Below are positions 1 to 64,000 of a stretch of DNA of 64,000 bases, piece by piece. The stretch is taken from assembly GCA_963838485.1 (NCBI GenBank), contig CAWIRY010000186.1, forward strand, positions 6,159 to 70,158. Reading direction: 5' to 3'. A program made the position numbers and the translations under genes. The number at the start of each line of letters is the position of its first letter. Position 1 is the first letter of the stretch. The DNA comes from an uncultured delta proteobacterium. GTDB lineage: Bacteria; Desulfobacterota; RBG-13-43-22. The notes under the pieces are model-generated. The model was not told where the DNA came from, searched no databases, and was given only the letters and a program-made list of their open reading frames with translations.

Positions 1-446
1 AACGAAGAGGGGCACCGGTCGAGGCCTATTTGCGCCTGGATGAAAAAGAAATCTGGGTCAGGTCCAATGTCTATACCCCGGATCATGTGGTGGTCTTGGA
101 TCATACCCTTTTACAAAATGTGGATGTGCTCCAGGGACTGAAACCTGGCGGATGGATTTTGATCAACGCCCCTGCCCCGCCCCCTGATCTCGGACGTTTT
201 TCGGGATTTCACCTGGCCTTTGTGGATGCCACCCGCATCGCCCTCCACCATCAGTTGGGTACCCGAACTCATCCTATCGCCAACACCGCCGTCTTGGGGG
301 CCTTCGCCCGGGTGCTGGGAATGCCTCCGCTGGAGGCCATTGTCCGGGCCATCGAAGAAGAAGTGCCGCGGAAAATTGAAGAGAACGTCCATGCGGCCGA
401 AGAGGCCTACGAAAGGGTGCAGACCGCAAGTGGAGAGAAACCATGA
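1..446 (+). CDS. 2-oxoacid:ferredoxin oxidoreductase gamma subunit, 5'-truncated by the window edge
   Basis: The reading frame of ORF 30..446 stays open back to base 3 (..GAPVEAYLRLDEKEI..), so the N-terminus lies outside the window. The sequence looks like the C-terminal half of PorG/KorC-type gamma subunits. Its stop overlaps the next start (ATGA at 443-446). OFOR alpha and beta subunits follow downstream. Confidence 0.8.
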   Translation, partial: RRGAPVEAYLRLDEKEIWVRSNVYTPDHVVVLDHTLLQNVDVLQGLKPGGWILINAPAPPPDLGRFSGFHLAFVDATRIALHHQLGTRTHPIANTAVLGAFARVLGMPPLEAIVRAIEEEVPRKIEENVHAAEEAYERVQTASGEKP

Positions 447-2197
447 CTGCCGAAACCAACCATTCCAAGCCAGTTTCTTTATTCATCCCCCAATCCTATC
501 TTTCCACTGAAGGCAACAAGACGGGTTCCTGGCGCTTTCTCAGACCCCGTTATGATGAAAAAACCGCCCCCTGCGGTGCCGCCTGTCCGGCCGGGGAAGA
601 TATCGGTCGCATCGAGATGCTCACCAGTCAGGGTCAGCTTAAAGAAGCCTGGGAAACGATTCTCCTGGAAAACCCTTTTCCGGGCGTCTGCGGACGGGTC
701 TGTTATCATCCCTGTGAAACGGTTTGTAACCGGGGACCTTTTGATGAAACCGTGGCTATTTCCGTCATCGAGCGCTTCCTGCCGGAAAATGCCGCCCGTT
801 ATAGTTTAAAGCCGACATGGCCACGAGAGGCTTCCAAAAAACAAAAGATCGCCGTCGTGGGCGCGGGTCCCAGCGGTCTGGCCGCTGCCTATTTTCTGAC
901 CTTACTGGGGTACTCCTGTGATGTCTTTGAGGCCATGCCCGAACCCGGAGGGGTGCTCCGCTGGGGGATTCCCAATTATCGTCTTCCCCTCCTCCCCTTA
1001 CGCCGGGAAATAGAGCAGATCATTCGGGTCGGGTTTGCCGTTCATTTGGGAAAGTCTCTGCCCCCGGGATTTCTGGAAGAAGCCCGGGGTCGATATGATG
1101 CGGTCTTTATAGGCTGCGGCCTTTCCCGTACCCCGAATCTGTCCATCCCCGGAGAAGACCTGGCAGGCGTGGAAGAAGGGTTGTCTTTCCTCAAGAAGGT
1201 CAATCAGGAAAATATTCCAGCCCTGGAGGGGCAAGTGGCTGTCCTGGGGGGCGGCAATACGGCCATCGATGTGGCCCGCTCGGTGATGCGGCTCGGGGGA
1301 AAGGCGGTCATTCTTTATCGCCGTCGGCGCCAGGATATGCCGGCCTTTGAAGAGGAAATTCAGATGGCCCTGGAGGAGGGTGTGGAATTACGGGAACTGT
1401 CGGCCCCGGTCCGCATCGACCCGGACGGTGAGGATTTTCTGCTCACCTGGCAGCAAATGCAGGTGGTTGATATGGATCCCCGGGGACGGGCCAGGGTCGC
1501 ACCTGTTTCGCAAAAAACCGAATCCCTCCGATGCACCCGGATCTTCAAGGCCGTCGGTCTTACGGCCTCGGAAGGATGGACTAATCCGCCAGTGCAGGGC
1601 CAGGACGTTTTATCCCTGACCAATACCGTCCTGGTAACACAGCCAAATGACGTGGTGAGGGTTTACGGCGGGGACCTGGCCGCGGCTATCAAGAGTGTGG
1701 TTCACGCCGTTGCCTCGGGCAAGGAAGCGGCCTTGGCCTTGGATATCCTTTTTCAAAAAGGGGGCCGGGCCGTCGAGTCCGAACTCAAGGCCTGTCAAGT
1801 GGGTAACGGTCCTTCCCTTTCTTTTGAAATAGTTCTAAAAGGACCCCGGTGCCGGCGGAGCCCCCATGTGGTTCACTATGAGGAAATCAATACCGACCAT
1901 TTCCAGTTCAGTCCCCGGATTGTCAAGCCCCGGCTGCTGAAAGAAGAACGGGTCCGGTCTTTTGCCGAAATCGACCTCAATATTTCAGCTAACCTGGCCA
2001 TGGGCGAGGCGAAACGGTGTTTTAATTGCGGGCTGTGCAACCAGTGCGACAACTGTCGCCTGTTTTGTCCGGACTTGTCGGTCATCCGGGAAGACACCCC
2101 CCAGGGACGCCGGATCGATTACGATTACTGTAAAGGCTGCGGCATCTGCGTGGTGGAATGTCCGCGCAATGCCATGGTACTGGAGGAAGAAATATGA
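443..2197 (+). CDS. GltD/NfnB-like NAD(P)H:flavin oxidoreductase fused to a C-terminal 2x[4Fe-4S] OFOR delta-type ferredoxin domain
   Basis: N-terminal Cys-rich region (CGAACPAGEDI..VCGRVCYHPCETVCNRG). FAD motif KIAVVGAGPSGLAAAYFL and a second dinucleotide motif VAVLGGGNTAIDVARS. The C-terminus carries CFNCGLCNQCDNCRLFCP and CKGCGICVVECP. Translationally coupled to the gamma subunit. Confidence 0.8.
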   Translation: MTAETNHSKPVSLFIPQSYLSTEGNKTGSWRFLRPRYDEKTAPCGAACPAGEDIGRIEMLTSQGQLKEAWETILLENPFPGVCGRVCYHPCETVCNRGPFDETVAISVIERFLPENAARYSLKPTWPREASKKQKIAVVGAGPSGLAAAYFLTLLGYSCDVFEAMPEPGGVLRWGIPNYRLPLLPLRREIEQIIRVGFAVHLGKSLPPGFLEEARGRYDAVFIGCGLSRTPNLSIPGEDLAGVEEGLSFLKKVNQENIPALEGQVAVLGGGNTAIDVARSVMRLGGKAVILYRRRRQDMPAFEEEIQMALEEGVELRELSAPVRIDPDGEDFLLTWQQMQVVDMDPRGRARVAPVSQKTESLRCTRIFKAVGLTASEGWTNPPVQGQDVLSLTNTVLVTQPNDVVRVYGGDLAAAIKSVVHAVASGKEAALALDILFQKGGRAVESELKACQVGNGPSLSFEIVLKGPRCRRSPHVVHYEEINTDHFQFSPRIVKPRLLKEERVRSFAEIDLNISANLAMGEAKRCFNCGLCNQCDNCRLFCPDLSVIREDTPQGRRIDYDYCKGCGICVVECPRNAMVLEEEI

Positions 2198-2230
2198 TCG
2201 TCGAAGTATGTTATTAAGTTATCGTTGTAT

Positions 2231-2381
2231 TACAGCGACACTTTTTTCGTCATTCCCGAATGTCTTTATCGGGAATCCAGATTTTTCAAAAAAATAAGAG
2301 AATCAACTTCCCTGGATTCCGGCTTAAAGCATGCCGGAATGACGGATAAAGAAACGCGTTGGTAAAAAAATTCGCGTAGTA
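2231..2381. repeat. MITE-like palindromic intergenic repeat, family R1, copy A
   Basis: Inverted arms CGTCATTCCCGA..TCGGGAATCCAG (2248-2280) and CTGGATTCCGGC..GCCGGAATGACG (2312-2345), each itself a hairpin. The outer ends, tacagcgacactttttt and taaaaaaattcgcgtagta, are also inverted. Related copies sit at 18990-19099 and 61022-61182. Confidence 0.6.
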
Positions 2382-2458
2382 TTAGCCCAATAACCTAATG
2401 ATCGATAACTCAGAGACAAAAAGGTCCAATTTGTACGGGGTAGACTAAAGGAAAAATA

Positions 2459-3637
2459 ATGAAAAAGGTCTTGGAAGGAAGCCAGGCCGTTGCCGAGGCG
2501 GTGCGTTCGGCCCGGGTTGAGGTGATTTCAGCCTATCCCATAACACCTCAAACCCATATCGTCGAAAGGCTTTCGGATTTCTGTGCCGACGGCTCGCTCA
2601 AAGCCCGATTTTTGCGGGTGGAGAGCGAGCATTCCGCCCTGGCGGCCCTGATCGGGGCCGCCAGCACCGGGGCCCGTACCTTTACGGCCACCTCTTCCCA
2701 GGGGCTGGCCCTGATGCACGAATTACTGCACTGGGCCGCGGCGGCCAGACTGCCCATCGTCATGGCCGAGGTCAATCGGGCCCTGGCCCCGGGTTGGAAC
2801 ATCTGGGCCGATCAGACCGACAGCCTGGCCCAGAGGGACACCGGTTGGATGCAACTGTACTGTGAAACCGGGCAGGAGGTCCTGGATACCACCTTGCAGG
2901 CTTATTGCTTAGCCGAATCGGTCAATCTTCCGGTCATGGTCATCCTGGACGCCTTTTTTCTTTCCCATACCTATGAACCGGTGGATGTGCCGGACCAGGA
3001 AGCGGTGGACCGGTTTCTTCCTCCCTTTCAGCCCAAGTTTCAATTAGACACCCAAAACCCTTGTGCCCTCGGACAAATGGCCCCGCCGGCCGTTTACATG
3101 GAAATGCGCCACAGCCTCCAGATGGCCATGGAAGAAACCCTGGGCCGATTTTCTGAAATGGAAAATAGTTTTGAAAAAATCTTCGGCCGCAGGTATGGGC
3201 CCGTGGAACCGATGGAATGTGAGGATGCCGAAATCATCCTGGTCACTTCGGGAACCATAACCAGTACGGGCCGGCAGTTTCTTCAGGATCGACGCCTCCA
3301 AGGTGAAAAAGCAGGCCTGCTCAAGGTAAAGATGTTTCGGCCTTTCCCCTATGAATTAATCCGACGGCATCTTGGGGCGGCTAAAAAGGTCGCTGTCATC
3401 GACCGGAATTTTTCTTTTGGGGCCAGCGGCATTTTTGCCCAGGAAATACGGGCCGCTCTTTGTAGTCTCCCCCAACGGCCTATAGTCTTTGGGTATATTG
3501 CCGGCCTTGGGGGGCGGGATGTGACCCTGAGCACCCTGGAAGAAATTTACCGAAACACAAAAGAAGAGGATTCCCCCTCTCAGGAAAGCCTTTGGGTGGG
3601 GCTTCACGAGGTGAGTCATGACAATGGACCTTCCTGA
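2459..3637 (+). CDS. 2-oxoacid:ferredoxin oxidoreductase alpha subunit (PorA/VorA/KorA type)
   Basis: 392-aa ORF with an RBS (aagga) before the ATG. The N-terminus MKKVLEGSQAVAEAVRSARVEVISAYPITPQT is typical of OFOR alpha subunits. Its 3' end overlaps the beta subunit gene. Confidence 0.85.
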   Translation: MKKVLEGSQAVAEAVRSARVEVISAYPITPQTHIVERLSDFCADGSLKARFLRVESEHSALAALIGAASTGARTFTATSSQGLALMHELLHWAAAARLPIVMAEVNRALAPGWNIWADQTDSLAQRDTGWMQLYCETGQEVLDTTLQAYCLAESVNLPVMVILDAFFLSHTYEPVDVPDQEAVDRFLPPFQPKFQLDTQNPCALGQMAPPAVYMEMRHSLQMAMEETLGRFSEMENSFEKIFGRRYGPVEPMECEDAEIILVTSGTITSTGRQFLQDRRLQGEKAGLLKVKMFRPFPYELIRRHLGAAKKVAVIDRNFSFGASGIFAQEIRAALCSLPQRPIVFGYIAGLGGRDVTLSTLEEIYRNTKEEDSPSQESLWVGLHEVSHDNGPS

Positions 3638-4502
3638 TCTTGAAACCATGTCCTCCGGACATGTGGGCTGCCCCGGCTGCGGGGCGGCCATAGCCATGAA
3701 ATTTGTTTTAAAGGCCCTGGGCGAAAAGACCATGATGGTCCTGCCGGCTTGCTGCTGGTCCATCATTGCCGGGGCCTATCCGCAATCGTCCTTACGAATT
3801 CCGCTGATCCACAGCGCCTTTGAAACCGGAGGCGCCGTGGCCAGCGGTGTGCGAGCGGCCTTGGATATGAAAGGCGATACGGAGACAACCGTCCTGACCT
3901 GGGCCGGAGACGGCGGGACCTTTGACATCGGCTTTCAGGCCCTGAGCGGCGCCGTAGAGCGGAATGAAGATTTCATCTATGTCTGTTATGACAACGAGGC
4001 CTATATGAATACCGGGGTCCAGCGGAGCTCTTCAACCCCTTACGGGGCCTGGACCACCACCACTCCGGGTTCGGATTGGAAAAAGATGCGCAAGAAAAAT
4101 ATCGTCGAGGCCCTGGTGGCCCACCGTATTCCTTATGCCGCCACGGCCAGCATCGCCTTTCCAGAAGACCTGGTCTACAAAGTGAAAAAGGCCAAATGGA
4201 TCAAGGGTTCCCGGTTTCTGCACATCTTTTCCAGTTGCCCCACGGGCTGGGGGCTCCCTTCGGAGTTGTCGGTCAAGATCGCCCGAATGGCCGTCCAAAC
4301 CAATATATTCCCCCTCTATGAAGTGGAAGACGGCCTTCGCTATACGATCAACTATATGTCCAAAGGCTATCTGGTCCGGGAGTACTTCAAACTCCAGGGC
4401 CGGTTCAAGCACCTGACCGAGGAGGACCTGGATCAGATCCAGGAAATGGTCAACGAGGACTGGGAGCTTTTGTTGCGTAAAGCCGGCCTATTTCAGACTT
4501 GA
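3618..4502 (+). CDS. 2-oxoacid:ferredoxin oxidoreductase beta subunit (TPP/[4Fe-4S]-binding)
   Basis: GHVGCPGCGAAIA cluster motif and a GDGGTFDIG..CYDNEAYMNTG TPP-binding signature. Overlaps the alpha gene by 20 nt. Confidence 0.85.
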   Translation: MTMDLPDLETMSSGHVGCPGCGAAIAMKFVLKALGEKTMMVLPACCWSIIAGAYPQSSLRIPLIHSAFETGGAVASGVRAALDMKGDTETTVLTWAGDGGTFDIGFQALSGAVERNEDFIYVCYDNEAYMNTGVQRSSSTPYGAWTTTTPGSDWKKMRKKNIVEALVAHRIPYAATASIAFPEDLVYKVKKAKWIKGSRFLHIFSSCPTGWGLPSELSVKIARMAVQTNIFPLYEVEDGLRYTINYMSKGYLVREYFKLQGRFKHLTEEDLDQIQEMVNEDWELLLRKAGLFQT

Positions 4503-4557
4503 TCCCTTAGATGGGAATAAACGAAAGATAGAGGGAACACAAGATAGTGAGGCGCCC

Positions 4558-5388
4558 TTGTTAAAGGCAAAGCGTAGCCTCCGCATCGGGCATGGCCTGC
4601 CCATATTCATCATGGCAATGATTTTTCCCATGATGTTCGGGCCATTGGCGGCCTGGGCCGGCCCTCCTTTCTTTACGGATGATCCGGAGCCTGTCGACTA
4701 TAAGCATGGGGAATTTTATGTGGCCTCCCAATATATACACGCCCGTGATGGAAAAGCAGCTACCTTGCCGCACTTTGAATTTAATTATGGGCCTCTTCCT
4801 AATGTAATGCTCCATGTGATCACTCCTTTTCAGTATGTAAAACCAGAGGGTGAATCCTCTCAATACGGTTATGGCGATACCGAATTCGGCATCAAACTCC
4901 GTTTCATCCAGGAAACCGAATATATCCCTATGGTGGGCACCTTTGCTTTAACAGAATTCCCCACTGGCGACAGCGATAAGGGATTGGGGAACGGCCAGGC
5001 CCAGTACTTTCTACCCCTCTGGTTTCAAAAGAGTTGGGGGCCCTGGACCACTTATGGGGGAGGCGGGTATTGGATTAATCAAGGAGAGGGGAATAAGAAC
5101 TGGTGGTTTACCGGTTGGCTGTTGCAACGGGAGATTACCAAACAACTCACTTTGGGGGGCGAGATCTTCCACAGAACGATCAGCCATGAAGGCGGTGAAG
5201 AAAGTACCGGATTTCAACTGGGGGCCATCATAAATCTTACTGAAAATCATCATATCTTGATGTCCGCCGGCCGGGACTTTGACGGTCCCAACCTTTTCAC
5301 CGCTTATTTGGCCTATCAATTTACCTTTGGTTTTGGATCGAAGGAACAAAAAACCAGCTTCAATTTTAGATCAAACAATCGGTTTTAA
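4558..5388 (+). CDS. Outer-membrane beta-barrel protein of the 'MetA-pathway of phenol degradation'-like transporter family
   Basis: TTG start preceded by gtgagg. Signal-peptide-like N-terminus (..FGPLAAWA/GPPFFTDDPEP). Alternating aromatic/Gly beta-strand pattern and a C-terminal ..AYLAYQFTFGF. The family assignment is from memory of the pattern. Confidence 0.55.
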   Translation: MLKAKRSLRIGHGLPIFIMAMIFPMMFGPLAAWAGPPFFTDDPEPVDYKHGEFYVASQYIHARDGKAATLPHFEFNYGPLPNVMLHVITPFQYVKPEGESSQYGYGDTEFGIKLRFIQETEYIPMVGTFALTEFPTGDSDKGLGNGQAQYFLPLWFQKSWGPWTTYGGGGYWINQGEGNKNWWFTGWLLQREITKQLTLGGEIFHRTISHEGGEESTGFQLGAIINLTENHHILMSAGRDFDGPNLFTAYLAYQFTFGFGSKEQKTSFNFRSNNRF

Positions 5389-5624
5389 TGAAAAAAGTTG
5401 ATCCAAAGAGGCTTTTTTTAAGGTCATTGCAGACTTGGCTGTTAGAGGAATGAATATCGTATATCCCCAACAGCTTCTATCCATATAAGAGCAATAATAG
5501 CATTAAACTCAGGTAAAATTGCGATCGGCGGGAGAGAAAGAATTCCGAACAACCGCAAATCCTGGATCCGGTTTTGGTTCCTGGTCTGGCCATCGTGACG
5601 ATGACTCGCCTAAGGTCATCAGAA

Positions 5625-6935
5625 ATGGGGGGTGACATGAACGCTTCGAACCAGAACGGGTATCTTGTTTCCAAAGGCTATGCCTGGTATGTTTTTTCTA
5701 TCCTTTTTATGCTCCAACTCTTTGACTTCATGGACCGGACCGTCATCGCCTCCTTGTATCCCTATCTAAAAAAAGCCTGGGCTCTTTCCGATGCGCAATG
5801 CGGCGCCCTGTCGGCCACGGTGAGCTGGTCCATTACCGTTTTCGCCGTCCCGGCTGCCGTTCTGGCTGACCGATGGAGCCGGAGAAAAACCGTGGGGCTC
5901 ATGGCGACCATTTGGAGCCTGGCCACATTGGCCTGCGCCTTCACCAAAAATTACAGCCAACTGATTGTCGCCCGGACCGCCATCGGCACGGGAGAGGCAG
6001 GCTACGTCCCTGCGGGAAATGCCATCATTTCGGCCTTGTTCCCGCCCCGGCTGAGGGCCACTCTGATCGGTCTGTTCATGGGGGCCGTCGCCATCGGGTC
6101 TGCTGCCGGGGTGGTTGTAGGGGGCTTTATTGCAGTACACTACGGGTGGCGTCACGCCTTCGGCATCGTCGGAATACCCGGCCTCTTCTTCGCTATTCTG
6201 TTCTTTTTTACCCGGGACTACCGGACTGTGGACCTGACTGTTAGAAAGACCAAAAACGATGGGTCCATTACCCACCTTAAGATGCTCCGCCAAGAAATTT
6301 GGAAAAACGTCATCGGCAAACCCAGTCTGTTAGCCATTTATTTCGGTCAGGCGGCCGGGTTCGTCTTTCTGGGAGCCATTGGGTCCTGGCTGCCCAGCTA
6401 CTTTATTCGAATTCACCATCTCCCGCCGGACCGAGCTTCCGCGGAGGCCGGGCTCATTCTGGTTCTGGTCATTATCGGCAATTATTTCGGAGGAATGATC
6501 GCCGACTGGATAGTGGCCCGGGGGAAGATCAACGCCAGACCCCTGGTAGCCGCCTGTCTCCAGTTAGCCAACTTTCTGGTCTTTTTTTCCGCCTTTGCCC
6601 TGGTCCGCGGCCCGGCCCAGTTCCTTTTGTTCTTGCTGGGCGGGGTGATTATGGGCAGTTACAACGGTCCGATCTATTCGGCCGTTACCGAAGAGGTCCA
6701 CGTCGGACTGCGTTCCACAGCCATCTCGGTCATGACCCTGTTTCAGAACGTGTTGGGATTTGCCATGGGGCCTATCCTGGCCGGCCTGATCTCAGACCGA
6801 TATGGTCTGGAGCCGGCCATGATCGTCATTGCCTGCGCACCGGCCTTGTCCGGAATCCTGTATTTCGTCGCCGCATCGTTCTATACCCGGGATGCGGCCG
6901 ATGTGGAAAAGGTGGAAATACACATGGAGAATTAA
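5625..6935 (+). CDS. MFS transporter
   Basis: About 12 hydrophobic segments and the MFS loop motif ADRWSRRKT. The ORF opens at 5574. The in-frame ATGs at 5625 and 5637 are more plausible starts, so the start is uncertain. Confidence 0.8.
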   Translation: MGGDMNASNQNGYLVSKGYAWYVFSILFMLQLFDFMDRTVIASLYPYLKKAWALSDAQCGALSATVSWSITVFAVPAAVLADRWSRRKTVGLMATIWSLATLACAFTKNYSQLIVARTAIGTGEAGYVPAGNAIISALFPPRLRATLIGLFMGAVAIGSAAGVVVGGFIAVHYGWRHAFGIVGIPGLFFAILFFFTRDYRTVDLTVRKTKNDGSITHLKMLRQEIWKNVIGKPSLLAIYFGQAAGFVFLGAIGSWLPSYFIRIHHLPPDRASAEAGLILVLVIIGNYFGGMIADWIVARGKINARPLVAACLQLANFLVFFSAFALVRGPAQFLLFLLGGVIMGSYNGPIYSAVTEEVHVGLRSTAISVMTLFQNVLGFAMGPILAGLISDRYGLEPAMIVIACAPALSGILYFVAASFYTRDAADVEKVEIHMEN

Positions 6936-6948
6936 CCCTATTGCTTTA

Positions 6949-7168
6949 TTATTAACCGTCTCATTCTATAGCTACTCGGTGGGGTAGCATTTTCTTCCGC
7001 CGGGGTGCCCCCAAGGGGCATGAGGGCTTAGTACGAAAATAGGGTTCGAGGATTCCAGGATTCGAGGGTTCAAGGGTTTTAACTTCCACGCCTTTCACTT
7101 GAATCCCTGACCCCTCGGCCCCTTGAACCCTTTTTCATTTTTCGTTGTGCCCGCTCCGAGCGGGGCAT
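6949..7168. repeat. Mosaic of short palindromic intergenic repeats (families R2, R3 and the TTATTAACCGTCT motif)
   Basis: TTATTAACCGTCTCAT (6949-6964) recurs at 53614 and, inverted, at 53707. The hairpin GTGCCCCCaaGGGGCAT+GAGGG (7005-7025) and its inverted partner GTGCCCGCtccgaGCGGGGCAT (7147-7168) resemble 53588-53608 and 60827-60858. The central core GGGTTTTAACTTCCAYGCCTTTCACTTGAATCC (7072-7106) recurs inverted at 23452-23486. Confidence 0.55.
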
Positions 7169-7212
7169 GTGAATTAATATGTATTGACTTTCATATCCAA
7201 AGGAGAGCGCTT

Positions 7213-8733
7213 ATGAGCAAAATCAAGAATGTGGTCATGTTGATGACCGATAGCTGGCAGTATAACTATACCGGCTGCTATGGAAACGATTGGATCAGGA
7301 CGCCGAACGTCGATGCCCTGGCCCGGGAGGGCACCGTGTTTGAAAATGCCTATGCGGAAGGGTTGCAGACCATCCCGGTCCGACGATCCCTGGCCACCGG
7401 CCGCTTCACCCTGCCCTTCGCCGGTTGGGTCAATCTGACCCCCCAGGAGACGTCCGTGGCCGACATCTGCTATCGCAACCACGTCCAATCCGCCCTCATT
7501 GCCGATTGTCCCATGCTGCATCTGGAAAAGTACGTCTACTCCCGCGGCTTCGATTACGTCCACTTCATCCGCGGACAGGAAGGGGACCATTTCTACGGCA
7601 ATGACCCCATCCGTCACGTCGATCCTCTGGACTTCCATAAACCGGTCTGCGATCTCGGCGCCACGACGGAAAGTGCCATCAGCCAGCTGACCCTCAAGGA
7701 ACTGAAGGGTTACCTGGCCCAACGACAGTTCTGGAAGACCGACAGGGACCAGCACGGGGCCCATACCTGCCGGGCGACCATCGATTATCTCGAGAGGGTC
7801 GTGGACAGGAGTAAACCATTTTTCCTCTGGGTGGATTTCTTCGATCCCCACGAGCCCTGGGACCCGCCGTCCGTCTACGATAGAGATCAAAAATGTCCCT
7901 ATAACCCGGATTATAAGGGCAAGAACCTGATTCTGCCCGTGCCCACGCCGTTGCACGAGGGCACGTACACCGAGGAGGAACTACATCACATCCGCATGCT
8001 TTTCGCCGAGAAAACCACCATGACCGACAAGTGGATCGGGGTGCTGCTCAACCGGATGAGGGAACTCGGATTGTTCGATAACACGATGATCATCTGGCTG
8101 TCCGACCACGGCGAACCCTTGGGTCACAAGGAGCACGGCCACGGGATCATGCGCAAATGCCGGCCCTGGCCTTACGAGGAACTGGTCCACGTGCCTATGG
8201 TCATCCGTCATCCCGACATCGAACCGCAACGGATCTCCTCCTTCATTCAGAACACCGACCTGACGTCGACGATTCTGGACTTCCTGGGCGTCAAGGACCC
8301 AGTGGCGGAAAAGGAGATGCAGGGCCGGAGCCTGCTGCCCCTCATAAACGGGGACGTCAAGAGGGTTCGGGACTTCGCTATCGCCGGCTACCACAACCTT
8401 TCCTGGAGCCTCTATACCGAGGATTGGTCTTACATTCACTGGCTCCATGAAGGGGAGTACAAGAACAGCCCTGAAGCGGCGATCGGGTTCTATGGGGATC
8501 TGATCAAGCAGATGGTTCCCGATATCTACCAACTGGGGCTAAAGCTGAGTCAGGAAGACCACATCTGGTCGTGCACGCCGGGCGCCAGGGCGGAGACGCC
8601 GACCGGTGACGAACTCTATTATCGAAAGAAAGACCCCTTCCAGTTGGAAAATGTGATCGGCGATGAGGGAAAAGTCGCCAACGATCTCTGGTTGCAACTT
8701 CGGGACACCCTGTTGGGGCTGAAGGTCAGTTAA
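7213..8733 (+). CDS. Sulfatase-family (alkaline-phosphatase superfamily) hydrolase with Thr at the nucleophile position
   Basis: ATG at 7213 preceded by aaggag. The N-terminus VVMLMTDSWQYNYTGCYGN..TPNVDALAREG..NAY matches the sulfatase fold. The signature reads LQ-T-IPVRRSLATGR where C/S-xPxR is expected (Thr codon at 7369-7371). No signal peptide. Confidence 0.75.
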   Translation: MSKIKNVVMLMTDSWQYNYTGCYGNDWIRTPNVDALAREGTVFENAYAEGLQTIPVRRSLATGRFTLPFAGWVNLTPQETSVADICYRNHVQSALIADCPMLHLEKYVYSRGFDYVHFIRGQEGDHFYGNDPIRHVDPLDFHKPVCDLGATTESAISQLTLKELKGYLAQRQFWKTDRDQHGAHTCRATIDYLERVVDRSKPFFLWVDFFDPHEPWDPPSVYDRDQKCPYNPDYKGKNLILPVPTPLHEGTYTEEELHHIRMLFAEKTTMTDKWIGVLLNRMRELGLFDNTMIIWLSDHGEPLGHKEHGHGIMRKCRPWPYEELVHVPMVIRHPDIEPQRISSFIQNTDLTSTILDFLGVKDPVAEKEMQGRSLLPLINGDVKRVRDFAIAGYHNLSWSLYTEDWSYIHWLHEGEYKNSPEAAIGFYGDLIKQMVPDIYQLGLKLSQEDHIWSCTPGARAETPTGDELYYRKKDPFQLENVIGDEGKVANDLWLQLRDTLLGLKVS

Positions 8734-8779
8734 CCAATAACGAATACCTCCGTTTTTAGGTTATAGAAAGGAAAGAATC

Positions 8780-10486
8780 ATGGCCAACCGGGCATACGAC
8801 CAACCAGCCTTGACGATCCCCGCAGAACTTACCGCGCATTCTCGAAAGATGGAGCAAAAAGTTTATCGGGTCACCGGGAATTATTATCTGGCGTTAGGAT
8901 ACGGCCTCGGCAGCACCCATATGATCGTGGGGGACAAGGGCGTCATCCTGATCGACCCGATCGAATGCGTTGAGAAATGCCGCGAGATCAACAGGGCCTT
9001 TCGGGAAATTACCGATAAGCCCGTTAAGGCCGTCATTTACACCCACATGCACGTCGATCACTTCTGGGGCGTCAAGGGCTTTGTTTCGGAGGAGGAAGTC
9101 CTCTCAGGACGATGTGCCGTCATCGCCCATGAAACCATGGTCCAAAATTTCGTCTTGAGCGCTGCCAACGGTCCCGGAATATACAATATGGTCCGAAGCG
9201 ACTATTCCTTCGGCAACTATCTGGAACTCGGGCCTGAAGGTCGGGTCAACAACGGCATCGGTCCGGACGTACTGGTAAAGAAAACGTCTTTTATTCCGCC
9301 CACCATGACCGTCAAGGACCAGTTGGACCTGGAAATCGCCGGAGTGAACATGCACATCTTCTGGGTCCCCAGTGAATGCGATGATGAAATTGCGGTCTGG
9401 TTCCCGGATATGAAGGTGCTCTGCAGTGCGGAGGTCATTCAGGGAGAGGCCTTCCCGAACCTGCACACCTTGCGCGGGACCCGGTACCGGGACCCCAGGC
9501 AGTGGTACAAGAGCATTGACCTTCTGCGCCGGTTTGACGCCGAATACCTGGCCCCTTCCCACGGACGACCCGTCTATGGCCGGGAAAACATCGCCGATGT
9601 TCTAAGGGCCTACCGGGATGCCATCCAGTTCGTGCACAACCAGACCATCCGTCTGATGAACGAAGGGTACACGGCCGACGAACTGGTCGGCCTCATCCGG
9701 CTTCCGGATCATCTGGCCCGGCACCCCTGGCTGGGCGAGTTCTACGGCACGGTCAAGCACGCGGTCCGGGAAATTTATCAAGGGGAGATCGGTTGGTTTA
9801 GTGGTGACCCCACCACGCTGGACCCTATACCCCCCCTGGAGTCCGCCGCCCGTCATCTGAAACTTATGGGCGGCCGGGACCCTTTGGTGGCTGAAGCGAA
9901 AAAGGCCTTGGAAACCGGGGATTACCAATGGGCCGCGGAACTGACTACCTATGTTATCCGGGTGGACAAAAACGATAAGGAGGCCCGCGGCGTCAAGGCG
10001 GAAGCGCTTCGGCAACTCGGGTATCGGACGATCAATACCAACTGGAGGTGCTGGTACCTGAGCTCGGCCCGCGAACTGGAGGGGGTGGGGCTGGATTATA
10101 CCGGCAGGCTTCACGGAGGGGAGATGATCCGGGCCCTTCCCGTGGCCGTCATCCTGGAAGCCATGGGCCTGCGTTTGATTCCGGAAAAGGCCCTTCCTGT
10201 TCACCTGACCGTGGGGTTCTGCTTTCCCGACCTCAAGGAGGCCTATGCTTTGGAAATTCGAATGGGCGTGGCCGAGTTCCATCAGAAATACCCGGACAAA
10301 GTGGATGCGGCTGTTACCATGGACCATACCCTGTTATTGGATATCATAACCGGCGTTACTTCGATTAAGGAAGGCCTCGAGTCCGGGGCCCTATCTTTGG
10401 ATGGCGACATCAGCCACTTAGCCGGGTTCTTCGCCTGTTTTGGAAAACCGAAAAGACCCGAAGATATTCAGTTGACGCTCCGGTAA
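8780..10486 (+). CDS. Metallo-beta-lactamase-fold alkyl/aryl-sulfatase (SdsA1/YjcS/Bds1 family)
   Basis: MBL motif YTHMHVDHFWG. The 568-aa length and the C-terminal region are consistent with a dimerisation domain plus an SCP2-like domain. No signal peptide is visible. Confidence 0.8.
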   Translation: MANRAYDQPALTIPAELTAHSRKMEQKVYRVTGNYYLALGYGLGSTHMIVGDKGVILIDPIECVEKCREINRAFREITDKPVKAVIYTHMHVDHFWGVKGFVSEEEVLSGRCAVIAHETMVQNFVLSAANGPGIYNMVRSDYSFGNYLELGPEGRVNNGIGPDVLVKKTSFIPPTMTVKDQLDLEIAGVNMHIFWVPSECDDEIAVWFPDMKVLCSAEVIQGEAFPNLHTLRGTRYRDPRQWYKSIDLLRRFDAEYLAPSHGRPVYGRENIADVLRAYRDAIQFVHNQTIRLMNEGYTADELVGLIRLPDHLARHPWLGEFYGTVKHAVREIYQGEIGWFSGDPTTLDPIPPLESAARHLKLMGGRDPLVAEAKKALETGDYQWAAELTTYVIRVDKNDKEARGVKAEALRQLGYRTINTNWRCWYLSSARELEGVGLDYTGRLHGGEMIRALPVAVILEAMGLRLIPEKALPVHLTVGFCFPDLKEAYALEIRMGVAEFHQKYPDKVDAAVTMDHTLLLDIITGVTSIKEGLESGALSLDGDISHLAGFFACFGKPKRPEDIQLTLR

Positions 10487-10573
10487 TGGGTGCCCGATAG
10501 GGCCTTATTCGAAAGGTTGTATTCCGCTTGGCGCAAAAAATCAGCGGGCCGGGGAATTCGTGCGCGCTTCCTG

Positions 10574-13095
10574 TTAGAAACTAATCCTCCGGTAAAAGAT
10601 TTTTTTTGCCCCTTCGGCGGTAATAATATACATCCCCACAATGACGGCCATCAAAGGAATAAAATACAACGGTAAGACCTCGAAGCCGAATATCTCTCCC
10701 AAAGGCGTATAGGGAATGAGCAGGGTGGCTATGGTCACCAACAAGGTGGCCAGAGTCAGGGCCTTACCCGGTTTGCTTTTAAAAAAGGGCTGGCGGGTGC
10801 GTATCACCAGCACGATTAAGGCAGCCGATATAACCGATTCGATAAACCAACCAGTTCGAAATTGAGCGGGTCGGGCCTTGAGGAGGAACAAAAGGATACC
10901 GAAGGTCAGGTAATCGAAGATCGAGCTGATCAAGCCGAAGGTAATCATAAAATTTTTAATAAACCGGATGTTCCAGCGCCTGGGTCTTTCCACCAATTCC
11001 CGGTCCACCCGATCGGTGGCAATGGTCAACTCAGGGAAATCGGTCAGCAGGTTGGTCAGCAGGATCTGCTTGGGAAGCAATGGAAGAAAGGTCAGAAAAA
11101 GGGAGGCCCCGGCCATGCTGAACATGTTGCCGAAATTGGCACTGGTAGCCATAAAGACGTACTTAAGGGTATTGGCAAAGGTGGTCCGGCCTTCACCGAT
11201 GCCCTGGGCCAGGACCTTTAGATCCTTTTCCAACAAGACGATATCGGCCGCTTCTTTGGCCACGTCCACGGCCTGATCGACGGAAATGGCCACGTCGGCG
11301 GCATGAAGGGCCGAGGCGTCGTTAATCCCATCCCCCATATAGCCCACGACATTGCCTGTTTTTCTCAAGGCCAGAATAATACGTTCTTTCTGGTTGGGTT
11401 CGACCTCGGCAAATATGTCCGTCTCGTTGACTTTTTGAGACAAGGCCCGATCGCCGGTCTTTTGAAGTTCTGGGCCGGTGACTATTTTCAGATTCGAAAG
11501 CCCCATCTGTCCGCCGATGGCAGCCGCTACCAGCCGGTTATCTCCGGTAATGATCTTTAAAGAGACCCCCAGATCCTTAAGTTGATTAATGGTCTCCACA
11601 ATTTCTTTTTTGGGCGGGTCAAAGAGGACCAGGAAGCCTAAAAAGATCAAGTCCCTCTCCTGGTCTCTGGTCAGGACGAGCCCAGGTTCCACCTCCCGAT
11701 AGGCCACCCCGAGCATGCGGAAGCCCTGTTGGCTAAAATCTTTGAAATGGGCTTGTATCTGCTCTTGACCTTGGGTGAGGTCTGCTTGGGTTCCGTCGGC
11801 CCTTTCCACTCGGGAACAGACGGTCAGGACATTGGATAAGGCTCCTTTGGTGATCACCAGGTGCCTGTCCCCCGGGAGACCAGGATGCTCAATCGTTTGC
11901 GAATAAAATCATAGGGCACTTCGTCGAGCTTCTGATAGCCGGAGAGATCAAAGGTACGGAAGTTGCAAATGGCCTGGTCGATAGGGTTGGTAAAGCCCGA
12001 CTCGTAATAAGCATTCAAATAGGCATAAAGCAGGACCTTTTCATTGTCCCGGCCTTCCCAATCCAAAGCCGAGTGGACCTTGACCGATCCTTCGGTTAAG
12101 GTTCCGGTCTTGTCGGAACACAAGACATTCATGCTACCGAAGTTTTCAATGGAGGATAAACGTTTGACAATAACCTTTTCCCGGGCCATTTTCTTGGCCC
12201 CATGGGCCAGGTTGATGCTGATGATGGCCGGTAAAAGCTGAGGAGTCAACCCGACCGCCAGGGCCAGGGAAAAAAGAAAGGATTCCAGGACCGGCCGGGC
12301 CAAGTAGACATTGATGGCAAATATGGCCATAACCAGGGTTAGGGTGACCTCCATAAGGAGATAGCCGAAATGTTTAACGCCGTGTTCGAATTCCGTCTCC
12401 GGGGCTCGGATTTTAAGCCTTTCCGAAACCTTGCCGAATTCGGTTTCTATTCCGGTGCGGACCACGAGGGCCTGGGCGTTGCCGCTGACCACATGGGTTC
12501 CCATAAAAAGGGTGTTGGTCCTTTTGGCCAGGGGGATTTCCGCGGTCAGGATCGCGGCCATTTTTTCAACCGGATAGGTTTCTCCGGTCAAAGAGGCCTC
12601 ATCCACAAAGAGATCTTTGGAATCCAGAATTAATCCGTCTCCGGGTATGACATCTCCGGCATTAAGCCGGATGATATCTCCGGGAACGATCTGTTGGATG
12701 GGGATTTCCTTAGCCGTTCCCTCACGCAAGACCGTGGACTTAATCTGGATTATGGCCAATAATTTTTTGATGGCATCGGCTGCTCCCCGTTCCTGCCAAA
12801 AGCCCAATAAACCGCTGACCAGAACAATAGTCAAGATAATCAGGGCATCGATCGAATCTTGAAGAAATAGAGATAACCCGGCTGCAAAGATCAGGATAAG
12901 GATGATGGGACTTTTAAATTGACCGAGCAGAAGGGTGAAGGCACCCGATTTTTTAGGCGGCTTGAGAAGATTATAGCCATATTCCTCAAGCCTCTGTTGA
13001 GCTTCTGTTTCAGTCAACCCTTGTGGAGAGGTTTTCATCTCCTGAAATAATTGATCAGGAGGGAGACTCCAAAAGGCAAGTATTTTTTGATTCAT
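10574..13095 (-). pseudogene. mgtA: Mg2+-importing P-type ATPase (MgtA type), split by a 1-nt frameshift as assembled
   Basis: ORF 11854..13095 carries the N-terminus, TGE region, GLTPQLLPAII and CSDKTGTLT. ORF 10574..11857 carries GDGINDASAL and the C-terminal TM helices. Reading ..ILVS(P)GDRHLVITKGA.. restores continuity if one base is added in the tcccggggg run near 11857-11875. Confidence 0.8.
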
Positions 13096-13116
13096 AACAA
13101 ACTCCCCCTTTAGAGT

Positions 13117-15536
13117 TTACAATCCGAACCTTCTGAACAGATAATATTTGGGGAAATCAATCCCGAGCGTAAAGAGTACGGAGAATCCTAGAACGGCCAC
13201 GACCTGATAGGGGGTGACGGATGGGACAAAGATACCGTAGATACCCAGCAGGGCAAAGCCGATCAGGGTCGCTGCACTCAGGATAATTAATTCCCGGCTC
13301 GGGAATGAGGACCAGAAGTGTCTCCGCTCCCTTACGATCAATACCCTGAACTGACTGTTGAACACCAGGTTCAGCATGACCAGGGTGCGCAGCCTTTCCC
13401 ATTCCAAATGGAAATAGTTCAAACCCATCAGGATCACCAGCAGGTCTTCCACAATCAGAAGCATGCCCGGAACGAGCGAGGCCAGAGTAATATTCTTGAC
13501 ATTCCACTGGTTCGGGTTGGGCGTATGCTTCACATGGTCGGTTGCCAGGGACATGGTTACGAAATCGTTGGCAAACACCAGCAGCGCCATCCCGAGGAGA
13601 GAGAGCACAATTTCATGGAGCCAGAAGAAACCCAAGGTCAGTAAACCAACAAATTCGATAACTTTGGTGACCTTGTTAAAACCCAGGTGAGCATTCGCTG
13701 ATAGGTCTGCCTGCTTATGGTTATGGTATCAATGATGACACCGATACCCGGTTCGGTCAAAACCACGCTGGCAGAGGCCTTGGCCACGTCAGTGGAATTG
13801 CTCACCGCTACTCCCATCTCGGCCTGCTTCAACGCCGGCGCATCATTGACTCCGTCGCCGGTCATCCCGACCATGTGCCCCCTGGATTGCAGAAGCTTGA
13901 CGATTTTATACTTGTCCTCAGGATATATCTCGGCAAACCCGTCGCTTTCTCCGACCACCTTGACCCGTTCATCTTCGCTTAAGGCCTCGATATCCGCCAT
14001 CCGGATAATGTTACCGCCGATTCCTGTCTGAACGGCGATCTCTCTACCTATGGCGATATTGTCGCCGGTAAGCATCATCGGCTTTATCCCCAGTCTTCTG
14101 GCTTCCTCTATGATGCGCTTCGAATCCGGCCTGGGCGGATCAGCCAGAGGCAGCAATCCCGCCAGTTTGAGATCGTTCAGGTCATCTCCTTCCGATCGGG
14201 CCACGGCAATCGTTCTGAATCCTTTCCGGGAAAACGCTTCGATCATCCCGTCGGCCTTCTCCCGGTCCGCTTGGTTTATTCCTTGGCACAGGGATAGGAC
14301 CACCTGGGCGGCGCCTTTAACGACCCTGAAGCGCTTTCCGGCCCCTTCGATAATCGCCTCCGTTCTCTTAATGGACGGATTAAAAGGGGTGTATTCGATC
14401 TGCCGGTAGCCGCTAAGATCAAATCCTTTTATTTTAGCATATTCGATTACCGCCAGGTCTATGAGGTCCATACCCTCCTCCTGAGAGGCTAAGGCGGCTA
14501 AGGCAAAAACATCCTCTTGCCTATATTCGGAGAAGGGCAGGCCGTCGATAACCGATAATCTATTTTGAGTTATCGTCCCGGTCTTGTCGAGGCAAAGGAC
14601 ATCAATGGATGCGGCATCCTCGATGGATGCCAGTCTGGTCACCAGCGCTCCCCTTTTGGCCAGCTCCATGGCTCCGACCGACTGGACTATGGACAGAACG
14701 GCCGGAAGGGCCACAGGGACCGCCCCCATGAGGAATATCACGGCGAAGGTCAGTATTAATAGAATACCGGCATGGATCACCAGGGCATATAGGGAGACTA
14801 AGATCGCGGCGGCTATACCCAGAACCATCATATTTTTGACTATAGCCATCATCACCTCGTCCTGATGGGATTTCGGCCTGGCTATTTTGACCAATTCGGT
14901 TGTTTTACCGAAATAGGTATTGGCTCCGGTATTGACCACCAGACCTCTGGCCTCTCCCCGCACCACTACCGAGCCGGCGTAGAGGATATCCGATGGATGG
15001 CTCTTTACAGGCAGGGATTCTCCCGTCAGGGCCGATTGATCAACGGAAAGTTCGCCACTCATCAATACCGCATCGGCCGGTACGATATCCCCAAGTCCGA
15101 CAGTGATAACGTCTCCGGGCACGATCTCTTTAGCCTCTTTTATGACCCATTTCCCGTTTCGCAAAACCTTGGCCTTGATGGCCAACTTTTTCTTGAGAAG
15201 CTCGACGGCCCTTTGGGAGCCCCTTGAGTGGAGGTGACCTATGACGGCATTGACCGTCAAAAGAACAAAAATGATGATTCCTTCCAGGTCATGTTTCAGG
15301 ACGAAAGAAAGCGCCATGGCCAGCTCCAGCAGCCAGGGCATTGGCCCCCAGTACCGCAGCAGGAATTCAAGAAAGGGATTCTTCTTTTTCTCTATGATTT
15401 CGTTGTATCCGAACCTCTCAAGGCGCTTTTCGACTTCGGACTCCGTGAGACCCGTTATGGAGGCCTCCAGGGACCTGAGGGTCGCCTCCATGGAGATTTT
15501 TTTATACTCCGAAGTGCTTCTGACTTTATCATCCAT
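13117..15536 (-). pseudogene. Type IIIA (plasma-membrane H+-ATPase-like) P-type ATPase, split by a 1-nt frameshift as assembled
   Basis: ORF 13638..15536 has LTGESLPV, CLDKTGTITQNRL and TGDGVNDAPALKQAEMGVAV. ORF 13117..13635 holds the last TM helices. An extra A in gttttaa(a)caagg (about 13676-13681) gives a continuous ..RMLTWVLNKVTKVIEFVGLLTLGFFWLHE.. Confidence 0.75.
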
Positions 15537-15619
15537 ACAGACCTCTCTTTTATTATTACCCGTCCCTTAATCCCCAGGGGATGTAAATAGGCCGTCGGTG
15601 TTTAAGGAGTCTAATCCTC

Positions 15620-16219
15620 TTATTTTTTTATAGTCAACTTGGGCTTCAGGTATCTATAAAATGAATAAATAATAATTGAGAAGAGTATAACTAAAATAAC
15701 AATATGCTCAATTCTAACCAGGCCCCGTCTTAAGAGTTTGAGACTATTCCCACCCCAATAGCCTGCCCCGATCATCAGGGCCATGGTGAAGATAGAAGAA
15801 ACCGCATCGGTGATAAAAAATTTTAGAGTGGGCATTCTCATAATCCCTGAGACCAGAAATATTTGGGCCCTCAACCCGGCAACATGCCTTCCCAATAAAA
15901 TAAGAAGGAGCCCTATCCGGTTGAATTTTTTTTCAAGAAAAGAGAGCCGTTCCGGAGAAATCCATTTATGGAATCGTCGGTGGGTAACGATCTGGCGACC
16001 ATATTTTCTGCCGATAAAATGGAGGGTCAGGTCGGCGATCAAAAGCCCGGCATAGACGGTGAGCAAAGCTGGAACGGGCCTGACCACCTGGGTGGAGATC
16101 AATAGGCCGCACAGGATCAGGGTGGCATCTTCCGGAAAAGGCAGGCCCACCCCTCCCAGGATAAGAAGGATGAACATCCCCAGGTAGGGAAAATGCTCAA
16201 TGTGGGTGAAGAGGGTCAC
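15620..16219 (-). CDS. DedA/VTT-domain membrane protein
   Basis: 199 aa. N-terminus ..YLGMFILLILGGVGLPFPEDATLILCGLL.. and a multi-TM profile typical of the DedA family. Confidence 0.75.
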   Translation of the reverse strand: MTLFTHIEHFPYLGMFILLILGGVGLPFPEDATLILCGLLISTQVVRPVPALLTVYAGLLIADLTLHFIGRKYGRQIVTHRRFHKWISPERLSFLEKKFNRIGLLLILLGRHVAGLRAQIFLVSGIMRMPTLKFFITDAVSSIFTMALMIGAGYWGGNSLKLLRRGLVRIEHIVILVILFSIIIYSFYRYLKPKLTIKK

Positions 16220-16281
16220 CTATTGCCGTTAATCCAAGCCTTAATGGATTCAGATGTTCGAGATAATTTTATTCAGCCATT

Positions 16282-16848
16282 TTATCCAGACACCTTTTTT
16301 AGCAACCAGGCCATTCGTTGTCCAAGAGTTTTAACCATCTGGATCCCTTCTTCGTCTTTTTCCACTTCCCCTATGTTCCTGCCAATTCCGATACCTCTCC
16401 CCACAATGATCATTTGCCCGGCAAGAAAAAAGTGATTCATGGAATCGAGCGTGTGGATACCCCCGGTACGACGTAAGGCGACCACAGAAGCCCCCACCTT
16501 ATTTCTATACAAGCCACCATTGGCCATAGAAACAAAACCAGCCCGGTCAATAAGGGCTTTCATCTCGGCCGTAACGTCGGCAAAATAGACCGGGGAACCC
16601 AGGATTATCCCATCGGCCATAATCATCTTTTCGATGCATTCATTAGCCAGGTCGTCTTTGACCGAACAGCGCCGGTCCTTATTTTCGAAACACTTATAAC
16701 AGGCCATACAGCCATGGATTTTCTTCCCGGAAAACTGGACCAATTCCGTTTCCAACCCTTCTTTTTCAAGTTCGCGAAAGACATGGTTAATGAGAATGGC
16801 GGTATTGCCATCTTTCCTGGGGCTGCCATTAAAAGCTAAAACTTTCAT
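16282..16848 (-). CDS. Flavodoxin-fold NAD(P)H-dependent FMN reductase / iron-sulfur flavoprotein-like protein
   Basis: MKVLAFNGSPRKDGNT phosphate-loop-like motif. Cys cluster HGCMACYKC..RRC. GSPVYF motif. Confidence 0.7.
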   Translation of the reverse strand: MKVLAFNGSPRKDGNTAILINHVFRELEKEGLETELVQFSGKKIHGCMACYKCFENKDRRCSVKDDLANECIEKMIMADGIILGSPVYFADVTAEMKALIDRAGFVSMANGGLYRNKVGASVVALRRTGGIHTLDSMNHFFLAGQMIIVGRGIGIGRNIGEVEKDEEGIQMVKTLGQRMAWLLKKVSG

Positions 16849-17203
16849 GTTGTTTCCGTCCTTTCAGATTTATTTACAGGTTTAAACCATTACAAGTTAC
16901 AACAACCTACCACTGAACTTTCTTGTTCTATTCTTTGTTGATTTCAATGATCTTATCAATTACTTCGGACAGTTTTTCTTCTGTGATGGTCCCGATTCGG
17001 TGGGATGATATTGAACCCATTATAAAATATAAATATTATCATGACAAATTATTTTCGGATCGTCTCCAAAAGAGTTGGAGAGATCTGAAGGATTCAAGGG
17101 GCAAGAGTTCGAGAGTCGATCCCGATAAGGTCAAGACTTTTCCGGAATGGACGCCGGGAAAGTCGAGAACCTGAAAAGACATCTGGATAGAAAAATCGTA
17201 GAC

Positions 17204-17269
17204 CGGCAACAGTCCTATCGCCGTTCAGGATTGGTTTTCATTAAGTGATCGAAGAGGACTGTTGCCGGT
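17204..17269 (-). terminator. Long inverted repeat just downstream of the degP-like gene, a possible terminator
   Basis: Perfect 14-bp arms CCGGCAACAGTCCT (17204-17217) and AGGACTGTTGCCGG (17256-17269), 11 nt after the stop. The loop is 38 nt and the U-run is not adjacent, so this is weak as an intrinsic terminator. Confidence 0.3.
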
Positions 17270-17280
17270 GAAAAAACTAC

Positions 17281-18744
17281 CTATTTCAGTTTTATGGCTG
17301 CAAAGAGTTTATTGTCTCCTCTCTGGATGAAGAGCAGGACGGTGTCCTGACCTTTGGCCTTCTCCAGCTTCCGGACAAAATCATCGGCATTTTTGACCGG
17401 TTTCCGGTTGACTTCCCGGATGACATCCCCGGACTGGAGGCCCGCCTCGGCGGCCGGGCTCTCCGGTTCGACCTGGGTCACCACCACGCCCGTTGATTCC
17501 TTCAAACCGAGTCCCTGGGCGATTTCAGGGGTAAGGTCTTGGACCGAAAGCCCCAGGGATTTATGGGAAGAAGGCGCCATGGTTTTTTCGGCCTTCTCAG
17601 TCAATTCTCCCACTATCAACGAACGGTCCATGACTTTTCCCTCTCGCCACAACTTGATGGTGACTGTTTTCCCCACCGGGGTCTCGGCCACGATCCTGGG
17701 CAGGTCTTTGGAGTCCGAAACCGTTTTGCCGTCAAATTCCAGGATAACGTCTCCCGGCGCGATGCCGGCCTTTTCCGCCGGGCTGTTCGGGCCGACCTGG
17801 GCAACCAGGGCCCCCTTATTATCCTTGAGGCCAAACGATTTGGCTAATTCCGGGGTCACCCCCTGGATATAAACGCCCAGCCAGCCTCGGGTCACATGGC
17901 CCTTGTCCTGGAGTTGAGCGGCAATCTCTTTGGCCATGTTGATCGGGATGGCAAAACCGATCCCCTGGCCTTCGGCCATAATGGCCGTGTTGATGCCCAC
18001 CACTTCACCCTTCATGTTGATCAGGGGACCGCCGCTGTTGCCGGGGTTGATGGAGGCGTCCGTCTGAATAAAGTTATCATAGGGACCTTCTCCGATCACT
18101 CTTCCCTTGGCACTGACAATGCCCGCGGTCACAGTCTGTTCCAATCCGAAAGGACTCCCAATGGCCATTACCCAGTTGCCGACTTTCATTTCTTCTGAGT
18201 TCCCCAGTTTGAGGGGGTGAAGATCCGAGGCCCCATTAATCTTGAGCAGGGCCAGGTCGGTCTTGGGGTCCCGCCCCACGACCTTACCCTTATACTCCTG
18301 GCCATTGCTGAGCTTCACCTGGATCTGATCGGCCCCTTCGACCACGTGGTTGTTGGTCAGAATATACCCGTCCCGGCTGATGACAAACCCGGACCCGACA
18401 CCCCGCTGTTCAAAATTTCTCGGTTGATTTCCCTGAGGGGAAGGCCCGAAAAAATTTCCGAAGGGATTCTTGTCCCCAAAAGGAAACCCGGGAAAGTTAG
18501 GGAACCCCAAGCCGACGTTTTTAACTTTCTTGACAACCTGGAGATTGACGACCCCGGGACGGACCTTTTCCGCCAGATCGCTAAAGTTGGCCGGAACCAT
18601 GGGGGTCTGGGAAAGGGTGGCCCCTGACGAAACTGCTGCCTCGGAATGCTTGACGGCCATGGATACCCCAAGCCCTGCTCCCACCAGGGTCCCGATCATG
18701 ATCAGGGCGACGAAAATTGTTTTGAATCGTTTTTTTGCTTCCAT
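17281..18744 (-). CDS. Periplasmic serine endoprotease of the DegP/DegQ/HtrA family (trypsin domain plus two PDZ domains)
   Basis: N-terminal TM/signal segment. Catalytic context TNNHVV, ..D.ALLK.. and GNSGGPL. Two PDZ-like segments in the C-terminus. Good RBS (aggagg). Confidence 0.9.
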   Translation of the reverse strand: MEAKKRFKTIFVALIMIGTLVGAGLGVSMAVKHSEAAVSSGATLSQTPMVPANFSDLAEKVRPGVVNLQVVKKVKNVGLGFPNFPGFPFGDKNPFGNFFGPSPQGNQPRNFEQRGVGSGFVISRDGYILTNNHVVEGADQIQVKLSNGQEYKGKVVGRDPKTDLALLKINGASDLHPLKLGNSEEMKVGNWVMAIGSPFGLEQTVTAGIVSAKGRVIGEGPYDNFIQTDASINPGNSGGPLINMKGEVVGINTAIMAEGQGIGFAIPINMAKEIAAQLQDKGHVTRGWLGVYIQGVTPELAKSFGLKDNKGALVAQVGPNSPAEKAGIAPGDVILEFDGKTVSDSKDLPRIVAETPVGKTVTIKLWREGKVMDRSLIVGELTEKAEKTMAPSSHKSLGLSVQDLTPEIAQGLGLKESTGVVVTQVEPESPAAEAGLQSGDVIREVNRKPVKNADDFVRKLEKAKGQDTVLLFIQRGDNKLFAAIKLK

Positions 18745-18989
18745 ATCTTTCCTCCTTGTTGAGATAGTGGCTGTTAGACTGCACCCAGTCTTTTTCTATG
18801 GACTGAAAGATAAACCTGGAAACTGACTGGAAGCTGACCGGAAGATTACAAGTTGGTCATGTTCAGGAATGACAGAAATGCGCTTATGGAAAAATCAGAA
18901 TTTATTCACCACAGAGCTCTGTGGTAAATAAGAGTTTCAAAGGGCTAAAATGTAACGAAAACTTTTATAATCAGGTTTGATGGTTTCAT

Positions 18990-19099
18990 AAAAAGTCGTC
19001 GAAAGCTTATTCTCGTCATTCCGACGAAAGTCGGAATCCAGTATTTAACCACTTAAAATTCTTCTGGACCCCGGCTTTCGCCGGGGTGACGACTTTTTA
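18990..19099. repeat. MITE-like palindromic repeat, family R1, copy B
   Basis: Terminal inverted repeat AAAAAGTCGTC (18990-19000) / GACGACTTTTT (19089-19099). Inner arms GTCATTCCGACgaaaGTCGGAATCCAG and CTGGACCCCGGCtttcGCCGGGGTGAC. Confidence 0.6.
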
Positions 19100-19107
19100 C
19101 CGGATTA

Positions 19108-20527
19108 TCAAGGTTGGAGCTGTCGAGATTTGGGGAGGGTGACGATAAAAGTGCTCCCCTGATTCGGGAGACTTACGGCGGTGATGTCGCCCCCATGGGC
19201 CCGGGCAATGGCCCTGGCCAGACTTAATCCCAACCCGATGCCCTCCTGGGACCGGCTCAGGTCGCAGCGATAAAAACGTTCAAAAATGCGGGGAAGATCA
19301 TTGGGGGAAATACCGATCCCGGTGTCTTTGACGGTGATTTCTATGTGTTCCTCTTTTTCTTCAAGGGAAACGGTTACGGATACCTCCTGACGGAGTATAC
19401 TTGATGGCGTTATCCAAAAGATTGGAAAGCAGGCGCTGGATCATCCGGGTATCACCTTTCAGGCGGCTTCTCTCCGGCAGATCACAGCGCAAATGCACTC
19501 CATTATCTTCCGCCGTGGGCAAAAAGAGTTCACAAGCCTTTTGCAGCAGGGCGGTCAGGTTGATTTCTTCTACGGATAAAGGGCCTACCCCTGATTCGGT
19601 TTTGGAAATCAGAAGCATGGTGTTGATGATATCCAGGAGACGGTCGCATTCCTCGATGGTGCTGGCCGCCATGGTCTCATATTCGCTCAGGGACTTGGCG
19701 GTGGTGAGGGTTACTTCGGCGGTTCCGCGAATTCGGGTCAAGGGGCTTCTTAAGTCATGGGCGATGTGGTCGGTCATTTCTTTTATCTCGGTGAGAAGGT
19801 CCTGAATGCGGTCAAGCATTTGATTAAAGGTAAGGGCCAGTTGATCGATTTCGTCGCCCCGACCCTTGAGGGGGACCCGTTCTTCCAGGGTACCTGCGGA
19901 TATCTTTTGAGCGGTTTGGGTCACCGCCTCCACCCCGGATACGGCCCGACGGGCCATGAACCAACCCAAACCGGCGGCCACCAGGATGAGGAAGGTCATA
20001 GTGATGATGAAAATTCCCTTAAAGGCGGCCAGAAAGCGGGAATAACTCTCCATGGCCTGGCCGACCTGCAGAATGATGGTGGGACTGATCATGGCGTAGA
20101 GGATACGGACCTTATCCGGGTGATCCGGGATGGTGATGGTCTCAAACACCGGCAGGTTGTCACGAAGCATTCCCTGGATGGCCCCTTCGGTAATATCGAT
20201 ATTTTTCCAATAGGACATATTGGATGAAGAAAAGACCTGGCCGTTCAGGGAGAGGAAGCGAAAGAAGACCTTTTTCACGCCGGCGGCCTGGGCCTCCACA
20301 AGGGCCGCGCTTTTAACGGCCTCAACGCCTTCGGAAGCCAGGAGGGTTGAAAAGCGATTGACTTGTCCCAAAAGATCCTGGTCGGTCTGGGTTCGCATAA
20401 AGGTGGTTATGAGCATATAAAACAGGAGGAAGGCCACACAAGAGGATAGAGTGAAGATCCCGGCATACCAGAGGGTCAGCCGAAAGGCCAGGGTATGGCG
20501 CAGATTAATCGGATTCCTTAAGGACAT
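19108..20527 (-). pseudogene. HAMP-containing sensor histidine kinase (CusS/heavy-metal-sensor-like), frameshifted near its ATP-binding domain as assembled
   Basis: ORF 19361..20527 ends ..NLLDNAIKYTPSGGIRNRFP*. The next frame continues VSVTVSLEEKEEHIEITVKDTGIGISPNDLPRIFERFYRCD..GLGLSLARAIARAHGG.. to a stop at 19108. Removing one G near 19379-19390 restores ..TPSGVSVTVS.. Confidence 0.8.
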
Positions 20528-21182
20528 ATCCCACTCCCCGGAGGGTATGGATCAATTTTCGGGAAAAATCCCGGTCGATTTTATCCCTCAGTCGGCAGAT
20601 CCGGGCCTCAACCACATTGGTCTGGGGATCGAAATTATAGTTCCAGACATGTTCCATGATCATGGTCTTGGAAACGACCCGGCCGGCATGGCGCATTAGA
20701 TACTCCAGCAGGGAAAACTCGATCGGCTGTAGATCGATTTTTTTCATTCCCCGGGTGACCTCCCGGGTAAGAAGATTGACGGACAAGTCCCCTACGGTCA
20801 GACTGGTGGGTTCGGAAAGGCCGCTGGCCCTTCGAATCAGGGCCTGCACCCGGGCCAGAAGCTCGGAGAAGGCAAAGGGCTTGGTCATGTAGTCATCGCT
20901 TCCGGTCTGAAGGCCTTTGATCCGGTCGTCAATGGAACCCTTGGCACTCAGGATGATGACCGGCGTACGGATTTTTTCTTTCCGCATCGTCTCGATGAGG
21001 GACAGGCCATCCCTTTTGGGCAGCATAATATCCATGATAACCGTATCATAGGGTTCGGTTAGGGCCATATCCAGGCCTGTTTCTCCGTCAAGGGCATGAT
21101 CCACGGCATAGCCGGCGGCCTTTAAGCCTTTGATAATAAAAGAGGCGATTTTAATATCATCCTCAACCACTAAAATACGCAT
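20505..21182 (-). CDS. OmpR/PhoB-family response regulator
   Basis: REC domain (MRILVVEDD..DxxIMDIMLP..) plus a winged-helix C-terminus (..LTxREFxLLEYLMRHAGRVVS..LRxKID..IHTLRGVGY). Overlaps the start of the kinase gene. Confidence 0.9.
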   Translation of the reverse strand: MRILVVEDDIKIASFIIKGLKAAGYAVDHALDGETGLDMALTEPYDTVIMDIMLPKRDGLSLIETMRKEKIRTPVIILSAKGSIDDRIKGLQTGSDDYMTKPFAFSELLARVQALIRRASGLSEPTSLTVGDLSVNLLTREVTRGMKKIDLQPIEFSLLEYLMRHAGRVVSKTMIMEHVWNYNFDPQTNVVEARICRLRDKIDRDFSRKLIHTLRGVGYVLKESD

Positions 21183-21258
21183 ACCAAGACCTCAAAGATA
21201 CGGTTACACTTGGAATCCAAAAGTCGGAATCCGGATTCTTTGATCTTTTCGCAGGCCT

Positions 21259-23389
21259 CTAAGCATTCTGCAAGGCCTTGAGATAAAATTTATCAATATA
21301 CTCTTTAACCATCCGGCGGGCAGAGAACCTGGGGGCGTTGGTTTTTATGGATTCTTTCATCACCCGGATCCAGCCGTGGGGCAGGCCATTATTGGACAGT
21401 TGGTAAAATAAAGGGATGATTTGTTTTTCCAACAGCTCATAGATCGCCTGGGCATCTTGGGGATCTCGGTCCCCGGCTATTTCTTTTTCACCAAAGGCCC
21501 AGCCGTTTTTCCCGGTATATCCTTCCACCCACCACCCATCCAGGATACTCAAATGAGGGACCCCGTTCAGGGCGGCCTTCATCCCGCTGGTCCCGCTGGC
21601 TTCCATGGGGGGCAGGGGATTGTTCAGCCAGACGTCGACCCCGTGTACCAGGTATTGGGCCAATTGTTCCCCGTAATCTTCGACAAAGGCGACCCGCCCT
21701 CCCATCTGGAAATCTTTGGGCGGCGTTAAACACCCGCTGCAGGACCCGTTTTCCCGGATCATCGGCCGGGTGGGCCTTGCCGGCAAAGATGATTTGTATT
21801 GGCCGCCGGGGATCATTGAGCATTTTTTTAAATCGCTCCAGGTCCTGAAAAATCAAATCGGCCCTTTTATAAGTGGTGAAACGGCGGGCAAACCCGAGGG
21901 TCAGGACCGACGGGTCCAGCAAGGTCCCTCCGCTTAAAATGGTCGAGGGGTTGACCCGGTCGGCGGCCCAGCGCTGGCGGGCCTTCTCCCGGATGATGTT
22001 GATCAATTTTAACTTCAGCCAGTAATGGGTCTTCCAAAGCTCCTCATCGGGGATGGTTTCCACCTTCTCCCAGACCAGGGGGTCATCATGGTCGGCCAGC
22101 CAGTCCGGCCCGAGATATTTATTAAAAAGGAGTTCCATCTTTGGTTCAATCCAGGTCGGGACATGAACGCCGTTGGTGACGTGATCGATCGGCACGTTCT
22201 CTTCCGGCATTTGGGGCCAAAGCCCCTTCCACATGCGCCGGGCCACTTCTCCGTGTCTTTTACTGACCCCGTTGCTAAAACCAGAGAGCCTGAGGGCCAG
22301 GGCGGTCATGTTAAACCCGGAAGTTGGATCCTCAGGATGGATCCCCAATTTGAGGAAGGCATCGTGATCAATGCCTAAGGTCGGCCAATAGGAACGGAAA
22401 TATTTTTCGATCAGGGGGAAAGGAAAGATATCATGGCCGGCCGCGACCGGAGTATGGGTGGTAAAGACCGAGGTGGGCCGCACCCGTGAAATAGCTTCCT
22501 CATAAGGCATTCCCTCCTGGACCCGCTCCCTGACCCGCTCCAGGAGGGCGAAGGCGGGATGTCCCTCGTTCAAATGTAAGACCGTATGCTTAATGCCTAA
22601 AGCCGAAAGCACTTCATAGCCGCCGATGCCCAGGACGATCTCCTGGCGCAAACGCTGCTCCAGGTCGCCAATATAAAGATGGGCCGATATCCCCCGGTTC
22701 CAGGGATCATTGATCGGGATATCCGTATCCATCAGATAGAGCGAGATGCGGCCTACGGCCACTTTCCAAACGGCCACATGGATCGGGGGTTCGATAAAAG
22801 GGATCTTGACGACCATTTGGTCTCCGGCCTCACTCAAAACCCGGGTAATCGAGGCCGCATCACGATCCAGGATTTCATCCGGATTTTCCTGCCAGCCGTC
22901 CTCGCGAATCTGCTGCCGCAGATAACCCTCCGGATACATAAACCCTACGGACACCATGGGCACCCGGAGATCGCTACATTCTTTAAGATAGTCACCGGCT
23001 AAGAACCCCAAGCCTCCGGCATAAAAAGGCAGGGAATTATGCAGCCCGTATTCGGCCGAAAAATAGGCGATAAAATGGGTTTCCGCATCGGGGATCCTCT
23101 CTACAAAACAATTTTCCTTCGTCTCCTGATCCCGGCGGAATTGTTCCAGGACCGAATCATAGTGTTGAAGATATTCCGGATTATGGGCAGCTTCCTCAAG
23201 AATTTCACCGGGAAGCTCAGAAAGGACCTGGACCGGATTATGCCCGCTCTCCTTCCAGATCTGGCGATCCAACATTTTAAAGAGCATCCTGGCGGCCGGA
23301 TGCCAGCTCCACCAGAGGTTGGCGGCAATTTCATTAAGACCCTTTAGCTTTTCCGGAATATGAGGGAATTGTTTTTTGCTGTCATCCAT
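21259..23389 (-). pseudogene. glgP: Alpha-glucan (glycogen/maltodextrin) phosphorylase of the GlgP TIGR02094-like type, frameshifted as assembled
   Basis: ORF 21488..23389 has an N-terminus (..NLWWSWHP..) typical of alpha-glucan phosphorylases. ORF 21259..21816 carries ..GGRVAFVEDYGEQLAQYLVHGVDVWLNNPLPPMEASGTSGMKAALNG.. The frames join as ..VFNAAKDFQMGGRVAF.. if one base is removed near 21708-21724. Confidence 0.8.
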
Positions 23390-23424
23390 AGGGATTTGTC
23401 CTTGAAACGTGAAAATGTCCTGAA

Positions 23425-23492
23425 GGATTCAGGGGGTCCAGGATTCGAGGATTCAAGTGAAAGGCATGGAAGTTAAAACCCTCGAATCCTCG
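23425..23492. repeat. Intergenic repeat family R2, inverted copy of 7047-7128
   Basis: The reverse complement contains GGATTCGAGGGTTTTAACTTCCATGCCTTTCACTTGAATCC, which matches 7060-7106 with a few differences. It is flanked by ggattc(a/g)agg-type decamers. Confidence 0.6.
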
Positions 23493-23610
23493 TCTCTTTT
23501 TTGATTATACCAGAGAAAGGGGGAAATGGCACGCTTTCTGATCGTGGCGAAGGGTTCTGCTTACAGGGGGTCTTCACCGAGGGTGATGGCTGATTACGAA
23601 TTCGCCATCT

Positions 23611-24689
23611 TTATAAGTTTTTCCGAACAAAGGGCTCACATTGCCGGGTAAAACCGATCAGTTTTTCCAGCTTTTCTTTGGCCCGGCCCGAGTCGATGGA
23701 ATCTTCCGCCCTCTTGATCCCTTCGTTAAAGGTTTTATCCAGACCCACGGCCATAAAGGCCGCGGCGGCATTCAGCAGGACCATTTCCCTCTTGGCGCTC
23801 CGTTCCCCGTGTAATAACGCCCGAATTATTCCGGCATTCTCAGCGGCGTTTCCCCCTTTGATGTCCTCGGGCATGGCCCTTTTGAAGCCCACCTCTTCAG
23901 GAGAAAAATCAAAGGTATTTACCCGGCCGTTTTTAAGATGGGAAATGTGGGTAGGGCCGCAGATGCTGATCTCATCAAAGGTCCCTTCCCCGCAGACCAC
24001 AAAGGCTTCTTTGGTCCCCAGGTGTTGCAGGACCAGGGCCATTTTTTCAGTCAACTCCGGGGCATAAACCCCCAGGACATGGGCCGCGGCCCCGGCCGGA
24101 TTGGTTAGGGGACCCAGGAGATTAAAGATCGTTCGAATCCCTATCTCCTGTCTGGGTTTGGCGGCATATTTCATGGCCCCGTGAAAAAGCGGGGCAAAGA
24201 GAAACCCGATGCCGATTTCCTGGATGCATCTTTCCACGTCGGTAGTGGTCAGGTTTAAATTGACCCCCAGGCTTCCCAGGACATCGGCGCTGCCGCACCT
24301 GCTGGAAACCGCCCGGTTGCCGTGCTTGGCCACCTTGACGCCAGCCCCGGCGGCCACAAAGGCCGTGGCCGTGGAGACATTGAAGGTCTTAGTGCCGTCG
24401 CCTCCGGTGCCGCAGGTATCCAGAATGGTTTCTTCTTCGATGTTGATCTCATCCCGGTCAAGGTTGATCAGGTGGTTTTTCAGATTGATCCGGATAGACT
24501 TGGCCCGCATGGCCCTGGCCGCCCCGGTGATCTCGGCCACCGTCTCCCCCTTGAATCTCAGAACCGTATGAAGGCCCCTATCTGGGCTTCGCTGGCCTGG
24601 CCGGTCATGATTTGGTCCATAATCCCTTCCATCTCTTTTTCCGTCAGATCCTTGCCGCTGACGATCCTGGTTATTGCTTCTTTGATCAT
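23611..24689 (-). pseudogene. trpD: Anthranilate phosphoribosyltransferase, N-terminal 43 codons out of frame as assembled
   Basis: ORF 23611..24540 has CGTGGDGTKTFNVSTA and KHGNRAVSS. Upstream, an ATG at 24689 (RBS ggagg) encodes [41 protein letters not shown] and then hits a stop. Adding one base near 24561-24570 gives ..[24 protein letters not shown].. Confidence 0.85.
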
Positions 24690-24858
24690 TTTTTTCCTCC
24701 TTGATTTAAACCCCCAGCCGGGGGCGGCTCGGCACCATTCTTATAAAGGTGTTTGCATCTAAACGTTTTTGATCAGCTTGTTGAAAAAATATTTTTAACC
24801 TCTTGCTGATTCATCCTTGGAATAAAAAGGATGTTTTTTCATCGGCCTAAAAATAAAA

Positions 24859-24890
24859 AGGCCGTGAATTTTCCTTCACGGCCTTTTTTT
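24859..24890 (-). terminator. Second intrinsic terminator hairpin (B) in the trpD leader, bidirectional in form
   Basis: On the minus strand: A7-GGCCGUGAA-ggaaaa-UUCACGGCC-UUUUUAUUUUU. Its A-run plus 5' arm can pair instead with the 3' arm plus U-run of hairpin A. Confidence 0.6.
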
Positions 24891-24900
24891 GCGCACAAAT

Positions 24901-24939
24901 AAAAAAAGCCGTGGAGAACCGGAGCGGTCCCCACGGCTT
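24901..24939 (-). terminator. Attenuator terminator hairpin (A) downstream of the Trp leader peptide
   Basis: On the minus strand: AGCCGUGGGGAccgcuccgguUCUCCACGGCU followed by U7. Its 5' arm CCGUGGG can pair with CUCACGG inside the leader ORF. Confidence 0.7.
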
Positions 24940-24957
24940 GATGATGAATAAATCAGG

Positions 24958-25032
24958 TTAGCGGTGGATAAACCCCTCCCGTGAGTTCTGCCACCACCAC
25001 CAGCTATTCGATAATATGGGTCTTTGGTTCAT
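24958..25032 (-). CDS. trpL: Tryptophan leader peptide MNQRPILSNSWWWWQNSREGFIHR
   Basis: A 24-codon ORF with four consecutive UGG codons. AGGAA lies 9 nt upstream of the ATG. The ORF sits between a near-consensus promoter and a terminator, about 270-340 nt upstream of the trpD ATG on the same strand. Confidence 0.7.
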   Translation of the reverse strand: MNQRPILSNSWWWWQNSREGFIHR

Positions 25033-25062
25033 CGTCAAAGATTCCTAAAAAAGTTGACTACT

Positions 25063-25091
25063 ATAATACCAGACCCCTTAATCCAGGTCAA
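25063..25091 (-). promoter_or_regulatory. Sigma70-type promoter for the trp leader / trpD transcript
   Basis: On the minus strand: TTGACC (25091-25086), a 17-nt spacer, then TATTAT (25068-25063). Confidence 0.5.
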
Positions 25092-25147
25092 CCGTTTTTT
25101 TACGGATGGTCATTTTTTTGAGATTTCCCGTAGCCCCTTTCCTTTAC

Positions 25148-27085
25148 CTATAATTCCCAGGCGGCCCTGGCCCCCTCTTCGACGGCCTCGATGATCCGCC
25201 GGGGTCGGAGGGCGTCGCCGATCACCGCATAGGGAATCTTTAAGGCATCCAATGGGCCTTTCAGTCCGTCCCTGGCCTTCAAGCCCACGGCCAGCACCAC
25301 CTGATCGATAGGAGATAAGGTCGTACCCTGCCCATCAGTCTCGATCTCTACGCTTCCCTCGCTGATCGATTTCAAGGTCGTGTTGAAAAGCAGACGACAA
25401 TTCTTGTCCCGCAGACGCGTATGGAGCATGTAGCCGTGGGAGGTGATCTTCAGCACCGGTGAGCGCTTGAGCATCTCCACCAGGGTTACCTGGCTGCCTT
25501 GTTCGCTCAGGAAATCGGCCGTCTCCATGCCGATCAAGCCGCCGCCGACGACCAGGACATTCTTTCCCGGTTTAACGTGACCGCCCAGGACCTGCCAGGC
25601 ATCGCAGACCTGGGCCTTATTGCTTCCCGGTATGGGAGGGATGATCTTCTCCCCGCCGGCGGCCAGGATGACAAAGCCGGGGCGATTTTCCCGGAGCAGG
25701 GATTCAGTAACGGTCGTTCCGTTTTTAATCGTGACCTTGGACTTCTTGACCTGATCGATCTGCCAGTCGATCCACTCACCGTAGATCTTCTTGTGGGGCG
25801 GTATGCGGGCAAAGCGGATCTGGCCGCCCAGATCCTTCTCCTGTTCGAAAAGGGTCACCCGGTGCCCCAGACGGGCCGCCTCATAGGCTGCTGTCAAACC
25901 TCCGGGGCCTGCTCCTACCACCCAGACCTCCTTGGGTTCGAAGGACGGACCCTGGGGGTAGATCGTCTCCTGGCCTGTTTCCGGGTTGATGGAACAGCGG
26001 ATATTGCCCTCGCCTAAAATCTCTCTTTCGATGCACCCCTGGTTGCAGGCGATGCACTTTCGGATATCGGCCGTTCGTCCGGCCCTGGCCTTGATCAGAA
26101 AATCCGGGTCGGCCAGAAATTGTCGACCGAAGGCCGCCAAATCGGCATCGCCCCGGCCGATCACCTCATCGCCCTGGGTCGGATCGGTGAACCGGCCGAC
26201 GGCAATGACCGGAACATCAACCACGTCTTTTACTTTTCTGGCCAGCCAGGCGTTAAAACCCGGCTCGTATTCGGCCGGAGGCGAGGTAATCCCGGCCGGG
26301 CTGCCGTGGGTGCCGAAGGAGGCATGGATGAGGTCGCCCCCGGCCCGGACCATATCGGGCAGGATGGTCTGCATGTCATCGGCGGAGTACCCGCCCCTGA
26401 TGGATTCCTCCGTGGATATCCGCAAGGATAAGGGGAAATCAGGACCAACTTTTTGCCTGACCTCTTTGATGACCTCGAGGACGAAACGGGACCGTTCCTT
26501 TAAAGTCGATCCTCCATACCCGTCGGTCCGCCGGTTAGACAGGGTTGAGAGAAACTGGGTCAGGAGATAACCATGGGCGCAGTGGATCTCCACGGCATCA
26601 AAACCGGCCTCCCGGGCCCGGGCCGCGGCTGACCCGAAAGCGGCGATGGCTTCTTTAATATCTTCCAGGGTCATCTCCCGGGGTGTCGTGCGAAAGACAA
26701 TGCTCGGAATGGCCGAAGGCCCCAGGGCCTTCCCCTGGGACCCCAAGAAATGACTCTCCCTGCCGGCATGATGGATCTGCATGGCGATCTTGGTCCCGGC
26801 CTCGTGGGCCACGGAAACCAGTTTCTTCAGCCCGGGAATAAACCGGTCTTCGTAGGCGCCAAGTTGATTGGGGCTGACGATGCCCATGGGATGAACCCCG
26901 GCTATTTCGGTGATGATCAATCCCGGTTCCCCTTTGGCTCGGCGTTTCATATAGGCCAGGTTCTCGGCGCTGACCGTGCCGTCGGGATTGCCCAGGTTCG
27001 TACCCATGGGGGGCATGACCACTCGGTTAGCCAGTTCCATGGATTTGATGGACATGGGTGATAAGATATGGCTCAAACTACTCAT
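25148..27085 (-). CDS. Old-yellow-enzyme-family NADH:flavin oxidoreductase with a C-terminal FAD/NAD(P)-binding domain (2,4-dienoyl-CoA reductase FadH-like)
   Basis: N-terminus ..ELANRVVMPPMGTN.. and HCAHGYLLTQFLS (OYE TIM barrel). Cys motif CIACNQGC. GAGPGGLTAA and VVGGGLIGME dinucleotide folds. Confidence 0.85.
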   Translation of the reverse strand: MSSLSHILSPMSIKSMELANRVVMPPMGTNLGNPDGTVSAENLAYMKRRAKGEPGLIITEIAGVHPMGIVSPNQLGAYEDRFIPGLKKLVSVAHEAGTKIAMQIHHAGRESHFLGSQGKALGPSAIPSIVFRTTPREMTLEDIKEAIAAFGSAAARAREAGFDAVEIHCAHGYLLTQFLSTLSNRRTDGYGGSTLKERSRFVLEVIKEVRQKVGPDFPLSLRISTEESIRGGYSADDMQTILPDMVRAGGDLIHASFGTHGSPAGITSPPAEYEPGFNAWLARKVKDVVDVPVIAVGRFTDPTQGDEVIGRGDADLAAFGRQFLADPDFLIKARAGRTADIRKCIACNQGCIEREILGEGNIRCSINPETGQETIYPQGPSFEPKEVWVVGAGPGGLTAAYEAARLGHRVTLFEQEKDLGGQIRFARIPPHKKIYGEWIDWQIDQVKKSKVTIKNGTTVTESLLRENRPGFVILAAGGEKIIPPIPGSNKAQVCDAWQVLGGHVKPGKNVLVVGGGLIGMETADFLSEQGSQVTLVEMLKRSPVLKITSHGYMLHTRLRDKNCRLLFNTTLKSISEGSVEIETDGQGTTLSPIDQVVLAVGLKARDGLKGPLDALKIPYAVIGDALRPRRIIEAVEEGARAAWEL

Positions 27086-27328
27086 GGTTTTCTCCTTTGA
27101 ATTGAGTTAGGTGCTAAACAGTGATCGTGAAATCAGACGGCATAATAACACCGTCGGCCTCAAGGCTACAGGCAAATTGTACCGAATTGAAGCTCCCTGC
27201 ACCAAGGTGCAGGGAATCTTCCAGGCAAGGTAAATGTCTATTATTTGAATTTCGCTCGCTAACCCACGCAGCAAGCTGCGGGGAATGCGCTCGCTGTCCC
27301 TGTCCAAAACCCTTCGCACTCAAGATCC

Positions 27329-27523
27329 TCAGGGAAGGATGTCTTTCACCCGGCCCACCACACCGCTAACCAGGCGTACCTTGATCCCGTGAGGATGATT
27401 AGGCGATCTGGTAAGGATATCTTTAACAACGCCTTCCGTCAGTTTCCCGGAAGGCTGGTCTTGTTTCTGTATTACCCGCACACGGGCCCCCGTTTTTATA
27501 TCCGTCCGGTTTTTTCCATCCAT
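27329..27523 (-). CDS. YwbE-family small protein (DUF2196)
   Basis: From the internal ATG at 27523: MDGKNRTDIKTGARVRVIQKQDQPSGKLTEGVVKDILTRSPNHPHGIKVRLVSGVVGRVKDILP. The roughly 64-aa size and the HPHGIKV motif fit YwbE. The upstream extension of ORF 27329..27661 is probably not translated. Confidence 0.65.
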   Translation of the reverse strand: MDGKNRTDIKTGARVRVIQKQDQPSGKLTEGVVKDILTRSPNHPHGIKVRLVSGVVGRVKDILP

Positions 27524-27760
27524 AGGGTTATCCTTCAGATTGGGCAATGTCGGGGGTAAGGCATCGGCATCGACCAATATCTGCATTCCAGCCTCGTTAT
27601 GTCGCAGAAGCGGACCTCTTCCGAATTGCGCCCCATCCGGGCAAGGATTTCTATCAATCATATAGTGTCGATATTGAGACTAATGTCAAGTCTGAAAATC
27701 CCGTTTGGTTCAAATATTTTCTTCAGAAAAGTCTTGACAGGTAACCACCCCCACCTCAGT

Positions 27761-27819
27761 CCTCCCCCATCAAGGGGGAGGAAGTTAATTTTGGTTCCCT
27801 CTCCCCTGGCGGGAGAGGG
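27761..27819. repeat. Pair of GC-rich REP-like hairpins
   Basis: CCTCCCCCatcaAGGGGGAGG (27761-27781) and CCCTCTCCCCtggcGGGAGAGGG (27797-27819). Similar G/C-run hairpins occur at 53520-53560. Confidence 0.5.
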
Positions 27820-28023
27820 CGAGGGTGAGGGGGGTTTATATCGAACATTATTATGAAACCCTTCTTAAAATCAAATCCATTGCTTTTTGTCCTTCCTCAT
27901 GATAATTTTTTCATCGATCGGCAATATTCTTATCCCGCATCAGCAAGACGCTCTGCGAGCAAAACAGAAAGTGCATTCTGGGCAGCAAGCGTCAGGGAGC
28001 TTTAACCCAAGGGAGGTACATCC

Positions 28024-30429
28024 ATGACCTGGGCATCAAACTGCACGGTAGTCTCACCCACTCAGTTGTGGTCGGCCGCTTCGACCCTTTCTCCCCGCGT
28101 GCAACAGCTTCGCCGGCAATTCTGGTCCTTTTATGAGCGGGAATACACCAACGAAGTGCGCGCTTACACCACCGGCACGCCCTGGGATGTGGTCTATTCC
28201 ATCTGGAGTTGGACCAATGTGCCCGAGATCGCCCTGTTCCAGCAGGGGTTCCGCAGTTATCTCCGGGCCGCGGCCAAGACCGTCGAGTTACCGTCCGATT
28301 TTTGTGAAGAGCCTCTGGTCGTTCGCCAGGCCCTTTTCTTTCGTCAAGTCGTACAGGCCTGCTTGCCGGTTGAAATCCTGCAGGGGGAGCTGATTGTCGG
28401 CTCCCATTTCAATACGGCCCTTTCGCGCTGCCTCAAAAAAGATGAAGCCCGTTCCCGGGACCGGGAAGAACAAAAATTCCTCGAAGCTTGGAATGAACTC
28501 AACAAGGCCGGGGTGGGAAACTGCGGCGCCGTTCCCGGTCACCTGGTGCCCAATTATCCCAAGGTCCTGAGGGTCGGCTGGAAAGGGATTGAAGATGAGG
28601 CCCGGGTTATCTTCAATGATCCGGCGAGTTCAATGGAGCAAAAGAACCTGGCCCGGGCCGTCATGATTTCCGCCGAGGCCGCCCGCGATCTGGCCAGTCG
28701 CTATGCCGATAAAGCCCAAGGCCTGGCTGAGATTGAAGCCGACCCGATTCGCTGGGAAGAGCTCATCGGGATCGCCCGCATCTGCCAAAAAGTCCCCTGG
28801 CTGCCGCCCGAAACATTCCCAGAGGCCCTGCAAGCCCTCTGGTTCACCCACATGTTGGCCATGGCCGCTGAAAGCTATCCGGGGCCGGGCCTGTCGCCGG
28901 GACGGGTGGACCAGTACCTCTATCCCTATTACCGGGCGGATCGAGAGGCTGGCCGCCTGACGAATCAGGCCGCCCGCGAGTGGCTGTACTGCTGGTGGAT
29001 CAAGCACAACTATGTTTATGATTATCAGGGCTGGACCGGCACCAATCAGGGCATCAATTCATCCTTCGGCCAGCTCATCACCCTGGGCGGCATGGATGCC
29101 CAGGGCAACGACGCCTCCAATGAATTGACCTTTCTGATGCTCGAGGTGATCGAGGAGATGAACCTCCTGGAGCCCAAGCCCAACATCCGCATCCACGCCC
29201 GCACCCCCGATAAATTACTCGACCGCCTGGTGGCCATGTTGGCCAGAGCCCAGGGTTCCCCCTTTCTGATCAATTTTGACGAGAATGCCATGGCCGGGCT
29301 TGGATGGCAGGGCCTGCCTGAAGAACGCCTCTGGGATTACGCACCGGTGGGCTGTCTGGAGAACACCCTGGCCGGCGATGACCGCTCGGGCACGGTGGAT
29401 GTGAACCTGAATCTGGCCAAGGCGATCGAGCTGGTTTTAAACGATGGCCGCGATATGGCCACGGGCAAACGTATCGGACCGCGCACCGGTGACCCTAAAG
29501 AGTTTCCAGGGTTTCCCCAGTTTATGGAGGCCTTTAAACAACAACTCCAAGCCATCCTCTTGAAGCTCATCGCCGCCAACAACCTGGCCGACGCCGGCCG
29601 GGCCCGGTGGGAACCGGTGTCTTACTTGAGCGCCCTGGTGGACGGCTGTCTGCAAAGCGGCCGTGATTGCAACGCCGGCGGGGCTCAATATAATTTTCTG
29701 ACCGTGGAAGGGGTGGCCCTGGCCACGGTGGCCGACAGCCTGGCGGCCATAAAAAAGCTGGTCTTTGAGGATCACCAGGTGGAAATGGGGAATTTGGTTG
29801 AAGCGATCCAGGCCAATTTTGAAGGCCAGGAAAGCCTGCGCCGGATGTTGCTGACCAAGGCCCCCAAGTACGGCAACGACGATGGATATGCCGATGAGAT
29901 CGCCCGGGAGGTCAGCCGCTTTTGGACCGAAGAAGCCTTCAAACATTTTTCTTCCACGGGGAAGCGCTACCGGGGCGGTTATCTTTCCTGGAATTACTGG
30001 ATTGCCTATGCGCCGTCAACGGCCGCAACGCCGGACGGCCGCCGCCGGGGACAGTTTCTCTCCAACGCCGTCTGTCCGGTCAACGGGGCCGATTGCCAAG
30101 GGCCGACCTCGGTCATCAAGAGTGTGGGCAAACTGGGACTGGAGACCGCACCCAACGGGTCCAGCCACACCATGAGTTTCAGCCCGACCTTGTTTCGCAG
30201 CCCCGAGCAACGCCAAAAACTGAAGGCGCTTTTACGGGCCTACGGCCAGGTGGGCGGAACCTGCCTGCAGGTCAACATGATAGACGCCGAAACCCTGCGG
30301 GAGGCCCAAAAGTTTCCCGACGAATATCAGAATTTGCTGGTGCGGGTTACGGGTTACAACGCCTATTTTGTCGGCCTGGGCAAGGAAATTCAGGACGAGA
30401 TCATTGCCCGTGAGTCGCACCCGGTTTAA
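28024..30429 (+). CDS. Glycyl radical enzyme (PFL-like superfamily), eliminase/dehydratase-like active-site pattern, substrate unknown
   Basis: 801 aa. The C-terminal glycyl radical motif is ..LLVRVTGYNAYFVGL.. The Cys loop ..APVGCLENT.. has a C-x-E arrangement, as in the 1,2-eliminase-type GREs. Strong RBS (gggagg). An activase gene follows. Confidence 0.85.
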   Translation: MTWASNCTVVSPTQLWSAASTLSPRVQQLRRQFWSFYEREYTNEVRAYTTGTPWDVVYSIWSWTNVPEIALFQQGFRSYLRAAAKTVELPSDFCEEPLVVRQALFFRQVVQACLPVEILQGELIVGSHFNTALSRCLKKDEARSRDREEQKFLEAWNELNKAGVGNCGAVPGHLVPNYPKVLRVGWKGIEDEARVIFNDPASSMEQKNLARAVMISAEAARDLASRYADKAQGLAEIEADPIRWEELIGIARICQKVPWLPPETFPEALQALWFTHMLAMAAESYPGPGLSPGRVDQYLYPYYRADREAGRLTNQAAREWLYCWWIKHNYVYDYQGWTGTNQGINSSFGQLITLGGMDAQGNDASNELTFLMLEVIEEMNLLEPKPNIRIHARTPDKLLDRLVAMLARAQGSPFLINFDENAMAGLGWQGLPEERLWDYAPVGCLENTLAGDDRSGTVDVNLNLAKAIELVLNDGRDMATGKRIGPRTGDPKEFPGFPQFMEAFKQQLQAILLKLIAANNLADAGRARWEPVSYLSALVDGCLQSGRDCNAGGAQYNFLTVEGVALATVADSLAAIKKLVFEDHQVEMGNLVEAIQANFEGQESLRRMLLTKAPKYGNDDGYADEIAREVSRFWTEEAFKHFSSTGKRYRGGYLSWNYWIAYAPSTAATPDGRRRGQFLSNAVCPVNGADCQGPTSVIKSVGKLGLETAPNGSSHTMSFSPTLFRSPEQRQKLKALLRAYGQVGGTCLQVNMIDAETLREAQKFPDEYQNLLVRVTGYNAYFVGLGKEIQDEIIARESHPV

Positions 30430-30496
30430 TGGAATCCTAAAAAGTATCCATCCGGAAACTATAACTTTCAGGATGGAGCGCTCAGCCATCAGCTTT

Positions 30497-30565
30497 TAGC
30501 TTTCAGCAAAATCCTTTATCATTGGGGAGTTTGGCTAAATGCTGACCGCTGACTGCTGAAAGCTA
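30497..30565 (+). repeat. Stem-loop built from gctgaaagc-type repeats between the GRE and activase genes
   Basis: TAGCTTTCAGC (30497-30507) pairs with GCTGAAAGCTA (30555-30565). Flanking gctga/cagc repeats extend the arms (30483-30570). Confidence 0.45.
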
Positions 30566-30613
30566 TCAGGAAATCTTGGATTTCCGGATGAAAACTAAAA
30601 AGGTTGACAGACT

Positions 30614-31558
30614 ATGACTTCCGGCCTGATCTTCAATATCCAGCAATTCAGCACCGAAGACGGACCAGGCATCCGAACCACGGTCTTTCTTAAAGGCTGT
30701 CCCTTGCGCTGCCCCTGGTGTCACAACCCGGAAGGCCTGCGCCTCAGGCCCGACCTGATGTGGTACGATGTGCGCTGCATCGGAGCCAGAGATTGCCTGA
30801 GCGCCTGCCCGGAAAAGGCCTTATCCCTCTCCTCGGAAGGGATACGGATCGACCGGGAGCGCTGCACCTTGTGCTGCCTGTGCGAGAAGGCCTGCCCGGC
30901 AGCGGCCCTGGAGGTGATCGGCCGTCCCTTTACCCCCGATGAATTGATGGACGAACTTTTGAAAGATCAGGTTTTCTATGAGACCTCAGGCGGAGGCATC
31001 ACCTTCAGCGGCGGCGAGCCGATGTTGCAGGGGGAATTCCTCAGCCAGGTTATGATGCTCTGTAAACAGGCCGGGATGCACGTAGCCCTGGATACCAGCG
31101 GTGCCGTCTCCTGGGAGCGCTTTGAGCCGGTCTTACCCTGGGTGGACCTGGTGTTGTTCGATTTAAAAATCATGGACAGTGAGCGTCATCAACAGGCCAC
31201 GGGCCTCTCAAACACCATCATCCTGGAAAATGCCGGGCGAATGGCTGCCAGTGGAAAACCGATGTGGATTCGAACGCCGATCATCCCCGGTTTTACCGAT
31301 GATGCGGAAAATATCCGGGCTATCGGCGGTTTTATCAGTCAAGCTTTGCCCACGGTGCAGCGTTGGGACTTGCTGGCCTATACCAATTTGGGAAAACCCA
31401 AATATCATCGTCTCGACATGCCCTATTGGTTGGAAAGGACGCCACCGTTGACCCGAGCCGAAATGGAAACCTTACATCAGGCCGCTGTTGAACTGGTGCC
31501 GACGGCTTTATGGTCCGGGGCGGCCAGGCAGAATCAATCGCCATCATCGGAAGACTGA
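30614..31558 (+). CDS. Glycyl-radical enzyme activating enzyme (radical SAM) with a ferredoxin-like 2x[4Fe-4S] insert
   Basis: FSTEDGPGIRTTVFLKGCPLRCPWCHNPE (CX3CX2C). The insert carries CIGARDCLSACP and CTLCCLCEKACP. GGGITFSGGEP SAM motif. Confidence 0.9.
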   Translation: MTSGLIFNIQQFSTEDGPGIRTTVFLKGCPLRCPWCHNPEGLRLRPDLMWYDVRCIGARDCLSACPEKALSLSSEGIRIDRERCTLCCLCEKACPAAALEVIGRPFTPDELMDELLKDQVFYETSGGGITFSGGEPMLQGEFLSQVMMLCKQAGMHVALDTSGAVSWERFEPVLPWVDLVLFDLKIMDSERHQQATGLSNTIILENAGRMAASGKPMWIRTPIIPGFTDDAENIRAIGGFISQALPTVQRWDLLAYTNLGKPKYHRLDMPYWLERTPPLTRAEMETLHQAAVELVPTALWSGAARQNQSPSSED

Positions 31559-31560
31559 CT

Positions 31561-32370
31561 ATGTCTCAGCTCGAACAGACACCAGGATTGTTGACCTCCC
31601 TGCGCGGGGAGATGACGCCCAAGTTTCTGGCCACCCGGTCGGCCGTCGGCGTCCCCAACGTCGTCCCGTGCATCTCTTTGTTGCCGGCCGAGGATCAGGA
31701 GGACACGCTTTTCTTTGGAAATTTCCTTCTGCGCAAAAGCATCAAGAACCTAAAGGAAGACCGGCGGGTCAGTATCCTGGTGGTCACACCGGAACTTAAG
31801 GGATGGATTCTCAAGGGAGATTTTATCGAATTCCAGCGTACCGGCCCCTATGTGGACCTTCAAAAAAGCAGCCCCCACCTGCGTTATAACGCCTATACCG
31901 GTGTGCGCAATGCCGGCCTTATCCGCGTGAACCGGGTGGAAGGCACCTTTTCTATCTCCAAGCTCCAGGTGATGAGGGATTATCTGCTGGCCCGTCTGGC
32001 GGCCTTCGGGCAAGGAAATAACCAAAAAACAGTATCAGGCCATGGCCTGATCATTCCCCTGGCCGTGCGGCGCGAATTCGCCAGAATGGCCGCGGTCAAG
32101 GTCCTGGCCTGGGTCAGAACGGACGGATACCCCCAGGTCATCCCCTCCCTTTCGTTGCAGCCTGCGGGTCAGACGAAACTGGTCTGCCGGAAAACCCAAA
32201 GCCTACCCTCGCCTCCGGTCAATGCCCTGGTGGCCGGCAATATCCTCACCTTTGAGGCCGTTTCTTATCAAATCAAAGGGCGCTGGTCGGATTCCAACCG
32301 AACCGGTGTACTCCGGGTTGAAGAGATTTATGCCGGCGGCCCGCCCTATCCGGGAGGACGAATCGTCTGA
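31561..32370 (+). CDS. Tandem pyridoxamine-5'-phosphate-oxidase-like (FMN-binding split-barrel) protein
   Basis: The ATG at 31561 lies 2 nt after the activase stop (the ORF track start at 31510 is unlikely). There are two halves of about 135 aa, each with a split-barrel-like pattern (..PNVVPCISLL..RRVSILVV.. and ..AVKVLAWV..GYPQVIPS..). Fold-level call only. Confidence 0.5.
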   Translation: MSQLEQTPGLLTSLRGEMTPKFLATRSAVGVPNVVPCISLLPAEDQEDTLFFGNFLLRKSIKNLKEDRRVSILVVTPELKGWILKGDFIEFQRTGPYVDLQKSSPHLRYNAYTGVRNAGLIRVNRVEGTFSISKLQVMRDYLLARLAAFGQGNNQKTVSGHGLIIPLAVRREFARMAAVKVLAWVRTDGYPQVIPSLSLQPAGQTKLVCRKTQSLPSPPVNALVAGNILTFEAVSYQIKGRWSDSNRTGVLRVEEIYAGGPPYPGGRIV

Positions 32371-32595
32371 GAGTGGGTCTGTCAAAAACATGACAAATTT
32401 TGTCCAATCATGAAGGTTAAAACCTGTTTCTCAGCCTATTCCTTCCCTTCAAAAGCCCCTCTCTTATACCTTAACTTCCCAAAATAATTGCAATTTTACC
32501 GTTTAATAAATTAATGGCTTAATTGTTGCAGATAGAATATAAGAAACTAACTGGGAAAATTGGCTTTTCGGCTTTTACCAGAAAAAGGAATTTCT

Positions 32596-32799
32596 ATGAG
32601 ACATTTCAGCGATGACGTTTTAAAAGCGGATGAAGTATCGAGATGGCTGAGAATCCCTAAGTCAACCATTTATAAGCTCTGCATAGAAGGTAAGATCCCT
32701 GGGACAAAAATCGGCCGACATTGGCGGTTTGACCGTAAAGATATTGAGGTTTGGTTCAAGAAAAGAATTAAAAATGGAAACCAGGAGATTAGCTTATGA
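32596..32799 (+). CDS. Excisionase-family / MerR-like helix-turn-helix DNA-binding protein
   Basis: From the ATG at 32596: MRHFSDDVLKADEVSRWLRIPKSTIYKLCIEGKIPGTKIGRHWRFDRKDIEVWF.., the classic excisionase-type HTH. Its stop overlaps an ATG (ATGA at 32796-32799). Confidence 0.7.
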   Translation: MRHFSDDVLKADEVSRWLRIPKSTIYKLCIEGKIPGTKIGRHWRFDRKDIEVWFKKRIKNGNQEISL

Positions 32800-32864
32800 C
32801 AACCAGGTGCCACCCAGGGAGGGATGATTGGTCTGATTAAAGTCGACGATAAGCGCCACTTTGA

Positions 32865-33833
32865 AATCAGCCGAGAGGCCGTACAGCGCACCAAATTAGA
32901 AATCAGTTCTTTAACACGAAAATAGATTTTAAACCGCCCTTAATCTTTGTCGAGGGTCTGTACGATGAATTAGAGGTTCGGGTCTTAGACCTGGACCGGG
33001 CCAATCAAGACCTACTAAAAGCCAAAGAGAATGCCGAGGCGGCCAACCAGGCCAAGAGCGAATTTTTGGCCAATATGAGTCATGAACTTCGAACACCCCT
33101 AAACCACATCATCGGGTTTACCGAATTGGTTTTGGATAAACATTACGGAGAATTGAATCCTACCCAATCGGAATTTCTGACCGATGTCCTAAGCAGCAGC
33201 CACCATCTCCTTTCCCTGATCAATGATATCCTGGACCTGGCTAAGGTGGAAGCTGGAAGGTTGGAGCTCGACCTCTCCGAGGTCCCGCTGAAGCCATTAT
33301 TGAAAAACAGCTTGGTCATGGTCAAGGAAAAGGCCATCAAACACAATATCAAACTCAAAACCGATTTTGATGGCATACCCGAGACCATCATGGCCGATGA
33401 ACGCAAATTGAAACAGATCCTCTACAATCTCTTGTCCAATGCCGTCAAATTTACTAATGACGGAGGCGCGGTTCTCCTGTCGGTGAATCGGATGCGGCCT
33501 GAGTCTTGGACCCCGGGGCCATTCAAGGATATTAATTTCGAGCGGATGACTCCAGACTCTGCACCCAATGGAGATTATCTCAAATTCGGCGTCAAAGATA
33601 CGGGCATCGGGTTGCAGGCTGAAGATCTGAAAAGGATCTTCAACCCTTTTGAACAGGCCGACAATTCGTCCAGTCGTAAATATCAGGGTACCGGTCTGGG
33701 ATTATCTTTGGCCCGCCAACTGGTGGAAGTGCACGACGGCCGCATCTGGGCCGAAAGTGACGGGGAAGGGCACGGGGCCTGTTTTTATTTTACCCTGCCC
33801 ATAAACAAATGGAGGCAGGAAACTGAACCATGA
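32865..33833 (+). CDS. Cytoplasmic histidine kinase (coiled coil, DHp and HATPase_c), N-terminus unresolved
   Basis: ..ANQAKSEFLANMSHELRTPLN (H-box), N-box LLSNAVKFT, G-boxes DTGIGL and GTGLGLSL. The frame is open from 32865 but has no plausible start before 33066. The ATGs at 32796 (same frame, blocked by stops) and 32824 (+1 frame) suggest indels. Confidence 0.75.
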   Translation, partial: NQPRGRTAHQIRNQFFNTKIDFKPPLIFVEGLYDELEVRVLDLDRANQDLLKAKENAEAANQAKSEFLANMSHELRTPLNHIIGFTELVLDKHYGELNPTQSEFLTDVLSSSHHLLSLINDILDLAKVEAGRLELDLSEVPLKPLLKNSLVMVKEKAIKHNIKLKTDFDGIPETIMADERKLKQILYNLLSNAVKFTNDGGAVLLSVNRMRPESWTPGPFKDINFERMTPDSAPNGDYLKFGVKDTGIGLQAEDLKRIFNPFEQADNSSSRKYQGTGLGLSLARQLVEVHDGRIWAESDGEGHGACFYFTLPINKWRQETEP

Positions 33834-35278
33834 AAAAAGCGACGATACTGGTAGTGGAAGATAATGACCTTAACATGAAGCTGGTGCGCAGTCTTTTACA
33901 ATTGGCCGGTCATCAGGTGCTGGAGGCCGAAGATGCCGAACAGGGGATTCGTTTGGCCTCTCTCCATCGACCGGATTTAATTCTCATGGACATCCAGCTT
34001 CCGGGCATGGACGGGTTGGAGGCCACCCGAATCCTGAAGCGCAAAAAGGAATTAAACAAGATCCCCGTGGTGGCCCTGACCTCTTATGCCATGCCCGGCG
34101 ATGAACAAAAGACCCGGGAGGCCTCCTGCTCCGGGTATATTACCAAGCCGATCGACACCCGAAAGTTCATTCAAACAATCCAGGACTTTTTGACACCAAA
34201 CAACCAACCAGTTGAGGCGGGGCCGGACAAAGGGATTATTGGAAAGCCTCGCATTCTCATCGTGGATGATGATCCGCTGAACATTAAGTTGATGATGACT
34301 GAATTGCCGGCGGAAAAATTTGGAACCCTTTCGGCCACAGAGGGTTCCCAGGCCATTCGTATCGCCCTCAACGAACTGCCGGACCTTATCCTGCTGGACA
34401 TTATGATGCCCGAGATGGACGGATTTGAAGTTTGCCAGCGGCTCAAATCCAGGGAAGAAAGCAAAGAAATCCCTGTCATATTCCTCAGTAGCCTTACAGG
34501 TCTCGAAGAAAAGGTGAGGGGTTTTGGACTGGGAGCAGTCGACTTCATTTCCAAACCATTCCAGCGCGAAGAACTCCTGGCGCGGGTTTGGACCCATCTC
34601 GAACTGAGCCGGTTGCGGACCAAGCTTGAGGCCCAAGTGGCGGAACGAACGATTCAGCTACACCGGTTGACGGAAGAACTCAAACAAAGTTTAGAGAAGT
34701 TAAGAAAAACCATGGTGGGTATTATCCAGGCCATGGCCCTGACGGTGGAAAGCAAGGACCCTTACACCGCCGGCCATCAACTACGGGTGTCCCATATGGC
34801 CAGGGCCATCGCCCAGGAAATGGGGCTCTCCAAAGATCAAATCGAAGCCGTTCGGATGGCCGGTATGGTTCATGATTTAGGAAAAATTTCGTTCCCGGCC
34901 CAGATTCTCAGTAAGCCTACTCAACTGAGCGATCTTGAATTTGGGTTAATCAAGGTTCATCCCCAGATCAGTTTTGACATCCTGAAAGACATCGATTTTC
35001 CCTGGCCGGTGGCCCAGATCGTTTTTCAGCATCATGAAAGGATCAATGGGACAGGGTATCCCTTGGGGCTGTTTGGAAATGAAATTTATTTGGAGGCCAG
35101 GATCTTAGCCGTGGCCGATGTGGTTGAGGCCATTGCCTCACACCGTCCGTATCGGCCGGCCCTTGGTTTTAAAAAAGCCCTGGAGGAAATCTCGCAGAAC
35201 AGAGACATCCTTTATGATCCCGAGGCGGTCGATGCCTGTCTGAGGCTTTTTAAGGAGAAGGGATATAAAATTGAATGA
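33830..35278 (+). CDS. Response regulator with two receiver domains and an HD-GYP c-di-GMP phosphodiesterase domain
   Basis: REC1 (ILVVEDNDLN..DLILMDIQLPGMDG..KP) and REC2 (ILIVDDDPLN..DLILLDIMMPEMDG..KP). The C-terminus carries HDLGK and HHERINGTGYP. Confidence 0.9.
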   Translation: MKKATILVVEDNDLNMKLVRSLLQLAGHQVLEAEDAEQGIRLASLHRPDLILMDIQLPGMDGLEATRILKRKKELNKIPVVALTSYAMPGDEQKTREASCSGYITKPIDTRKFIQTIQDFLTPNNQPVEAGPDKGIIGKPRILIVDDDPLNIKLMMTELPAEKFGTLSATEGSQAIRIALNELPDLILLDIMMPEMDGFEVCQRLKSREESKEIPVIFLSSLTGLEEKVRGFGLGAVDFISKPFQREELLARVWTHLELSRLRTKLEAQVAERTIQLHRLTEELKQSLEKLRKTMVGIIQAMALTVESKDPYTAGHQLRVSHMARAIAQEMGLSKDQIEAVRMAGMVHDLGKISFPAQILSKPTQLSDLEFGLIKVHPQISFDILKDIDFPWPVAQIVFQHHERINGTGYPLGLFGNEIYLEARILAVADVVEAIASHRPYRPALGFKKALEEISQNRDILYDPEAVDACLRLFKEKGYKIE

Positions 35279-35328
35279 TAATTTTATTCGGCATCACCTT
35301 TAAGTTTCTGTCAACCGGGGGACCATAA

Positions 35329-36582
35329 ATGAAGGACGGGGATAGAACGAAGTCGCGGTTAATGGATATTAATTGCTATTTGCTGACCTTTGTCGCAATC
35401 TGGACCGCGGGAGTCATTGCTTCTCTGGGGTGGAATATCTACCAGTTGAAACAGTCTATCTTGAAAACCGCCCGGACGAGCGCCGAGATCTCCTATGATA
35501 AGGACGTCATCTACCGAAGGTGGGTTGCCAGGCAAGGAGGTGTGTATGTGCCTGTTTCGGAGATGACCCCCCCCAACCCGTACCTCAAAGTTCCTCACCG
35601 CGATATCAGGACCCCTGATGGTCTGTCTCTCACCCTGGTCAATCCGGCCTACATGACCCGCCAGGTCAATGAACTGGCCATGGAAACGCTTAACTTTCAG
35701 GGGCACATCACCAGTCTCAATCCTATTCGGCCCGGGAATTATCCGGATTCCTGGGAAAGAGAGGCACTTAAATCATTTGAGCGAGGGATAAAAGAGGCCG
35801 GTTCCGTCGAAATAAGGTCGGGGAAAGAATATTTTCGTTTCATGCGCCCTTTGGTCACGGAAAAATCCTGTTTGAAGTGCCATGAAATCCAGGGATATAA
35901 AGAAGGGGATATCCGGGGAGGAATCAGCGTATCGATCCCCATGGAACCCCTGAGGGCTATTGAGCGATCCCGTATGGTCGAATTGACCCTCGCCCACAGT
36001 TTTTTGTGGATCATCGGCCTTACGGGAATCGGTATTGGTACACGACGTCTGAGACGCCAGACTCTTCAGCGTGAAAAAGCGGAGGAAGAGTTACTTATCC
36101 TCGCCATAACCGATCAACTTACGGGCCTGCACAACAGAAGGGGGTTTTTATCTCTTGCCGAACAGCAGTTGAGATTATCGGACAGAACGAAGGATAGAAT
36201 GGTGCTCTTTTTGGCCGACATGGATGGGCTGAAGTGGATTAACGATACCCTGGGACATAAAGAAGGGGATAACGCCATCATTGAAGTGGCGATGGTACTC
36301 AAAGAGACCTTCCGATCATCCGATATCATTGCCCGTATGGGAGGGGATGAATTTGCCGTCCTGGCCATCGATACCACTGAGGTAAATTCTGAAATCTTTA
36401 CCGGCCGGTTACAGAGCCTGATTGACGCGCACAACAATCAGGAAAACCGGAATTATAAGCTTTCAATCAGTGTGGGCTGTTCCTTTTATGATCCTGAAAA
36501 TCCATGTTCGATCGATGAACTCATGGTGCAGGCGGATCAATTGATGTACGAAGAGAAGAGGAATAAACAAAAAATCACTTGA
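35329..36582 (+). CDS. Membrane-anchored diguanylate cyclase with a periplasmic DUF3365-like CXXCH (heme c) sensor domain
   Basis: TM1 (..LLTFVAIWTAGVIASLGW..), CLKCH motif, TM2 (..FLWIIGLTGIGIG..), then a GGDEF domain with RMGGDEFAVLA. Confidence 0.85.
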   Translation: MKDGDRTKSRLMDINCYLLTFVAIWTAGVIASLGWNIYQLKQSILKTARTSAEISYDKDVIYRRWVARQGGVYVPVSEMTPPNPYLKVPHRDIRTPDGLSLTLVNPAYMTRQVNELAMETLNFQGHITSLNPIRPGNYPDSWEREALKSFERGIKEAGSVEIRSGKEYFRFMRPLVTEKSCLKCHEIQGYKEGDIRGGISVSIPMEPLRAIERSRMVELTLAHSFLWIIGLTGIGIGTRRLRRQTLQREKAEEELLILAITDQLTGLHNRRGFLSLAEQQLRLSDRTKDRMVLFLADMDGLKWINDTLGHKEGDNAIIEVAMVLKETFRSSDIIARMGGDEFAVLAIDTTEVNSEIFTGRLQSLIDAHNNQENRNYKLSISVGCSFYDPENPCSIDELMVQADQLMYEEKRNKQKIT

Positions 36583-36697
36583 TAAGGCGTAATCCGCTCC
36601 GGGGGCCGTTTATGCCAAAATTATGAGCGCAGAAGACACTATTTCAAGCTTGCCTGATCCGATATGATCCTGATGTGGAGGGCAGGGCGCTCCGAAA

Positions 36698-37402
36698 TCA
36701 TTCGATTCTCCGGGCTACGATCAAGAATTGTGTGGTGTCGATGTCTGCCGCGAAGGATAAAAAACCCGGTGACCGGCGTATCCCGAGCCTCTTTTTAAGA
36801 CGCTTGACCGCCCTGGTTAACCAGTGTATTCGGTGAGCGCTTTCCTGGGCTACGACACGTAAGCCCGCCTGCTGGACGAGATCAATCGCACTTTTTCGAG
36901 TAAAAAAACGAAGGTGCGTACGATCGAGGATTCCCTCATGGGAGTAATTCCATGATCCAGACAGGAGACCTCCTATGACACTTTTGTGGCCCACATTGGG
37001 AATGCTGATAATCAGATAACCGCCGAAAGTCAAACGATCACGCCAGAGACGCAACATTTTCCATGGATCTACCATGTGTTCGAGCACATCGGCGAAGATG
37101 AGGCAATCCGGTTGAGGCCAACTATCCGGCAGGGGATCGTCGGCACTGCCGCATAAGACGTCATCAAGCACCAGGCGGGCACGGATTGCTTTGTCGGCCA
37201 CCGGCTCGATTCCACGAACTTCCACGCCAGGGCGCTCGCTTTTAAGCAACGCGCCGAGGGCGCCTATACCACAGCCGATGTCTATAATATACCTGCATTC
37301 TTGAGGGACCCAGGCAGCCACCTCCGGTCGGGCATGTTCGTAGTACGTTGGGTGTGTCTCCATGTCGGTTACAGATGCAGTTGGGGTGCTCTTCATCTTC
37401 AT
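36698..37402 (-). CDS. Class I SAM-dependent methyltransferase
   Basis: Motif I IIDIGCGIGALGALL, followed by ..IFADVLEHM... Overlaps the end of the flippase gene by 4 nt. Confidence 0.8.
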   Translation of the reverse strand: MKMKSTPTASVTDMETHPTYYEHARPEVAAWVPQECRYIIDIGCGIGALGALLKSERPGVEVRGIEPVADKAIRARLVLDDVLCGSADDPLPDSWPQPDCLIFADVLEHMVDPWKMLRLWRDRLTFGGYLIISIPNVGHKSVIGGLLSGSWNYSHEGILDRTHLRFFTRKSAIDLVQQAGLRVVAQESAHRIHWLTRAVKRLKKRLGIRRSPGFLSFAADIDTTQFLIVARRIE

Positions 37403-39003
37403 AGTAATTTTCTGCCTTTCTCCTCGACCTTCGAGGGGAGGAGGAGGATCGCCTTCTTTAGGCCGGCCCGGTCAATAACCAACACGATTGAGAGAAACAC
37501 TACCAGGGTCAACAAAACTACTCCGGCCAGTGTACCCGGACCGACAACCCAAGAAGCCAAGGAGTGGGATAAAAAGTAGGTAAGGACCCCGGCCAGGGCC
37601 GACGGCCAGATTCGGGAAAGGACCCTTGATCCCGGGATGACTTTACGCATAACTATTAACAGAGCGACATTGCCCAGGATCACGTGTACACAATACCCCA
37701 CCGAAAAACCGATAATCCCCCAGCGGGGGGTGGCGTATGCCACGATGATCCAGTTGAGCAATGTCCAGCAAAAGGCCAGGCGGGCGAAGATCTGGGGCCG
37801 CCCGGCAGCATCCAGGGCCGCGCCGACTATCGGTGAGATAAAGCCGATGGTAATAGCCAGGCTATAAACATAAAGGAGCGGAACAGCGGGCAGCCATTTG
37901 TCCGACCAGACCACCCGTACCAGAGTAGGGCCGAGCCCGCAGAAAAGCCCGGCCAGGAAGAAAGTACCAAGGGCGCAGATCAAGATGGAATGGCCGAGCG
38001 TCTCGGCGAAGGTCGAGCGGTCATGACGGAGTCGGCTGAACAGGGGAAAGGTGACGCGTCCGATGATTTCAACGATCTTAACCGGTAAGAAGCCGGCAGT
38101 CTGCGCCCAGTTAATGTAGCCCAGTGCCGTAGTGCCGAGAGTACGGCCGGCATATATCGGTGCGATCGCCCCATTGATAAAGCCGATGACATTTTTAAGT
38201 TGATAAGGGATCCCGAAGGCGATGATCGGGCGGAGTAAATGGCGATCGAAGACGAGACTGGGCCTCCAGGGACGCATGATAATAGTCATGGCGGTCCCGG
38301 CAGTCACCTGGAGCAAGACGCTGCCGACGAGGGCCCAGACACCCCAACCCCGGAAAGCCAAGAACACGGCGCTGCCATAGAATACCAGCGACTGAACAAT
38401 CTCGATCGCTGCCAATCGGCCGAAGAGCAGCTCCCGTTCCATCTGGATGCTTGGGATGATTTTCACCGTGGTGAGCAAGAGACACAACGACATGACCCGA
38501 AACAGGGCCTGAGAACCCTCTGGCAGGGTTCTCCAAATTAGAAGGAGATACGGAGTGACCACCCAGATTATGGTCACGACCACCAGGGCAATCAGAAATT
38601 GCAAAAAAAAGACGCTCGACAGTTCCCGTTGCGTCGGCGGTTCCTTGCGCTGGACCAAGGCGCCGCCGAGTCCGGCGTCTCCGATAAAAGTAAAAAACAA
38701 AAGCACGAACTGCACGACTCCGAAGACCCCGAAGTCCTGCGGAGTGAGCAGACGGGCCAGGAAGATGTTACCGCTGATCACGGCAACCTGCAGAATGGCG
38801 GAACGGATCATCAAGGCCAGGACGCCAAGGCGGGCCCGTCGCCTGAGGGTAGTGGTATCCATCCCGGGTTTGCCGGAAGAGAGATCTTCATCCGGGGCCG
38901 GAGATGAGTTGCTGATATCAGGGCTCGCCGAGGAGACTCGTTCAGCTTGTGGGGGTTGGTCGGAGTCGGGATTGGGCGGAAAACAAGGATCCTGACCGCT
39001 CAT
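37399..39003 (-). CDS. Polysaccharide/oligosaccharide flippase (Wzx-like, MOP superfamily)
   Basis: About 12-14 TM helices. It has a low-complexity Pro/Ser/Asp-rich N-terminal extension. An alternative start at 38862 (MDTTTLRRRARLG..) would remove that extension. Confidence 0.75.
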   Translation of the reverse strand: MSGQDPCFPPNPDSDQPPQAERVSSASPDISNSSPAPDEDLSSGKPGMDTTTLRRRARLGVLALMIRSAILQVAVISGNIFLARLLTPQDFGVFGVVQFVLLFFTFIGDAGLGGALVQRKEPPTQRELSSVFFLQFLIALVVVTIIWVVTPYLLLIWRTLPEGSQALFRVMSLCLLLTTVKIIPSIQMERELLFGRLAAIEIVQSLVFYGSAVFLAFRGWGVWALVGSVLLQVTAGTAMTIIMRPWRPSLVFDRHLLRPIIAFGIPYQLKNVIGFINGAIAPIYAGRTLGTTALGYINWAQTAGFLPVKIVEIIGRVTFPLFSRLRHDRSTFAETLGHSILICALGTFFLAGLFCGLGPTLVRVVWSDKWLPAVPLLYVYSLAITIGFISPIVGAALDAAGRPQIFARLAFCWTLLNWIIVAYATPRWGIIGFSVGYCVHVILGNVALLIVMRKVIPGSRVLSRIWPSALAGVLTYFLSHSLASWVVGPGTLAGVVLLTLVVFLSIVLVIDRAGLKKAILLLPSKVEEKGRKLL

Positions 39004-39267
39004 TGAAGGGCCCTTTGATGCCAGACGATACGGTGAAACCAGCGTACCCGTGGCCCGCCTTGAACGTGGATAAGAAGGGTATCCCTTAGGGTTCGGGTCT
39101 GCCTGGCCTGGCCTTGCGCGCGACTTTTCATCGGCATCTGGCGTCCTGATAGAGACTATACATACCTATTCGTGACAGGAGCAATAGTGATATAATCTTA
39201 AAAGAAGGCCGCAAGATGGTCATTTCCTTTTAATTTAAAGGATTATAGTCAGGAAAAAGAATAGGGG

Positions 39268-40206
39268 TCAAGGAGAAAAATCGGTAACCGGATATTGGAT
39301 TAATCCCAGGAAGGCCTCTCTAAGTTCCTTATATTTTTTCATCCGCAAATAACGAAAAGAGTCCCTTGCTATTACCCAGGGCAGTACCAGAAAAAAAAAG
39401 AGGAATTTCTCAGAAGATCGGCCGTTTCGAAAAACCATGAGCAGGCGATTCCGCCAGCGGGTCCGGCTTTGCAGCAGACCGTATTCATCCCCTCCGGATT
39501 GACTCACCTCATGATAAACCAGGGCTCCCGGAACGTACAAAATCCGAAAACCGGCTTTTTGCGCCCGATAACAGAAATCCACATCTTCGAAGTAGCTGAC
39601 AAACTCAGGGGCAAAGAGCCGGACCTTATTCAGGACCTTTGAATCCAACCATAAGGCACAGCCGCTGGCAAAATCGATCCTTTCCTGTCGGTCGTGCTGC
39701 CCCCGATCGGCTTCCCCTTGCCCGATATTTTTGGCCCAACCCTGCCATAGCCTTAGCTTTCCCCCACAGGCCCACAAGGTTTTTTTATCGCCATAATAAA
39801 TCTTGGGACTCAAGATGTCGGCGTGTTCCCTTTGAGAATACAGGTTTTCCAGGGCTTTTTCTTCGAGTTGGGCATCGTTATTTAATAACAGGAGATAGCG
39901 GACCTGATATTTTTCTTGGGCATAAGCCACAGCCAGATTGTACCCTTGGGCAAAGCCGTAGTTATGCTTTAAGAGCAGCAGTTCGATCCCGGGAATCCTT
40001 TTAAGTTTCTCTATAGAATCCTCGCTTGAACCGTTATCGGCGACGATGATTTGACCGTCAAATGAAAAAGGGATTTTTACGGAATCAATGGCCTTTCGGG
40101 TTAATTCCGGTTTATTCCAATTCAAGATGATAACAACCAGATCCAAAGGATTTGCCTCGATAGTAAGGACACACTCAGGGTTTTTGAAAACGTAGTGAAG
40201 GACCAA
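39268..40206 (-). CDS. Family 2 glycosyltransferase
   Basis: ..VVIILNWNKPELT..ADNGSSEDS..NYGFAQGYN..LLLNNDA.. (the DxD-type NDA and GT2 core). The TTG start is uncertain. Confidence 0.8.
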   Translation of the reverse strand: MVLHYVFKNPECVLTIEANPLDLVVIILNWNKPELTRKAIDSVKIPFSFDGQIIVADNGSSEDSIEKLKRIPGIELLLLKHNYGFAQGYNLAVAYAQEKYQVRYLLLLNNDAQLEEKALENLYSQREHADILSPKIYYGDKKTLWACGGKLRLWQGWAKNIGQGEADRGQHDRQERIDFASGCALWLDSKVLNKVRLFAPEFVSYFEDVDFCYRAQKAGFRILYVPGALVYHEVSQSGGDEYGLLQSRTRWRNRLLMVFRNGRSSEKFLFFFLVLPWVIARDSFRYLRMKKYKELREAFLGLIQYPVTDFSP

Positions 40207-40221
40207 TAAAAAGTAGGTTGC

Positions 40222-40746
40222 CTATTTCCCCCCGATGGCTTTCAATATTTCTCCCAGGGCATCCCGGGCGATGGCCCTCATTTCATCATCCGTTCTATCC
40301 TGAATGGGATGGGGAACATACACGGCTGCCGGCTCATAGCCAAGGGCCCGCGCTTGGGACTCCCCAGCCTCCTTAAATTCTGCTGAGGCCACATAAACGC
40401 CGGCCACTCCCCGCCCTTCCAGATCAACGATGTCATGCACACTGCACGACGTGCATGACCCTCAATCGGCAAGGGCTTCAATCACCACATCACATTGGGA
40501 TCTGATCTCCTGTTTAAGTTCAAGGGGAGCCACTCTGGCGAAAGTCGGTTTTTGATACCGCCTGACTTTCAGGCCTCGTCCGGTAAGTTGCTTCTCCACT
40601 TCGTCTAAAAAAATGTCCCCCCGGGGTTTGGAAATATTCAACAACCCGATGGTCCTCCCCTTCAGATCCCCGGGACACCTTAACCGTTCCCGCATCTCCG
40701 GTGATCGTTCGGCCGTGGGGTCCAGCAAAAAGGTGGTTTGCTTCAT
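40222..40746 (-). CDS. UGSC-motif selenoprotein (174 codons) with an in-frame TGA at 40462-40464 read as Sec
   Basis: ATG at 40746 with aaggag 7 nt upstream. Reads MKQTTFLLDP..VVIEALAD-[TGA]-GSCTSCSVHDIVDLEGRG..ILKAIGGK*, with ORFs 40462.. and 40222..40440 in the same frame. A perfect 9-bp hairpin begins 2 nt after the TGA. I recall a 'UGSC family (seleno)protein' label in NCBI annotation, but that is memory, not a search. Confidence 0.7.
40432..40459 (-). promoter_or_regulatory. SECIS-like stem-loop immediately 3' of the in-frame UGA
   Basis: Minus-strand RNA: UGA-GG-GUCAUGCAC-GUCGUGCAGU-GUGCAUGAC. This is a 9-bp perfect stem with a 10-nt loop that begins with GU. Confidence 0.6.
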
Positions 40747-42183
40747 GATCGAATCTCCTTGGTTACGGGTTGGCTTCCTCTTAGAGCCGCTGGCCAGCCA
40801 GCCGCCGATAATGGCCGAAAACCGTCCGGCCGTACCCCCGGCATGAACCAGGATTAGACCTCCGGAGCGAAATTTGGGCAAGGTCAACTCCATCATTTCT
40901 TCAGGGATGCCCTCGGCGATTCCCTGGGCCCCCCGCACGAGGTCTTTACCGGGAATTTGAAGCAGGCTGTCCAGTTCTTGCCTGAGCCTGAACTTGGTCC
41001 AGCCGGCTTGTTGAAAGATCCGACCGTGTTCCGGTGATACCACCAAAAGGGCGTCGGCGGCCATGGGGATCTTGGGGTGGGCCACGGTTCGCAGGCACAA
41101 GGCAAAGGTCCGGGCCAGGGATTCGGGTGTCCTGGAAAGCTGGTCAACCACGGCTTGAACCCCGTCTCCGGCAAAAAGGGTCACCGTGGATGTCCCTTCC
41201 GGAAATCCCCGTTCCATGGAAAGGGGTTCCCAGGGGGAGCCCGCCTCATTCTCGGCAAAACAAAAGGTATACTTGCCGGGATTCCCCAGAGCGGCCCGGT
41301 CAATCTCTCCCGGCCTTCCACCTCCTACATTCCGGACCACCAACTGGAGGGCCCGGCCGATCGTGGCATTGGCCCGGTTCCCCTGCCCGAGGGCGTTGAC
41401 ACCGGAGTTCATTCCAATGGCCCTGGAAATGGGACCGTTGACGATCACCACCGGACCGGAAAAATAGGTTGTGGCCAGGAGACCGTGCAAACAGAATTCA
41501 TCCAAACAGGCGGCTTCTATGGCGGCCAGAACGACCGGCAGGTACTCCGGTTTACAGCCGGCCATGACGGCATTGATGGCCACTTTCTCCACGGTACAGG
41601 CCGCCTGGTTGGGCGGAATGATTCCGACCAATTCGTCCGGAGATCTTGGTGTTCCTTCAAGCATGTGCACCACACGGACTTCGGTAGGAGGAACGACCGG
41701 CAAGCCGTCTGTCCATCCATGGGCAAAACAGGTTTCCATGTCGTCTTCCAAAGGCGGCGCGGCTATGCGCCGCGAGGCCAGATGGACCCCCCCAAAGCGG
41801 ACAGCCAGTTCCTCCGCAATCCCGGGTTCGACATTCTTCGAGCCGCAACCCGGACGAAAAGGGGCCAGCCCTTCCCCCAGTCCTTTGATCCCGGTCATGG
41901 CGCGCCATTCCTCCCGGTCCCAACCGACAATCCTCCTGGTTTCCTTGCCGTTTTCCATAAGAATCAATGTGGGGACCGTCTCAATCTGGAAATGGAAGGA
42001 TTGTTCCAGCGTTGTATCGTTGATGACACCCGCTAGGCCATCCGGAAACCCAGGGTCATCCTGGGTATAGATGGTCAGGATCCTGTTTCCTGTCCTGATC
42101 TCTTTCATGACCGGCACAATCATCGTGCAGGTGGCGCAGTCCTTTTTACAAAACAGAATTAATCCATCTCCTGGTTGCTCCAT
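40747..42183 (-). CDS. Thioredoxin-fold domain (CATC) fused to a roughly 400-aa uncharacterised domain, 3' boundary unresolved
   Basis: Likely start is the ATG at 42183 (MEQPGDGLILFCKKDCATCTMIVPV..). The conserved-looking core ..AHGWTDGLPVVPPT..AINAVMAGCKPEYLPV.. has no family I can name. As assembled, the ORF runs without a stop into the UGSC gene. A -1 frame would end at a TGA overlapping that ATG (..SQPVTKEIRS*). Confidence 0.55.
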
Positions 42184-42288
42184 CACTTGCCTTCCGATTC
42201 GTTTTTGGGGAATCTTTGAATTATATCGGCATCGATTCGAGGTTCGAAACTCGAATTGAGTTGATAAGGGATTGTTTTTGATGGGTAG

Positions 42289-42317
42289 AGTATAGGATAA
42301 GAAAAAAACCGGGTCAA
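42289..42317 (-). promoter_or_regulatory. Sigma70-type promoter candidate for the thioredoxin-like/UGSC operon
   Basis: On the minus strand: TTGACC (42317-42312), a 17-nt spacer, then TATACT (42294-42289), about 105 nt upstream of the ATG at 42183. Confidence 0.45.
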
Positions 42318-42340
42318 GGAGAAATGCAGGGCCGAATTGA

Positions 42341-43677
42341 ATCATATTAAATGTTACCGAAGGGGTTAAAATAGAGGGATCGTTGACTCATAATTAAAGT
42401 TACCGAGGAAGTTTCTCGGTAGGAGGTAATTAATTATGAGTCCCCAATCCAAAAAAGAATACCTGGCAGCCATTGTTAAACGATATAAGAATGCGTCCAG
42501 ATCCGGGAAGCACCTCATTTTGGATGAATTCTGTGCTGCTACCGGTTATCATCGAAAGCATGCTATTCGCTTGCTCAGAGGCTTTAAGCGGTTCACCAAA
42601 CCCCAGCCTAAGCGTCGTGGCCCTAAGCCCGTCTACCACTCTCCAGAGCTCTTAAAAGCCCTAAAGAATATTTGGCTGGCCGCTAATCTGCCCTGTTCCC
42701 CCCGGTTAAAAGCCTTGTTGCCTTTATGGCTGTCCAGTTACGCTCCCACCTTCGGGGTACTGGCCTCCCAGGTTTTAAGGGACCTGGAAAGGATCTCTGT
42801 CGCCACCATAGGGCGGTTGCTGAAACCCGTCCGCAGCCAGTATAAAAAACGAGGCCGGGCCACTACCAAACCCGGCACGCTCCTGCGAAAACAAATCCCC
42901 CTAAAAACCAACCAGTGGGATGAATCCCGGCCTGGCTTTTTGGAAGCCGATACCGTCGCCCATTGTGGAGACTCAATGGCTGGCATGTTCGCCTTTACCG
43001 TAGACGGCGTCGATATCGCCACCGGTTGGACCGAACAACGGGCGGTCTGGGGAAAAGGTGAATCCGGTGTCCTGGAACAAGTCCATCATATCGAACAATC
43101 TCTACCTTTCCCCTTACTCGGATTCGATTGTGATAATGGCGGCGAATTCTTAAACTACCATCTCTTCAGGCACTTCACCGAAAGAAAAAAGCCCGTCCAA
43201 TTTACTCGTAGCCGTGCCTATCATAAAGACGACAATGCCCACATCGAACAAAAAAACTGGACCCACGTCCGCCAGTGGCTGGGCTATGATCGCTTGGATA
43301 ACCCCAAAGTCGTTCCCCTCTTAAATGACCTCTATACTCAGGAATGGCGCCTTTTTCATAACTTCTTCTTGCCCTCGGTCAAACTGCTGGCCAAAGAAAG
43401 AATTGCTTCTAAAACCATCCGGCGCTATGATCCTCCTAAAACCCCTTACCAGCGGGTTATGGAATCCCCTTTGGTAACGCCGGCTATTAAAAGGGAACTC
43501 ACGGCACAGCTCAAAACCTTGAACCCCTTTCAGTTGAGAGCAGCCATTGAGATGAAGCTTAAAAAAATCTTCCAAACTCAAGAACGAAAGGATAGGTTAA
43601 TCCCTAACCCTCGGTAACATCCATTATGAGTCACTGATTTCCTACTTCACTCCCTCTGGGTAACATTTAATTATGAT
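42341..43677 (+). mobile_element. Insertion sequence of about 1.34 kb with one DDE (rve-type) transposase and doubled terminal repeats
   Basis: Outer inverted repeats ATCATA-TTAAATGTTACC (42341-42358) and GGTAACATTTAATTATGAT (43659-43677). Inner copies TGACTCATAATTAAAGTTACCGAGG (42384-42408) and CCTCGGTAACATCCATTATGAGTCA (43609-43633) match at 21 of 25 positions. No clear target-site duplication was seen. Confidence 0.7.
42436..43617 (+). CDS. DDE transposase (integrase-core/rve domain), possibly IS481- or ISNCY-like
   Basis: RBS aggagg. N-terminal HTH-like region (..ILDEFCAATGYHRKHAIRLLR..). Candidate catalytic residues in FLEADTVAH, GFDCDNGGEF and HIEQKNW. The family name is uncertain. Confidence 0.75.
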   Translation: MSPQSKKEYLAAIVKRYKNASRSGKHLILDEFCAATGYHRKHAIRLLRGFKRFTKPQPKRRGPKPVYHSPELLKALKNIWLAANLPCSPRLKALLPLWLSSYAPTFGVLASQVLRDLERISVATIGRLLKPVRSQYKKRGRATTKPGTLLRKQIPLKTNQWDESRPGFLEADTVAHCGDSMAGMFAFTVDGVDIATGWTEQRAVWGKGESGVLEQVHHIEQSLPFPLLGFDCDNGGEFLNYHLFRHFTERKKPVQFTRSRAYHKDDNAHIEQKNWTHVRQWLGYDRLDNPKVVPLLNDLYTQEWRLFHNFFLPSVKLLAKERIASKTIRRYDPPKTPYQRVMESPLVTPAIKRELTAQLKTLNPFQLRAAIEMKLKKIFQTQERKDRLIPNPR

Positions 43678-43841
43678 TAACTTGGGGGCAAAAAGACAGA
43701 GGAACGGGGGAGCGAGTGATTTAACCGAACGGACAGACCTCACCGCCTACTGCGGGCTCAAGGAGACGGGGTATTCGTTCGTTGACTAATCCGTCTTAAT
43801 CGATTATGATTCTCCCATATTTTTGAGCCGAAGAGGGGTTT

Positions 43842-44546
43842 ATGTCTTTACGCAGTTTATACGTCCTCCCTTTCTTTATCATCCTGACCGTGGTGTTTAG
43901 TGTCCTTGCCTTATTGATGGCCTTTTTTGATTCGAGTGGGAATCATTCCCATCGGATGGCTTCCCTGTGGGCTTCTCTCGTCCTCTTCTTCAGCGGGGTC
44001 CGGGTGAAGACCGTTAATATGGATGTTCTTACGCCCGGTGCACCTTATATCTTTGCCGCCAACCACCAGAGTGCTTTTGACATCCTGGCCCTTCTCGGTA
44101 AATTAAAGGTCCAATTTCGTTGGCTGGCCAAGGATAGCCTTTTTACCATCCCCGTCTTCGGCTGGGCCATGAGGAAGACCGGTTATATTCCCATTAACCG
44201 TTCCAATCCCAAGCAGGCCTATCAAAGCCTTCTTCAAGCCGCCAAAAAGGTCAACGAAGGGATCTCGGTCCTTATCTTTCCCGAAGGGACCCGACAGGAG
44301 ACGGACCGTCTGGGAGAATTTAAAAAAGGGGGCTTCATCCTGGCCTTAAAATCCCAAAAGCCCATCGTCCCGGTGGGCATAATAGGCAGCGCCAAGGTCT
44401 TGCCGAAGAACAGTTACCGGATCACCCCGGGGACCATAAGGATCATCCTGGGCAAGCCCATCCCCACGGCAGGCACCCACACCAGGGACGCCGAACCATT
44501 GATGGAGAAAGTCCGGGAGGCGATAGAGGAGAACTTGAAACATTGA
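43842..44546 (+). CDS. plsC: 1-acyl-sn-glycerol-3-phosphate acyltransferase
   Basis: N-terminal TM segment. NHQSAFD (HX4D) and FPEGTR motifs. Confidence 0.85.
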   Translation: MSLRSLYVLPFFIILTVVFSVLALLMAFFDSSGNHSHRMASLWASLVLFFSGVRVKTVNMDVLTPGAPYIFAANHQSAFDILALLGKLKVQFRWLAKDSLFTIPVFGWAMRKTGYIPINRSNPKQAYQSLLQAAKKVNEGISVLIFPEGTRQETDRLGEFKKGGFILALKSQKPIVPVGIIGSAKVLPKNSYRITPGTIRIILGKPIPTAGTHTRDAEPLMEKVREAIEENLKH

Positions 44547-46234
44547 TGCCGGATACCCAACTTTTGTTATCTGACCCCCAATCCCCCTTGGACATCATCC
44601 CCCTGGGGGGCCTGGGGGAGATCGGGCTCAATATGCTCCTGGTTCAATATGAGGAGCACATCCTGATCGTGGATGCCGGCCTGATGTTTCCGGAAGACTA
44701 CATGCTGGGCATTGATATTGTGATCCCGGATTTCAGTTATGTCTTAAAGAACAAAGAGCGCATCCGGGCCATCGTACTGACCCATGGCCATGAGGATCAC
44801 ATCGGGGCCTTGCCTTTCTTGCTTAAAGAATTATCAGTCCCGGTTTATGGTTCCCGGTTTACCTTGGAGCTGGTCAAGGAAAAATTAAGAGAACATCACC
44901 TCTTGGGACAAAGCGACCTGCGGACGGGCTCGGTCAAAGAATCCCTGAGCATAGGACCTTTTCAAATAGAATTCATCCGGGTCACCCACAGCATTCCGGA
45001 CGGTATGGGCTTAGCCATCCGGACTCCTATGGGGACCTTGATCCATTCCGGAGATTTCAAGATCGACCAGACCCCTTTAGACGGCGAAATATCGGACATC
45101 AATACTTTTGCCGCCTACGGGGCCAAGGGGGTCCTGGCCCTCATGTCGGACTCGACCAATGTCGAGAGGGAAGGCTATACCCTGCCTGAAAAAAGGATCG
45201 GCGAGACCCTGGACCAGATCATGAGGGATTGCGAAGGTCGGGTGATCGTGGCCGTCTTTGCCTCCAACATCAACCGGATCCAGCAGGTAGTCAATTCGGC
45301 GGCCCGCTATCAGCGCAAAGTGGCCTTTAACGGCAAAAGCATGGTGGTCAATTGCCGGATCGCCCAGGAATTGGGCTTCCTGACCGTCCCCTCCCAGATG
45401 GAGCTGACCCTGGGAGAAATGCTTCAGCTTCCCGATTCCCAGGTGACTATCATCACTACCGGCAGCCAGGCCGAACCCATGTCCTCTTTGACCCGGATCG
45501 CCCGGGCTGACCACAAGCAGATCAGGATCAAGAAAGGCGATACGGTCATTCTCTCCTCCAGATTTATCCCCGGAAACGAGAAGGCCATTGACGGTTTGAT
45601 CAATAACCTCTACCGATTCGGGGCCGAGGTGATTTATGAAAAGGTCTCGGAGATCCATGTCTCCGGCCATGCCAATCAGGAAGAATTAAAGTTGATGCTC
45701 CACCTGACCCGGCCTGAATATTTCATACCCATTCACGGGGAATACCGCCATCTGGTAAAGCATGCCCAATTGGCCCGGAAGATAGGCCTTCCTAAAGAAA
45801 ACCTGATCCTGGCGGAAAACGGCCAGGTCATTCGCTTTGACCGGCAAGGAGGACGGATCGTCGACCAGGTGGAAGTAGGACGGGTCTTTGTGGACGGGAA
45901 AGGGGTCGGGGATGTAGGCAGCCTGCTTCTGCGGGACAGACGCCACCTGTCCAACGAAGGACTGGTGGTGGTGCAAGTAGTCTTGAACAATCAGACCGGA
46001 GAATTGCTCTCCGGCCCCGATATCATCTCCCGGGGCTTTATTTCCGAAGAAGAATACCCACAACTGATCCAGGAGGCCAAAGAACTGGTCATAGAGATCT
46101 TGTATCTCAGGCAGAAAGAGGATATAAAGAACTGGCCCGATATCCAGGAAGAAATCCGCAAGACCCTTAAAAGGCTCTTCGATCGTTCCCTGGAACGAAG
46201 GCCGGTGATTTTGCCCTTGATTATACCGATGTAA
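44543..46234 (+). CDS. rnj: Ribonuclease J (MBL / beta-CASP family)
   Basis: ..IIPLGGLGEIGLNM.., THGHEDHIGALPFLL, HVSGHA. Length of 563 aa. Confidence 0.9.
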   Translation: MMPDTQLLLSDPQSPLDIIPLGGLGEIGLNMLLVQYEEHILIVDAGLMFPEDYMLGIDIVIPDFSYVLKNKERIRAIVLTHGHEDHIGALPFLLKELSVPVYGSRFTLELVKEKLREHHLLGQSDLRTGSVKESLSIGPFQIEFIRVTHSIPDGMGLAIRTPMGTLIHSGDFKIDQTPLDGEISDINTFAAYGAKGVLALMSDSTNVEREGYTLPEKRIGETLDQIMRDCEGRVIVAVFASNINRIQQVVNSAARYQRKVAFNGKSMVVNCRIAQELGFLTVPSQMELTLGEMLQLPDSQVTIITTGSQAEPMSSLTRIARADHKQIRIKKGDTVILSSRFIPGNEKAIDGLINNLYRFGAEVIYEKVSEIHVSGHANQEELKLMLHLTRPEYFIPIHGEYRHLVKHAQLARKIGLPKENLILAENGQVIRFDRQGGRIVDQVEVGRVFVDGKGVGDVGSLLLRDRRHLSNEGLVVVQVVLNNQTGELLSGPDIISRGFISEEEYPQLIQEAKELVIEILYLRQKEDIKNWPDIQEEIRKTLKRLFDRSLERRPVILPLIIPM

Positions 46235-46247
46235 CAGGAATTTACCC

Positions 46248-48425
46248 TTGTCCAAAGAAGACAGGCCTCAAAAACCGATCTATTATGAAATCCTCGGCCT
46301 ATTCCTGGGGGCCTTGGGGGTACTGTTGCTGCTAAGCCTCCTTTCCCATCATCCGGCCGACCCGTCTTTCAGTTCTCCTCAAATGACCAACTGGCCGGTA
46401 AAAAACTGGATAGGTAAATTCGGGTCATACCTCTCGTCCTTCCTGTTTGAGTGGTTGGGGCTGGCCTCCTTCTGGCTTTGTTTCATCCTTTTTCAATTAA
46501 CCGGCTTTTCATTTCGCAAGGAACCCCATCCTTCCCCTTCCTGGTACGCCGTCGGGTATCTCCTGGTGATTTTTTCCTTCGCCGGCCTGCTTTCCTCCGG
46601 AGATGAAAATTTTCAATTTTTCGGTTGGAATTTTCCCTGGGGAGGAGTCCTGGGCTATCTGGTCTTTCACCGCCTGGAATTATTGCTAAACCCTCCCGGA
46701 ACCCATATCTTTTTGATCGCCTTGCTGTTGACCGGCTTTATCATTATCACCCGGGTTTCCCTGGCCCGGGTCGGGGAACGGGTTCAGGTCTGGCTCTTTA
46801 GTCATGGGCGCCGTCTGCGGGACGGGGTCCAAAAAAAACGGGAGCGAAAGCGGAAGGCCAACACCCTGCGGGTGGAAATGGAGATCCAAAAGGAAAAAGA
46901 ATCCCGGCCGCCAACCATCGTTCAAACCCAGGTAGTCAAACCGGCCTCACCCCAACCGAGGCCCCAGCCTCAGCAGGAACAATTTGTCTTCATGAAGAAC
47001 CCGGGGGATTTTGAACTGCCCCCCCTTTCCCTGCTGGATACCTACGAGAAAAAGGATCAGGAAATCCAGCAGCAGAGCCTGATCATGAATTCCCGACTCC
47101 TGGAAAAAAAATTAAAGGACTTCGGGGTGGACGGTCAGGTCACCGAGGTCTCCCCGGGACCGGTGGTCACCATGTATGAATTCGAACCGGCCCCTGGAGT
47201 CAAAATAAGCCGGATCACCAATCTTTCCGATGACCTGGCCATGGCCATGCGGGCCGTCAGCATTCGAATCGTCGCCCCTCTTCCGGGAAAATCGGTCATC
47301 GGCATAGAAATTCCCAACAGCCAACGGGAGACAGTCGGTCTGAAGGACATTCTATCCTCTCAGGATTTTTCCGGCTCCAAGGCCAAGCTGACCTTGGCCC
47401 TGGGAAAAGATATCCTGGGCTTCCCGGTGGTCACCAATCTGGCCAGGATGCCCCACCTTTTGATCGCCGGGGCCACCGGTACAGGAAAAAGTGTTTGTTT
47501 GAACGCCTTGATCAGCAGCATCCTCTTTAAGGCCCGGCCAGAAGAGGTCCGTTTTTTCTTTATAGACCCCAAGCGGATTGAACTTTTGCCCTATGAAGGA
47601 ATCCCTCACCTGCTGCATGAGGTGGTTACCGATGCCAAAATGGCCACTCGGGTACTGCGTTGGGCCATCCGCGAGATGGAAGATCGCTACCAGAAGATGG
47701 CTGACAAAGGGGCCCGGAATATCGATACCTACAACCAAAGGCTGCTCAAGGAAAAGAAAGGAACCCCAGAAAGATATCCCGAAGAATGGCTGCCTTATGT
47801 AGTCATTGTCATTGATGAGCTGGCCGATCTGATGCTGGTGTCTTCCCGGGACGTAGAGGAGTACCTGACCCGACTGGCCCAGATGGCCCGGGCCGCCGGG
47901 ATTCATCTGCTTCTGGCTACCCAGCGACCTTCCGTAGATATTCTGACCGGCATTATCAAAGCCAATTTCCCGGCCCGCATATCTTTTCAGGTTTCTTCCA
48001 AAACCGACTCCCGAACCATCCTCGACGCCAATGGGGCCGAGGCCCTCCTTGGGGCCGGGGATATGCTTTTCCTTCCACCGGGGGTCTCCAAATTGCAGCG
48101 CATCCATGGGGCCTTTGTCTCGGAAGCCGAAATCAAACGCTTAACGGAATTCTTAAAGAATCAGAAGCAGGCAGTTTATGATGACACCCTTTTAGCAGTG
48201 GAGGATACAGGACCCGCGGAAACCGATGAAGATATGGACGAGAAATACGAGGCCGCGGTACAGATCGTCAAAGAGACCCGACAGGTTTCCATTTCCATGA
48301 TCCAGCGGAAACTGCGTATCGGCTATAACCGGGCCGCCCGATTAGTCGAGATCATGGAACGGGAAGGGATCGTCAGTTCGGGCGACGGGGGCCGTCCCCG
48401 GGAAGTCCTGATCAAGAATTTTTGA
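46248..48425 (+). CDS. ftsK: DNA translocase FtsK
   Basis: N-terminal TM helices and a Pro/Gln-rich linker. Motor domain with HLLIAGATGTGKS, VVIVIDELADLM and LLATQRPSVD. C-terminal gamma wHTH (..SISMIQRKLRIGYNRAARLVE..). Confidence 0.9.
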   Translation: MSKEDRPQKPIYYEILGLFLGALGVLLLLSLLSHHPADPSFSSPQMTNWPVKNWIGKFGSYLSSFLFEWLGLASFWLCFILFQLTGFSFRKEPHPSPSWYAVGYLLVIFSFAGLLSSGDENFQFFGWNFPWGGVLGYLVFHRLELLLNPPGTHIFLIALLLTGFIIITRVSLARVGERVQVWLFSHGRRLRDGVQKKRERKRKANTLRVEMEIQKEKESRPPTIVQTQVVKPASPQPRPQPQQEQFVFMKNPGDFELPPLSLLDTYEKKDQEIQQQSLIMNSRLLEKKLKDFGVDGQVTEVSPGPVVTMYEFEPAPGVKISRITNLSDDLAMAMRAVSIRIVAPLPGKSVIGIEIPNSQRETVGLKDILSSQDFSGSKAKLTLALGKDILGFPVVTNLARMPHLLIAGATGTGKSVCLNALISSILFKARPEEVRFFFIDPKRIELLPYEGIPHLLHEVVTDAKMATRVLRWAIREMEDRYQKMADKGARNIDTYNQRLLKEKKGTPERYPEEWLPYVVIVIDELADLMLVSSRDVEEYLTRLAQMARAAGIHLLLATQRPSVDILTGIIKANFPARISFQVSSKTDSRTILDANGAEALLGAGDMLFLPPGVSKLQRIHGAFVSEAEIKRLTEFLKNQKQAVYDDTLLAVEDTGPAETDEDMDEKYEAAVQIVKETRQVSISMIQRKLRIGYNRAARLVEIMEREGIVSSGDGGRPREVLIKNF

Positions 48426-48451
48426 TACTTTTATCAGAATAAGGAGTGGCC

Positions 48452-49180
48452 ATGAAAAATAAGAAAAGGCTTTTAAAATGGATGGTCTCAAGTTTCATAG
48501 GAATGGTTTTTCTCTACCCCATTCTTAGCCAGGGGGTGGCTATGGCCCAGGAGAGTGGGGAGTTATCTCTCATCCTGTCCCAATTAAAAGACCGTTTTGC
48601 TTCCTCGAAAACCTTTCAGGCCGATTATATCCGGGAACTGGTGCCTAAAGTGGCCTCTAAGCTGCCCTCTTCTTCTTTCCAGGCCGAAGGGGTGCTTTCT
48701 TTCCGTTCCCCCAATAAACTGAGGATGGACCAGAAAAAACCCCATCCGGAACAATTGATTTGCAACGGCGATAAGGTCTGGTGGTATCTGCCGGAGGAAA
48801 AGGTGGTTAATGTTTACCGGTTAAAGGATTATTATCTGCAGATAAAGCCGATCATCGATTTTCTGTCGGGCCTGGGCAGATTGGACAAGAATTTTTCGGT
48901 TCATTTAGCTAAATCCCTTCCAGAGGAGGCCCCTTTTTACCAACTGACCTTGAAGCCCAAAACACCCCAACCGGACTTGCAGCAGATTCAGGTTCGGGTT
49001 TCCAAAACAACTTTCCTCCCTATCGAATTTTCGTTCGATAACCTGCTGGGAGATGGAACCCGTTTTCGTTTCAGCCGGATGCAGACCGGGTTGTCTTTAG
49101 CCGGGTCCTTTTTTGAGTTTACCCCCCCGAAGGGGACTCAGGTTGTTTCCCAGCCTCCTGTGTTTCCTCCCAAGAAATAG
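48452..49180 (+). CDS. lolA: Outer-membrane lipoprotein carrier LolA-like protein
   Basis: The ATG at 48452 lies 5 nt after aaggag (the ORF track start at 48446 is a GTG). Signal peptide, then ..F.A.F.Q.. and ..G.L.....K.R.. patterns. Its position after ftsK is the classical ftsK-lolA arrangement. Confidence 0.7.
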   Translation: MKNKKRLLKWMVSSFIGMVFLYPILSQGVAMAQESGELSLILSQLKDRFASSKTFQADYIRELVPKVASKLPSSSFQAEGVLSFRSPNKLRMDQKKPHPEQLICNGDKVWWYLPEEKVVNVYRLKDYYLQIKPIIDFLSGLGRLDKNFSVHLAKSLPEEAPFYQLTLKPKTPQPDLQQIQVRVSKTTFLPIEFSFDNLLGDGTRFRFSRMQTGLSLAGSFFEFTPPKGTQVVSQPPVFPPKK

Positions 49181-50717
49181 GAATATAAAAAATCTTAAGT
49201 TGCCGTTTGGGGCCGTCCCGCTGATAGCCGAACAGCCCCTTTAAAAAAGAAAGTTGAAGGGCCTCTTTTTCTTTCACATAAGTAAAAAGAAAACTGACCT
49301 CGACCCTGTTCAGGTCTTTTTGTTTTTGATGATAATACAGGCCCCATAAAAACCTGGAAATCTCTTTGCCCTTTCCGTCCTGGTAGTACTCATAGACCCG
49401 GAAGAGCATCCCGTAATTTCGCTCCAGACCCTCCCAATCGGCCGGCATCAGGTCCGGAAAATAAAAATGCTCCATCCCCCTTCCATCCTCTTCGTAGTGG
49501 AAGAAGGGCCAAAACTTGGTCAGCCTCTCCCAGCGGTCTTCTTTTTTGTAATAAACCTGCTGAAATTTACTGATGTATAAAAACCGGTTCAGGACCTCGT
49601 CCCTGTCTTCGTCTTCTTCCTTTTCCTGAATAAAGATAGGCCAGAACAAAGACATCTTTTCCCGCTGCTCCACTTTGCGATAGGTAAAAAGGGGCCAGAA
49701 TTTAAAGGCCTCTGTATTTTCTCCCCGGGCAAATTGAACGATGGGCCAGGGAAAATCCACCTGATGATAGTTGAAATGGTCCTCGGAGTAAAAATTAAAA
49801 AAAGGCCACAGAAAAATGGTCTTATGTTCGTTGGGACTTTGCTCCGAAAGATAAAGGGGGAATAGATAAAAATAGGTTTTTGGGTAATCGGTATCCAAAT
49901 ATCGCTTTTGGTACTGACCGATGGGCCAGAGGAAAAAGGTCTTTTGATAGGCCCCTCGACCTTCTTGTTTCTCCTGTCCATAAAGCGGCCAAACCCGAAA
50001 CCCCGAACGCTCTCCACCGGAAGTTATGGAAAAAATCGGCCAGAGAAAATTATAGGTTTGGGTTTCCCCTTCCCGGACCCGGGTGTAGAGAGGCCAGAGG
50101 ACAAACTGGATTTCATCCCGGGCGAACCGGCCGCGGAATTCGCCACCGAAGGGAAACACCCCGCCATAGGACTTTCCCTCTTTATCTTTTCCCCAAAAAA
50201 CCGGGAAGAGGTCGACATTATCTTTTTTGTCCTTTTCTTCCTCTTTTTCTTGAGCAGGCGTGAAAGAGGAGTAAAAAGGGATAAAGCGTTTGAGCGTTCC
50301 CTCGGGTGTCTTTCGATATCGCCCCAAAGGATAGAGATATTCCAGGTCTTCGGTCTGTTCTTTTAGATTTTTGCGATAAGAAAAAAAGGGGCGGAAGGTC
50401 CACTCCTTTTCATCAGGGCTTTCGGCCTGGGAGTAAAAAGGCCCGGCCCCGTCCAAACGGCGGCTTTGTTTTTCCTGATCGGTTTGTATATGAAAAAGAG
50501 GAGAGACGTTTTCCGGCTGGAGATCGGAAGAAAGATGGGCACAGCCGGAAGCGGAGAGCAGGAATAAAAAGAAGAGCAATGGGAAAAAGGAAAATGGACC
50601 GTGGCAGCGGGAAAAGGCTTTAAGTTCGGAGTTCGGAGTTCGGAGTTCAGAATCCACTATGGATGGTTTTCCAACGAATCCGCCTCGATGGACACGCTTA
50701 ACTCCGAACGTTACCAT
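49119..50717 (-). CDS. Hypothetical lipoprotein with about 12 repeats of an aromatic-W-P motif (F/L-W-P-[ILF]-[FY])
   Basis: Lipobox LLSASGC. Recurrent FVLWPLY, FLWPIF, RVWPLY, FLWPIG, FLWPFF, FPWPIV, FWPLF, FWPIF and FWPFF spaced about 20-25 aa apart. It is the fourth gene after mlaE-mlaF-mlaD. The start is uncertain, because the ATG at 50717 gives a 59-aa pre-Cys leader that reads through a heptamer repeat. Confidence 0.55.
   Translation of the reverse strand: MVTFGVKRVHRGGFVGKPSIVDSELRTPNSELKAFSRCHGPFSFFPLLFFLFLLSASGCAHLSSDLQPENVSPLFHIQTDQEKQSRRLDGAGPFYSQAESPDEKEWTFRPFFSYRKNLKEQTEDLEYLYPLGRYRKTPEGTLKRFIPFYSSFTPAQEKEEEKDKKDNVDLFPVFWGKDKEGKSYGGVFPFGGEFRGRFARDEIQFVLWPLYTRVREGETQTYNFLWPIFSITSGGERSGFRVWPLYGQEKQEGRGAYQKTFFLWPIGQYQKRYLDTDYPKTYFYLFPLYLSEQSPNEHKTIFLWPFFNFYSEDHFNYHQVDFPWPIVQFARGENTEAFKFWPLFTYRKVEQREKMSLFWPIFIQEKEEDEDRDEVLNRFLYISKFQQVYYKKEDRWERLTKFWPFFHYEEDGRGMEHFYFPDLMPADWEGLERNYGMLFRVYEYYQDGKGKEISRFLWGLYYHQKQKDLNRVEVSFLFTYVKEKEALQLSFLKGLFGYQRDGPKRQLKIFYIPISWEETQEAGKQPESPSGG
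50624..50651. repeat. Tandem heptamer repeat (GTTCGGA x3 plus a variant)
   Basis: gttcgga gttcgga gttcgga gttcaga. A related GGAGT(T)CAGAAT motif recurs as TGAATTCTGACTCC x2 at 60893-60920. Confidence 0.6.
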
Positions 50718-50766
50718 CTTGATCCCTTGACTCTTTGGTTCCTTGACTCCTTGCCCCCTTCCTTTC

Positions 50767-51828
50767 TCACTTAAGGACCGTCCCTAATATGGTTCCTAAA
50801 ATACTCACCGGGACCTGTTCCTGCAGGCCTTCGGTGGCCTTGGTCACGCTTCTCAGGGTATATTTGGTTTCTTTGTACAGGGAGTCGTCATTGACTAATT
50901 TCCCCAAAGTCCCTTCCCCTTGATTGATTTTTTGAGTCGTCTGGTTCAGGTTGGTCGCCGTCTGATCCAGTTTGGTCATGGTATCCTTGGTCTCATTGTA
51001 TAGGGAGTCGTCATTGACCAATTTACCCAGGGTTCCTTGCCCGGAGTCGATTTTATTGGCCACTCTTTCCAAACTGCTCATGGTTTTTTGGGTTTGATTA
51101 TAAAAATCTTCATCTTTGATGAATTTCCCAAGACTTCCCTTCCCTTCATTGATTTGAGCCACGGTGTCTTTTAAACCGGTCACGGTGGTCCGCATGTCGT
51201 TATAAAGGGCATCATCCCGGATCAATTTCCCCATGGTCCCCTCCCCTTGGGAAAGCCCCGTTGCTATACTCCGGATATCCTCGGTGGTTTTTTTGATATT
51301 AAAAAAGGTTTCTTTCAGATTGTTTTTTCCTTCTTCGGTGCCCAGGATATCACCTATGTTTTTTGTAACCTTGGAGATATCCTCCATGGCCGGCTTTGCC
51401 TTGGCCAGGATATCATCCAACTCGACCGTCGACCGGCTCCGGCTGATGAGCCCGCCTCCCTTAAGAAGCTGGGCTGTGGCCCTTCCCGGTATAATTTCAA
51501 TAAATTTATCCCCTAATACTCCCTGGGATTTGATTATGGCCTGGGCGTCTGCATATATGGGAACCTCTTTGCGGATGGTCATGGTCACCTGGGCCCGCCC
51601 ATCCTTTAAGGCAATGTCTTTAACCTGGCCGACTTCAATGCCGGCGATCTGGATCGGGCTGTTTTTAACTAAGCCGGAAACAGAATCAAAAGAGACCGTC
51701 AATGTATAGCCCTCAATTGTTTTAAATTTTGTCTTATTGACCCTTAAGACCATATATCCAAGGACCACCAGGCCGATAAAGACAAATATCCCTACCTTGA
51801 CCTCAATCCCTATTCCTTTTCTTTCCAT
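50767..51828 (-). CDS. mlaD: MCE/MlaD-family protein with a long repeat-containing C-terminal extension
   Basis: N-terminal TM segment and an MCE domain (..YTLTVSFDSVSGLVKNSPIQIAGIEVGQV..). The C-terminus has four repeats of 34-41 aa of the form G-x-G-[TS]-[LM]-GK-[LF]-x-x-D-[DE]-x-[LF]-Y. Confidence 0.85.
   Translation of the reverse strand: MERKGIGIEVKVGIFVFIGLVVLGYMVLRVNKTKFKTIEGYTLTVSFDSVSGLVKNSPIQIAGIEVGQVKDIALKDGRAQVTMTIRKEVPIYADAQAIIKSQGVLGDKFIEIIPGRATAQLLKGGGLISRSRSTVELDDILAKAKPAMEDISKVTKNIGDILGTEEGKNNLKETFFNIKKTTEDIRSIATGLSQGEGTMGKLIRDDALYNDMRTTVTGLKDTVAQINEGKGSLGKFIKDEDFYNQTQKTMSSLERVANKIDSGQGTLGKLVNDDSLYNETKDTMTKLDQTATNLNQTTQKINQGEGTLGKLVNDDSLYKETKYTLRSVTKATEGLQEQVPVSILGTILGTVLK
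50827..51246 (-). repeat. Intragenic tandem repeats (about 102-123 nt units) encoding the MlaD C-terminal GxLGKLxxDDxLY modules
   Basis: Four copies are visible at the protein level, from GEGTMGKLIRDDALYN.. to GEGTLGKLVNDDSLYKETK. They are also visible at the DNA level, for example ggagtcgtcattgac(t/c)aattt(c/a)ccc at 50880 and 51005. Confidence 0.7.
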
Positions 51829-51838
51829 CTTTCCTCCT

Positions 51839-52588
51839 TCATGGTTCAGCAGCCTGTTCCGGGATGCGACCCAACAAAAAATCCTGAACTAATTTATTGG
51901 TTGATTGACGAAAGACCTCCGGGGGTCCTTGCTCAATGATTTTCCCTTCATAGAGCATGGCGATGTTATGGGCAATTCGGAAGACGCTCTGGATATCATG
52001 GCTGATGACCACGCAGGTCAACTGAAATCGTTTCTGGGTGTCTATGACCAACTGGTCGATCGAAGCGGTCATGATGGGGTCCAGGCCGGTAGTCGGTTCA
52101 TCAAAGAGCATTATGTCCGGTTCCAAGGCAATGGCCCGGGCCAAGGCCACCCTTTTTCGCATACCGCCGCTTAATTCCGAAGGCATTTTTTCTTCAATAC
52201 CCGACAGCCCCACCAAAGCCAATTTTTCAGCCACGACTTTGGTAATTTCGGAATGGGACGACATTTTATGGTGTTCCCGAAGGGGAAAGGCCACGTTCTC
52301 TCCGACGGTCATGGAATCAAAGAGGGCCCCTTCCTGGAAGAGCATACCGAACCGTCTTCGAATCCGGTAAAGGTCCCTTTCCCGTAAGCGGTTGATTTCT
52401 TCATCGTCGATCCAAATCTCGCCGCTGTCCGGACGGATGAGCCCGATGATGTGTTTAAGCAGGACGCTCTTGCCCCCGCCGCTGCGCCCGATAATCACGG
52501 TCGTTTCCCCGGTGGGGATGGTCAGGTTCAGGTCCTTAAGGACCTCTTGACTTCTAAAGGATTTATTCAAATTGATCAGTCGGATCAT
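51839..52588 (-). CDS. mlaF: ABC transporter ATP-binding protein (MlaF type)
   Basis: Walker A GRSGGGKS, signature LSGGMRKRVALARA, Walker B IMLFDEPT. Confidence 0.9.
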   Translation of the reverse strand: MIRLINLNKSFRSQEVLKDLNLTIPTGETTVIIGRSGGGKSVLLKHIIGLIRPDSGEIWIDDEEINRLRERDLYRIRRRFGMLFQEGALFDSMTVGENVAFPLREHHKMSSHSEITKVVAEKLALVGLSGIEEKMPSELSGGMRKRVALARAIALEPDIMLFDEPTTGLDPIMTASIDQLVIDTQKRFQLTCVVISHDIQSVFRIAHNIAMLYEGKIIEQGPPEVFRQSTNKLVQDFLLGRIPEQAAEP

Positions 52589-52593
52589 TGTTT

Positions 52594-53388
52594 TTAAAAC
52601 AACAGCGATGTGATGACATAAGTGCCGATCAAGATAGACACCGAGGAGATAACCACCGCCTCGGTTGTGGCCCGGCCCACCCCTTCGGCACCGCCGTAAG
52701 TATAGTATCCCTTGTAGCAGCCGATCAAGGTCAGGAACAATCCAAAAAAGACCGACTTGACCATTCCCTGGACCAGGTCGCCCATTTCCACCATATTGGT
52801 CATCTTGCTGATAAATACACCGGAATTGATGTTCAGCAGGATGACTCCGACGAAATAGCCGCCAATAATCCCTACCAGTATATTTATGGCCGTCAGCAAA
52901 GGCACCACCAGGACCCCGGCCCAGATTCTGGGGACCACCAGATAATGAACGGAATTGATGGCCATAATCTCCAGGGCGTCAATCTGCTCGGTAACTCGCA
53001 TGGTCCCCAACTCCGCGGCAATAGCCGAACCGGCCCGGGCGGTGACCATGAGAGCGGTCATCACCGGCCCCATCTCCCGCAATAAGGATAAGGCTACGAT
53101 TCCTCCCATCAGGCTTTCTCCGCCGAATTTTTTAAAGCCGTGATAACTTTGAAGAGCCAGGACCATACCGGAAAAAACACCGGTCAGGACGACGATGAAG
53201 AGGGATTTGACCCCGATAAATTCCATTTGCTTGATGAGATTTCTGAACCGAAAAGGGGGAACAAAAGTCCAGGCGATGCTCCGGATGAACATCAGCAGGA
53301 TCTCGCCCATTTCAGACATAAAGGAAAGGACTCGGGTTCCAATTAGAAAAAAGAATCGATTAATCACAGCGCCCTGTTTTTCAGCCAA
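52594..53388 (-). CDS. mlaE: ABC transporter permease (MlaE type)
   Basis: 264-aa multi-TM protein. The ..REMGPVMTALMVTARAGSAIAAELGTMRVTEQIDALE.. motif is characteristic of MlaE/Ttg2B. Confidence 0.9.
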   Translation of the reverse strand: MAEKQGAVINRFFFLIGTRVLSFMSEMGEILLMFIRSIAWTFVPPFRFRNLIKQMEFIGVKSLFIVVLTGVFSGMVLALQSYHGFKKFGGESLMGGIVALSLLREMGPVMTALMVTARAGSAIAAELGTMRVTEQIDALEIMAINSVHYLVVPRIWAGVLVVPLLTAINILVGIIGGYFVGVILLNINSGVFISKMTNMVEMGDLVQGMVKSVFFGLFLTLIGCYKGYYTYGGAEGVGRATTEAVVISSVSILIGTYVITSLLF

Positions 53389-53587
53389 ATATTATCAAAT
53401 ATTCCATTCTTAATAAGCCCAAAAGGAAGCAAGAAGTCAAGAAAAAATAAACCCTAAAAAAATGCCGCAATTCATCTTAATCCTGGCGGTCCCGGGGCAA
53501 ATTTGTTATATTAATAAAATAATTTACACCCCACCCCTCTGCCCTCCCCCTCTGAGGGAGGCGGGAGGGAAATTTTAATGGGGCGTG

Positions 53588-53723
53588 GCGCCCGCATCAA
53601 GCGGGCATGAGGGTTTATTAACCGTCTTATTGTAGTATCGACCAGTCCTTTCGCCAATGACTTCAGAAAAAGCAGCCTCGCCTGCTGGAGTTGAGTAGTT
53701 ATTATTATGAGACGGTTAATAAA
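53588..53723. repeat. Intergenic palindromic repeat: an R3-type hairpin plus a TTTATTAACCGTCT inverted pair
   Basis: GCGCCCGCatcaaGCGGGCAT+GAGGG (53588-53613) resembles 7005-7025. TTTATTAACCGTCTTAT (53614-53630) is inverted at ATGAGACGGTTAATAAA (53707-53723). Confidence 0.55.
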
Positions 53724-53755
53724 ATGGGAAGTTAAAAAAGACTAAAGGATAGACC

Positions 53756-54391
53756 ATGAACGGCGTGATCGTAGTCGATATTCAGGGAGATTTTACCCAA
53801 TTAATGGATGGCCCTCTCTCCGTGCCGGGGACCAGTCTGGATTATCTGCACAAGATTAGCAAGGCCATCGATCAGGTAAAGGGTTTGGGAATCCCTCTCT
53901 TCGCCTCTCAGGATTGGCATCCGGCTGACCACATTTCCTTCTATACCAGTCATCCCGGGAAAAAGGCCTTCGATAAAATTTCCCTTCAAGGAAAAGAACA
54001 AATCCTTTGGCCACCGCACTGTGTGCAGGGAACTTCGGGTGCGGATTTATTGATTGATCCGAATTCATTTAAGGCGGTTATCCGGAAAGGATGGGACCCC
54101 TGGCATGACAGTTACTCCTGTTTTCAAGACGACGCAGGACAGGAAACGGAATTGAATGGGATTTTGAAAAGTGAAGGGATTAAAAAGTTGGTTATTTTCG
54201 GCATTGCCACCGACTACTGCGTCCGCTGGACCGCCCTGGATGGATTGGATAGAGGCTATAAAATGGTGGTGATTAAATCCCTCTGTCGGGGGGTTGACCC
54301 GATAACCATTGCCCAGGCCCTGGAAGAAGTCAGGAAAAAGGGGGCCATAATCATCGATGATCTCGAGACCTTCATAGCCCTTCAGTCCTAA
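53756..54391 (+). CDS. pncA: Nicotinamidase/pyrazinamidase (isochorismatase family)
   Basis: ..VIVVDIQGDF.., ..SQDWHPADHISF.., ..LWPPHCVQGT.., ..GIATDYCV.. (catalytic Cys context). Confidence 0.8.
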   Translation: MNGVIVVDIQGDFTQLMDGPLSVPGTSLDYLHKISKAIDQVKGLGIPLFASQDWHPADHISFYTSHPGKKAFDKISLQGKEQILWPPHCVQGTSGADLLIDPNSFKAVIRKGWDPWHDSYSCFQDDAGQETELNGILKSEGIKKLVIFGIATDYCVRWTALDGLDRGYKMVVIKSLCRGVDPITIAQALEEVRKKGAIIIDDLETFIALQS

Positions 54392-54418
54392 TATTGTACC
54401 CGGAAGGCTATTCTCGTT

Positions 54419-54841
54419 TTATGTCATGGCCGCAATAATCCTGGCCCCAAGGGCCTTGATTCTTTCCATGTCCCCGGCCCTGAAGCCGTGACGCACCGCG
54501 ACCTCTTTTTCCCTGAGGGGGACTAAGTGGACATGAAAATGATCGACGATCTGCCCGGCTATCCGTCCGTTAAGCTGATAAACCCGCAAGCCATCCGGTT
54601 TCAGGGATTTTTTGATCGCCAGGGCCACTTTTTGGGCGGTGCGCATGACTGCCGCCAGGGCGCCCTCCTCAATATCAAAAAAAGTGGGGGTGTGGGTTCT
54701 GGGAATAATTAAGCAGTGTCCGTCCGAACTGGGGTTGATATCCATAAAGGCCAAGGTCTGATCATCCTCAAAAAGCTTAACACTGGGAAGCTGATTAGCG
54801 ATAATCTTGCAAAAGGCACATTCCTGAATAGGTTCCATCAT
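54419..54841 (-). CDS. HIT-family (histidine triad) nucleotide hydrolase/transferase
   Basis: ..CAFCKII.. and the histidine triad HFHVHLVP. Confidence 0.85.
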   Translation of the reverse strand: MMEPIQECAFCKIIANQLPSVKLFEDDQTLAFMDINPSSDGHCLIIPRTHTPTFFDIEEGALAAVMRTAQKVALAIKKSLKPDGLRVYQLNGRIAGQIVDHFHVHLVPLREKEVAVRHGFRAGDMERIKALGARIIAAMT

Positions 54842-54995
54842 CTCTCCCTTTTTTTATCGGCCACCCCCATCGGTTACATCAGCTTATCCAATCGCTTCTT
54901 GGTTTCCATGTCCTCGTTAACGGTTCGTTTGATCAGATCGGCCACCGTGAGGGTGTCTTCTCCACGATTTTTTCCGACCAGGATGTTTAAAGGCT

Positions 54996-55889
54996 TCAGG
55001 AAACCATTTCTGCAATGATGTCTTTCACCGGTCTGATGGCCTTGATCAAAGTGCTGACCTGACCGCCTCCGGCCGGGAACAGGTCGAAATCACCGCTTTG
55101 CCAGGCCTTTCCGGCATTCATCAAATTGTATTCTTTGGTCAGGTCCGCCCCTGAAGCCAAGAGTCCGGTCAATTTCGGATTGATAAGAGTTCGCATGGCC
55201 ATGCCGCCCACGGGCAGACGCACGGTTCCGGGCTCGCCGCAGCCGACAATAGCCTCCTTCCAGGCCCGAGAGGCTGGACTTTCTTCGGAGGCCAAAAAAG
55301 CCGTCCCGATCTGCACCCCCTGAGCGCCAAGGGCCAGGGCCGCCTAAAAGCCGCGTCGGTCGGCGATTCCACCGGCAGCCACTACCGGCACCTGGACCAG
55401 GTCACAGACCAGGGGGATCAGGATCAAATTGGTGGTTTCCGGTCCGGTGGTGCGAAGGCCACCTGATTCCGTTCCGGAAACGATCACGCCGTCCGCCTCC
55501 GCCTCAGCGGCCTTGGCCGCCATAGACGCGGCCAGAGTGACGTGAAGGACTTTCATCCCCAGTCCCTTGATCTTGGGATAGATTTTTTTGGGTGCCCCGG
55601 CCGAGGTGGTTACGGTGTTAACTCCAGCCTCGGCCAATATCTCCAGGATAGCCTCATTGTTGGGGTTCATGGCGATCATGAGATTAGCCCCAAAAGGTTT
55701 ATCCGTAAGGTCCTTTATCTGGGAGATCATCCGCCTGACCTTTTCCAGGTCGGTGACAAAGCCCAAAGCCAGCATGCCGAAGGCACCGGCCTCGGACACG
55801 GCGGCCACCATCTTCGGATCATTCAATTCCCCGATGGGTCCCTGAATAATGGGATATTGGCACCCTAAAATTTCCAAAAGTTTCGGCAT
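54996..55889 (-). pseudogene. Nitronate monooxygenase / FabK-like FMN TIM-barrel oxidoreductase, interrupted by an in-frame TAG as assembled
   Basis: ORF 55344..55889 ends ..VVAAGGIADRRGF*. The same frame continues AALALGAQGVQIGTAFLASEES.. (ORF 54996..55316). The TAG at 55344-55346 falls inside the conserved GGI.D.RG.AAAL.LGA.GVQ.GT motif. Confidence 0.8.
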
Positions 55890-55921
55890 AACCCATACCT
55901 CCTTTATCTGGACTTCCCCTC

Positions 55922-57019
55922 TTAAACCTGGCTGGCCTTAACGGCTTCCCGCAGGGCTTTCTGGTCAAGAGGGGGCGGTAAAATATCGGCCCTTTCAACC
56001 AGGGTAATGGCCTCAAAATCACAGCCGGTGGCACACACCCCGCATCCGATGCACCGGTCTAAATTCAATTCCGGCTTATCTTCATCTCCCATGGTTAGGG
56101 CTTCGGTGGGACACCGATCGACGCAGGTGCCGCAAGCGGTGCACAGATCGAAATCATGCCAGGGTTTAAACCCGGAATTCATCGCCAATCCGGGTTTCGG
56201 CTGGGCCAAGGCGGTTTTCAGCATCATGCAATGACAGCCGCAACAGTTGCACAGAAACTCGATCTCCTGACGATTGACGGTTGCGTGAACCAGGCCAGCC
56301 TCTTCCGTTTTATTGAGGATCTCCCGGGCCTCTTCTTTGGAAATCTGACGGCCTATTTTCCGATCAATGAGAAACTGGGCACCTATCCCGAAGGTCATAC
56401 ACACGTCATCCGGTTTTCCACAATCGTCCTTTTCATCGAGTAATTTGGCCTCATGACGGCAAAAACAGGTGGCGACCGCCAGAGGTTGGTATTTTTCAAT
56501 ATAGGAAGCCACCTGCTGATAGGTGTGGATGGTATTTTCGGCCTGAATTTTTTTATCCACGGGGATTACCCGGCTGGTCGGATAGGTCTCCTTAGGAGGC
56601 CCTTGTCCGGCATCCAGGGCCAATTTGTAGGCATGAATCAGCTTGGCGAGGTTTTTATCCCTTTCCGTTTTCGAACCCCTCATGAATTGGTATTCAAAGA
56701 TCCCGGGCACAAAAACCGGTGCGCTGTAAAAAGTGACCCCGCCCATGGAACCGGCGGTGCAAAGACCTTTATCGGCCATGGCTTCCAGAATGGGTCTTAC
56801 TTCAGCAACGGATTTGCCCATGACCTTGGCAACGGCTTCGGCGGGATTATAACCCTTGGGGATCGCATTATAGACTGCCGCCTCCTCCGGGGTAAAAAGC
56901 TCTTCAACAAGGGCATAAAATTCGGGGATATCCTTACCAGGGTATCTTCCGTGCCTTTTAGCCAAGACCTCGCATAGTTCATGATACACTTTTTCAGCCA
57001 TTTCTTTTCCCCCTATCAA
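55922..57019 (-). CDS. Cys-rich Fe-S protein with a C-terminal 2x[4Fe-4S] ferredoxin domain, function unknown
   Basis: Central CFCRHE..DDCGKPDDVC..CNCCGCHC cluster. The C-terminus carries CTACGTCVDRCP and CIGCGVCATGC. Confidence 0.7.
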   Translation of the reverse strand: MIGGKEMAEKVYHELCEVLAKRHGRYPGKDIPEFYALVEELFTPEEAAVYNAIPKGYNPAEAVAKVMGKSVAEVRPILEAMADKGLCTAGSMGGVTFYSAPVFVPGIFEYQFMRGSKTERDKNLAKLIHAYKLALDAGQGPPKETYPTSRVIPVDKKIQAENTIHTYQQVASYIEKYQPLAVATCFCRHEAKLLDEKDDCGKPDDVCMTFGIGAQFLIDRKIGRQISKEEAREILNKTEEAGLVHATVNRQEIEFLCNCCGCHCMMLKTALAQPKPGLAMNSGFKPWHDFDLCTACGTCVDRCPTEALTMGDEDKPELNLDRCIGCGVCATGCDFEAITLVERADILPPPLDQKALREAVKASQV

Positions 57020-57116
57020 AGTTTTGATTTGATCTCGGCCATGTTGGCCCGATGATTATCGATTCGGAAATATCCAGGTTAGCCGCCTGAGCACAAGACA
57101 CATCATCCTGCTGATC

Positions 57117-58139
57117 TTACTTCGGCGCCGTCCGCATCATCCCCGGCACAATCCTGACCTCTTTACGGGGATTTCGTTTGGCCTTTAATTCCGCTTTCGA
57201 TCCCGCCATGACATAAACCCGTTCCTGACGGTCCCTGAGGGGTTTCAGCACCCTTTCAACGTGTTCCTTCTTATTTTCGAGATAAACCGGTTTGACTTCT
57301 TCTCCCGCCGGACAAACGGCCATACAGTAGCTGCAGCGGTAGCTCATCCGAAACATCAGAGACTGCCACATGAAAGCCGTCTCCCGATCGTTGAAATGGG
57401 ATCGATATTCCGCCATGTCCTGCGAGGAAACCATGGCTTCCACCCAGTTCTGAAAGCCGGTCATGTTGTCCCGGTAAGTGTGGGTGATACAGGCCGAAAA
57501 ATCAAAAGGCTGGTCTTTGGTGATGGCCCCGGTCGGGCAGACCACGGCGCATAGATTGCATTTGATGCAGGGATTCTCCGTCAGCGGACGGTCGTATCGA
57601 TCCAACAGGCCATTAATCAGGATACTGTCTAATTGGATGCAACTGCCGTATTTCGGATGCAGGACGAGCCGGTTCAGGCCCATGTGCCCGAGACCGGCCT
57701 CCACGGCCATGATCTTATGGCTCACGTCCCAGATTTTCCCCGGATACCGATCCAGGTCCATGGGCCATCCCTTGTTGACCACCACCCCCCGGATTCCGAT
57801 TCGGTTCAAGCGTCGAAGAATTTCTCGCGAAAGGTCGGAAATCTTATCCCCCGTGTGATGGTATTCTTCATTGGCCACATAGCGAGCCGGGCTTTGAAGG
57901 GTTTCCCGATTATTGGTCGTAATAATGGAAATGATACTGCTGGTCAGAGAGTAAACGTGTAATATCCCCTCTCGCTCCTTTTGCAGCGGCTCCCTCTCCA
58001 TATCCACCAGTCCCACATCGTCGGCCCCGGCCTCGAGGCAGATCTTTTTGATCGCCTCCGCGGAATAAGTCCTTTTTCCCTCTCCCTCGCCAGAACCCTT
58101 CATGTCCGAACCCAAATTTTTCTTCCCTTCTGTTTTCAT
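57117..58139 (-). CDS. QueG / reductive-dehalogenase-superfamily Fe-S protein (epoxyqueuosine-reductase-like)
   Basis: ..SHKIMAVEAGLGHMGLNRLVLHPKYGSCIQL.. followed by CIKCNLCAVVCPTGAI and ..CSYCMAVCPAG.., the QueG-like layout. Overlaps the stop of the molybdoenzyme gene. Confidence 0.65.
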   Translation of the reverse strand: MKTEGKKNLGSDMKGSGEGEGKRTYSAEAIKKICLEAGADDVGLVDMEREPLQKEREGILHVYSLTSSIISIITTNNRETLQSPARYVANEEYHHTGDKISDLSREILRRLNRIGIRGVVVNKGWPMDLDRYPGKIWDVSHKIMAVEAGLGHMGLNRLVLHPKYGSCIQLDSILINGLLDRYDRPLTENPCIKCNLCAVVCPTGAITKDQPFDFSACITHTYRDNMTGFQNWVEAMVSSQDMAEYRSHFNDRETAFMWQSLMFRMSYRCSYCMAVCPAGEEVKPVYLENKKEHVERVLKPLRDRQERVYVMAGSKAELKAKRNPRKEVRIVPGMMRTAPK

Positions 58140-60370
58140 AGGGCCTCCACTCGGCAGGGTACATAGCGGTGCATCGGCGTCCCCAGGAAGTCCCGGTTGG
58201 TGTTTTTCGTCAGGCGATTCACGTTGACCCCGTGGGCCTTGCCGTCATAAACCAGTCCAAAACCATGGGGGATAGCCACGTGACCCTTGCGGGCCGTTTC
58301 GGTAACCTCCAGTTCAACCTCCAAGGAACTAGCCTCGGTGGTCACCCGGACCTGCTGACCGTCCATGAGCTTCAAGGTTTCAGCGTCGGCCGGGTGCATG
58401 GCCAGGGTGCAGGCCCTTTTGCCCGCGTTCCAGGCCGGGTCCCGCATGAGGGTGTTGGCGTTCATGGAGGTGTGGCGTCCGGCCATGAGAATCAGGGGAA
58501 ATGAGGGATCGGGCCTCAGGGCCACTTCTTCCTGCTCGGCATCGATCCCCTTGACCGTATCTATAAGCTCCGGGATATATAAATCGATCCTGCGATCTTC
58601 GGTTTGAAGATGACCGAAATTATTGTTCGGGTCCACCTGTCCGACCCAGAGGCCTTCCGGATGGTCGATAATTTTCTGAAAGATCTCCTCACCCAGACCC
58701 ATTCCCGGGGTAAAGCCTACCCGGGCGGCGTTTTCCTGAAAGGCCTTGGGCGTGGTCTGAAGGATTCCCCAGAGCGTGGCCAGATGAACGGACCCCATGC
58801 CCTTTCCCAGGGTTTTTCCGAGAATAAAGGGCAGGACCTTCAAGGCCGCCGGTTCTTTCTGTGCATAGGCCATAAGGGCCGCACCAAAGGCCGCCCGGCT
58901 TCCTTCGGCGGCCTTATAGAGACTCTCGGGGATGGGTGGGATCAGGCCCAATCGATCGGCCAGCCGAAGATGGATCTCTCCGGCTTCCAACGGCTCTCCG
59001 TCGGGTTCAATGATGGGCCTCCGCATCTGGAAAAAGATGCCCGGATAAGTAAGGGCAAAAAAGATCCCGTCCCAGGACTCAAAACCGGACCGGGCCGGAA
59101 GCACATAGTGGGACAATAAGGCCGTTTCCGTCATGGCCAGCTCGGAAGTCACCAACAGATCCAGACGCTTGAAGGCCTGTTCATAGGCCGTGGTATCCGC
59201 GTAGGAACGCAAGGGATTGGAGGCGGAGACGATGACCGCCCGCAGACGATCCGGGCGATCGGAGAGGATCTCCTCGGGCATGGCATTGGGTGGAAAGGTG
59301 GCCGAGACCGGGAATATATTGGTGGTCATGGTCCGCCAGGTCTTGGGATTCCGCTCATCGGAATGGGCGCCGGTAGGCATCAAATGGCCGGGGAAAATGG
59401 TGCCCCCGGGCACACAGATCCGCCCGCAGATGGCTTGTAAGGTCGCGGCCAGGTAGGATGAGACGGCGCTGTGGCGATTCATAAAGAGGCCGAGGTCATA
59501 ACGCAGAGTGGATTTGCGGGTGGCAAACAGACGGCTGATCTCCTGGACCTGATCGAAATCAAGGTGACAGGTCCGGACAGCCGACCGGGCATCAAAATTC
59601 GTATACAACGATTTTATGTTCTCAAACCCGGAGGTATGATTTTCGATATAGTCTTTTTTTTCCCAGCCTTCCTGGAGGATAATGGCGATCATGGCCCGAA
59701 GGAGAAGGGCATCCGTTCCCGGCCGAATCGGAAGATGCCTGTCGGCGATCTTGGCCGTTTCGGACAGGCGGGGGTCAACGACAATAAGGAGTTTATTAGG
59801 ATCCTTGGAGATACGCTGAAGGTGCCGGGGGGCCTGGGGGATCTGGTGGCTCTGCATACCGTTCCACCCTAATATCAGAAAGAGGTCCGTTTCCGCCACA
59901 TCGGGCACTCCGTGCAAATATTGTCGGCCGAACATGCGACCATGAACCCAGAACATCCCGGAAAATTCCTGGGCCAGGGCGCTGTAGTGATAATAAGAAC
60001 CAAGCCCCCTTAATAAACGGACCCCAAAGGCGGCCTCAAAATGACATCCCTGGCCGCCGCCGCCCATATAAGCAAAAGATCGGGGGCCGTACTGATCGAC
60101 GATGCCCTTGAGTTTGACGGCGATCTCACCAATGGCCTGATCCCAGGAGATACGCTCAAAACGGTCCCCCACCCGCTTCAAGGGGTATTTAAGACGATCG
60201 GCATGATGCTGATGATAAGCGACATTCATCCCTTTTCGGCAAACATACCCTTGGCTGCGGAGATTTTCCTTGTCCCCTTTAACCTTAACAATACGGTTGT
60301 TTTCGACTTCCACTTCCAGACCGCAGTTCTGGGCGCAAAGAACACAGCTTGTTTTGTGGGTTATTCCCAT
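58136..60370 (-). CDS. Cytoplasmic molybdopterin (bis-MGD) oxidoreductase with an N-terminal [4Fe-4S] motif, substrate unknown
   Basis: N-terminus HKTSCVLCAQNCGLEVEV..VCRKG (CX2CX3C..C). 744 aa, no twin-arginine signal. RBS aggagg. No in-frame TGA. Confidence 0.8.
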   Translation of the reverse strand: MGITHKTSCVLCAQNCGLEVEVENNRIVKVKGDKENLRSQGYVCRKGMNVAYHQHHADRLKYPLKRVGDRFERISWDQAIGEIAVKLKGIVDQYGPRSFAYMGGGGQGCHFEAAFGVRLLRGLGSYYHYSALAQEFSGMFWVHGRMFGRQYLHGVPDVAETDLFLILGWNGMQSHQIPQAPRHLQRISKDPNKLLIVVDPRLSETAKIADRHLPIRPGTDALLLRAMIAIILQEGWEKKDYIENHTSGFENIKSLYTNFDARSAVRTCHLDFDQVQEISRLFATRKSTLRYDLGLFMNRHSAVSSYLAATLQAICGRICVPGGTIFPGHLMPTGAHSDERNPKTWRTMTTNIFPVSATFPPNAMPEEILSDRPDRLRAVIVSASNPLRSYADTTAYEQAFKRLDLLVTSELAMTETALLSHYVLPARSGFESWDGIFFALTYPGIFFQMRRPIIEPDGEPLEAGEIHLRLADRLGLIPPIPESLYKAAEGSRAAFGAALMAYAQKEPAALKVLPFILGKTLGKGMGSVHLATLWGILQTTPKAFQENAARVGFTPGMGLGEEIFQKIIDHPEGLWVGQVDPNNNFGHLQTEDRRIDLYIPELIDTVKGIDAEQEEVALRPDPSFPLILMAGRHTSMNANTLMRDPAWNAGKRACTLAMHPADAETLKLMDGQQVRVTTEASSLEVELEVTETARKGHVAIPHGFGLVYDGKAHGVNVNRLTKNTNRDFLGTPMHRYVPCRVEAL

Positions 60371-60390
60371 ATATCCTCCTCCTGAAAAAA

Positions 60391-60813
60391 TTACCGGCTA
60401 AATTGTTCCCGCAGTTTATGAATAAGACCGCGCAACTCGCGCTTTTCATTTTCCGTAAAGGCCGCCAGGAATTCTTTGTTGGCCTCCTCGATCAGCTTCC
60501 TGGCCTCCAGTCCCGTCTCTTTCCCCTGCTTAGTCAGATGGATCTTTATGGAACGCCGATCATCGGGATTTCCCTTGCGTTCGATGAGCCCGGCCGCTTC
60601 CAAACGATCCAGAATGCCGGTCAAGGTGGCGCTGTCTAATTCAACCTTTTTCCCTAATTCACCGGCCATGATCTGATCCGCCTCGGCCAGGAATCCAAGG
60701 ACCATGGCCTGGACCGGAGTGATGCTGAGCCCCGATATCTTCTGGGTCATAAATTTTATGCCGGTCTGACTGGCTTTGGCTAATTGAAAAAAAATACAAT
60801 TATCGGATTTCAT
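60391..60813 (-). CDS. MarR-family transcriptional regulator
   Basis: 140 aa with a winged-helix pattern ..ITPVQAMVLGFLAE..MAGELGKKVELDSATLTGILDRLEAAGLIERK..DRR... Lies 20 nt upstream of the molybdoenzyme gene. Confidence 0.85.
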   Translation of the reverse strand: MKSDNCIFFQLAKASQTGIKFMTQKISGLSITPVQAMVLGFLAEADQIMAGELGKKVELDSATLTGILDRLEAAGLIERKGNPDDRRSIKIHLTKQGKETGLEARKLIEEANKEFLAAFTENEKRELRGLIHKLREQFSR

Positions 60814-60935
60814 ATTAAATCCCCATGCCCCTGTGGGGCGCTACGAAAAATGAAAATAAAACTTAGAAATAAATAGTTAAAAGTCTTTATTCTGAATTCT
60901 GACTCCTGAATTCTGACTCCTCAAATTTTATTCTC

Positions 60936-60956
60936 GTATACAATTATCTTGTACAC
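60936..60956. promoter_or_regulatory. Candidate MarR operator (imperfect palindrome)
   Basis: GTATACAA-ttatc-TTGTACAC, 7 of 8 inverted, about 120 nt upstream of the marR start. Confidence 0.3.
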
Positions 60957-61021
60957 AACACAAATAAAACTGTCAAGAAAAAAATTTGACCCATTTCACT
61001 CCTGATGGTCTTGTAAAAAGT

Positions 61022-61182
61022 CGCTCATCGTCACCCCGGCGAACCCCGGATCAGGTCCGGGGCAGGAGCCGGGGTTCAGGCGTAGTCACGACGAAGGTTT
61101 GGAACCGGTTCTATCTTCCCGGATAACCGCTATCGCCGGAATGAAGAAAAGGCCATTTTTTGACTTTTTACAGGATCATCGC
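61022..61182. repeat. MITE-like palindromic repeat, family R1, copy C
   Basis: Termini TGTAAAAAGTCG (61022-61033) and TGACTTTTTACA (61171-61182). Inner arms CGTCACCCCGGCgaaCCCCGGATCAGG.. and ..TTCCCGGATaaccgctATCGCCGGAATGA are similar to copies A and B. Confidence 0.55.
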
Positions 61183-61202
61183 CACGGCAGGCTGAAATGG
61201 AG

Positions 61203-61232
61203 TTGACAGCTTTCCTCTTTTCGGTTTATAAA
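61203..61232 (+). promoter_or_regulatory. Sigma70-type promoter for tRNA-Arg
   Basis: TTGACA (61203-61208), an 18-nt spacer, then TATAAA (61227-61232). The tRNA 5' end lies about 9 nt downstream. Confidence 0.5.
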
Positions 61233-61240
61233 TCTATTGC

Positions 61241-61316
61241 GCGCCCATAGCTCAGTGGATAGAGTGCCGGACTACGAATCCGTAGGTCGCAAGTTCGAAT
61301 CTTGCTGGGCGCGCCA
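61241..61316 (+). tRNA. tRNA-Arg (anticodon ACG), CCA encoded
   Basis: Cloverleaf folded by hand. Acceptor GCGCCCA/UGGGCGC, D arm GCUC-AGUGGAUA-GAGU, anticodon arm CCGGA-CUACGAA-UCCGU (one C-U mismatch at its base), variable loop AGGUC, T arm GCAAG-UUCGAAU-CUUGC, then discriminator G and CCA. Confidence 0.9.
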
Positions 61317-61323
61317 GAATATC

Positions 61324-61358
61324 AATGGGTTATCCAATACGGTTAACCCATTTTTTTA
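61324..61358 (+). terminator. Intrinsic terminator after tRNA-Arg
   Basis: ATGGGTTA-tccaatacggt-TAACCCAT followed by TTTTTTT. Confidence 0.7.
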
Positions 61359-61445
61359 TTTCAATTTTATCTTCACCTTGTTCCCATTTATTATTTTTGC
61401 GAAAACATTAGGTAGGTGTACTGGGGAAAACCGTGGCTTTTTGTT

Positions 61446-61688
61446 TCAAATCTCTTTAGTTAACTCTTTCCATACCTGGCGACGGGCAGAAGTCCATAGG
61501 TTTCTGCTTGATCTGAGATTAAAAATAATCCATCCAACCAAGCCAAAAAGAAAAATACACATAAAAAGAGTTTTTTGTATATCGAAATACCAATCTGGGG
61601 CGCTATCCCCCCAACCGATTACTTCGGCCAGGAAAAAATGCCAGGAAAAATTTAAAAAAACCCCTATTACGACTCCTTGGATAATCAT
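61446..61688 (-). CDS. Hypothetical small membrane protein (two predicted TM helices) in an AT-rich tRNA-flanking region
   Basis: 80-aa ORF MIIQGVVIGVFLNFSWHFFLAEVIGWG..MCIFLFGLVGWIIFNL.. There is no recognisable family and the codon usage is AT-rich and atypical for the window. Confidence 0.3.
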   Translation of the reverse strand: MIIQGVVIGVFLNFSWHFFLAEVIGWGDSAPDWYFDIQKTLFMCIFLFGLVGWIIFNLRSSRNLWTSARRQVWKELTKEI

Positions 61689-62079
61689 TACAGTGATCCT
61701 GATAATTTTTTTTAATAGACAGAAAAAGATATTCTAAAGTTAAAATATCTTTTTAACCTGACGAGCTTCTTTCTTGTCTACCAAATCTTCCTTGTCTTTA
61801 TACAGGCGAGCTAAAATCGTCTCTCGAAACCCCTAATCCTTGGCATCGGGACCGCCGTTGATGGCCTCAACCAGGGTCTAGACGCGGCTTTTTTGGGACT
61901 ATGTAATTTCTTTATTGGTTTTCCCGAAAGCGTCGATGCTTTGTTTTTATATCCTCTTTCAAGCCGATCAAGGGCATAGAGATTTTTTTTGGAACGGGCG
62001 TTGAACCATTTAATCTTTTTAATTGACCAACTTGCCTAAGGCGGATAGGATGTCCCCAGGTTTTTAGGAGGAGCAAAAA

Positions 62080-62505
62080 ATGGACCATCGGGTCAAGGAA
62101 GCCCTATTTCTAAGAGTAGCCCGGGAACCGTTTGCCAAAAAATTTAAATTAAAACAGGTCGATCTGGATGAAGGTTATTCCAGAGTGACCATGACCTTTA
62201 CCCCGGATATGGAAAACATCTTCGGCATGGCCCATGGCGGGGCCATTTTCGCCTTGATCGACGAGGCCTTTCAAACGGCCTGCAACGCCTATGGCACCAT
62301 GGCCGTGGCCTTGAATATGACGATCACCTACGTTTCTTCTCCTGCACCCGGCAGCAAACTTACGGCCGAGGCCAAGGAATACAGCCGGACTGCCAAGACG
62401 GCCAATTATGATATTAAGGTCCTTGATGAACGGGGAAATCTGATCGCTTCCTGTCAGGCCTTGGCCTTTCGCAAAGGGAAACCCCTGTCCTTCCTGGAAC
62501 CTTAA
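62080..62505 (+). CDS. PaaI-family hotdog-fold acyl-CoA thioesterase
   Basis: 141 aa with ..NIFGMAHGGAIFALIDEAF.. RBS aggagg. Confidence 0.8.
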   Translation: MDHRVKEALFLRVAREPFAKKFKLKQVDLDEGYSRVTMTFTPDMENIFGMAHGGAIFALIDEAFQTACNAYGTMAVALNMTITYVSSPAPGSKLTAEAKEYSRTAKTANYDIKVLDERGNLIASCQALAFRKGKPLSFLEP

Positions 62506-62563
62506 TCCAGTTTGCCTTGTTCCGGTGAGACGATATAATCCTTAATCAACTTTTCGGTGCCCC

Positions 62564-63925
62564 ATGGACTCCATTCGCCTGGCTGTTATTGATGACGAAC
62601 CCACGGTCTGCCAAAGGCTGAAACAGATATTTCGGAAAGGCCCTTTCGAGATAGAGACCTTTGGGGAGGGAACGTCGGCCCTGGCCCGGATGGATCAAAA
62701 ACCCTTTCACATCATCCTCTCGGATATCCGTCTGCCGGACATGGACGGACTGGAGATCCTCAATCGAATCAAAAAAAATTATCCTTCCACCGAGGTCATT
62801 CTCATAACCGGCTATGCCACCCTGGATCAGGCCGTGGAAGCGGTTAAAAAAGGGGCTTTTTATTATTTGGCCAAGCCCTTCACCCCCGACCAGGTCAGGG
62901 CCGTCGTCAAGCGGGCGGCAGAACTCTCAAAATTATCTTCCGAAAATAAACGGCTTCGGGAAGAAGTATTTCAAAAGATCCAATACGACGGGATTGTGGG
63001 TATCAGTTCCAAGATCAAAGATCTTTTGCAGGCCATCGGCAAGGTCTCTCAAATTGATTGTAATGTTCTGATCCAGGGAGAAAGCGGGACCGGCAAAGAG
63101 CTGGTGGCCCAGGCCGTCCATTTCAACAGTTCGCGACTTTCCGCCCCCTTTGTTGTTTTTAACTGCGGCGGATTTACCGAAGAGTTGATCGCCAATGAGC
63201 TTTTCGGGCATGAAAAAGGGGCCTTCACCGGGGCCGACTCCACCAAAATCGGGCTCATGGAGGCGGCCCAGGGCGGGACCCTTTTCATGGATGAAATCGG
63301 AGAGATGCCCCCGACCATGCAGGTCAAGCTCCTCCGGGTGATTCAGGAAAAAAAATTGCGTCGCTTGGGAAGCACCAGGCCCATTGACCTGGATATTCGC
63401 CTCATCAGCGCCACTAACCGGGAACTGGAAAAAGAGGTGGAACAGGGCCGCTTCCGCCAAGATCTTTTCTACCGTTTAAAGGTGGTCGCTCTAAAAGTCC
63501 CTCCCCTGAGGGAACGAAAAGAAGATATCCCCTTGCTGCTGAACCATTTTCTGATGAAATTCAATCAGGCCTACAAAAAGAAGGTCCAGGGTTTTTCCAG
63601 GGAGGTCCTGGAAACTCTGATGATCTATTCTTTCCCGGGTAATGTGCGGGAATTGGAGAATATCGTGGCCAGTGCCGTGGCCTTATCCGAGGGCGCCCTG
63701 ATCACCCCCGCCGACCTCCCCGAGGATTTGCGGCAATTCGAGGTGGAAACCTATGGGTCCTCAAAATGGCTTTCCTGGGAGGAAAACGAAAAGGAATATA
63801 TTCAGAAGATCCTGGAGGCCACGGAGCACAACAAAATAGAAGCGGCCCGCATTTTAAAGATGTCCCGTACCACCTTGTGGAGGAAGATTTTAAGATATGG
63901 GCTGGATAAGACCCCTGACAGTTAG
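62564..63925 (+). CDS. Sigma-54-dependent response regulator (NtrC family): REC, AAA+ and Fis-type HTH domains
   Basis: REC (..IILSDIRLPDMDG..KP), Walker A GESGTGKE, GAFTGA loop, ..FRQDLFYRL.., C-terminal HTH ..AARILKMSRTTLWRKI.. Confidence 0.9.
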   Translation: MDSIRLAVIDDEPTVCQRLKQIFRKGPFEIETFGEGTSALARMDQKPFHIILSDIRLPDMDGLEILNRIKKNYPSTEVILITGYATLDQAVEAVKKGAFYYLAKPFTPDQVRAVVKRAAELSKLSSENKRLREEVFQKIQYDGIVGISSKIKDLLQAIGKVSQIDCNVLIQGESGTGKELVAQAVHFNSSRLSAPFVVFNCGGFTEELIANELFGHEKGAFTGADSTKIGLMEAAQGGTLFMDEIGEMPPTMQVKLLRVIQEKKLRRLGSTRPIDLDIRLISATNRELEKEVEQGRFRQDLFYRLKVVALKVPPLRERKEDIPLLLNHFLMKFNQAYKKKVQGFSREVLETLMIYSFPGNVRELENIVASAVALSEGALITPADLPEDLRQFEVETYGSSKWLSWEENEKEYIQKILEATEHNKIEAARILKMSRTTLWRKILRYGLDKTPDS

Positions 63926-64000
63926 AATTTCTGTTAAACCCCCAGAAAACTCCCTGCTTAAGACCTCATGAATTCCCTTTCTTAACTCATCGTTCCATTA

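Follow-up and report, generated by a model that had tools for sequence, protein, structure and literature searches.

An OFOR locus whose PorD subunit contains an inserted GltD/NfnB-like flavoprotein: a probable 2-oxoacid:NADP+ oxidoreductase of Por/Vor type

The window, i.e., the whole 64,000-nt stretch analysed here from an uncultured delta proteobacterium (GCA_963838485.1 CAWIRY010000186.1:6159-70158), opens with four OFOR genes, all intact ORFs which, with all protein features described below, lie on the plus strand. Their order, gamma, fusion, alpha and beta, is the one given in the earlier note, and ORF coordinates and domain profile matches agree on it. The gamma gene (PorC/VorC type, 3-446; PF01558, E 7.7e-27; TIGR02175, 130 bits above a cut-off of 81.1) loses its 5' end to the window edge; the complete gene (G000:C186:6038-6604) encodes 188 aa and its full-length ORF matches PF01558 with 142 bits. 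Such a separate gamma subunit with POR domain is a mark of the Por/Vor-type four-subunit enzymes. The gamma stop does overlap the start of the fusion gene, as previously claimed, in the ATGA at 443-446 (junction ACC-ATGA), with a GGAG ribosome-binding site upstream. Directly upstream of the operon lies a conserved gene for an XRE-HTH/cupin regulator, which suggests that expression is inducible by substrate.

The alpha subunit (392 aa, 2459-3637) comprises POR_N and PFOR_II domains (PF01855, 248 bits; PF17147, 90 bits). Its gene is preceded by a ribosome-binding site of its own and overlaps the beta gene by 20 nt. The YPITP motif of the Por/Vor type is present (AYPITPQTH, residues 25-33) and identical in M. 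acetivorans PorA, to which the protein aligns with E 1e-99 (9bt4_B). The beta subunit (294 aa, 3618-4502; TPP_enzyme_C, PF02775) aligns to 9bt4_C with E 1e-74, and its [4Fe-4S] cysteines C18, C21, C46 and C207 coincide with those of PorB. In the comparison of PorA/PorB with VorA/VorB, no alpha or beta score exceeded an NCBIfam equivalog cut-off: alpha matched NF040682 PorA_Arch best (490.7 bits, cut-off 550), VorA (413, cut-off 646) and PorA (411, cut-off 625), and beta reached 364 with PorB (cut-off 405), its sole pass being NF008818, a 'subfamily' model named for VorB (413.7 bits, cut-off 405). Candidate substrates of this Por/Vor-type enzyme are pyruvate and branched-chain or other small 2-oxoacids. 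Its physiological role is not assignable by elimination, as the same genome harbours about nine other OFOR alpha-like loci.

Between the fusion and alpha genes is an intergenic gap of 261 bp (2198-2458), where most loci of the order gamma-fusion-alpha-beta (G-F-A-B) have about 5 bp. This gap contains a low-copy, MITE-like intergenic repeat, about 150 nt long (2228-2375), whose arms (2241-2280 and 2312-2351) constitute an imperfect 40-nt inverted repeat, 78% complementary, each arm being itself a small hairpin. Three to four copies or part-copies exist in the 5-Mb draft genome (212 contigs), all of them intergenic: one with 79% over 148 nt (G000:C176:3672-3816), and further ones at C193 (~7954-8040) and C41:9733-9778, the latter a solo arm. 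The gap reported in the earlier note is there, and the repeat within it is a candidate for the note's 'MITE': its inverted repeat is imperfect, copies are few, arms also stand alone, and no clear or convincing target-site duplication was seen at the repeat ends. That the gap splits the operon, as had been supposed, is not obvious, because the closest relatives (80-85% identity) have gaps of 133 and 347 bp there, filled with unrelated sequence, and their genes are all intact. A single weak terminator-like site (2222-2238), followed by a T-run, was found, against a mean of 0.6 in shuffled sequence. In this lineage the fusion-alpha intergenic site gathers unrelated hairpin-rich insertions, the sole local peculiarity of the locus.

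The second gene (443-2197) deserves closer description. It encodes a chimeric delta subunit of 584 aa, in which a GltD/NfnB-like Fe-S/FAD/NADPH module interrupts PorD. Residues 21-40 (STEGNKTGSWRFLRPRYDEK; 503-562) represent the PorD N-terminal arm by alignment to M. acetivorans PorD (9bt4_G), which extends over residues 21-47 (NKTGxWRxxRP; residues 12-39 of 9bt4_G). Residues 530-583 (2030-2191) form a PorD-type 2x[4Fe-4S] ferredoxin domain (NF040684 PorD_Arch, 67 bits) with the ligands C532/535/538/542 and C563/566/569/573; here, residues 532-582 match residues 33-84 of 9bt4_G. The TIGR02179 score of this delta part, 56.0 bits, is below the cut-off of 60.05. The delta of four-subunit Por/Vor-type enzymes is small, ~80 aa, and consists of the arm and two CxxCxxCxxxCP motifs; here both PorD elements are conserved, with about 490 residues between them. 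As PorD matches are found on either side of the flavoprotein module, the 'fusion' is, on these alignments, an insertion within PorD, flanked by the arm and the 2x[4Fe-4S] domain. The earlier description, a GltD-like module plus a C-terminal PorD-like domain, was right about the latter, but the protein does not simply start with a flavoprotein.

Within the inserted module, a Fer4_20 Fe-S region (residues 40-118, 560-796; PF14691 profile positions 28-109, E 8.5e-15), with cysteines 44, 48, 83, 87, 91 and 95, is followed by FAD and NADP(H) Rossmann domains (residues 130-440, 830-1762; PF07992, PF13450, PF00070). The latter carry the motifs GAGPSG (140-145) and GGGNTA (269-274) and align to residues 44-453 of NfnB (4ylf_B), and also to StnC and NfnA; the YRR motif Y292-R293-R294 (1316-1324), aligned with that of T. 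maritima NfnB, is the predicted NADPH 2'-phosphate site. The first Fer4_20 segment is displaced to residues 503-530 (1949-2032; ...EAKRCFNCG, with C526 and C529), which have PF14691 as their sole Pfam match (profile positions 1-28, E 0.0029) and align to NfnB residues 13-42. With the first 28 Fer4_20 positions after the flavin domains, the module is a circular permutation relative to NfnB. The best model for the entire protein is NF009410 (PRK12771, 'NAD(P)-binding protein'). Its alignment runs from end to end, with residues 22-580 on profile positions 28-562 of 566, and scores 470.8 bits, below the cut-off of 516. The AlphaFold2 model is a confident, compact single fold (pLDDT 90.7, pTM 0.89), best matched by StnC (8oh5_C) and NfnABC-NfnA (9bov_A and 9n5u_A; TM 0.71-0.74 over ~620 columns).

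Conservation was assessed across 34 homologs of the fusion protein with 37-85% identity. Fifteen of its 16 cysteines, enough for four [4Fe-4S] clusters, are invariant: all eight of the PorD-type domain, C44, C48, C87, C91 and C95, and C526 and C529, the last two along with R525 and G530. The exception, C83, is Cys in 22 of the 34, so that in one cluster a residue other than Cys may act as ligand, as happens in NfnB and DPD, or the cluster may be altered. Arm residues N25, T27, G28, W30, R31 and P35 vary little or not at all. Both GxGxxG Rossmann motifs and R180, the FAD-N5 arginine equivalent to NfnB Arg201, are invariant, and so is YRR (34/34), as in the NADP(H)-specific nucleotide site of GltD, NfnB and DsrL-2. 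This motif contacts the NADPH 2'-phosphate in NfnB and, in enzyme assays, distinguishes DsrL-2, which is specific for NADP(H), from DsrL-1, which uses NAD(H) (PMC7596348). The equivalent of PfNfnI-B Arg333 is F302, in a column of F, H, I, V or W with Arg in none of the homologs.

Of 301 sampled genomes of the same phylum, 61 have the fusion architecture, and the family is also found in aerobic Actinomycetota and Proteobacteria. OFOR genes adjoin the fusion in 79 of 80 sampled loci, in the orders G-F-A-B and gamma-alpha-beta-fusion (G-A-B-F), and no separate delta gene was seen beside it in the loci inspected. These counts bear on the question, raised earlier, of how widespread the fusion is, and an earlier sense of rarity is unsupported, because the architecture is common, is best matched by an existing NCBIfam model (NF009410) and receives a passing mention in work on DsrL. 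A literature search found no assay of an enzyme with this exact architecture.

Among solved structures, M. acetivorans PorABCD (PDB 9bt4) is the best match for alpha, beta and both PorD-derived parts, and shares the gene order gamma-delta-alpha-beta; its delta is an 85-aa 2x[4Fe-4S] protein, whereas here about 490 flavoprotein residues separate the arm from the ferredoxin domain. The inserted module has its nearest solved relatives in StnC (Sporomusa ovata StnABC transhydrogenase, 8oh5) and in the NfnA subunit of Bfu-type NfnABC (9bov, 9n5u), with E 1e-66 to 1e-76; both have the permuted Fer4_20 segments in the same colinear order and YRR, but carry NuoG- or FdhF-like domains as fusions and dock on a HydBC-type bifurcating module instead of an OFOR. 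The NfnB/Cac_0764-type ferredoxin:NADP+ reductases (4ylf, 5jca; PMC12221290) share the Fer4_20, FAD and NADPH module, Arg201 (R180) and YRR. Unlike in NfnB, the module in the fusion is permuted, lacks an NfnA partner and an Arg333 equivalent, and is covalently joined to PorD, whereas the NfnB type meets free ferredoxin.

Other OFOR cores tied to pyridine nucleotide via an added flavoprotein are the NADH-dependent phenylglyoxylate dehydrogenase PadEFGHI and the eukaryotic pyruvate:NADP+ oxidoreductase (PNO). In Pad the flavoprotein is an epsilon subunit of its own and delta is free; in PNO a single-chain PFOR is extended by a CPR-type FMN/FAD domain. A flavoprotein inside PorD is known from neither. 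The NCBIfam PadE/F/G/I models match gamma, the delta part, alpha and beta, all below cut-off. The 2-oxoglutarate:NADP+ oxidoreductase of Azoarcus evansii (KGOR, KorABC), with TPP/Fe-S and FAD, is said to reduce NADP+ directly and reportedly is a 2-oxoglutarate-specific enzyme of three subunits built on a two-subunit KorAB-type core. Our locus resembles it in encoding OFOR genes together with a GltD-family flavoprotein, but differs in the four-gene Por/Vor core, the separate gamma and, probably, the embedding of the flavoprotein in PorD. The beta-proteobacterial G-A-B-F loci examined also have a separate gamma and therefore do not represent the three-subunit KGOR form. The flavoprotein subunit of KGOR has been assigned to the same GltD family (PMC10134865). 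DsrL, the NAD(P)H:acceptor oxidoreductase of DsrAB, has the same layout of Fe-S region, FAD/NAD(P) domains, linker of ~60-100 aa and C-terminal 2x[4Fe-4S] domain (PMC7596348), and the YRR of the fusion matches the DsrL-2 motif. An assignment of the fusion as DsrL was rejected, the gene residing inside an OFOR operon with no dsrAB linkage (criterion 3, Loeffler et al. 2020). The DsrL study explicitly left out DsrL-like genes adjoining pyruvate/ketoisovalerate:ferredoxin oxidoreductase genes (PMC7596348); the linkage had therefore been noticed before, but not studied.

We propose, with a probability of roughly 0.66, that the four genes encode one enzyme, a ferredoxin-independent 2-oxoacid:NADP+ oxidoreductase of Por/Vor type, whose delta subunit would bring its own ferredoxin:NADP+ reductase. 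Since an NADPH-binding flavoprotein is built into the small Fe-S subunit, electrons probably pass straight to NADP+ rather than to ferredoxin. The 2-oxoacid would be decarboxylated on TPP in the alpha/beta active site, and single electrons would travel via the beta [4Fe-4S] cluster to the two PorD-type clusters (residues 530-583) and on to two GltD-type clusters, putatively formed by Cys 44/48/(83)/87/91/95 and the displaced C526/C529. FAD would then gather two electrons and reduce NADP+ by hydride transfer, the predicted net reaction being 2-oxoacid + CoA + NADP+ -> acyl-CoA + CO2 + NADPH, with neither free ferredoxin nor bifurcation. We infer this electron path, the use of NADP(H) over NAD(H) and the oxidative direction from sequence. 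The earlier suggestion of wiring to pyridine nucleotide gains support, as GxGxxG, YRR, the 16 cysteines, the fold model, the likeness to StnC/NfnA and the synteny all fit it. The GltD-like FAD of StnC does not bifurcate and supplies a linear Fe-S chain (PMC10482914), and stand-alone NfnB-like proteins lacking NfnA behave in assays as non-energy-conserving ferredoxin:NADP+ reductases (PMC12221290). KGOR and the NADH-dependent Pad are further precedents, as OFORs linked to NAD(P)+. On balance we expect the family to be a true and widespread ferredoxin-independent 2-oxoacid:NADP+ oxidoreductase, which would make it a bacterial modular counterpart of eukaryotic PNO.

The homology of the module to NfnB, whose FAD bifurcates, might point to a flavin-based bifurcating or confurcating enzyme coupling NADP(H), ferredoxin and 2-oxoacid. 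Bifurcating NfnB proteins are recognised by an nfnA neighbour immediately upstream, an extended N-terminus and Arg333 (PMC12221290). The neighbours of the fusion are OFOR gamma and alpha, the N-terminal segment of NfnB is displaced to residues 503-530, F302 occupies the Arg333 position, and the closest solved relatives, StnC and NfnABC-NfnA, contain a non-bifurcating FAD (PMC10482914), all of which make such coupling very improbable. Somewhat better placed, though still doubtful, is the idea that electrons still go mainly to ferredoxin or flavodoxin and the flavoprotein serves as an auxiliary branch, for NADP+ overflow, for cluster activation or protection by reduction, or for polysulfide/disulfide reduction as once proposed for SudA. 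The PorD-type domain, complete with 8/8 invariant cysteines, is the ferredoxin-facing exit in solved PFORs; its clusters lie near the surface in the solved four-subunit PFOR, so an external ferredoxin could still dock, and other acceptor roles have been given to NfnB relatives (SudA, PMC5736913). Against an auxiliary flavoprotein speak an NADPH site and inter-domain Fe-S ligands that are strictly conserved across phyla, the constant co-location with OFOR genes and the missing separate delta gene in the loci inspected.

The same complex could also run in reverse as an NADPH-driven 2-oxoacid (pyruvate) synthase assimilating acetyl-CoA and CO2, a direction already allowed in the earlier note, and we regard this as unlikely, if the least so of the alternatives. 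OFORs are reversible, and GltD-like modules take NADPH in glutamate synthase and StnC (PMC10482914). Standard potentials are unfavourable by ~180 mV per electron for two electrons. The pyruvate/acetyl-CoA couple, whose standard value lies near -500 mV, would by a rough estimate shift by ~+100 mV if CO2 stood at tens of mM and pyruvate were ~10 uM, approaching the potential of a highly reduced NADPH pool. The fusion lacks a bifurcation signature to lift the electrons (F302, no NfnA), its family extends to aerobic Actinomycetota and Proteobacteria, and the upstream XRE/cupin regulator resembles catabolic induction. A different view would have the repeat uncoupling or silencing alpha and beta in a decaying locus. 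For an operon of this type the gap is unusually long, and it contains hairpins and the terminator-like site; however, with four intact ORFs that retain their catalytic motifs, an alpha gene with its own ribosome-binding site, close relatives with intact genes around their gaps of 133 and 347 bp and a terminator count not above the shuffled expectation, we give decay hardly any credence.

The locus itself is one more member of a common design and adds little beyond that; the design is a clear case of modular evolution, in which the permuted GltD/NfnB module known from StnC and NfnABC has been placed in the small ferredoxin subunit of another enzyme. Genome-based metabolic models take Por/Vor-type OFORs as ferredoxin-linked. 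If our reading as a 2-oxoacid:NADP+ oxidoreductase is true, low-potential electrons from 2-oxoacid oxidation would go to NADPH instead of being conserved via ferredoxin (Rnf, hydrogenases, bifurcating enzymes), and the cells would oxidise 2-oxoacids, or make them under high CO2 and low product, with NADP(H) alone. Predicted energy yield and NADPH supply would then be altered for many bacteria, among them sulfate reducers, syntrophs, Chloroflexota, Actinomycetota and Proteobacteria, and the reconstruction of carbon and redox flux would change for the many genomes in which an ordinary PFOR/VOR is annotated together with an 'FAD-dependent oxidoreductase'.

Four ORFs, all in the same direction, occupy window positions 1-4502, and their Pfam and NCBIfam matches bear out the 2-oxoacid oxidoreductase (OFOR) operon that had been proposed there from sequence alone in the earlier note. 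The 3' part of the gamma gene (3-446, plus strand; PF01558; TIGR02175, 130 bits) begins upstream of the window edge and encodes 188 aa when complete on the contig. It shares the ATGA at 443-446, as stop and start, with the gene for a 584-aa chimeric delta subunit, hereafter the fusion (443-2197, plus strand). After a gap of 261 bp follow the genes for the alpha subunit (2459-3637, plus strand; 392 aa, POR_N and PFOR_II) and the beta subunit (3618-4502, plus strand; 294 aa, TPP_enzyme_C), which overlap by 20 nt. The closest solved enzyme is the PFOR of M. acetivorans, at E 1e-99 for alpha and 1e-74 for beta, and residues that we take to bind the 2-oxo carboxylate in PFOR, namely Thr of YPITP, Arg of ‘NRA’ and Asn of ‘YMNTG’, are present. 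Candidate substrates are small or branched 2-oxoacids; neither alpha nor beta attained an NCBIfam equivalog cut-off, and the one model that beta passes is a subfamily model bearing the VorB name.

In the fusion protein Pfam places a Fer4_20 domain at residues 40-118 (profile positions 28-109 only), FAD/NAD(P) Rossmann domains at about 130-440 and a 4Fe-4S motif at the C-terminus, where NCBIfam PorD models also match (residues 527-583). The best whole-length NCBIfam model, NF009410/PRK12771, aligns from end to end with 470.8 bits against a cut-off of 516. Residues 21-47 (STEGNKTGSWRFLRPRYDEK...) align with the N-terminal arm of M. acetivorans PorD, residues 12-39 in the solved structure, and residues 532-582 with PorD 33-84. 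As the arm and the ferredoxin part match separately, PorD is split and the flavoprotein lies inside it; thus both parts of the previously described ‘N-terminal flavoprotein plus C-terminal PorD’ are present, but not in a simple end-to-end order.

The inserted module is itself rearranged. Its alignment with T. maritima NfnB falls into two pieces, residues 41-431 corresponding to NfnB 44-453 and residues 500-529 to NfnB 13-42 (...EAKRCFNC in the fusion versus ...EAQRCLQC in NfnB). Searched alone, residues 503-530 gave Fer4_20 as their single match (profile positions 1-28, E 0.0029). This displaced start of the domain and the two-piece alignment together indicate a circular permutation of the GltD/NfnB module, in which C526 and C529, the first Cys pair, follow the flavin domains and lead directly into the CxxCxxCxxxCP motif of PorD. 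Two solved proteins, StnC (8oh5_C) and NfnA of NfnABC (9bov_A, 9n5u_A), are colinear with the fusion and have the same permuted order, which is therefore a trait of the clade and not peculiar to this gene.

With its 16 Cys the protein has enough ligands to hold four [4Fe-4S] clusters. Fifteen of these Cys are invariant among 34 aligned homologs (37-85% identity); the remaining one, C83, is Cys in 22 of the 34, a variability that recalls the non-Cys ligand at one cluster of NfnB and DPD. Likewise invariant are both GxGxxG motifs, R180 (the equivalent of Arg201, the FAD-N5 arginine of NfnB), Y292-R293-R294 and, in the PorD arm, T27, G28 and W30. An AlphaFold2 model built from the homolog alignment reached pLDDT 90.7 and pTM 0.89, with low scores confined to the N-terminal arm, as expected in the model for a segment that would pack on other subunits. 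Foldseek ranked StnC, NfnABC-NfnA, NfnB/NfnI-L, GltD and DPD at the top. The NCBIfam matches to the flavoprotein core at E <= 1e-20 included no PadH (epsilon) model.

Chimeric delta subunits of this kind are widespread, a point that the earlier note had left for checking. In a word-indexed search 4,932 proteins matched at E <= 1e-20. The best 120 of these, all of about 565-611 aa and 60-94% identical to the fusion, come from Syntrophobacterales, ‘Deltaproteobacteria’ and Nitrospirota MAGs and are annotated in general terms, for instance as ‘FAD-dependent oxidoreductase’ or as ‘2-oxoacid:acceptor oxidoreductase delta subunit’; P0005 is the closest homolog among the matches listed (94% identity). 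Species-representative genomes gave at least 600 matching stretches, with 579 of the 600 listed ones confirmed. Among 80 loci kept, which span many phyla, OFOR genes adjoin the fusion gene in 79. The order gamma-fusion-alpha-beta is found in Desulfobacterota, Chloroflexota, WOR-3, Bacteroidota/Ignavibacteria, Calditrichota and Planctomycetota, and the order gamma-alpha-beta-fusion in Actinomycetota, Alpha- and Betaproteobacteria and Acidobacteriota. The latter loci in Betaproteobacteria and Actinomycetota were also considered as three-subunit KGOR with gamma fused to alpha, a reading rejected on the separate gamma ORF seen in three of them (L045, L082 and L068). Cultured carriers include Desulfacinum hydrothermale, Georgenia thermotolerans and Cellulomonas humilata.

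Of 301 genomes from 200 genera sampled evenly across Desulfobacterota, 61 genomes in 43 genera had a match at E <= 1e-90, in the majority spanning residues about 14-583, and some genomes had two or three copies. Only two of seven other genomes of the same genus as the window carry the fusion, which makes the distribution patchy. Some matches from the phylum are shorter, covering only residues about 14-440 or 14-490 (G075:C99:10215-11465, G142:C38:40723-41979, G173:C85:1308-2573 and G290:C10:200681-202096, each given as sampled genome, contig and positions); they lie in open frames of 514-584 aa and may represent forms whose C-terminal part has diverged.

The source genome of the window (G000, in which the window is C186:6159-70158) has a single fusion gene, along with eight other GltD-like paralogs in other contexts. 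At least seven further GltD/NfnB-like modules were seen, at C44:7242-8669, C133:17619-19181 (with one in-frame TAA), C45:15159-16649, C98:54851-56044 and 59784-60839, C185:27086-28342 and C14:3061-3909, several of them within very long open frames (694-1476 aa); they are possibly flavoproteins of a StnC/NfnABC-like or Hdr-linked kind. Contigs C131, C200, C67, C137, C138, C91, C107 and C4 carry about nine more loci that resemble OFOR or IOR alpha. The genome thus has a large 2-oxoacid oxidoreductase repertoire, with the chimeric delta at one locus only.

Directly upstream of gamma, about 250-850 nt before the window start, lies a gene for a 200-aa protein with XRE-HTH and cupin domains (G000:C186:5307-5909, equal to L005:5307-5909 in the numbering of the sampled locus), a candidate small-molecule-responsive regulator of the operon. 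Such a gene likewise precedes the operon in the two close relatives L086 and L088, and matches were found in 12 of the 80 sampled loci, mainly in Desulfobacterota-type lineages: ten are labelled Desulfobacterota or Deltaproteobacteria, one belongs to a Thermodesulfobacteriota-type Desulfobacteraceae-like MAG set and one to Candidatus Schekmanbacteria (L017). The L035 match has the opposite orientation. Beyond the regulator gene, the upstream DNA carries a gene for enoyl-CoA hydratase and a minus-strand ORF of 624 aa (L005:1775-3649 on G000:C186) with N- and C-terminal acetyl-CoA hydrolase/transferase domains followed by a C-terminal GNAT acetyltransferase domain; neither neighbour is kept in the relatives. 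Downstream, an unrelated outer-membrane channel/MFS locus begins at 4558.

The majority of gamma-fusion-alpha-beta loci have about 5 bp between the fusion and alpha genes. The gap in the window contains two small hairpins, ATTCCCGA-N9-TCGGGAAT and ATTCCGGC-N9-GCCGGAAT, which combine into an imperfect 40-nt inverted repeat. They lie in an element of ~150 nt (2228-2375) that recurs in the genome. One copy (G000:C176:3672-3816) is 79% identical, a third two-armed copy has a different spacer (G000:C193:7954-8040), and a lone left arm lies at G000:C41:9733-9778, with a TGGCAC-like start that by eye is missing in the window copy. Every copy is intergenic, and at least two of the other copies lie shortly upstream of a gene start. 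The short direct repeats at the element ends (GTATTA) differ from copy to copy and are therefore not called a target-site duplication. The element is therefore repeat-derived DNA for which MITE is only a putative label: copies number three or four, arms also stand alone, and a clear target-site duplication was not seen. A role of the repeat as carrier of a sigma-54 or sigma-70 promoter was rejected, as the one weak sigma-70-like site falls within the terminal part of the fusion gene and counts were not above those in shuffles; a promoter and terminator scan of the gap region gave one weak site of each kind, not above shuffled sequence. The two closest lineages have gaps of 347 bp (L086:5256-5602; 85% identity) and 133 bp (L088:5256-5388; 80% identity), with unrelated hairpin-rich filler and alignment limited to the gene ends. 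Since the filler differs while the flanking genes are intact, the site gathers small insertions in this lineage without gene loss, and resembles a hot spot at which small repeats insert locally in the clade (133, 261 and 347 bp).

OFORs wired to pyridine nucleotides via an extra flavoprotein, as we read the fusion operon, are already known. In the 2-oxoglutarate:NADP+ oxidoreductase of A. evansii the flavoprotein subunit has been assigned to the same GltD family as the fusion (PMC10134865). The NADH-dependent phenylglyoxylate dehydrogenase is another OFOR of this type, with its own NCBIfam models. Eukaryotic PNO is a third, and the GltD/NfnB module is well studied in GltD, NfnB, DsrL, StnC and Cac_0764-type reductases. 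Full-text literature searches found no work on OFORs whose delta subunit contains a flavoprotein, and the fusion is not described in the Pelobacter genome paper, the deep-sea Chloroflexi paper or the Nfn review; the only direct mention found is that DsrL-like genes adjoining por/vor genes were purposely left out of a DsrL survey (PMC7596348). In these searches no description was found of the present form, a Por/Vor-type enzyme of four subunits that has the permuted module inside its PorD.

The best-supported reading is a linear wire from TPP to NADP+, in which electrons would pass from TPP to the beta [4Fe-4S] cluster, through two PorD-type and then two GltD-type clusters to FAD and finally NADP+. 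NADP(H) rather than NAD(H) is the predicted cofactor by analogy, the YRR motif being invariant: this motif holds the NADPH 2'-phosphate in NfnB, and in assays DsrL-2 with YRR used NADP(H) only, whereas DsrL-1 without it used NAD(H) (PMC7596348). Electron bifurcation, as in NfnB, would be an alternative to a linear chain. To distinguish NfnB that bifurcates from ordinary ferredoxin:NADP+ reductases with this fold, Huang et al. used three marks: nfnA lying upstream, an N-terminal extension, and Arg333 close to the flavin (PMC12221290). No nfnA lies next to the fusion gene, the NfnB N-terminal segment has moved to residues 503-530, and the Arg333 position is F302, with Arg in none of the 34 homologs. 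The protein thus fails all three marks, and bifurcation is not supported. Moreover, in StnC, the closest solved relative, the FAD has been demonstrated not to bifurcate and to feed clusters arranged in a linear chain (PMC10482914).

The main rival concerns direction, namely that the enzyme forms 2-oxoacids driven by NADPH. Judged by standard potentials, oxidation of the 2-oxoacid coupled to NADP+ reduction is favoured over this reverse reaction, although our own rough estimate suggests that the reverse could turn feasible at high CO2 and micromolar product. The window locus is an ordinary member of the class of OFORs with a chimeric delta subunit; the function proposed for this class is plausible and of use for metabolic reconstruction, and would hold little surprise for a specialist.

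Follow-up and report, generated by a model that had tools for sequence, protein, structure and literature searches.

A probable tryptophan attenuator with two serial terminators upstream of a solitary trpD, and its leader family in Desulfobacterota

Background

Attenuation by a stalled ribosome was worked out in enteric bacteria. The E. coli trp leader trpL (RF00513) has a leader ORF with tandem UGG codons, alternative pairings of its RNA (1:2, 2:3 and 3:4) and a terminator before the first trp gene, and the stalled ribosome releases the antiterminator strand. A six-segment model (A:B, C:D and E:F versus B:C and D:E) was reportedly proposed for the attenuator of the his operon by Johnston et al. 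in 1980. Firmicute trp operons carry tandem T-boxes.

In Sinorhizobium meliloti, where the trp genes are dispersed, trpL attenuates a solitary trpE(G), and its sRNA rnTrpL acts in trans (PMC6614838). Two tandem THI elements precede thiSGHFE of Desulfovibrio (PMC545781), and tandem attenuators precede mgtCBR of Salmonella (PMC3641672). The trpB ncRNA motif (RF04312) of Firmicutes and Fusobacteria was described without a leader ORF (PMC11109978). For "chains of RNA helices" in attenuators, Lopatovskaya et al. (2010) is cited.

The leader studied here lies on the minus strand of a 64-kb window (the whole stretch of DNA analysed), upstream of a lone trpD. It resembles E. coli trpL in having a leader ORF with a UGG run, alternative pairings and an intrinsic terminator, but its family carries three or four W codons where E. 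coli has two, its leader stop codon stands about 20 nt before the terminator, and a further alternative helix links the first terminator to a second. As in the his attenuator of Salmonella and E. coli, three hairpins form a relay whose register would shift by one segment on stalling. The his leader, however, senses another amino acid and terminates at its last hairpin alone. In the window leader, as in most members of its family, the middle hairpin carries an invariant U-tract and is itself a full terminator. S. meliloti trpL is likewise a Trp attenuator of a single trp gene with a tandem-W leader, but has one terminator and trpE(G) where the window leader has two and trpD. Tandem riboswitches, tandem T-boxes and the mgtCBR attenuators also place two termination checkpoints in one leader, giving a tighter off state, with one sensor per terminator; here one W-run ORF would control both. 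The trpB motif shares two hairpins, the second a terminator, and is sometimes found upstream of trp genes. Trp attenuation by ribosome stalling is a known kind of control; a relay of one sensor and two terminators looks new.

Results

Promoter and leader ORF

A preliminary description of this DNA had placed on the minus strand a promoter, a 24-codon ORF, two hairpins (A and B) and the ATG of trpD at 24689, and all of these were found where it put them. Segments are numbered here as follows: 1, the UGG codons; 2, the last 20 nt of the ORF; 3 and 4, the arms of hairpin A; 5 and 6, the arms of hairpin B. The promoter and leader ORF comprised:

25095..25101, minus strand: UP-element-like A-tract upstream of the -35 box (conservation)
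25086..25091, minus strand: -35 hexamer TTGACC (promoter scan)
25063..25068, minus strand: -10 hexamer TATTAT, with TG upstream (promoter scan and conservation)
25042..25046, minus strand: Shine-Dalgarno sequence AGGAA of the leader ORF, 9 nt 5' of the ATG (sequence reading)
24958..25032, minus strand: leader ORF MNQRPILSNSWWWWQNSREGFIHR, 24 codons plus stop, ATG start (translation)
24991..25002, minus strand: segment 1, four UGG Trp codons, putative sensor, and partner of segment 2 if untranslated (single occurrence in the window, folding)
24960..24979, minus strand: segment 2, last leader codons to the first base of the stop codon (folds, duplexes)

The predicted promoter had a 17-nt spacer between TTGACC and TATTAT, a TG extension and 10/12 consensus matches, and transcription would start near 25056. 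Six A of the upstream tract (A31–A36 in the window row of the alignment) and TTGAC of the -35 hexamer were invariant across six aligned relatives. TGGTGGTGGTGG occurred once in the window (0.01 expected), and homologous leader peptides were present in relatives (e.g. MTPKNILSNNWWWWQISREGFIHR in L001). The leader RNA folded with z = -4.9 against shuffled sequences.

Segment 2 (GGAG-G-GGUU-UA-UCCAC-C-GCU) was complementary both to the Trp codons and to the 5' half of hairpin A. Its pairing with segment 1 gave a hairpin of -20.8 kcal/mol (UGGUGGUGG with CCACCGCUA), which was absent from the preliminary description. The RNAalifold consensus of 48 leaders consisted of this 1:2 hairpin, A and B.

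Terminator hairpins and alternative pairings

Downstream of the leader ORF, two terminators and the strands that can disrupt the second of them were located:

24908..24937, minus strand: hairpin A (segments 3 and 4), stem of the first intrinsic terminator (folding, conservation)
24901..24907, minus strand: U7 tract of terminator A, also pairing with the A-run before hairpin B (conservation, 4:5 helix)
24855..24888, minus strand: hairpin B (segments 5 and 6) including flanking A and U runs, second intrinsic terminator (terminator scan, fold, conservation)
24849..24859, minus strand: U-rich tract of terminator B (UUUUUAUUUUU) (sequence, terminator scan)
24872..24918, minus strand: segment 4:5 hairpin, predicted anti-terminator of B (-18.5 kcal/mol, pair counts, shuffles)

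Hairpin A, first drawn as GCCGUGG/CCACGGC, is a real hairpin of -21.5 to -24.6 kcal/mol, but its stem is longer, ca. 13–15 bp with one bulge. Five T columns of its U-tract (T105–T109 in the window row) were invariant in 48/48 leaders. Hairpin B (-21.0 kcal/mol) has its core at 24883–24860, preceded by A7 at 24890–24884. The U-run of B extends to 24849, 10 nt past the lower bound first given for the locus. The pattern GCCGTG...CACGGC followed by a T-run occurred in the window at A and B only (0.00 expected). Indel errors in the assembly, if there are any, could have distorted the U7 and A7 lengths and the bulge of A.

Segment 2, formed by the final 20 nt of the leader ORF, is the predicted antiterminator and is conserved and co-varying. 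With a ribosome placed at any of the W codons (W1–W4), the lowest-energy nascent fold was the 2:3 helix, in which 24979–24960 pairs with 24938–24921, a stretch that covers the loop of A and its entire 5' side; at -23.3 kcal/mol it was nearly as stable in the window as hairpin A at -24.6 kcal/mol. The folds also yielded both terminators and the 4:5 helix. They did not bear out another antiterminator proposed earlier, CUCACGG paired with CCGUGGG in the 5' arm of A, which can be drawn, but CUCACGG was unpaired in the predicted folds and was not conserved, its counterpart in close relatives being CUCGAGG, CUCAAGG or UUCAAGG.

Because the linkers and the distal 2:3 helix differ between subfamilies, column-wise covariation over the whole leader family was replaced by a comparison of cognate and non-cognate duplex energies. 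The 2:3 duplex had a mean of -19.3 kcal/mol, versus -15.4 for non-cognate partners and -12.2 for shuffles, and stem A -22.7 versus -18.6 for non-cognate partners, so that matching segments gained as much in the 2:3 duplex as in a true stem. In the read-through state (2:3 plus 4:5), 90.8% of cells were paired, versus 44–60% with slid partners, and one pair of this state switched between AU (21 sequences) and GC (19 sequences). An alignment of relatives, a check named in the preliminary description, showed the W-run ORF to be conserved and revealed a compensatory pair (col38–col103), which is among the pair counts supporting segment 2 as the antiterminator. Pairing of 2 with 3 was kept despite lineage-specific sequences in L120, L170, L082, L024 and L013; segments 2 and 3 co-vary.

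The second alternative helix joins the 3' arm of A and U7 (24918–24901) to the A-run and 5' arm of B (24889–24872). It had been drawn with a bulge; the pairing is real, but is better given as 13 contiguous pairs including one G-U. Just 2/100 shuffles equalled its strength. Over the whole helix 88.4% of cells were paired in the 48 aligned leaders, and the core consisted of 12 pairs, each formed in at least 23/48 leaders and most in 43 or more. In the window the 4:5 hairpin had -18.5 kcal/mol versus about -21 for hairpin B. Cognate strands gave -18.75 versus -17.8 kcal/mol for non-cognate ones, so that this helix is conserved and hardly co-varying; its support is conservation, one co-varying lineage and architectural logic.

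Proposed mechanism

The region has a leader ORF with WWWW, terminators before trpD, an exclusive antiterminator, a 1:2 pairing and a trp gene downstream, and its hairpins 1:2, A and B can re-pair as 2:3 and 4:5. The helices would follow one another like dominoes in the order UGGUGG, CCACC, CCGUGG, CCACGG, CCGUGA, UCACGG. From these complementarities we infer ribosome stalling, a kinetic order of folding and a response to Trp, as follows. When Trp is replete, a ribosome would reach the stop codon and mask segment 2; if the leader is untranslated, segment 1 would pair with segment 2. With segment 2 masked or paired, hairpin A would form and terminate, and a polymerase that escaped A would meet hairpin B. 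When charged tRNA-Trp is scarce, the ribosome would stall on the UGG run and mask segment 1. Segment 2, left free, would take up the loop and all of the 5' half of A while the 3' arm has yet to be transcribed. The unpaired 3' arm of A with its U7 would then capture the A-run and 5' arm of B, neither terminator would form, and transcription would continue into trpD.

The terminator state (-55.7 kcal/mol) was more stable at equilibrium than the read-through state (-43.4 kcal/mol). Therefore, the model depends on co-transcriptional kinetics, a dependence common to all attenuators.

The arm sequences of the hairpins are unusually invariant, which could speak for a factor that binds the CCGUGG hairpins in trans, be it a TRAP-like protein, a tRNA making T-box-like contacts or a small-molecule riboswitch, in place of control by the ribosome. 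This invariance is, however, accounted for by the chain of complementarity that starts from the invariant UGG codons. A weak likeness of 24849–24935 to RF04312, the trpB riboswitch-candidate motif (30.9 bits, E = 0.032), could point the same way, but it is below the 59-bit gathering threshold, and that motif is a Firmicutes/Fusobacteria family (PMC11109978). No Rfam family reached threshold: for RF00513 (the gammaproteobacterial Trp_leader) nothing in the window attained the gathering threshold, and a search of 24500–25300 relaxed to E = 10 was also empty; the T-box covariance model gave no match in either search. The W-run ORF, moreover, opens with a start codon behind a Shine-Dalgarno sequence, its spacing to the stop codon and to the hairpin is conserved, and the covariation of segments 2 and 3 suits RNA-RNA pairing. 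Binding by a trans factor is thus very hard to credit beside ribosome-mediated control.

A leader family in related bacteria

Compared with related loci, the window leader has nothing unusual and belongs to a large family of Trp leaders. This family is widespread in sulfate-reducing and syntrophic bacteria and was found in Desulfobacterota (Syntrophales, Desulfobacterales and Desulfatiglandales) and some Spirochaetota; strain NaphS2 (L039) is one of its carriers. In accord with the ribosome-mediated Trp attenuator first suggested for the window, >100 related loci upstream of trp genes had kept the promoter, the W-run ORF and hairpins A and B, together with the spacings. The first W codon is typically 12–16 codons from the stop codon, and the linker from stop to A is about 20 nt. 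Two terminator-like hairpins, present in 122/154 candidate leaders, are the family norm. Among 125 two-terminator leaders the first gene downstream was trpE (104), trpB2 (9) or trpD (7), and in the trpE cases the leader stood ahead of a trpEGDCFBA operon. In L001, for example, trpE is preceded by the same promoter, W-run ORF and pair of hairpins, and positions 1250–1510 were 84% identical to 25101–24849 of the window. That the window leader is the standard trpE leader of its clade is a further point absent from the preliminary description.

In a set of loci collected by TrpD similarity, in whose selection the hairpin sequence played no part, CCGUG was present in 35/38 A arms and 34/38 B arms. 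In one lineage (L055), A carried CCGCAGG, and B and segment 2 were altered alongside. Five loci (three carry the label Desulfatiglans or Desulfatiglandales) had an A without a U-tract and B as sole terminator, exactly the layout of the his attenuator; their 4:5 pairing comprised 10–13 contiguous bp, and 0/200 shuffles were as good. Therefore, in these loci the signal must reach B through A. The coupling of A and B that had been proposed for the window is in this way borne out, with 4:5 pairs in 48 leaders and their retention where A has lost its U-tract.

These loci also bear on the question of whether A alone is regulated and B is an independent backstop, unregulated or bidirectional, that resembles A by chance or through an old duplication. 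B is bordered by A and U runs, as bidirectional terminators are, and cognate-specific covariation is nearly absent from the 4:5 pairing. A strong unregulated terminator 20–80 nt before trpE would, however, block the operon in >100 genomes, and the B-arm sequence is kept from order to order, a conservation that a terminator working alone does not require. With the joint change of A, B and segment 2 in L055 and the five loci that have B alone behind a W-run leader, an independent B is improbable, and control of both terminators by the one leader ORF is preferred.

The solitary trpD and its spacer

The gene downstream and its spacer were laid out as follows:

24690..24848, minus strand: spacer from terminator B to trpD, 159 nt (fold, tblastn, promoter scan)
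24567..24689, minus strand: trpD codons 1–41 in the frame of the ATG at 24689 (ORF list, translation, tblastn against L001 TrpD)
24567..24568, minus strand: site of a 1-nt deletion in trpD, codon 42 (alignment with L001, L002 and L200)
23611..24567, minus strand: trpD codons 42–359 plus stop in the shifted frame, 318 codons (translation, tblastn)

The spacer is 159 nt in the window, versus about 30–60 nt in most relatives. It had no significant structure (fold z = -1.34) that would sequester the trpD ribosome-binding site. No trpG remnant like those of L010 and L047 was detected in it, the best tblastn match being 6 residues (E = 0.7). No promoter-like site was detected by a scan of its minus strand; the spacer may hold an unrecognised internal promoter.

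The ATG frame of trpD ends after 43 codons with a stop at 24558, owing to a frameshift that the preliminary description had not mentioned. At the deletion the window reads TTCAT-ACGG and the relatives L001, L002 and L200 read TT(T/A)AT(C/T)ACGG. Programmed frameshifting was rejected, the site being a plain 1-nt deletion relative to these and having no slippery heptamer. The repaired product is an anthranilate phosphoribosyltransferase (Pfam Glycos_transf_3; TIGR01245 trpD, 410 bits, cutoff 199), closest to TrpD of L001 (90% identity) and 82–86% identical to those of the next relatives. An exact look-up of the protein, and of DNA patterns in genome and metagenome collections, gave no match.

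Since trpD is frameshifted in the assembly, the leader unit may regulate a dead gene. The unit would then be a decaying relic of a duplicated trp operon, with a trpD pseudogene behind a leader that is intact in sequence but useless. In keeping with this, the deletion lies outside any homopolymer, and decayed operon copies are known in the relatives L052 and L260, where the leader is accompanied by fragments of trpE, trpG, trpF and trpA and an intact trpD. The window, too, has no other trp gene, as first described and as a search of all 64 kb bore out. Against a relic, the frameshift is likely an assembly error, because the phosphorylase and histidine kinase genes downstream, within 5 kb, are likewise frameshifted and point to assembly indels. 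Both halves of trpD are otherwise open, and the product shares ~90% of its residues with L001 at 86% DNA identity, indicating purifying selection. In seven other solitary loci (L010, L013, L028, L035, L047, L063 and L194) trpD is intact, and the window has lost nothing of the leader, its promoter or its two hairpins. A relic is therefore unlikely, if the least unlikely of the alternatives weighed here, and a functional unit is preferred.

Discussion

The region is probably a ribosome-mediated Trp attenuator working as a six-segment relay with two serial intrinsic terminators, and a copy of the clade's trpE-operon leader placed before a lone trpD. A broader proposal, tentative but a serious possibility, has two parts: that a helix domino dictated by the UGG codons, with one sensor and two terminators, is conserved in Desulfobacterota and was hitherto undescribed, and that a lone trpD with its leader is a recurrent last survivor of duplicated operons. 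Neither Rfam nor the literature searched yielded an account of this leader; an earlier description is possible.

If the proposal is true, the domino design multiplies the tightness of the off state: leak in the off state would require each terminator to fail, the two failure rates multiplying, and yet the terminators would be released jointly. The attenuation logic worked out in enteric bacteria would have been built in this family in a different phylum. Being absent from Rfam, the family is a candidate new RNA family for annotating Trp regulons (trpE operons, lone trpD and trpB2) in Syntrophales, Desulfobacterales, Desulfatiglandales and some Spirochaetota. The repeated retention of trpD alone from decaying operons poses a small evolutionary puzzle over the rate-limiting step of Trp synthesis; the recurrence of lone trpD, if true, would imply that TrpD dosage becomes a specific bottleneck when these anaerobes are starved of Trp.

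Leader region and trpD in the window

A promoter, a Trp-rich leader ORF and two terminator hairpins (A and B) were found on the minus strand upstream of the trpD ATG, as the preliminary description had placed them.

Features of the leader region
25148-27085, FMN/FAD oxidoreductase of the 2,4-dienoyl-CoA-reductase type (Oxidored_FMN + Pyr_redox_2), adjoining the leader region at the end opposite to trpD
25101-25095, minus, A-tract, read from the sequence
25091-25086, minus, -35 box TTGACC, 17 nt before the -10 box
25068-25063, minus, -10 box TATTAT, with TG-n before it
25046-25042, minus, AGGAA
25032-24958, minus, leader ORF MNQRPILSNSWWWWQNSREGFIHR, then stop codon
Between leader ORF and hairpin A, minus, A/U-rich linker of 20 nt
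24937-24908, minus, hairpin A, followed by U7
Between U7 and hairpin B, minus, ten bases, then A7
24883-24860, minus, hairpin B, arms GGCCGUGAA / UUCACGGCC
Ending at 24849, minus, UUUUUAUUUUU after hairpin B
Between this tract and trpD, minus, spacer of 159 nt
24689, minus, trpD ATG

The run of four UGG codons occurred once in the window (expected 0.01), the pattern GCCGTG...CACGGC plus T-run was present at A and B only (expected 0.00), and the leader fold had a z of -4.9 against shuffles, indicating that these elements are not due to chance. The promoter (A-tract, TTGAC, 17 nt, TATnAT) was kept in close relatives. A second promoter-like site (25011-25038, minus; TTGACG, 16 nt, TATTAT; 10 of 12 matches) lay inside the first part of the leader ORF; its use would produce a leader that cannot be translated and always terminates. 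Since its -35 box was not kept in L001, the locus of the closest TrpD relative, this site is probably fortuitous. The spacer between B and trpD contained a plus-strand terminator-like hairpin (24812-24833, CATCCTT...AAGGATG then TTTTTT) without a plus-strand gene upstream. On the other strand, beginning ~1 kb upstream of the oxidoreductase gene, were genes for a glycyl-radical enzyme (PFL-like + Gly_radical, 801 aa) and its radical-SAM activase (28024-31558, plus).

No trp gene other than trpD was found in the 64-kb window, in agreement with the earlier reading of a lone trpD. The trpD frame starting at 24689 ended at a stop after 43 codons, and the other 318 codons were in a different frame. 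Alignment with three relatives traced this to the loss of one base from an Ile codon; the window has TTCAT-ACGG and the relatives have TT(T/A)AT(C/T)ACGG. The repaired protein was an anthranilate phosphoribosyltransferase (TIGR01245, 410 bits, cutoff 199), ~90% identical to TrpD of L001. The next gene downstream, for an alpha-glucan phosphorylase (DUF3417 + Phosphorylase; 21259-23389, minus), carried a second frameshift, its coding sequence being divided between 21488-23389 and 21259-21816, ORFs that overlap and differ in frame. In the histidine kinase gene following it (19108-20527, minus), the ORF stopped within the ATPase domain (...LLDNAIKYTPSGGIRNRFP, then stop) and the part encoding the G2 box (GLSLARAIARAHGG...) lay in another frame (19108-19233). 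Because these three broken genes within ~5 kb were each otherwise well conserved, the frameshifts are likely to be assembly indel errors rather than signs of decay. The 5' arm of A (24925-24931, minus) was one base shorter in the window (GGGGA-CCG) than in close relatives (GGAGAGCCG), leaving a bulge in the stem, and may represent another such indel.

Relatives and distribution of the leader

A scan for TrpD relatives yielded 80 loci, mostly from Desulfobacterota metagenome-assembled genomes. In L001, the leader MTPKNILSNNWWWWQISREGFIHR preceded trpE, trpG, trpD, trpC, trpF, trpB and trpA. The window matched this locus with 84% identity over the promoter, leader, A and B (25101-24849 vs 1250-1510) and 86% identity over trpD, and no match was found outside these two regions, indicating that the window carries the usual operon leader of its clade fused directly to trpD. 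The trpG-trpD intergenic region of L001 (3760-4000) comprised ~240 nt with repeated CAAG(T/A)T(T/G)CAAG-like motifs.

A search for the pattern of W-run plus first hairpin revealed more than 119 further loci, in Syntrophales (Smithella, Syntrophus), Desulfobacterales, Desulfatiglandales, Syntrophobacterales and some Spirochaetota. A detector blind to hairpin sequence gave 154 W-run leader candidates, with two terminator-like hairpins in 122, three in 3 and one in 29, the last including several detector misses. The first gene after 125 two-terminator leaders was trpE (104), trpB2 (9; a TrpB-like enzyme, TIGR01415), trpD (7) or trpG (1), and 4 had no assignment. The window leader is a typical representative of a family with a wide distribution.

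Alternative structures of the leader

The elements were numbered as segments: 1, the UGG run; 2, the ORF end; 3 and 4, the arms of A; 5 and 6, the arms of B. For an alignment of 48 leaders from the subfamily to which the window belongs, the RNAalifold consensus comprised three hairpins: 1:2, A (3:4) and B (5:6), the first joining the Trp codons to the stretch immediately ahead of the stop codon. Two alternative complementarities were also present. Segment 2, the final 20 nt of the ORF (24979-24960, GGAG-G-GGUU-UA-UCCAC-C-GCU), was complementary to 24938-24921, which spans the loop and entire 5' half of A; likewise, 24918-24901 (3' arm of A with U7) was complementary to 24889-24872 (A-run with 5' arm of B). 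In this read-through register (2:3 + 4:5), 90.8% of alignment cells were paired, against 44-60% with the partners slid by 1-3 columns, and one pair was A-U in 21 sequences and G-C in 19.

Over the 125 leaders, the 2:3 duplex had a mean of -19.3 kcal/mol vs -12.2 for dinucleotide shuffles, and in 77% of them five or fewer of 100 shuffles were as good. Its preference for its own partner over those from other genomes (3.9 kcal/mol) was the same as that of stem A (4.1). Distant lineages kept the pairing with different sequences, e.g. GUGAUGUCCACCUG with UGGGUGGACAUCAA (L120) and GGGUUAUGUCCAC with GUGGGCAUAACC (L170).

In folding of the window leader, segment 2 was free whichever of the four UGG codons occupied the ribosome A site, and the most stable structure computed for the nascent RNA, at the stage preceding synthesis of the 3' arm of A, was the 2:3 helix (-23.3 kcal/mol, near the -24.6 of hairpin A). 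With the ribosome at the stop codon, segment 2 was covered and A and B formed. A ribosome stalled on UGG would thus allow 2:3 to form ahead of the 3' arm of A, and one reaching the stop codon would hide segment 2 and let both terminators form. The Trp attenuator of the preliminary description is upheld in outline by this pairing and by the W-run ORF and two hairpins conserved before trp genes in more than 100 related loci. Its anti-A element CUCACGG was wrong, being unpaired in the window folds and replaced by CUCGAGG, CUCAAGG or UUCAAGG in relatives; the 1:2 hairpin, the frameshift and the family had been missed.

Probable coupling of the second terminator to the first

The 4:5 helix was strongly conserved (mean -18.8 kcal/mol vs -10.0 for shuffles; five or fewer of 100 shuffles as good in 92% of the 125 leaders). 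It hardly co-varied (cognate -18.75 vs non-cognate -17.8 kcal/mol), its core being identical everywhere. The invariance of all arms is explained by a chain of complementarity, in which the fixed UGG codons set CCACC in segment 2, this sets GUGG in segment 3, and so onward to B.

Three observations favoured coupling of B to A, as had been proposed. The distance from B to trpE was 20-80 nt in most loci, so that B, if unregulated, would shut off the operon. Among 38 loci picked by TrpD similarity only, CCGUG was present in 35 A arms and 34 B arms, which an independent terminator would have no reason to retain; in L055, the sole lineage with A changed to CCGCAGG...CCUGCGG, B was GCCGCAGGG and segment 2 GCCUGC. 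Five loci with the leader ~2.2 kb upstream of trpD (L057, L058, L061, L065 and L066; three labelled Desulfatiglans or Desulfatiglandales) had UAAAA instead of a U-tract after A, leaving B as the only terminator. Their 4:5 helices had 10-13 contiguous pairs (-17.7 to -20.1 kcal/mol; 0 of 200 shuffles as good), and the stall signal would get to the terminator through A only, as in a his-like six-segment attenuator.

Origin of lone leader-trpD units

Lone leader-trpD units (the window, L028, L013/L035, L010, L047, L063, L125, L188 and L194), with no further trp gene found nearby, were dispersed in the TrpD tree among operonic relatives. In L010 and L047, the 3' end of trpG (~40 codons) persisted in the interval from B to trpD; no trpG remnant was detectable in the window. 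Two half-decayed operon copies behind the same leader, L052 (3143-5821) and L260 (2242-5484), contained trpE, trpG, trpF and trpA as fragments beside an intact trpD, with trpC present as well in L260, and look like intermediates towards lone units. A lone unit (L013) and a complete operon (L032) came from the same genome bin. The simplest reading is that the operon was repeatedly duplicated, followed by loss of all but leader and trpD.

Comparison with known systems

The mechanism is that of a textbook trp attenuator, and the chain of three hairpins with its shift of register resembles the his attenuator. The comparative survey of Lopatovskaya et al. of 2010 has been cited with reference to 'chains of RNA helices'. 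Serial pairs of terminators are known for tandem T-boxes. They also occur in tandem riboswitches (PMC545781) and the two-ORF mgtCBR leader (PMC3641672). These three systems have two sensors, whereas the window-type leader has one leader peptide. No Rfam family reached threshold on the leader; the gammaproteobacterial Trp_leader and T-box gave no match, and a score of 30.9 bits vs 59 needed was obtained for RF04312 (trpB motif), which is a candidate riboswitch from Firmicutes and Fusobacteria (PMC11109978). No description of one leader peptide driving two chained terminators, or of this leader family, was found in the literature searched. The one-sensor, two-terminator relay appears to be a new form of a known attenuator type, though an earlier description is possible.

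The W-run leader with tandem hairpins also preceded a stand-alone TrpB-like PLP enzyme (TIGR01415 / NF009057, trpB2) in Spirochaetota, Syntrophales and others (L086, L089, L109, L110, L122, L143, L149, L152, L195 and further loci). Through its presence before trpB2 as well, the leader would define a small Trp regulon.

Follow-up and report, generated by a model that had tools for sequence, protein, structure and literature searches.

The window (the whole 64-kb stretch of DNA that was analysed) contains an operon of three co-oriented genes on the forward strand, encoding a glycyl radical enzyme (GRE), its radical-SAM activase and a 269-aa split-barrel protein, hereafter the partner. The operon marks an anaerobic reaction outside any named GRE pathway. 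Its GRE is an oxygen-sensitive radical enzyme and a member of a large uncharacterised superclade, whose hosts are sediment bacteria, Bathyarchaeia and Asgard archaea. A preliminary description of this locus had recognised no nameable GRE system in the three-gene layout, and had suggested that it could mark a new class of substrate or else a follow-up step that depends on flavin. The layout indeed corresponds to no named system, as the GRE fails the curated cut-offs and the partner is conserved. That reading is supported, with a flavin-dependent follow-up step as one of the two roles considered for the partner. The features of the locus are as follows:

27880..27908, + strand: promoter-like block (TTGCTT, spacer, (TG)ATAATTT), ~115-145 nt 5′ of the GRE start
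28011..28016, + strand: ribosome-binding site GGGAGG, 7 nt 5′ of the GRE ATG
28024..30429, + strand: GRE gene, 801 aa, uncharacterised eliminase-like superclade, PF02901 and PF01228
28540..28542, + strand: His173 codon, counterpart of His164 of glycerol dehydratase (GDH) in HMMER pairwise alignments to 1r8w, 5i2a and 2f3o
29353..29361, + strand: thiyl loop codons C444-L445-E446, within G-C-L-E-N-T
30343..30357, + strand: R774-V-T-G777-Y778 codons, glycyl radical site, with Thr776 in place of the usual Ala
30430..30613, + strand: GRE-activase spacer, 184 nt, one long hairpin
30614..31558, + strand: GRE-activating radical-SAM activase gene, 314 aa, TIGR02494, Radical_SAM and Fer4 domains
31561..32370, + strand: partner gene, 269 aa, tandem split barrels
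31621-31953, + strand: N-terminal split barrel of the partner, residues 21-131 (AlphaFold2 model)
32095-32337, + strand: C-terminal split barrel of the partner, residues 179-259 (AlphaFold2 model)
32329-32367, + strand: C-terminal tail of the partner, Y-A-G-G-P-P-x-P-G-G-R, invariant and disordered in the model

The promoter-like block, AAAATCAAGAnCATTGCTTTTTGATCCTCCTCATGATATTTT, is kept in the deltaproteobacterial relatives L001, L002, L004, L006 (partly) and L007, and is a putative promoter of the GRE operon; a simple sigma-70 scan made no call at this position. GGAGG is retained at the ribosome-binding site of the GRE gene in six of seven relatives. The RNA of the GRE-activase spacer has a predicted fold of -61.2 kcal/mol (z = -5.0). 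A related MAG has a copy with 72% identity at another position (L003, 19917-20053), and compact operons, with their overlapping genes, have no such hairpin. An inserted palindromic repeat element is the probable explanation, rather than a conserved part of the system. The third open reading frame had been listed with a start at 31510; its conserved start is ATG 31561, at which all 36 homologues in alignment A1 begin. With the junction reading ...GAAGAC-TGA-CT-ATG, the partner gene does start 2 nt after the activase stop codon, as had been described. Neighbouring genes encode a DUF2196 protein, a FadH/OYE-type flavoenzyme, TrpD, a small helix-turn-helix protein, a histidine kinase, a response regulator with an HD domain and a GGDEF protein. 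This annotation bears out the earlier remark that the usual companion genes of eliminase pathways are not adjacent. No microcompartment (BMC) shell gene was detected in the window with a single PduA-like probe sequence, and the window is free of glp and dhaT genes.

The GRE carries both expected domains (PF02901, 458 bits; PF01228, 88 bits) and falls below every curated family cut-off. Among NCBIfam eliminase models it scores best against HypD (460 bits, cut-off 1100), followed by HpsG (435, cut-off 1000), CutC (392, cut-off 1050) and the PflD-type model (344). Other classes score lower, namely indoleacetate decarboxylase (285 bits), HPAD (246) and PFL (95). All equivalog scores amount to 9-44% of their cut-offs, and the PFL2-3 subfamily model TIGR01774 gives 499 bits against a cut-off of 678. 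Identity to any solved or characterised GRE is only 27-39%. The best solved match is GDH, with 29% identity over the full-length structural alignment; by sequence it is matched at E 1.9e-118 and 400 bits, compared with 213-246 bits for BSS/MASS (BSS 213). The AlphaFold2 model (pLDDT 87.4) has Foldseek TM-scores of 0.80-0.81 to GDH, 1,2-propanediol dehydratase (PD), HypD and CutC, and 0.74 to BSS and MASS. By these scores, eliminases are its nearest GRE class. The top 120 homologues of the GRE are full length and 73-96% identical. Beyond the superclade, the closest representatives of 50%-identity clusters reach no more than 39% identity, with alignments that begin only at about residue 171. The GRE thus does not cluster with any characterised enzyme, at 27-39% identity and with its pocket residues replaced.

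The RVTGY and GCLEN motifs noted in the preliminary description are both present (G777; C444 and E446) and nearly invariant across 120 family members. None of the 126 superclade sequences departs from Cys444, Glu446 or His173. Asn447 and Thr448 are superclade-specific. Thr776 is likewise found in all 126, and 12 further eliminase-like GREs have Ala or Ser at its position. The C-x-E arrangement is also carried by HPAD. In GDH and HypD, the roles of the Cys, Glu and His residues have been described, and His164 of GDH is proposed to act as general acid on the departing hydroxyl; C-x-E also occurs in GRE isomerases, and hence is not exclusive to eliminases (PMC13450708). Judged from the alignment, the conserved set suggests a dehydratase-type 1,2-eliminase.

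In the pocket, residues that contact the substrate in GDH, HypD and CutC are replaced. GDH residues H281, S282, Y339, D447 and Y640, which we take to be the glycerol contacts in its structure, correspond to P288, G289, G349, V458 and L654, invariant across the superclade. D278, F340, Y450 and T645 of HypD, presumably its substrate contacts, become P, G, N and W. Pro288, Gly289 and Gly349 provide smaller side chains where known eliminases have His/Ser/Asp and an aromatic residue. The polar pocket residues Gln350, Asn447, Thr448, Thr457, Asp459, Ser655, Trp656, Asn657 and Ser714 are invariant in the superclade, and the GRE has no Cys-Cys pair. Since AlphaFold2 confidence is lowest at the pocket loops (337-347, 655-660 and 683-689), this description follows from sequence alignment alone. 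The pocket appears more polar than in known eliminases and, together with the smaller side chains, suggests a substrate that is polar, hydroxylated and bulkier than glycerol; polyols, sugar-like compounds and glycerol derivatives would be examples.

The activase scores 343.6 bits against TIGR02494 (cut-off 174), shares 62-79% identity with its relatives, and has its cluster motif C29-x3-C33-x2-C36 (CxxxCxxC) at 30698-30721 and a ferredoxin-like two-cluster insert at about 30773-30913. For the partner, AlphaFold2 (pLDDT 86.6, pTM 0.86, two beta-barrels), Foldseek and hhalign agree on the two tandem split-barrel modules described earlier. Each barrel-sized unit matches HupZ, the Desulfovibrio vulgaris FMN-binding protein, YviC and F420-binding proteins (probability 1.0, target-normalised TM-score about 0.7-0.77), and hhalign relates one half of the protein to the other (probability 89.6, E 1.9e-6). 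Against Pfam PNPOx_N the partner reaches 24.3 bits, below the cut-off of 28.1, over residues 22-86, and it has no significant sequence match to HupZ-type/FMN split-barrel proteins. Single-domain orthologues in sister clades pass the PNPOx_N cut-off and match HupZ in sequence (E 2.8e-6). The closest relative by fold and sequence, HupZ, binds heme, and its function is uncertain. The partner alignment contains many invariant polar and aromatic residues and no invariant His or Cys, and the protein lacks an NAD(P)H-binding domain. Its motif F-G-N-F-L-L-R-K-S resembles what we take to be the PNPOx phosphate-binding motif, F-x-T-N-x-x-S-R-K. Judged from fold and motif only, the partner probably binds flavin. 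Split barrels of the PNPOx/HupZ-type fold normally act as dimers, and the modelled tandem could be a fused pseudo-dimer that would mimic the usual arrangement. It may process the GRE product or serve as a redox accessory.

The partner gene is co-inherited with the GRE gene and nearly always accompanies it. Of 14 loci seeded with the GRE, 13 also contain the partner, as do all seven deltaproteobacterial genome loci. Among informative partner-seeded metagenome loci, the GRE lies upstream in 20 of 23; 13 of these 20 have a compact operon structure, in which stop and start codons often overlap. Thermodesulfobacteriota, Chloroflexota and Bathyarchaeia are all represented among the loci. Sister GRE clades, at 44-60% identity, occur in Thor-, Jord- and Njordarchaeota, Abyssubacteria and Dehalococcoidia, and retain both the distinctive, invariant pocket and a split-barrel partner, as a tandem or a single 140-aa domain. 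Conservation beside orthologues thus extends over three phyla, plus sister clades in Asgard archaea. In a pairwise-distance (mirror-tree) comparison, the correlation is r = 0.92 for GRE and partner and 0.94 for GRE and activase. In L102 the partner lies beside the GRE and the activase is not adjacent. There are exceptions: in the long loci L020, L027 and L038 the partner has no nearby GRE, L027 still having the activase upstream and L020 and L038 having the partner apart from both; and in the sister locus L095 the GRE has no partner within 8 kb.

Beyond the trio, the neighbourhood varies between loci and includes genes for adenosine deaminase, an M24 hydrolase, SCP2, a GH13 amylase, a class-III aminotransferase, an ALS-like TPP enzyme and glp functions, none of which was found in the window. 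Glycerol genes (glpK with glpD or another glycerol-3-phosphate dehydrogenase) recur near the module in three lineages and are missing from most loci. L042, L068, L089 and L091 each have a glpK above its equivalog cut-off next to the module, and in the sister-clade locus L097 such a glpK belongs to the operon itself; the module-linked glpK genes are only 47-82% identical among themselves. L042 has a glpD above cut-off, L068 a 28%-identical glpD homologue, and L097 a glycerol-3-phosphate oxidase/GlpA-like trio instead of glpD. An adenosine deaminase gene (TIGR01430, 305 bits, cut-off 217) is inserted between GRE and activase in L011, L012, L063, L064 and L081, overlapping the activase start, and uracil-DNA glycosylase genes lie near the modules of L008 and L012.

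Our leading interpretation, put forward tentatively and at somewhat short of even chances, is a self-contained module in which a 1,2-eliminase GRE acts on a polar hydroxylated substrate, supported by its activase and a partner that reduces the product. By homology, the activase cleaves S-adenosylmethionine and places a radical on Gly777, from which it moves to Cys444. The conserved residues suggest that the Cys444 thiyl radical would then take a hydrogen from a hydroxyl-bearing carbon, while Glu446 would deprotonate the hydroxyl on that carbon and His173 would protonate the neighbouring oxygen leaving group. A 1,2-elimination is proposed because Cys444/Glu446/His173 is the set of glycerol, propanediol and hydroxyproline dehydratases; by dehydration or intramolecular C-O cleavage, it would yield a carbonyl product. 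The partner would work directly with the GRE and most likely capture and reduce this reactive carbonyl. If so, it would replace the aldehyde-containment role that microcompartments have in other GRE eliminases.

The partner could also be an accessory redox component rather than a pathway enzyme, either a stoichiometric GRE subunit, like the Fe-S or rubredoxin-like small subunits of HPAD, BSS and MASS, or a low-potential electron donor for the [4Fe-4S] cluster of the activase, as flavodoxin is for PFL activase. This is rather unlikely, though a serious contender. Besides the activase, only the partner travels with the GRE across a superclade of very different neighbourhoods, and a generic role therefore fits better than a substrate-specific one. 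Translational coupling to the activase in compact operons, co-evolution with the GRE as tight as that of the activase, a tail that is invariant yet disordered, as is typical of a docking peptide, and small Desulfovibrio split-barrel FMN proteins among the best fold matches all agree with such a role, and other GREs have redox-cofactor accessory subunits of unknown role (PMC13450708). However, eliminase-type GREs have no known accessory subunit, the hosts encode many ferredoxins, and the invariant polar and aromatic residues look like a specific ligand site rather than an electron-carrier surface. The L102 partner, beside a GRE without the activase, speaks against a purely activase-directed function, and L020 and L038 place the partner away from both.

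The remaining explanations concern the GRE itself. It would be unlikely to be a glycerol dehydratase forming 3-hydroxypropanal, with the partner as a 3-hydroxypropanal/acrolein reductase in the reductive branch of a fermentation whose oxidative branch is GlpK/GlpD. The B12-independent enzyme is its best sequence and structure match, the Cys/Glu/His triad is retained, and a true glpK adjoins in three divergent lineages, including the sister-clade operon, with glpD or another glycerol-3-phosphate dehydrogenase in L042, L068 and L097; yet the five GDH positions are replaced superclade-wide, TIGR01774 is missed, and neither the window (glp, dhaT) nor most loci contain glycerol genes. Very unlikely is a nucleoside or 5′-deoxyadenosine-derived substrate, dehydrated at its ribose 2′,3′-diol after preparation by adenosine deaminase. 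The polar pocket and its invariant Trp would accommodate a sugar ring well, and the bona fide deaminase of five loci and the uracil-DNA glycosylase genes fit this picture, but the deaminase is limited to one (Chloroflexota-type) lineage, always directly before the activase, where it may merely dispose of the by-product 5′-deoxyadenosine; it is missing from the window and most loci, and nucleoside transporter, phosphorylase or kinase genes do not accompany the system. The Ass/Bss label has been given to Asgard GREs that share 29-33% identity with AssA/BssA and 33-38% with A. fulgidus PflD (PMC8163825). The present superclade has Thorarchaeota members, and the GRE, like X-succinate synthases, has a single catalytic Cys. 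Alkyl- or benzylsuccinate synthesis by hydrocarbon addition to fumarate is nevertheless highly improbable here, given the much closer eliminase matches (400 vs 213-246 bits; TM-score 0.80 vs 0.74), the Glu two residues after Cys, the dehydratase His, a polar rather than hydrophobic pocket, and a split barrel as the conserved extra gene in place of small beta/gamma subunit genes. JGI/NCBI pipelines name homologues 'trans-4-hydroxy-L-proline dehydratase' or 'formate C-acetyltransferase', and HypD is the best NCBIfam match. We give hardly any credence to an ordinary HypD, CutC, IslA/HpsG, PD, YbiW/PflD or PFL member with an unrelated passenger as third gene: the equivalog scores, the lost HypD contacts, the missing Cys-Cys pair and the distant, partially aligned outside representatives contradict the former, and conservation of the partner across domains of life the latter.

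The known enzymes nearest to the GRE are the B12-independent glycerol dehydratase DhaB1, with its activase DhaB2 (Clostridium butyricum, 1R8W/1R9D), and the related PD (5I2G, 9RCO). They share the ten-stranded GRE fold (TM-score 0.80-0.81), the Cys-x-Glu thiyl loop, the His164 counterpart and an occasional glycerol-gene linkage, and DhaB2 corresponds to the adjacent activase with its ferredoxin-like insert. Unlike DhaB1, to which it is 29% identical over the structural alignment, the GRE has 170 N-terminal residues that are unalignable by sequence, RVTGY instead of RVAGY and a superclade-specific Y-P-G-P-G insertion, and its system has a split-barrel partner without 1,3-propanediol dehydrogenase or a microcompartment. 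The trans-4-hydroxy-L-proline dehydratase HypD (6VXC/6VXE) and the N-methyl-hydroxyproline dehydratases HpyG and HpzG likewise have C-x-E, HypD being the best curated-model match, and its pathway logic of dehydratase followed by P5C reductase parallels the proposed pairing of GRE and reductase. It differs in score (460 bits vs cut-off 1100), in Asp278, Phe340, Tyr450 and Thr645, which the GRE does not conserve, and in its follow-up gene, ProC rather than a split-barrel protein. PFL2/PflD of Archaeoglobus fulgidus (2F3O), the sole archaeal PFL-like GRE with a solved structure, has a disputed function, variously read as glycerol dehydratase or alkylsuccinate synthase. It is similarly eliminase-like and of archaeal occurrence (E 3.9e-110, TM-score 0.80), but lies outside the superclade and lacks the YPGPG, LSWN and RVTGY signatures in pairwise alignment; we know of no split-barrel partner for it.

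The partner shares its fold with HupZ (Streptococcus pyogenes, 5ESC), the Desulfovibrio vulgaris FMN-binding protein (1AXJ), Lactococcus YviC (7EG5) and mycobacterial F420-binding FDOR proteins, and differs from all of them as a tandem fusion with a unique conserved C-terminal P-x-P-G-x-R tail. The near-obligate genomic coupling of the partner to a GRE was not found for any of these proteins in the literature searched. In having, next to the catalytic subunit and activase, a conserved further gene for a small and probably cofactor-bearing protein, the system resembles the multisubunit GREs (HPAD gamma; BSS beta and gamma; MASS beta, gamma and delta). Their subunits are Fe-S or rubredoxin-like proteins of 60-90 aa that serve decarboxylases and X-succinate synthases, whereas the partner is a 140-aa split barrel or a 270-aa tandem that belongs to an eliminase-like clade.

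The glycyl radical enzyme (GRE) gene, its radical-SAM activase gene and a third gene, here called the partner, form a co-oriented trio in the window:

28024–30429, plus strand: GRE, 801 aa, from the ORF list
30614–31558, plus strand: activase, 314 aa, from the ORF list
31561–32370, plus strand: partner protein, 269 aa (ORF listed from 31510)

Every particular of the preliminary description of this trio is confirmed, including the start of the third gene 2 nt past the activase stop codon, which is borne out by the DNA (GAAGAC-TGA-CT-ATG) and by the ATG at 31561, the first methionine in 36 of 36 aligned homologues. A ribosome-binding site (GGGAGG) lies 7 nt ahead of the GRE start. The GRE contains a PFL-like domain (PF02901, 458 bits) and a glycine-radical domain (PF01228, 88 bits), with both the GCLEN thiyl loop (C444, E446) and the RVTGY glycyl motif (G777). 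The activase, 184 nt downstream, scores 343.6 bits against TIGR02494 (cut-off 174) and carries C29-x3-C33-x2-C36 together with a ferredoxin-like insert. The genes upstream of the trio encode a DUF2196 protein, a FadH/OYE-type flavoenzyme and TrpD, while a small helix-turn-helix ORF and then signalling proteins are found downstream. As had been noticed, none of the genes for shell proteins, aldehyde dehydrogenase, P5C reductase, a TRAP transporter or sulfite reductase adjoins the trio, and a probe with one PduA-like sequence detects no microcompartment shell gene in the 64-kb window. The OYE/FadH gene has no firm link to the module: of about 47 GRE loci, only 3 have a homologue close to the trio, and its distance and identity differ between them. 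An unlisted 66-aa ORF (32597–32797, plus strand; MRHFSDDVLKADEVSRWLRIPKSTIYKLCIEGKIPGTKIGRHWRFDRKDIEVWF...) between the partner gene and a histidine kinase gene looks like an excisionase/MerR-type helix-turn-helix protein.

The GRE does not cluster with any characterised enzyme, and every curated equivalog model is missed by a wide margin:

Scores of the GRE against curated family models (bits; cut-off in parentheses)
PFL2-3/glycerol dehydratase subfamily (TIGR01774): 499.2 (678.2)
Hydroxyproline dehydratase, HypD (NF043068): 459.9 (1100)
HpsG: 435 (1000)
CutC, choline TMA-lyase (TIGR04394): 392.5 (1050)
HpfG: 392 (1000)
PflD-type: 344 (1109)
Indoleacetate decarboxylase: 285 (1100)
HPAD: 246 (1150)
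PFL (TIGR01255): 95 (994)

The models of the C-S lyase/DHPS group (IslA/IseG, HpsG, HpfG) are among those missed (NF048011 at 435 and NF048009 at 392, each with a cut-off of 1000), and the TRAP transporter and sulfite reductase genes of that context are not found near the trio; an Arg-Gln-Arg sulfonate anchor is a further hallmark of that group. The best solved-structure match is the B12-independent glycerol dehydratase (GDH; E 1.9e-118), with CutC, Archaeoglobus fulgidus PFL2, HypD and propanediol dehydratase (PD) nearly level. The AlphaFold2 model of the GRE (pLDDT 87.4) superimposes on all the eliminases with TM-scores of 0.80–0.81 at 27–29% identity, versus 0.74 and 24% for the X-succinate synthases, and the corresponding sequence scores are 400 bits to GDH versus 213–246 to BSS/MASS. 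A search of 1.84 billion cluster representatives returned only a handful of full-length matches (45–52% identity); the remainder share at most about 39% identity and align only from about residue 171, which makes the first 170 residues and several loops specific to the clade.

To compare the active-site pocket, the GRE was aligned pairwise with GDH, CutC, A. fulgidus PFL2, HypD and PD, with attention to the substrate-contacting residues of GDH, HypD and CutC. The glycerol-contacting residues of GDH (H281, S282, Y339, D447, Y640) correspond to P288, G289, G349, V458 and L654, and the substrate residues of HypD (D278, F340, Y450, T645) to P288, G349, N461 and W656:

Pocket positions of known eliminases and their counterparts in the GRE
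GDH H281/S282 and HypD D278: P288/G289
GDH Y339, PD F344, HypD F340 and CutC F395: G349
GDH D447: V458, flanked by T457 and D459
CutC Y506 and HypD Y450: N461
Strand with GDH Y640/S642 and HypD L643/T645: L654/W656

The thiyl Cys, the Glu two residues on and His173 are kept. His173 is invariant in the superclade, which unites the window-type GREs with their sister clades (44–60% identity), and aligns with GDH His164 and the matching His residues of PD and the A. fulgidus enzyme; according to a 2026 review, the leaving hydroxyl is protonated by His164 in GDH and His166 in PD (PMC13450708). The sequence thus argues for the catalytic apparatus of a C-O-cleaving dehydratase, with an apparently enlarged binding surface that offers many Asn, Thr, Ser, Gln and Asp side chains and one Trp. 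We read this pocket as probably accommodating a polyol or a sugar-like compound larger than glycerol; model confidence is lowest at the pocket loops 337–347, 655–660 and 683–689. Homology shows that the radical-SAM enzyme activates Gly777 and that Cys444 carries the thiyl radical. Judging from the conserved Cys/Glu/His set, a hydrogen would be abstracted from a carbinol carbon, Glu446 would deprotonate the hydroxyl on that carbon, and the vicinal oxygen substituent would be lost with acid help from His173. Return of the hydrogen would then give a carbonyl product, amounting to a net 1,2-elimination.

The module locally represents a GRE superclade that is very widespread and spans domains of life. 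Two features define this superclade: a distinctive pocket that does not vary, and a split-barrel partner that is almost obligate. The best 120 GRE homologues are full length, share 73–96% identity and come from metagenome-assembled genomes (MAGs) with the labels Chloroflexi/Chloroflexota and Bathyarchaeia; neighbouring genes for ribosomal protein L40e and TFX mark the Bathyarchaeia contig as archaeal. A genome scan with a single GRE sequence gave only seven close loci, all in Thermodesulfobacteriota or “delta proteobacterium” MAGs, and the sample was widened by a metagenome scan and contig look-ups. Starting from a sister-clade member, a further search adds Njord-, Jord-, Thor- and Promethearchaeota, Nezhaarchaeales, Dehalococcoidia, Abyssubacteria and Desulfobacterales. 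The spread covers Thermodesulfobacteriota, Chloroflexota, Bathyarchaeia and several Asgard lineages, and the clade is abundant in metagenomes from peat, soil, groundwater and sediment. Nineteen positions are invariant in 126 of 126 superclade sequences (H173, Y285, G287, G289, S291, G349, Q350, C444, E446, T457, V458, D459, L654, S655, W656, N657, S714, T776 and G777), N447 and T448 are nearly so, and 12 other eliminase-like GREs differ at most of the invariant positions. Annotation pipelines name superclade members pyruvate formate-lyase or hydroxyproline dehydratase. Two full-length relatives depart from the active-site motifs: P0252 has G-F-H-E for G-C-L-E and R-I-F-G-Q for R-V-T-G-Y, and P0248 has C-P-G for C-L-E and no glycyl motif. 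Both look catalytically degenerate and may be pseudo-enzymes or non-canonical radical enzymes.

The partner was initially described as two tandem split-barrel modules, and this proved correct, given two modelled barrels, their structural matches and the mutual relatedness of the halves. The Pfam PNPOx_N model (PF01243) reaches 24.3 bits on residues 22–86 only (cut-off 28.1), no NCBIfam model matches, and neither the single sequence nor a profile finds a significant match among solved structures, leaving the fold search and single-domain orthologues as the informative evidence. The AlphaFold2 model, built with 37 homologues (pLDDT 86.6, pTM 0.86), contains beta-barrels at residues 21–131 and 179–259 joined by a helix and a disordered linker. 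With barrel-sized units, Foldseek retrieves HupZ, the Desulfovibrio vulgaris FMN-binding protein, FMN-bound YviC and mycobacterial F420-binding (FDOR) proteins (probability 1.0, target-normalised TM-score about 0.7–0.77), and the two halves are related to each other (hhalign probability 89.6, E 1.9e-6). The single-domain partners found beside sister-clade GREs pass the PNPOx_N cut-off (46.9, 34.0 and 30.6 bits), match HupZ by sequence (E 2.8e-6), are 35–42% identical to the N-terminal barrel of the window partner and carry a C-terminal P-x-P-G-x-R tail; the window protein and its homologues end in an invariant Y-A-G-G-P-P-x-P-G-G-R, modelled as disordered. The tandem partner is therefore a fused pseudo-dimer of an ancestral single-domain partner. 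The segment F-G-N-F-L-L-R-K-S resembles the phosphate-binding S-R-K motif of PNPOx, and by this resemblance the partner is a candidate for FMN, FAD or F420 binding. No His or Cys is invariant among 37 partner sequences; this speaks against both an Fe-S cluster and heme ligation by a His. HutZ/HugZ-type heme-degrading split barrels, by contrast, have a conserved axial His in a C-terminal loop; HupZ itself lacks this loop (PMC11602992).

Conservation of the partner gene beside GRE orthologues extends well beyond them, into the sister clades. The order GRE, activase, partner is found in 7 of 7 deltaproteobacterial genome loci, in Bathyarchaeia loci and in three Chloroflexota-type loci. Altogether the partner is present in 13 of 14 GRE-seeded loci, the exception being a contig that ends inside the activase gene. 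The reciprocal, partner-seeded metagenome scan gave 80 loci. Among those with at least 1 kb upstream the activase precedes the partner in 39 of 48, and among those with at least 4 kb the GRE does so in 20 of 23; 13 of these 20 form compact operons, and in many of them the stop codon of one gene overlaps the start codon of the next. Pairwise distances of partner and GRE correlate at r = 0.92, versus 0.94 for activase and GRE (n = 26). The sister-clade loci (L-numbers denote the loci compared with the window, P-numbers individual homologous proteins) are as follows:

Partner proteins at sister-clade GRE loci
L098 (P0247): GRE, activase, diverged tandem barrel of 282 aa (23% identity, E 1e-17)
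L099 (Thorarchaeota): GRE, activase, tandem barrel of 274 aa
L103–L105 (Jordarchaeales): GRE, activase, protein of 263 aa
L106/L107 (P0487): GRE, activase, protein of 276 aa
L100/L101 (P0403): GRE, activase, single barrel of 139 aa
L097 (P0246): single barrel of 150 aa upstream of the GRE
L102 (Abyssobacteria): GRE, then a barrel of 140 aa; activase not adjacent

There are exceptions to the association. L020 and L038 have a partner with no GRE or activase within 6–9 kb upstream, L027 has a partner preceded by an activase and no GRE, and L095 has a GRE with no partner or activase within 8 kb. Partner genes also occur in sub-modules with no nearby GRE (L020 4559–7141; L019 158–4559), one comprising SCP2, an M24 hydrolase and the partner behind a NACHT NTPase gene, the other M24, DUF6206, a class-III aminotransferase and the partner. 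Such GRE-less sub-modules suggest that the partner may act together with other enzymes as well.

Outside the trio, gene content varies from locus to locus, and the genes that expand the operon in Chloroflexota-type loci, the glycerol genes and the TPP-enzyme gene are all absent from the window. The expansion in Chloroflexota-type loci takes three forms. The first is GRE, adenosine deaminase, activase, SCP2, M24 hydrolase, partner; the second is GRE, (transglutaminase-like), adenosine deaminase, activase, GH13 amylase, partner; and in the third, seen in some loci, DUF6206 and a class-III aminotransferase stand ahead of the partner. The adenosine deaminase (TIGR01430, 305 bits, cut-off 217) lies between GRE and activase at these positions:

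L011 10439–11467: adenosine deaminase
L012 11315–12340: adenosine deaminase
L063 6343–7374: adenosine deaminase
L064 2028–3053: adenosine deaminase
L081 5498–6526: adenosine deaminase

It is always directly ahead of the activase, whose start it overlaps in at least four of the five loci, and may therefore remove the activase by-product 5′-deoxyadenosine.

The commonest repeated metabolic signal near the module is glycerol genes:

L042 3279–6410: glycerol genes
L068 12277–15207: glycerol genes
L089 and L091: glycerol genes next to the partner
L097 5700–10394: glycerol genes

The glpK genes beside the module in L042, L068, L089 and L091 score 701–812 bits (cut-off 590), are 47–82% identical to one another and stand in differing arrangements; with L097 counted in, glycerol kinase adjoins the module in three divergent lineages. 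A glpD gene in L042 scores 362 bits (cut-off 360), and L068 has a 28%-identical homologue. In the sister-clade operon of L097, glpK is accompanied by a glycerol-3-phosphate dehydrogenase set of three genes, for a glycerol-3-phosphate oxidase/GlpA-like protein, an FAD oxidoreductase and DUF1667; a stand-alone GpsA C-terminal domain lies between GRE and activase. Pocket and context together suggest a polar, hydroxylated substrate, possibly glycerol-derived. Two other substrates were considered. An inositol compound was suggested by the PfkB and class II aldolase genes of L102 and by an acetolactate-synthase/Xsc-like TPP enzyme flanking two different sister-clade GREs (L095 4321–6099, in the expected place of the activase; L106 4918–6684). 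It is not supported, since by score both TPP enzymes resemble acetolactate synthase/Xsc (about 400 bits to TIGR00118, which is below cut-off), and IolD does not figure among the best 25 NCBIfam models listed for them. A hydroxyectoine or other amino compound, prompted by the M24 hydrolase and class-III aminotransferase, is speculation: these genes are confined to a subset of the Chloroflexota-type loci, and the M24 hydrolase scores poorly against ectoine hydrolase (45 bits, cut-off 613).

The relatives L001, L002, L004 and L007 share with the window a conserved block, about 45 nt long, ahead of the GRE gene. Promoter-like hexamers lie within this block at 27880–27908, about 115–145 nt upstream of the GRE, and in the relatives the block is followed by a short palindrome (CCTGC-TTCA-GCAGG), both arms of which are changed in L007. 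A riboswitch or leader RNA was rejected, as the only Rfam match at E ≤ 1 upstream of the GRE is a chance match on the opposite strand and RNAalifold on the 5′ leaders of six relatives gives −3.7 kcal/mol with no net covariation. The 184-nt spacer between GRE and activase (30430–30613) forms a single long hairpin when folded (−61.2 kcal/mol, z = −5.0). Since a related MAG has a 72%-identical copy at an unrelated position (L003 19917–20053), the spacer looks like a mobile palindromic repeat inserted into the operon; with this copy elsewhere and no counterpart in the compact operons, a conserved regulatory hairpin was rejected.

Several features elsewhere in the window were also recorded:

5574–10486, plus strand: MFS transporter, arylsulfatase-type sulfatase and alkyl sulfatase in a row
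10574–11857, minus strand: C-terminal half of a split P-type cation ATPase
11854–13095, minus strand: its N-terminal half, overlapping by 4 nt
13638–15536: second, adjoining P-type ATPase
21488–23389, minus strand: alpha-glucan phosphorylase-like ORF (DUF3417 and Phosphorylase)

The sulfatase row, possibly a cluster for the use of organosulfate esters, includes an alkyl sulfatase of the metallo-beta-lactamase type whose C-terminal domain is SCP2-like. The second ATPase (13638–15536) has no Cation_ATPase_C domain match. The last ~90 residues of the phosphorylase-like ORF are Arg/Gly/Pro-rich and read like out-of-frame sequence, which suggests a frameshift, either a pseudogene or an assembly error.

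For the partner, we favour the role of a flavin-dependent enzyme that would capture and reduce the reactive carbonyl product, because the polar residues that never vary in it are numerous and resemble a site for one particular ligand; it would then replace the microcompartment of other aldehyde-forming GREs. As the main rival role, the partner would be a redox accessory of general use, as a subunit or as electron donor to the activase, which accords with a partner that stays constant while neighbourhoods change. Either role accords with the sequence data. We think it improbable that the partner is a stoichiometric flavin-bearing redox subunit feeding electrons to the GRE cycle, so that the superclade, instead of a redox-neutral elimination, would carry out net reductive C-O cleavage of a small metabolite, a polyol or a sugar-like one, with anaerobic ribonucleotide reductase as the analogue. 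Were it true, it would define a new functional class of GRE, provide the first assigned function for archaeal PFL-like GREs and cover Asgard enzymes now read as hydrocarbon-activating or formate-forming.

Several of the most difficult anaerobic reactions are catalysed by GREs, and whenever a further clade has been assigned, a new metabolic route has come to light, as for choline to TMA, hydroxyproline, isethionate and anhydro-sugars. Whole GRE clades await experimental validation, no archaeal PFL-like GRE has a characterised function (PMC13450708), and unplaced GRE clades have been noted in sediment metagenomes (PMC6258724). Asgard GREs with about 30% identity to AssA/BssA have been interpreted as alkyl-/benzyl-succinate synthases and used to propose hydrocarbon activation (PMC8163825). 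Thorarchaeota members occur in the present superclade, and the published Asgard “Ass/Bss” proteins may belong to it. The active site points to a probable dehydratase-type enzyme rather than hydrocarbon activation, so the hydrocarbon-activation metabolic reconstructions may need revision.

The preliminary view that the trio matches no named GRE system holds, with curated models missed and the partner nearly obligate, and it now stands on firmer ground than the window sequence could give it. The GRE shares the C-x-E arrangement, a single Cys with Glu two residues on (G-C444-L-E446-N), defined as a feature of GRE 1,2-eliminases and isomerases (PMC13450708). Pyruvate formate-lyase instead has an adjacent Cys-Cys pair, where the present enzyme has G-C-L-E with a single Cys, and CutC has a microcompartment context, whereas the window has no shell-protein match. 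The X-succinate synthases (BSS, ASS/MASS), which add hydrocarbons to fumarate, are accompanied by small beta and gamma subunit genes and have a hydrophobic pocket, in contrast to the polar pocket and absence of small-subunit ORFs here. Full-text searches found nothing relevant linking GREs with split-barrel or PNPOx-like proteins, and the 2026 review of known GRE eliminases and isomerases describes no flavoprotein partner, using “flavin” only for the host FMO (PMC13450708). Set against these systems, a split-barrel partner of near-universal occurrence is architecturally new among GRE systems.
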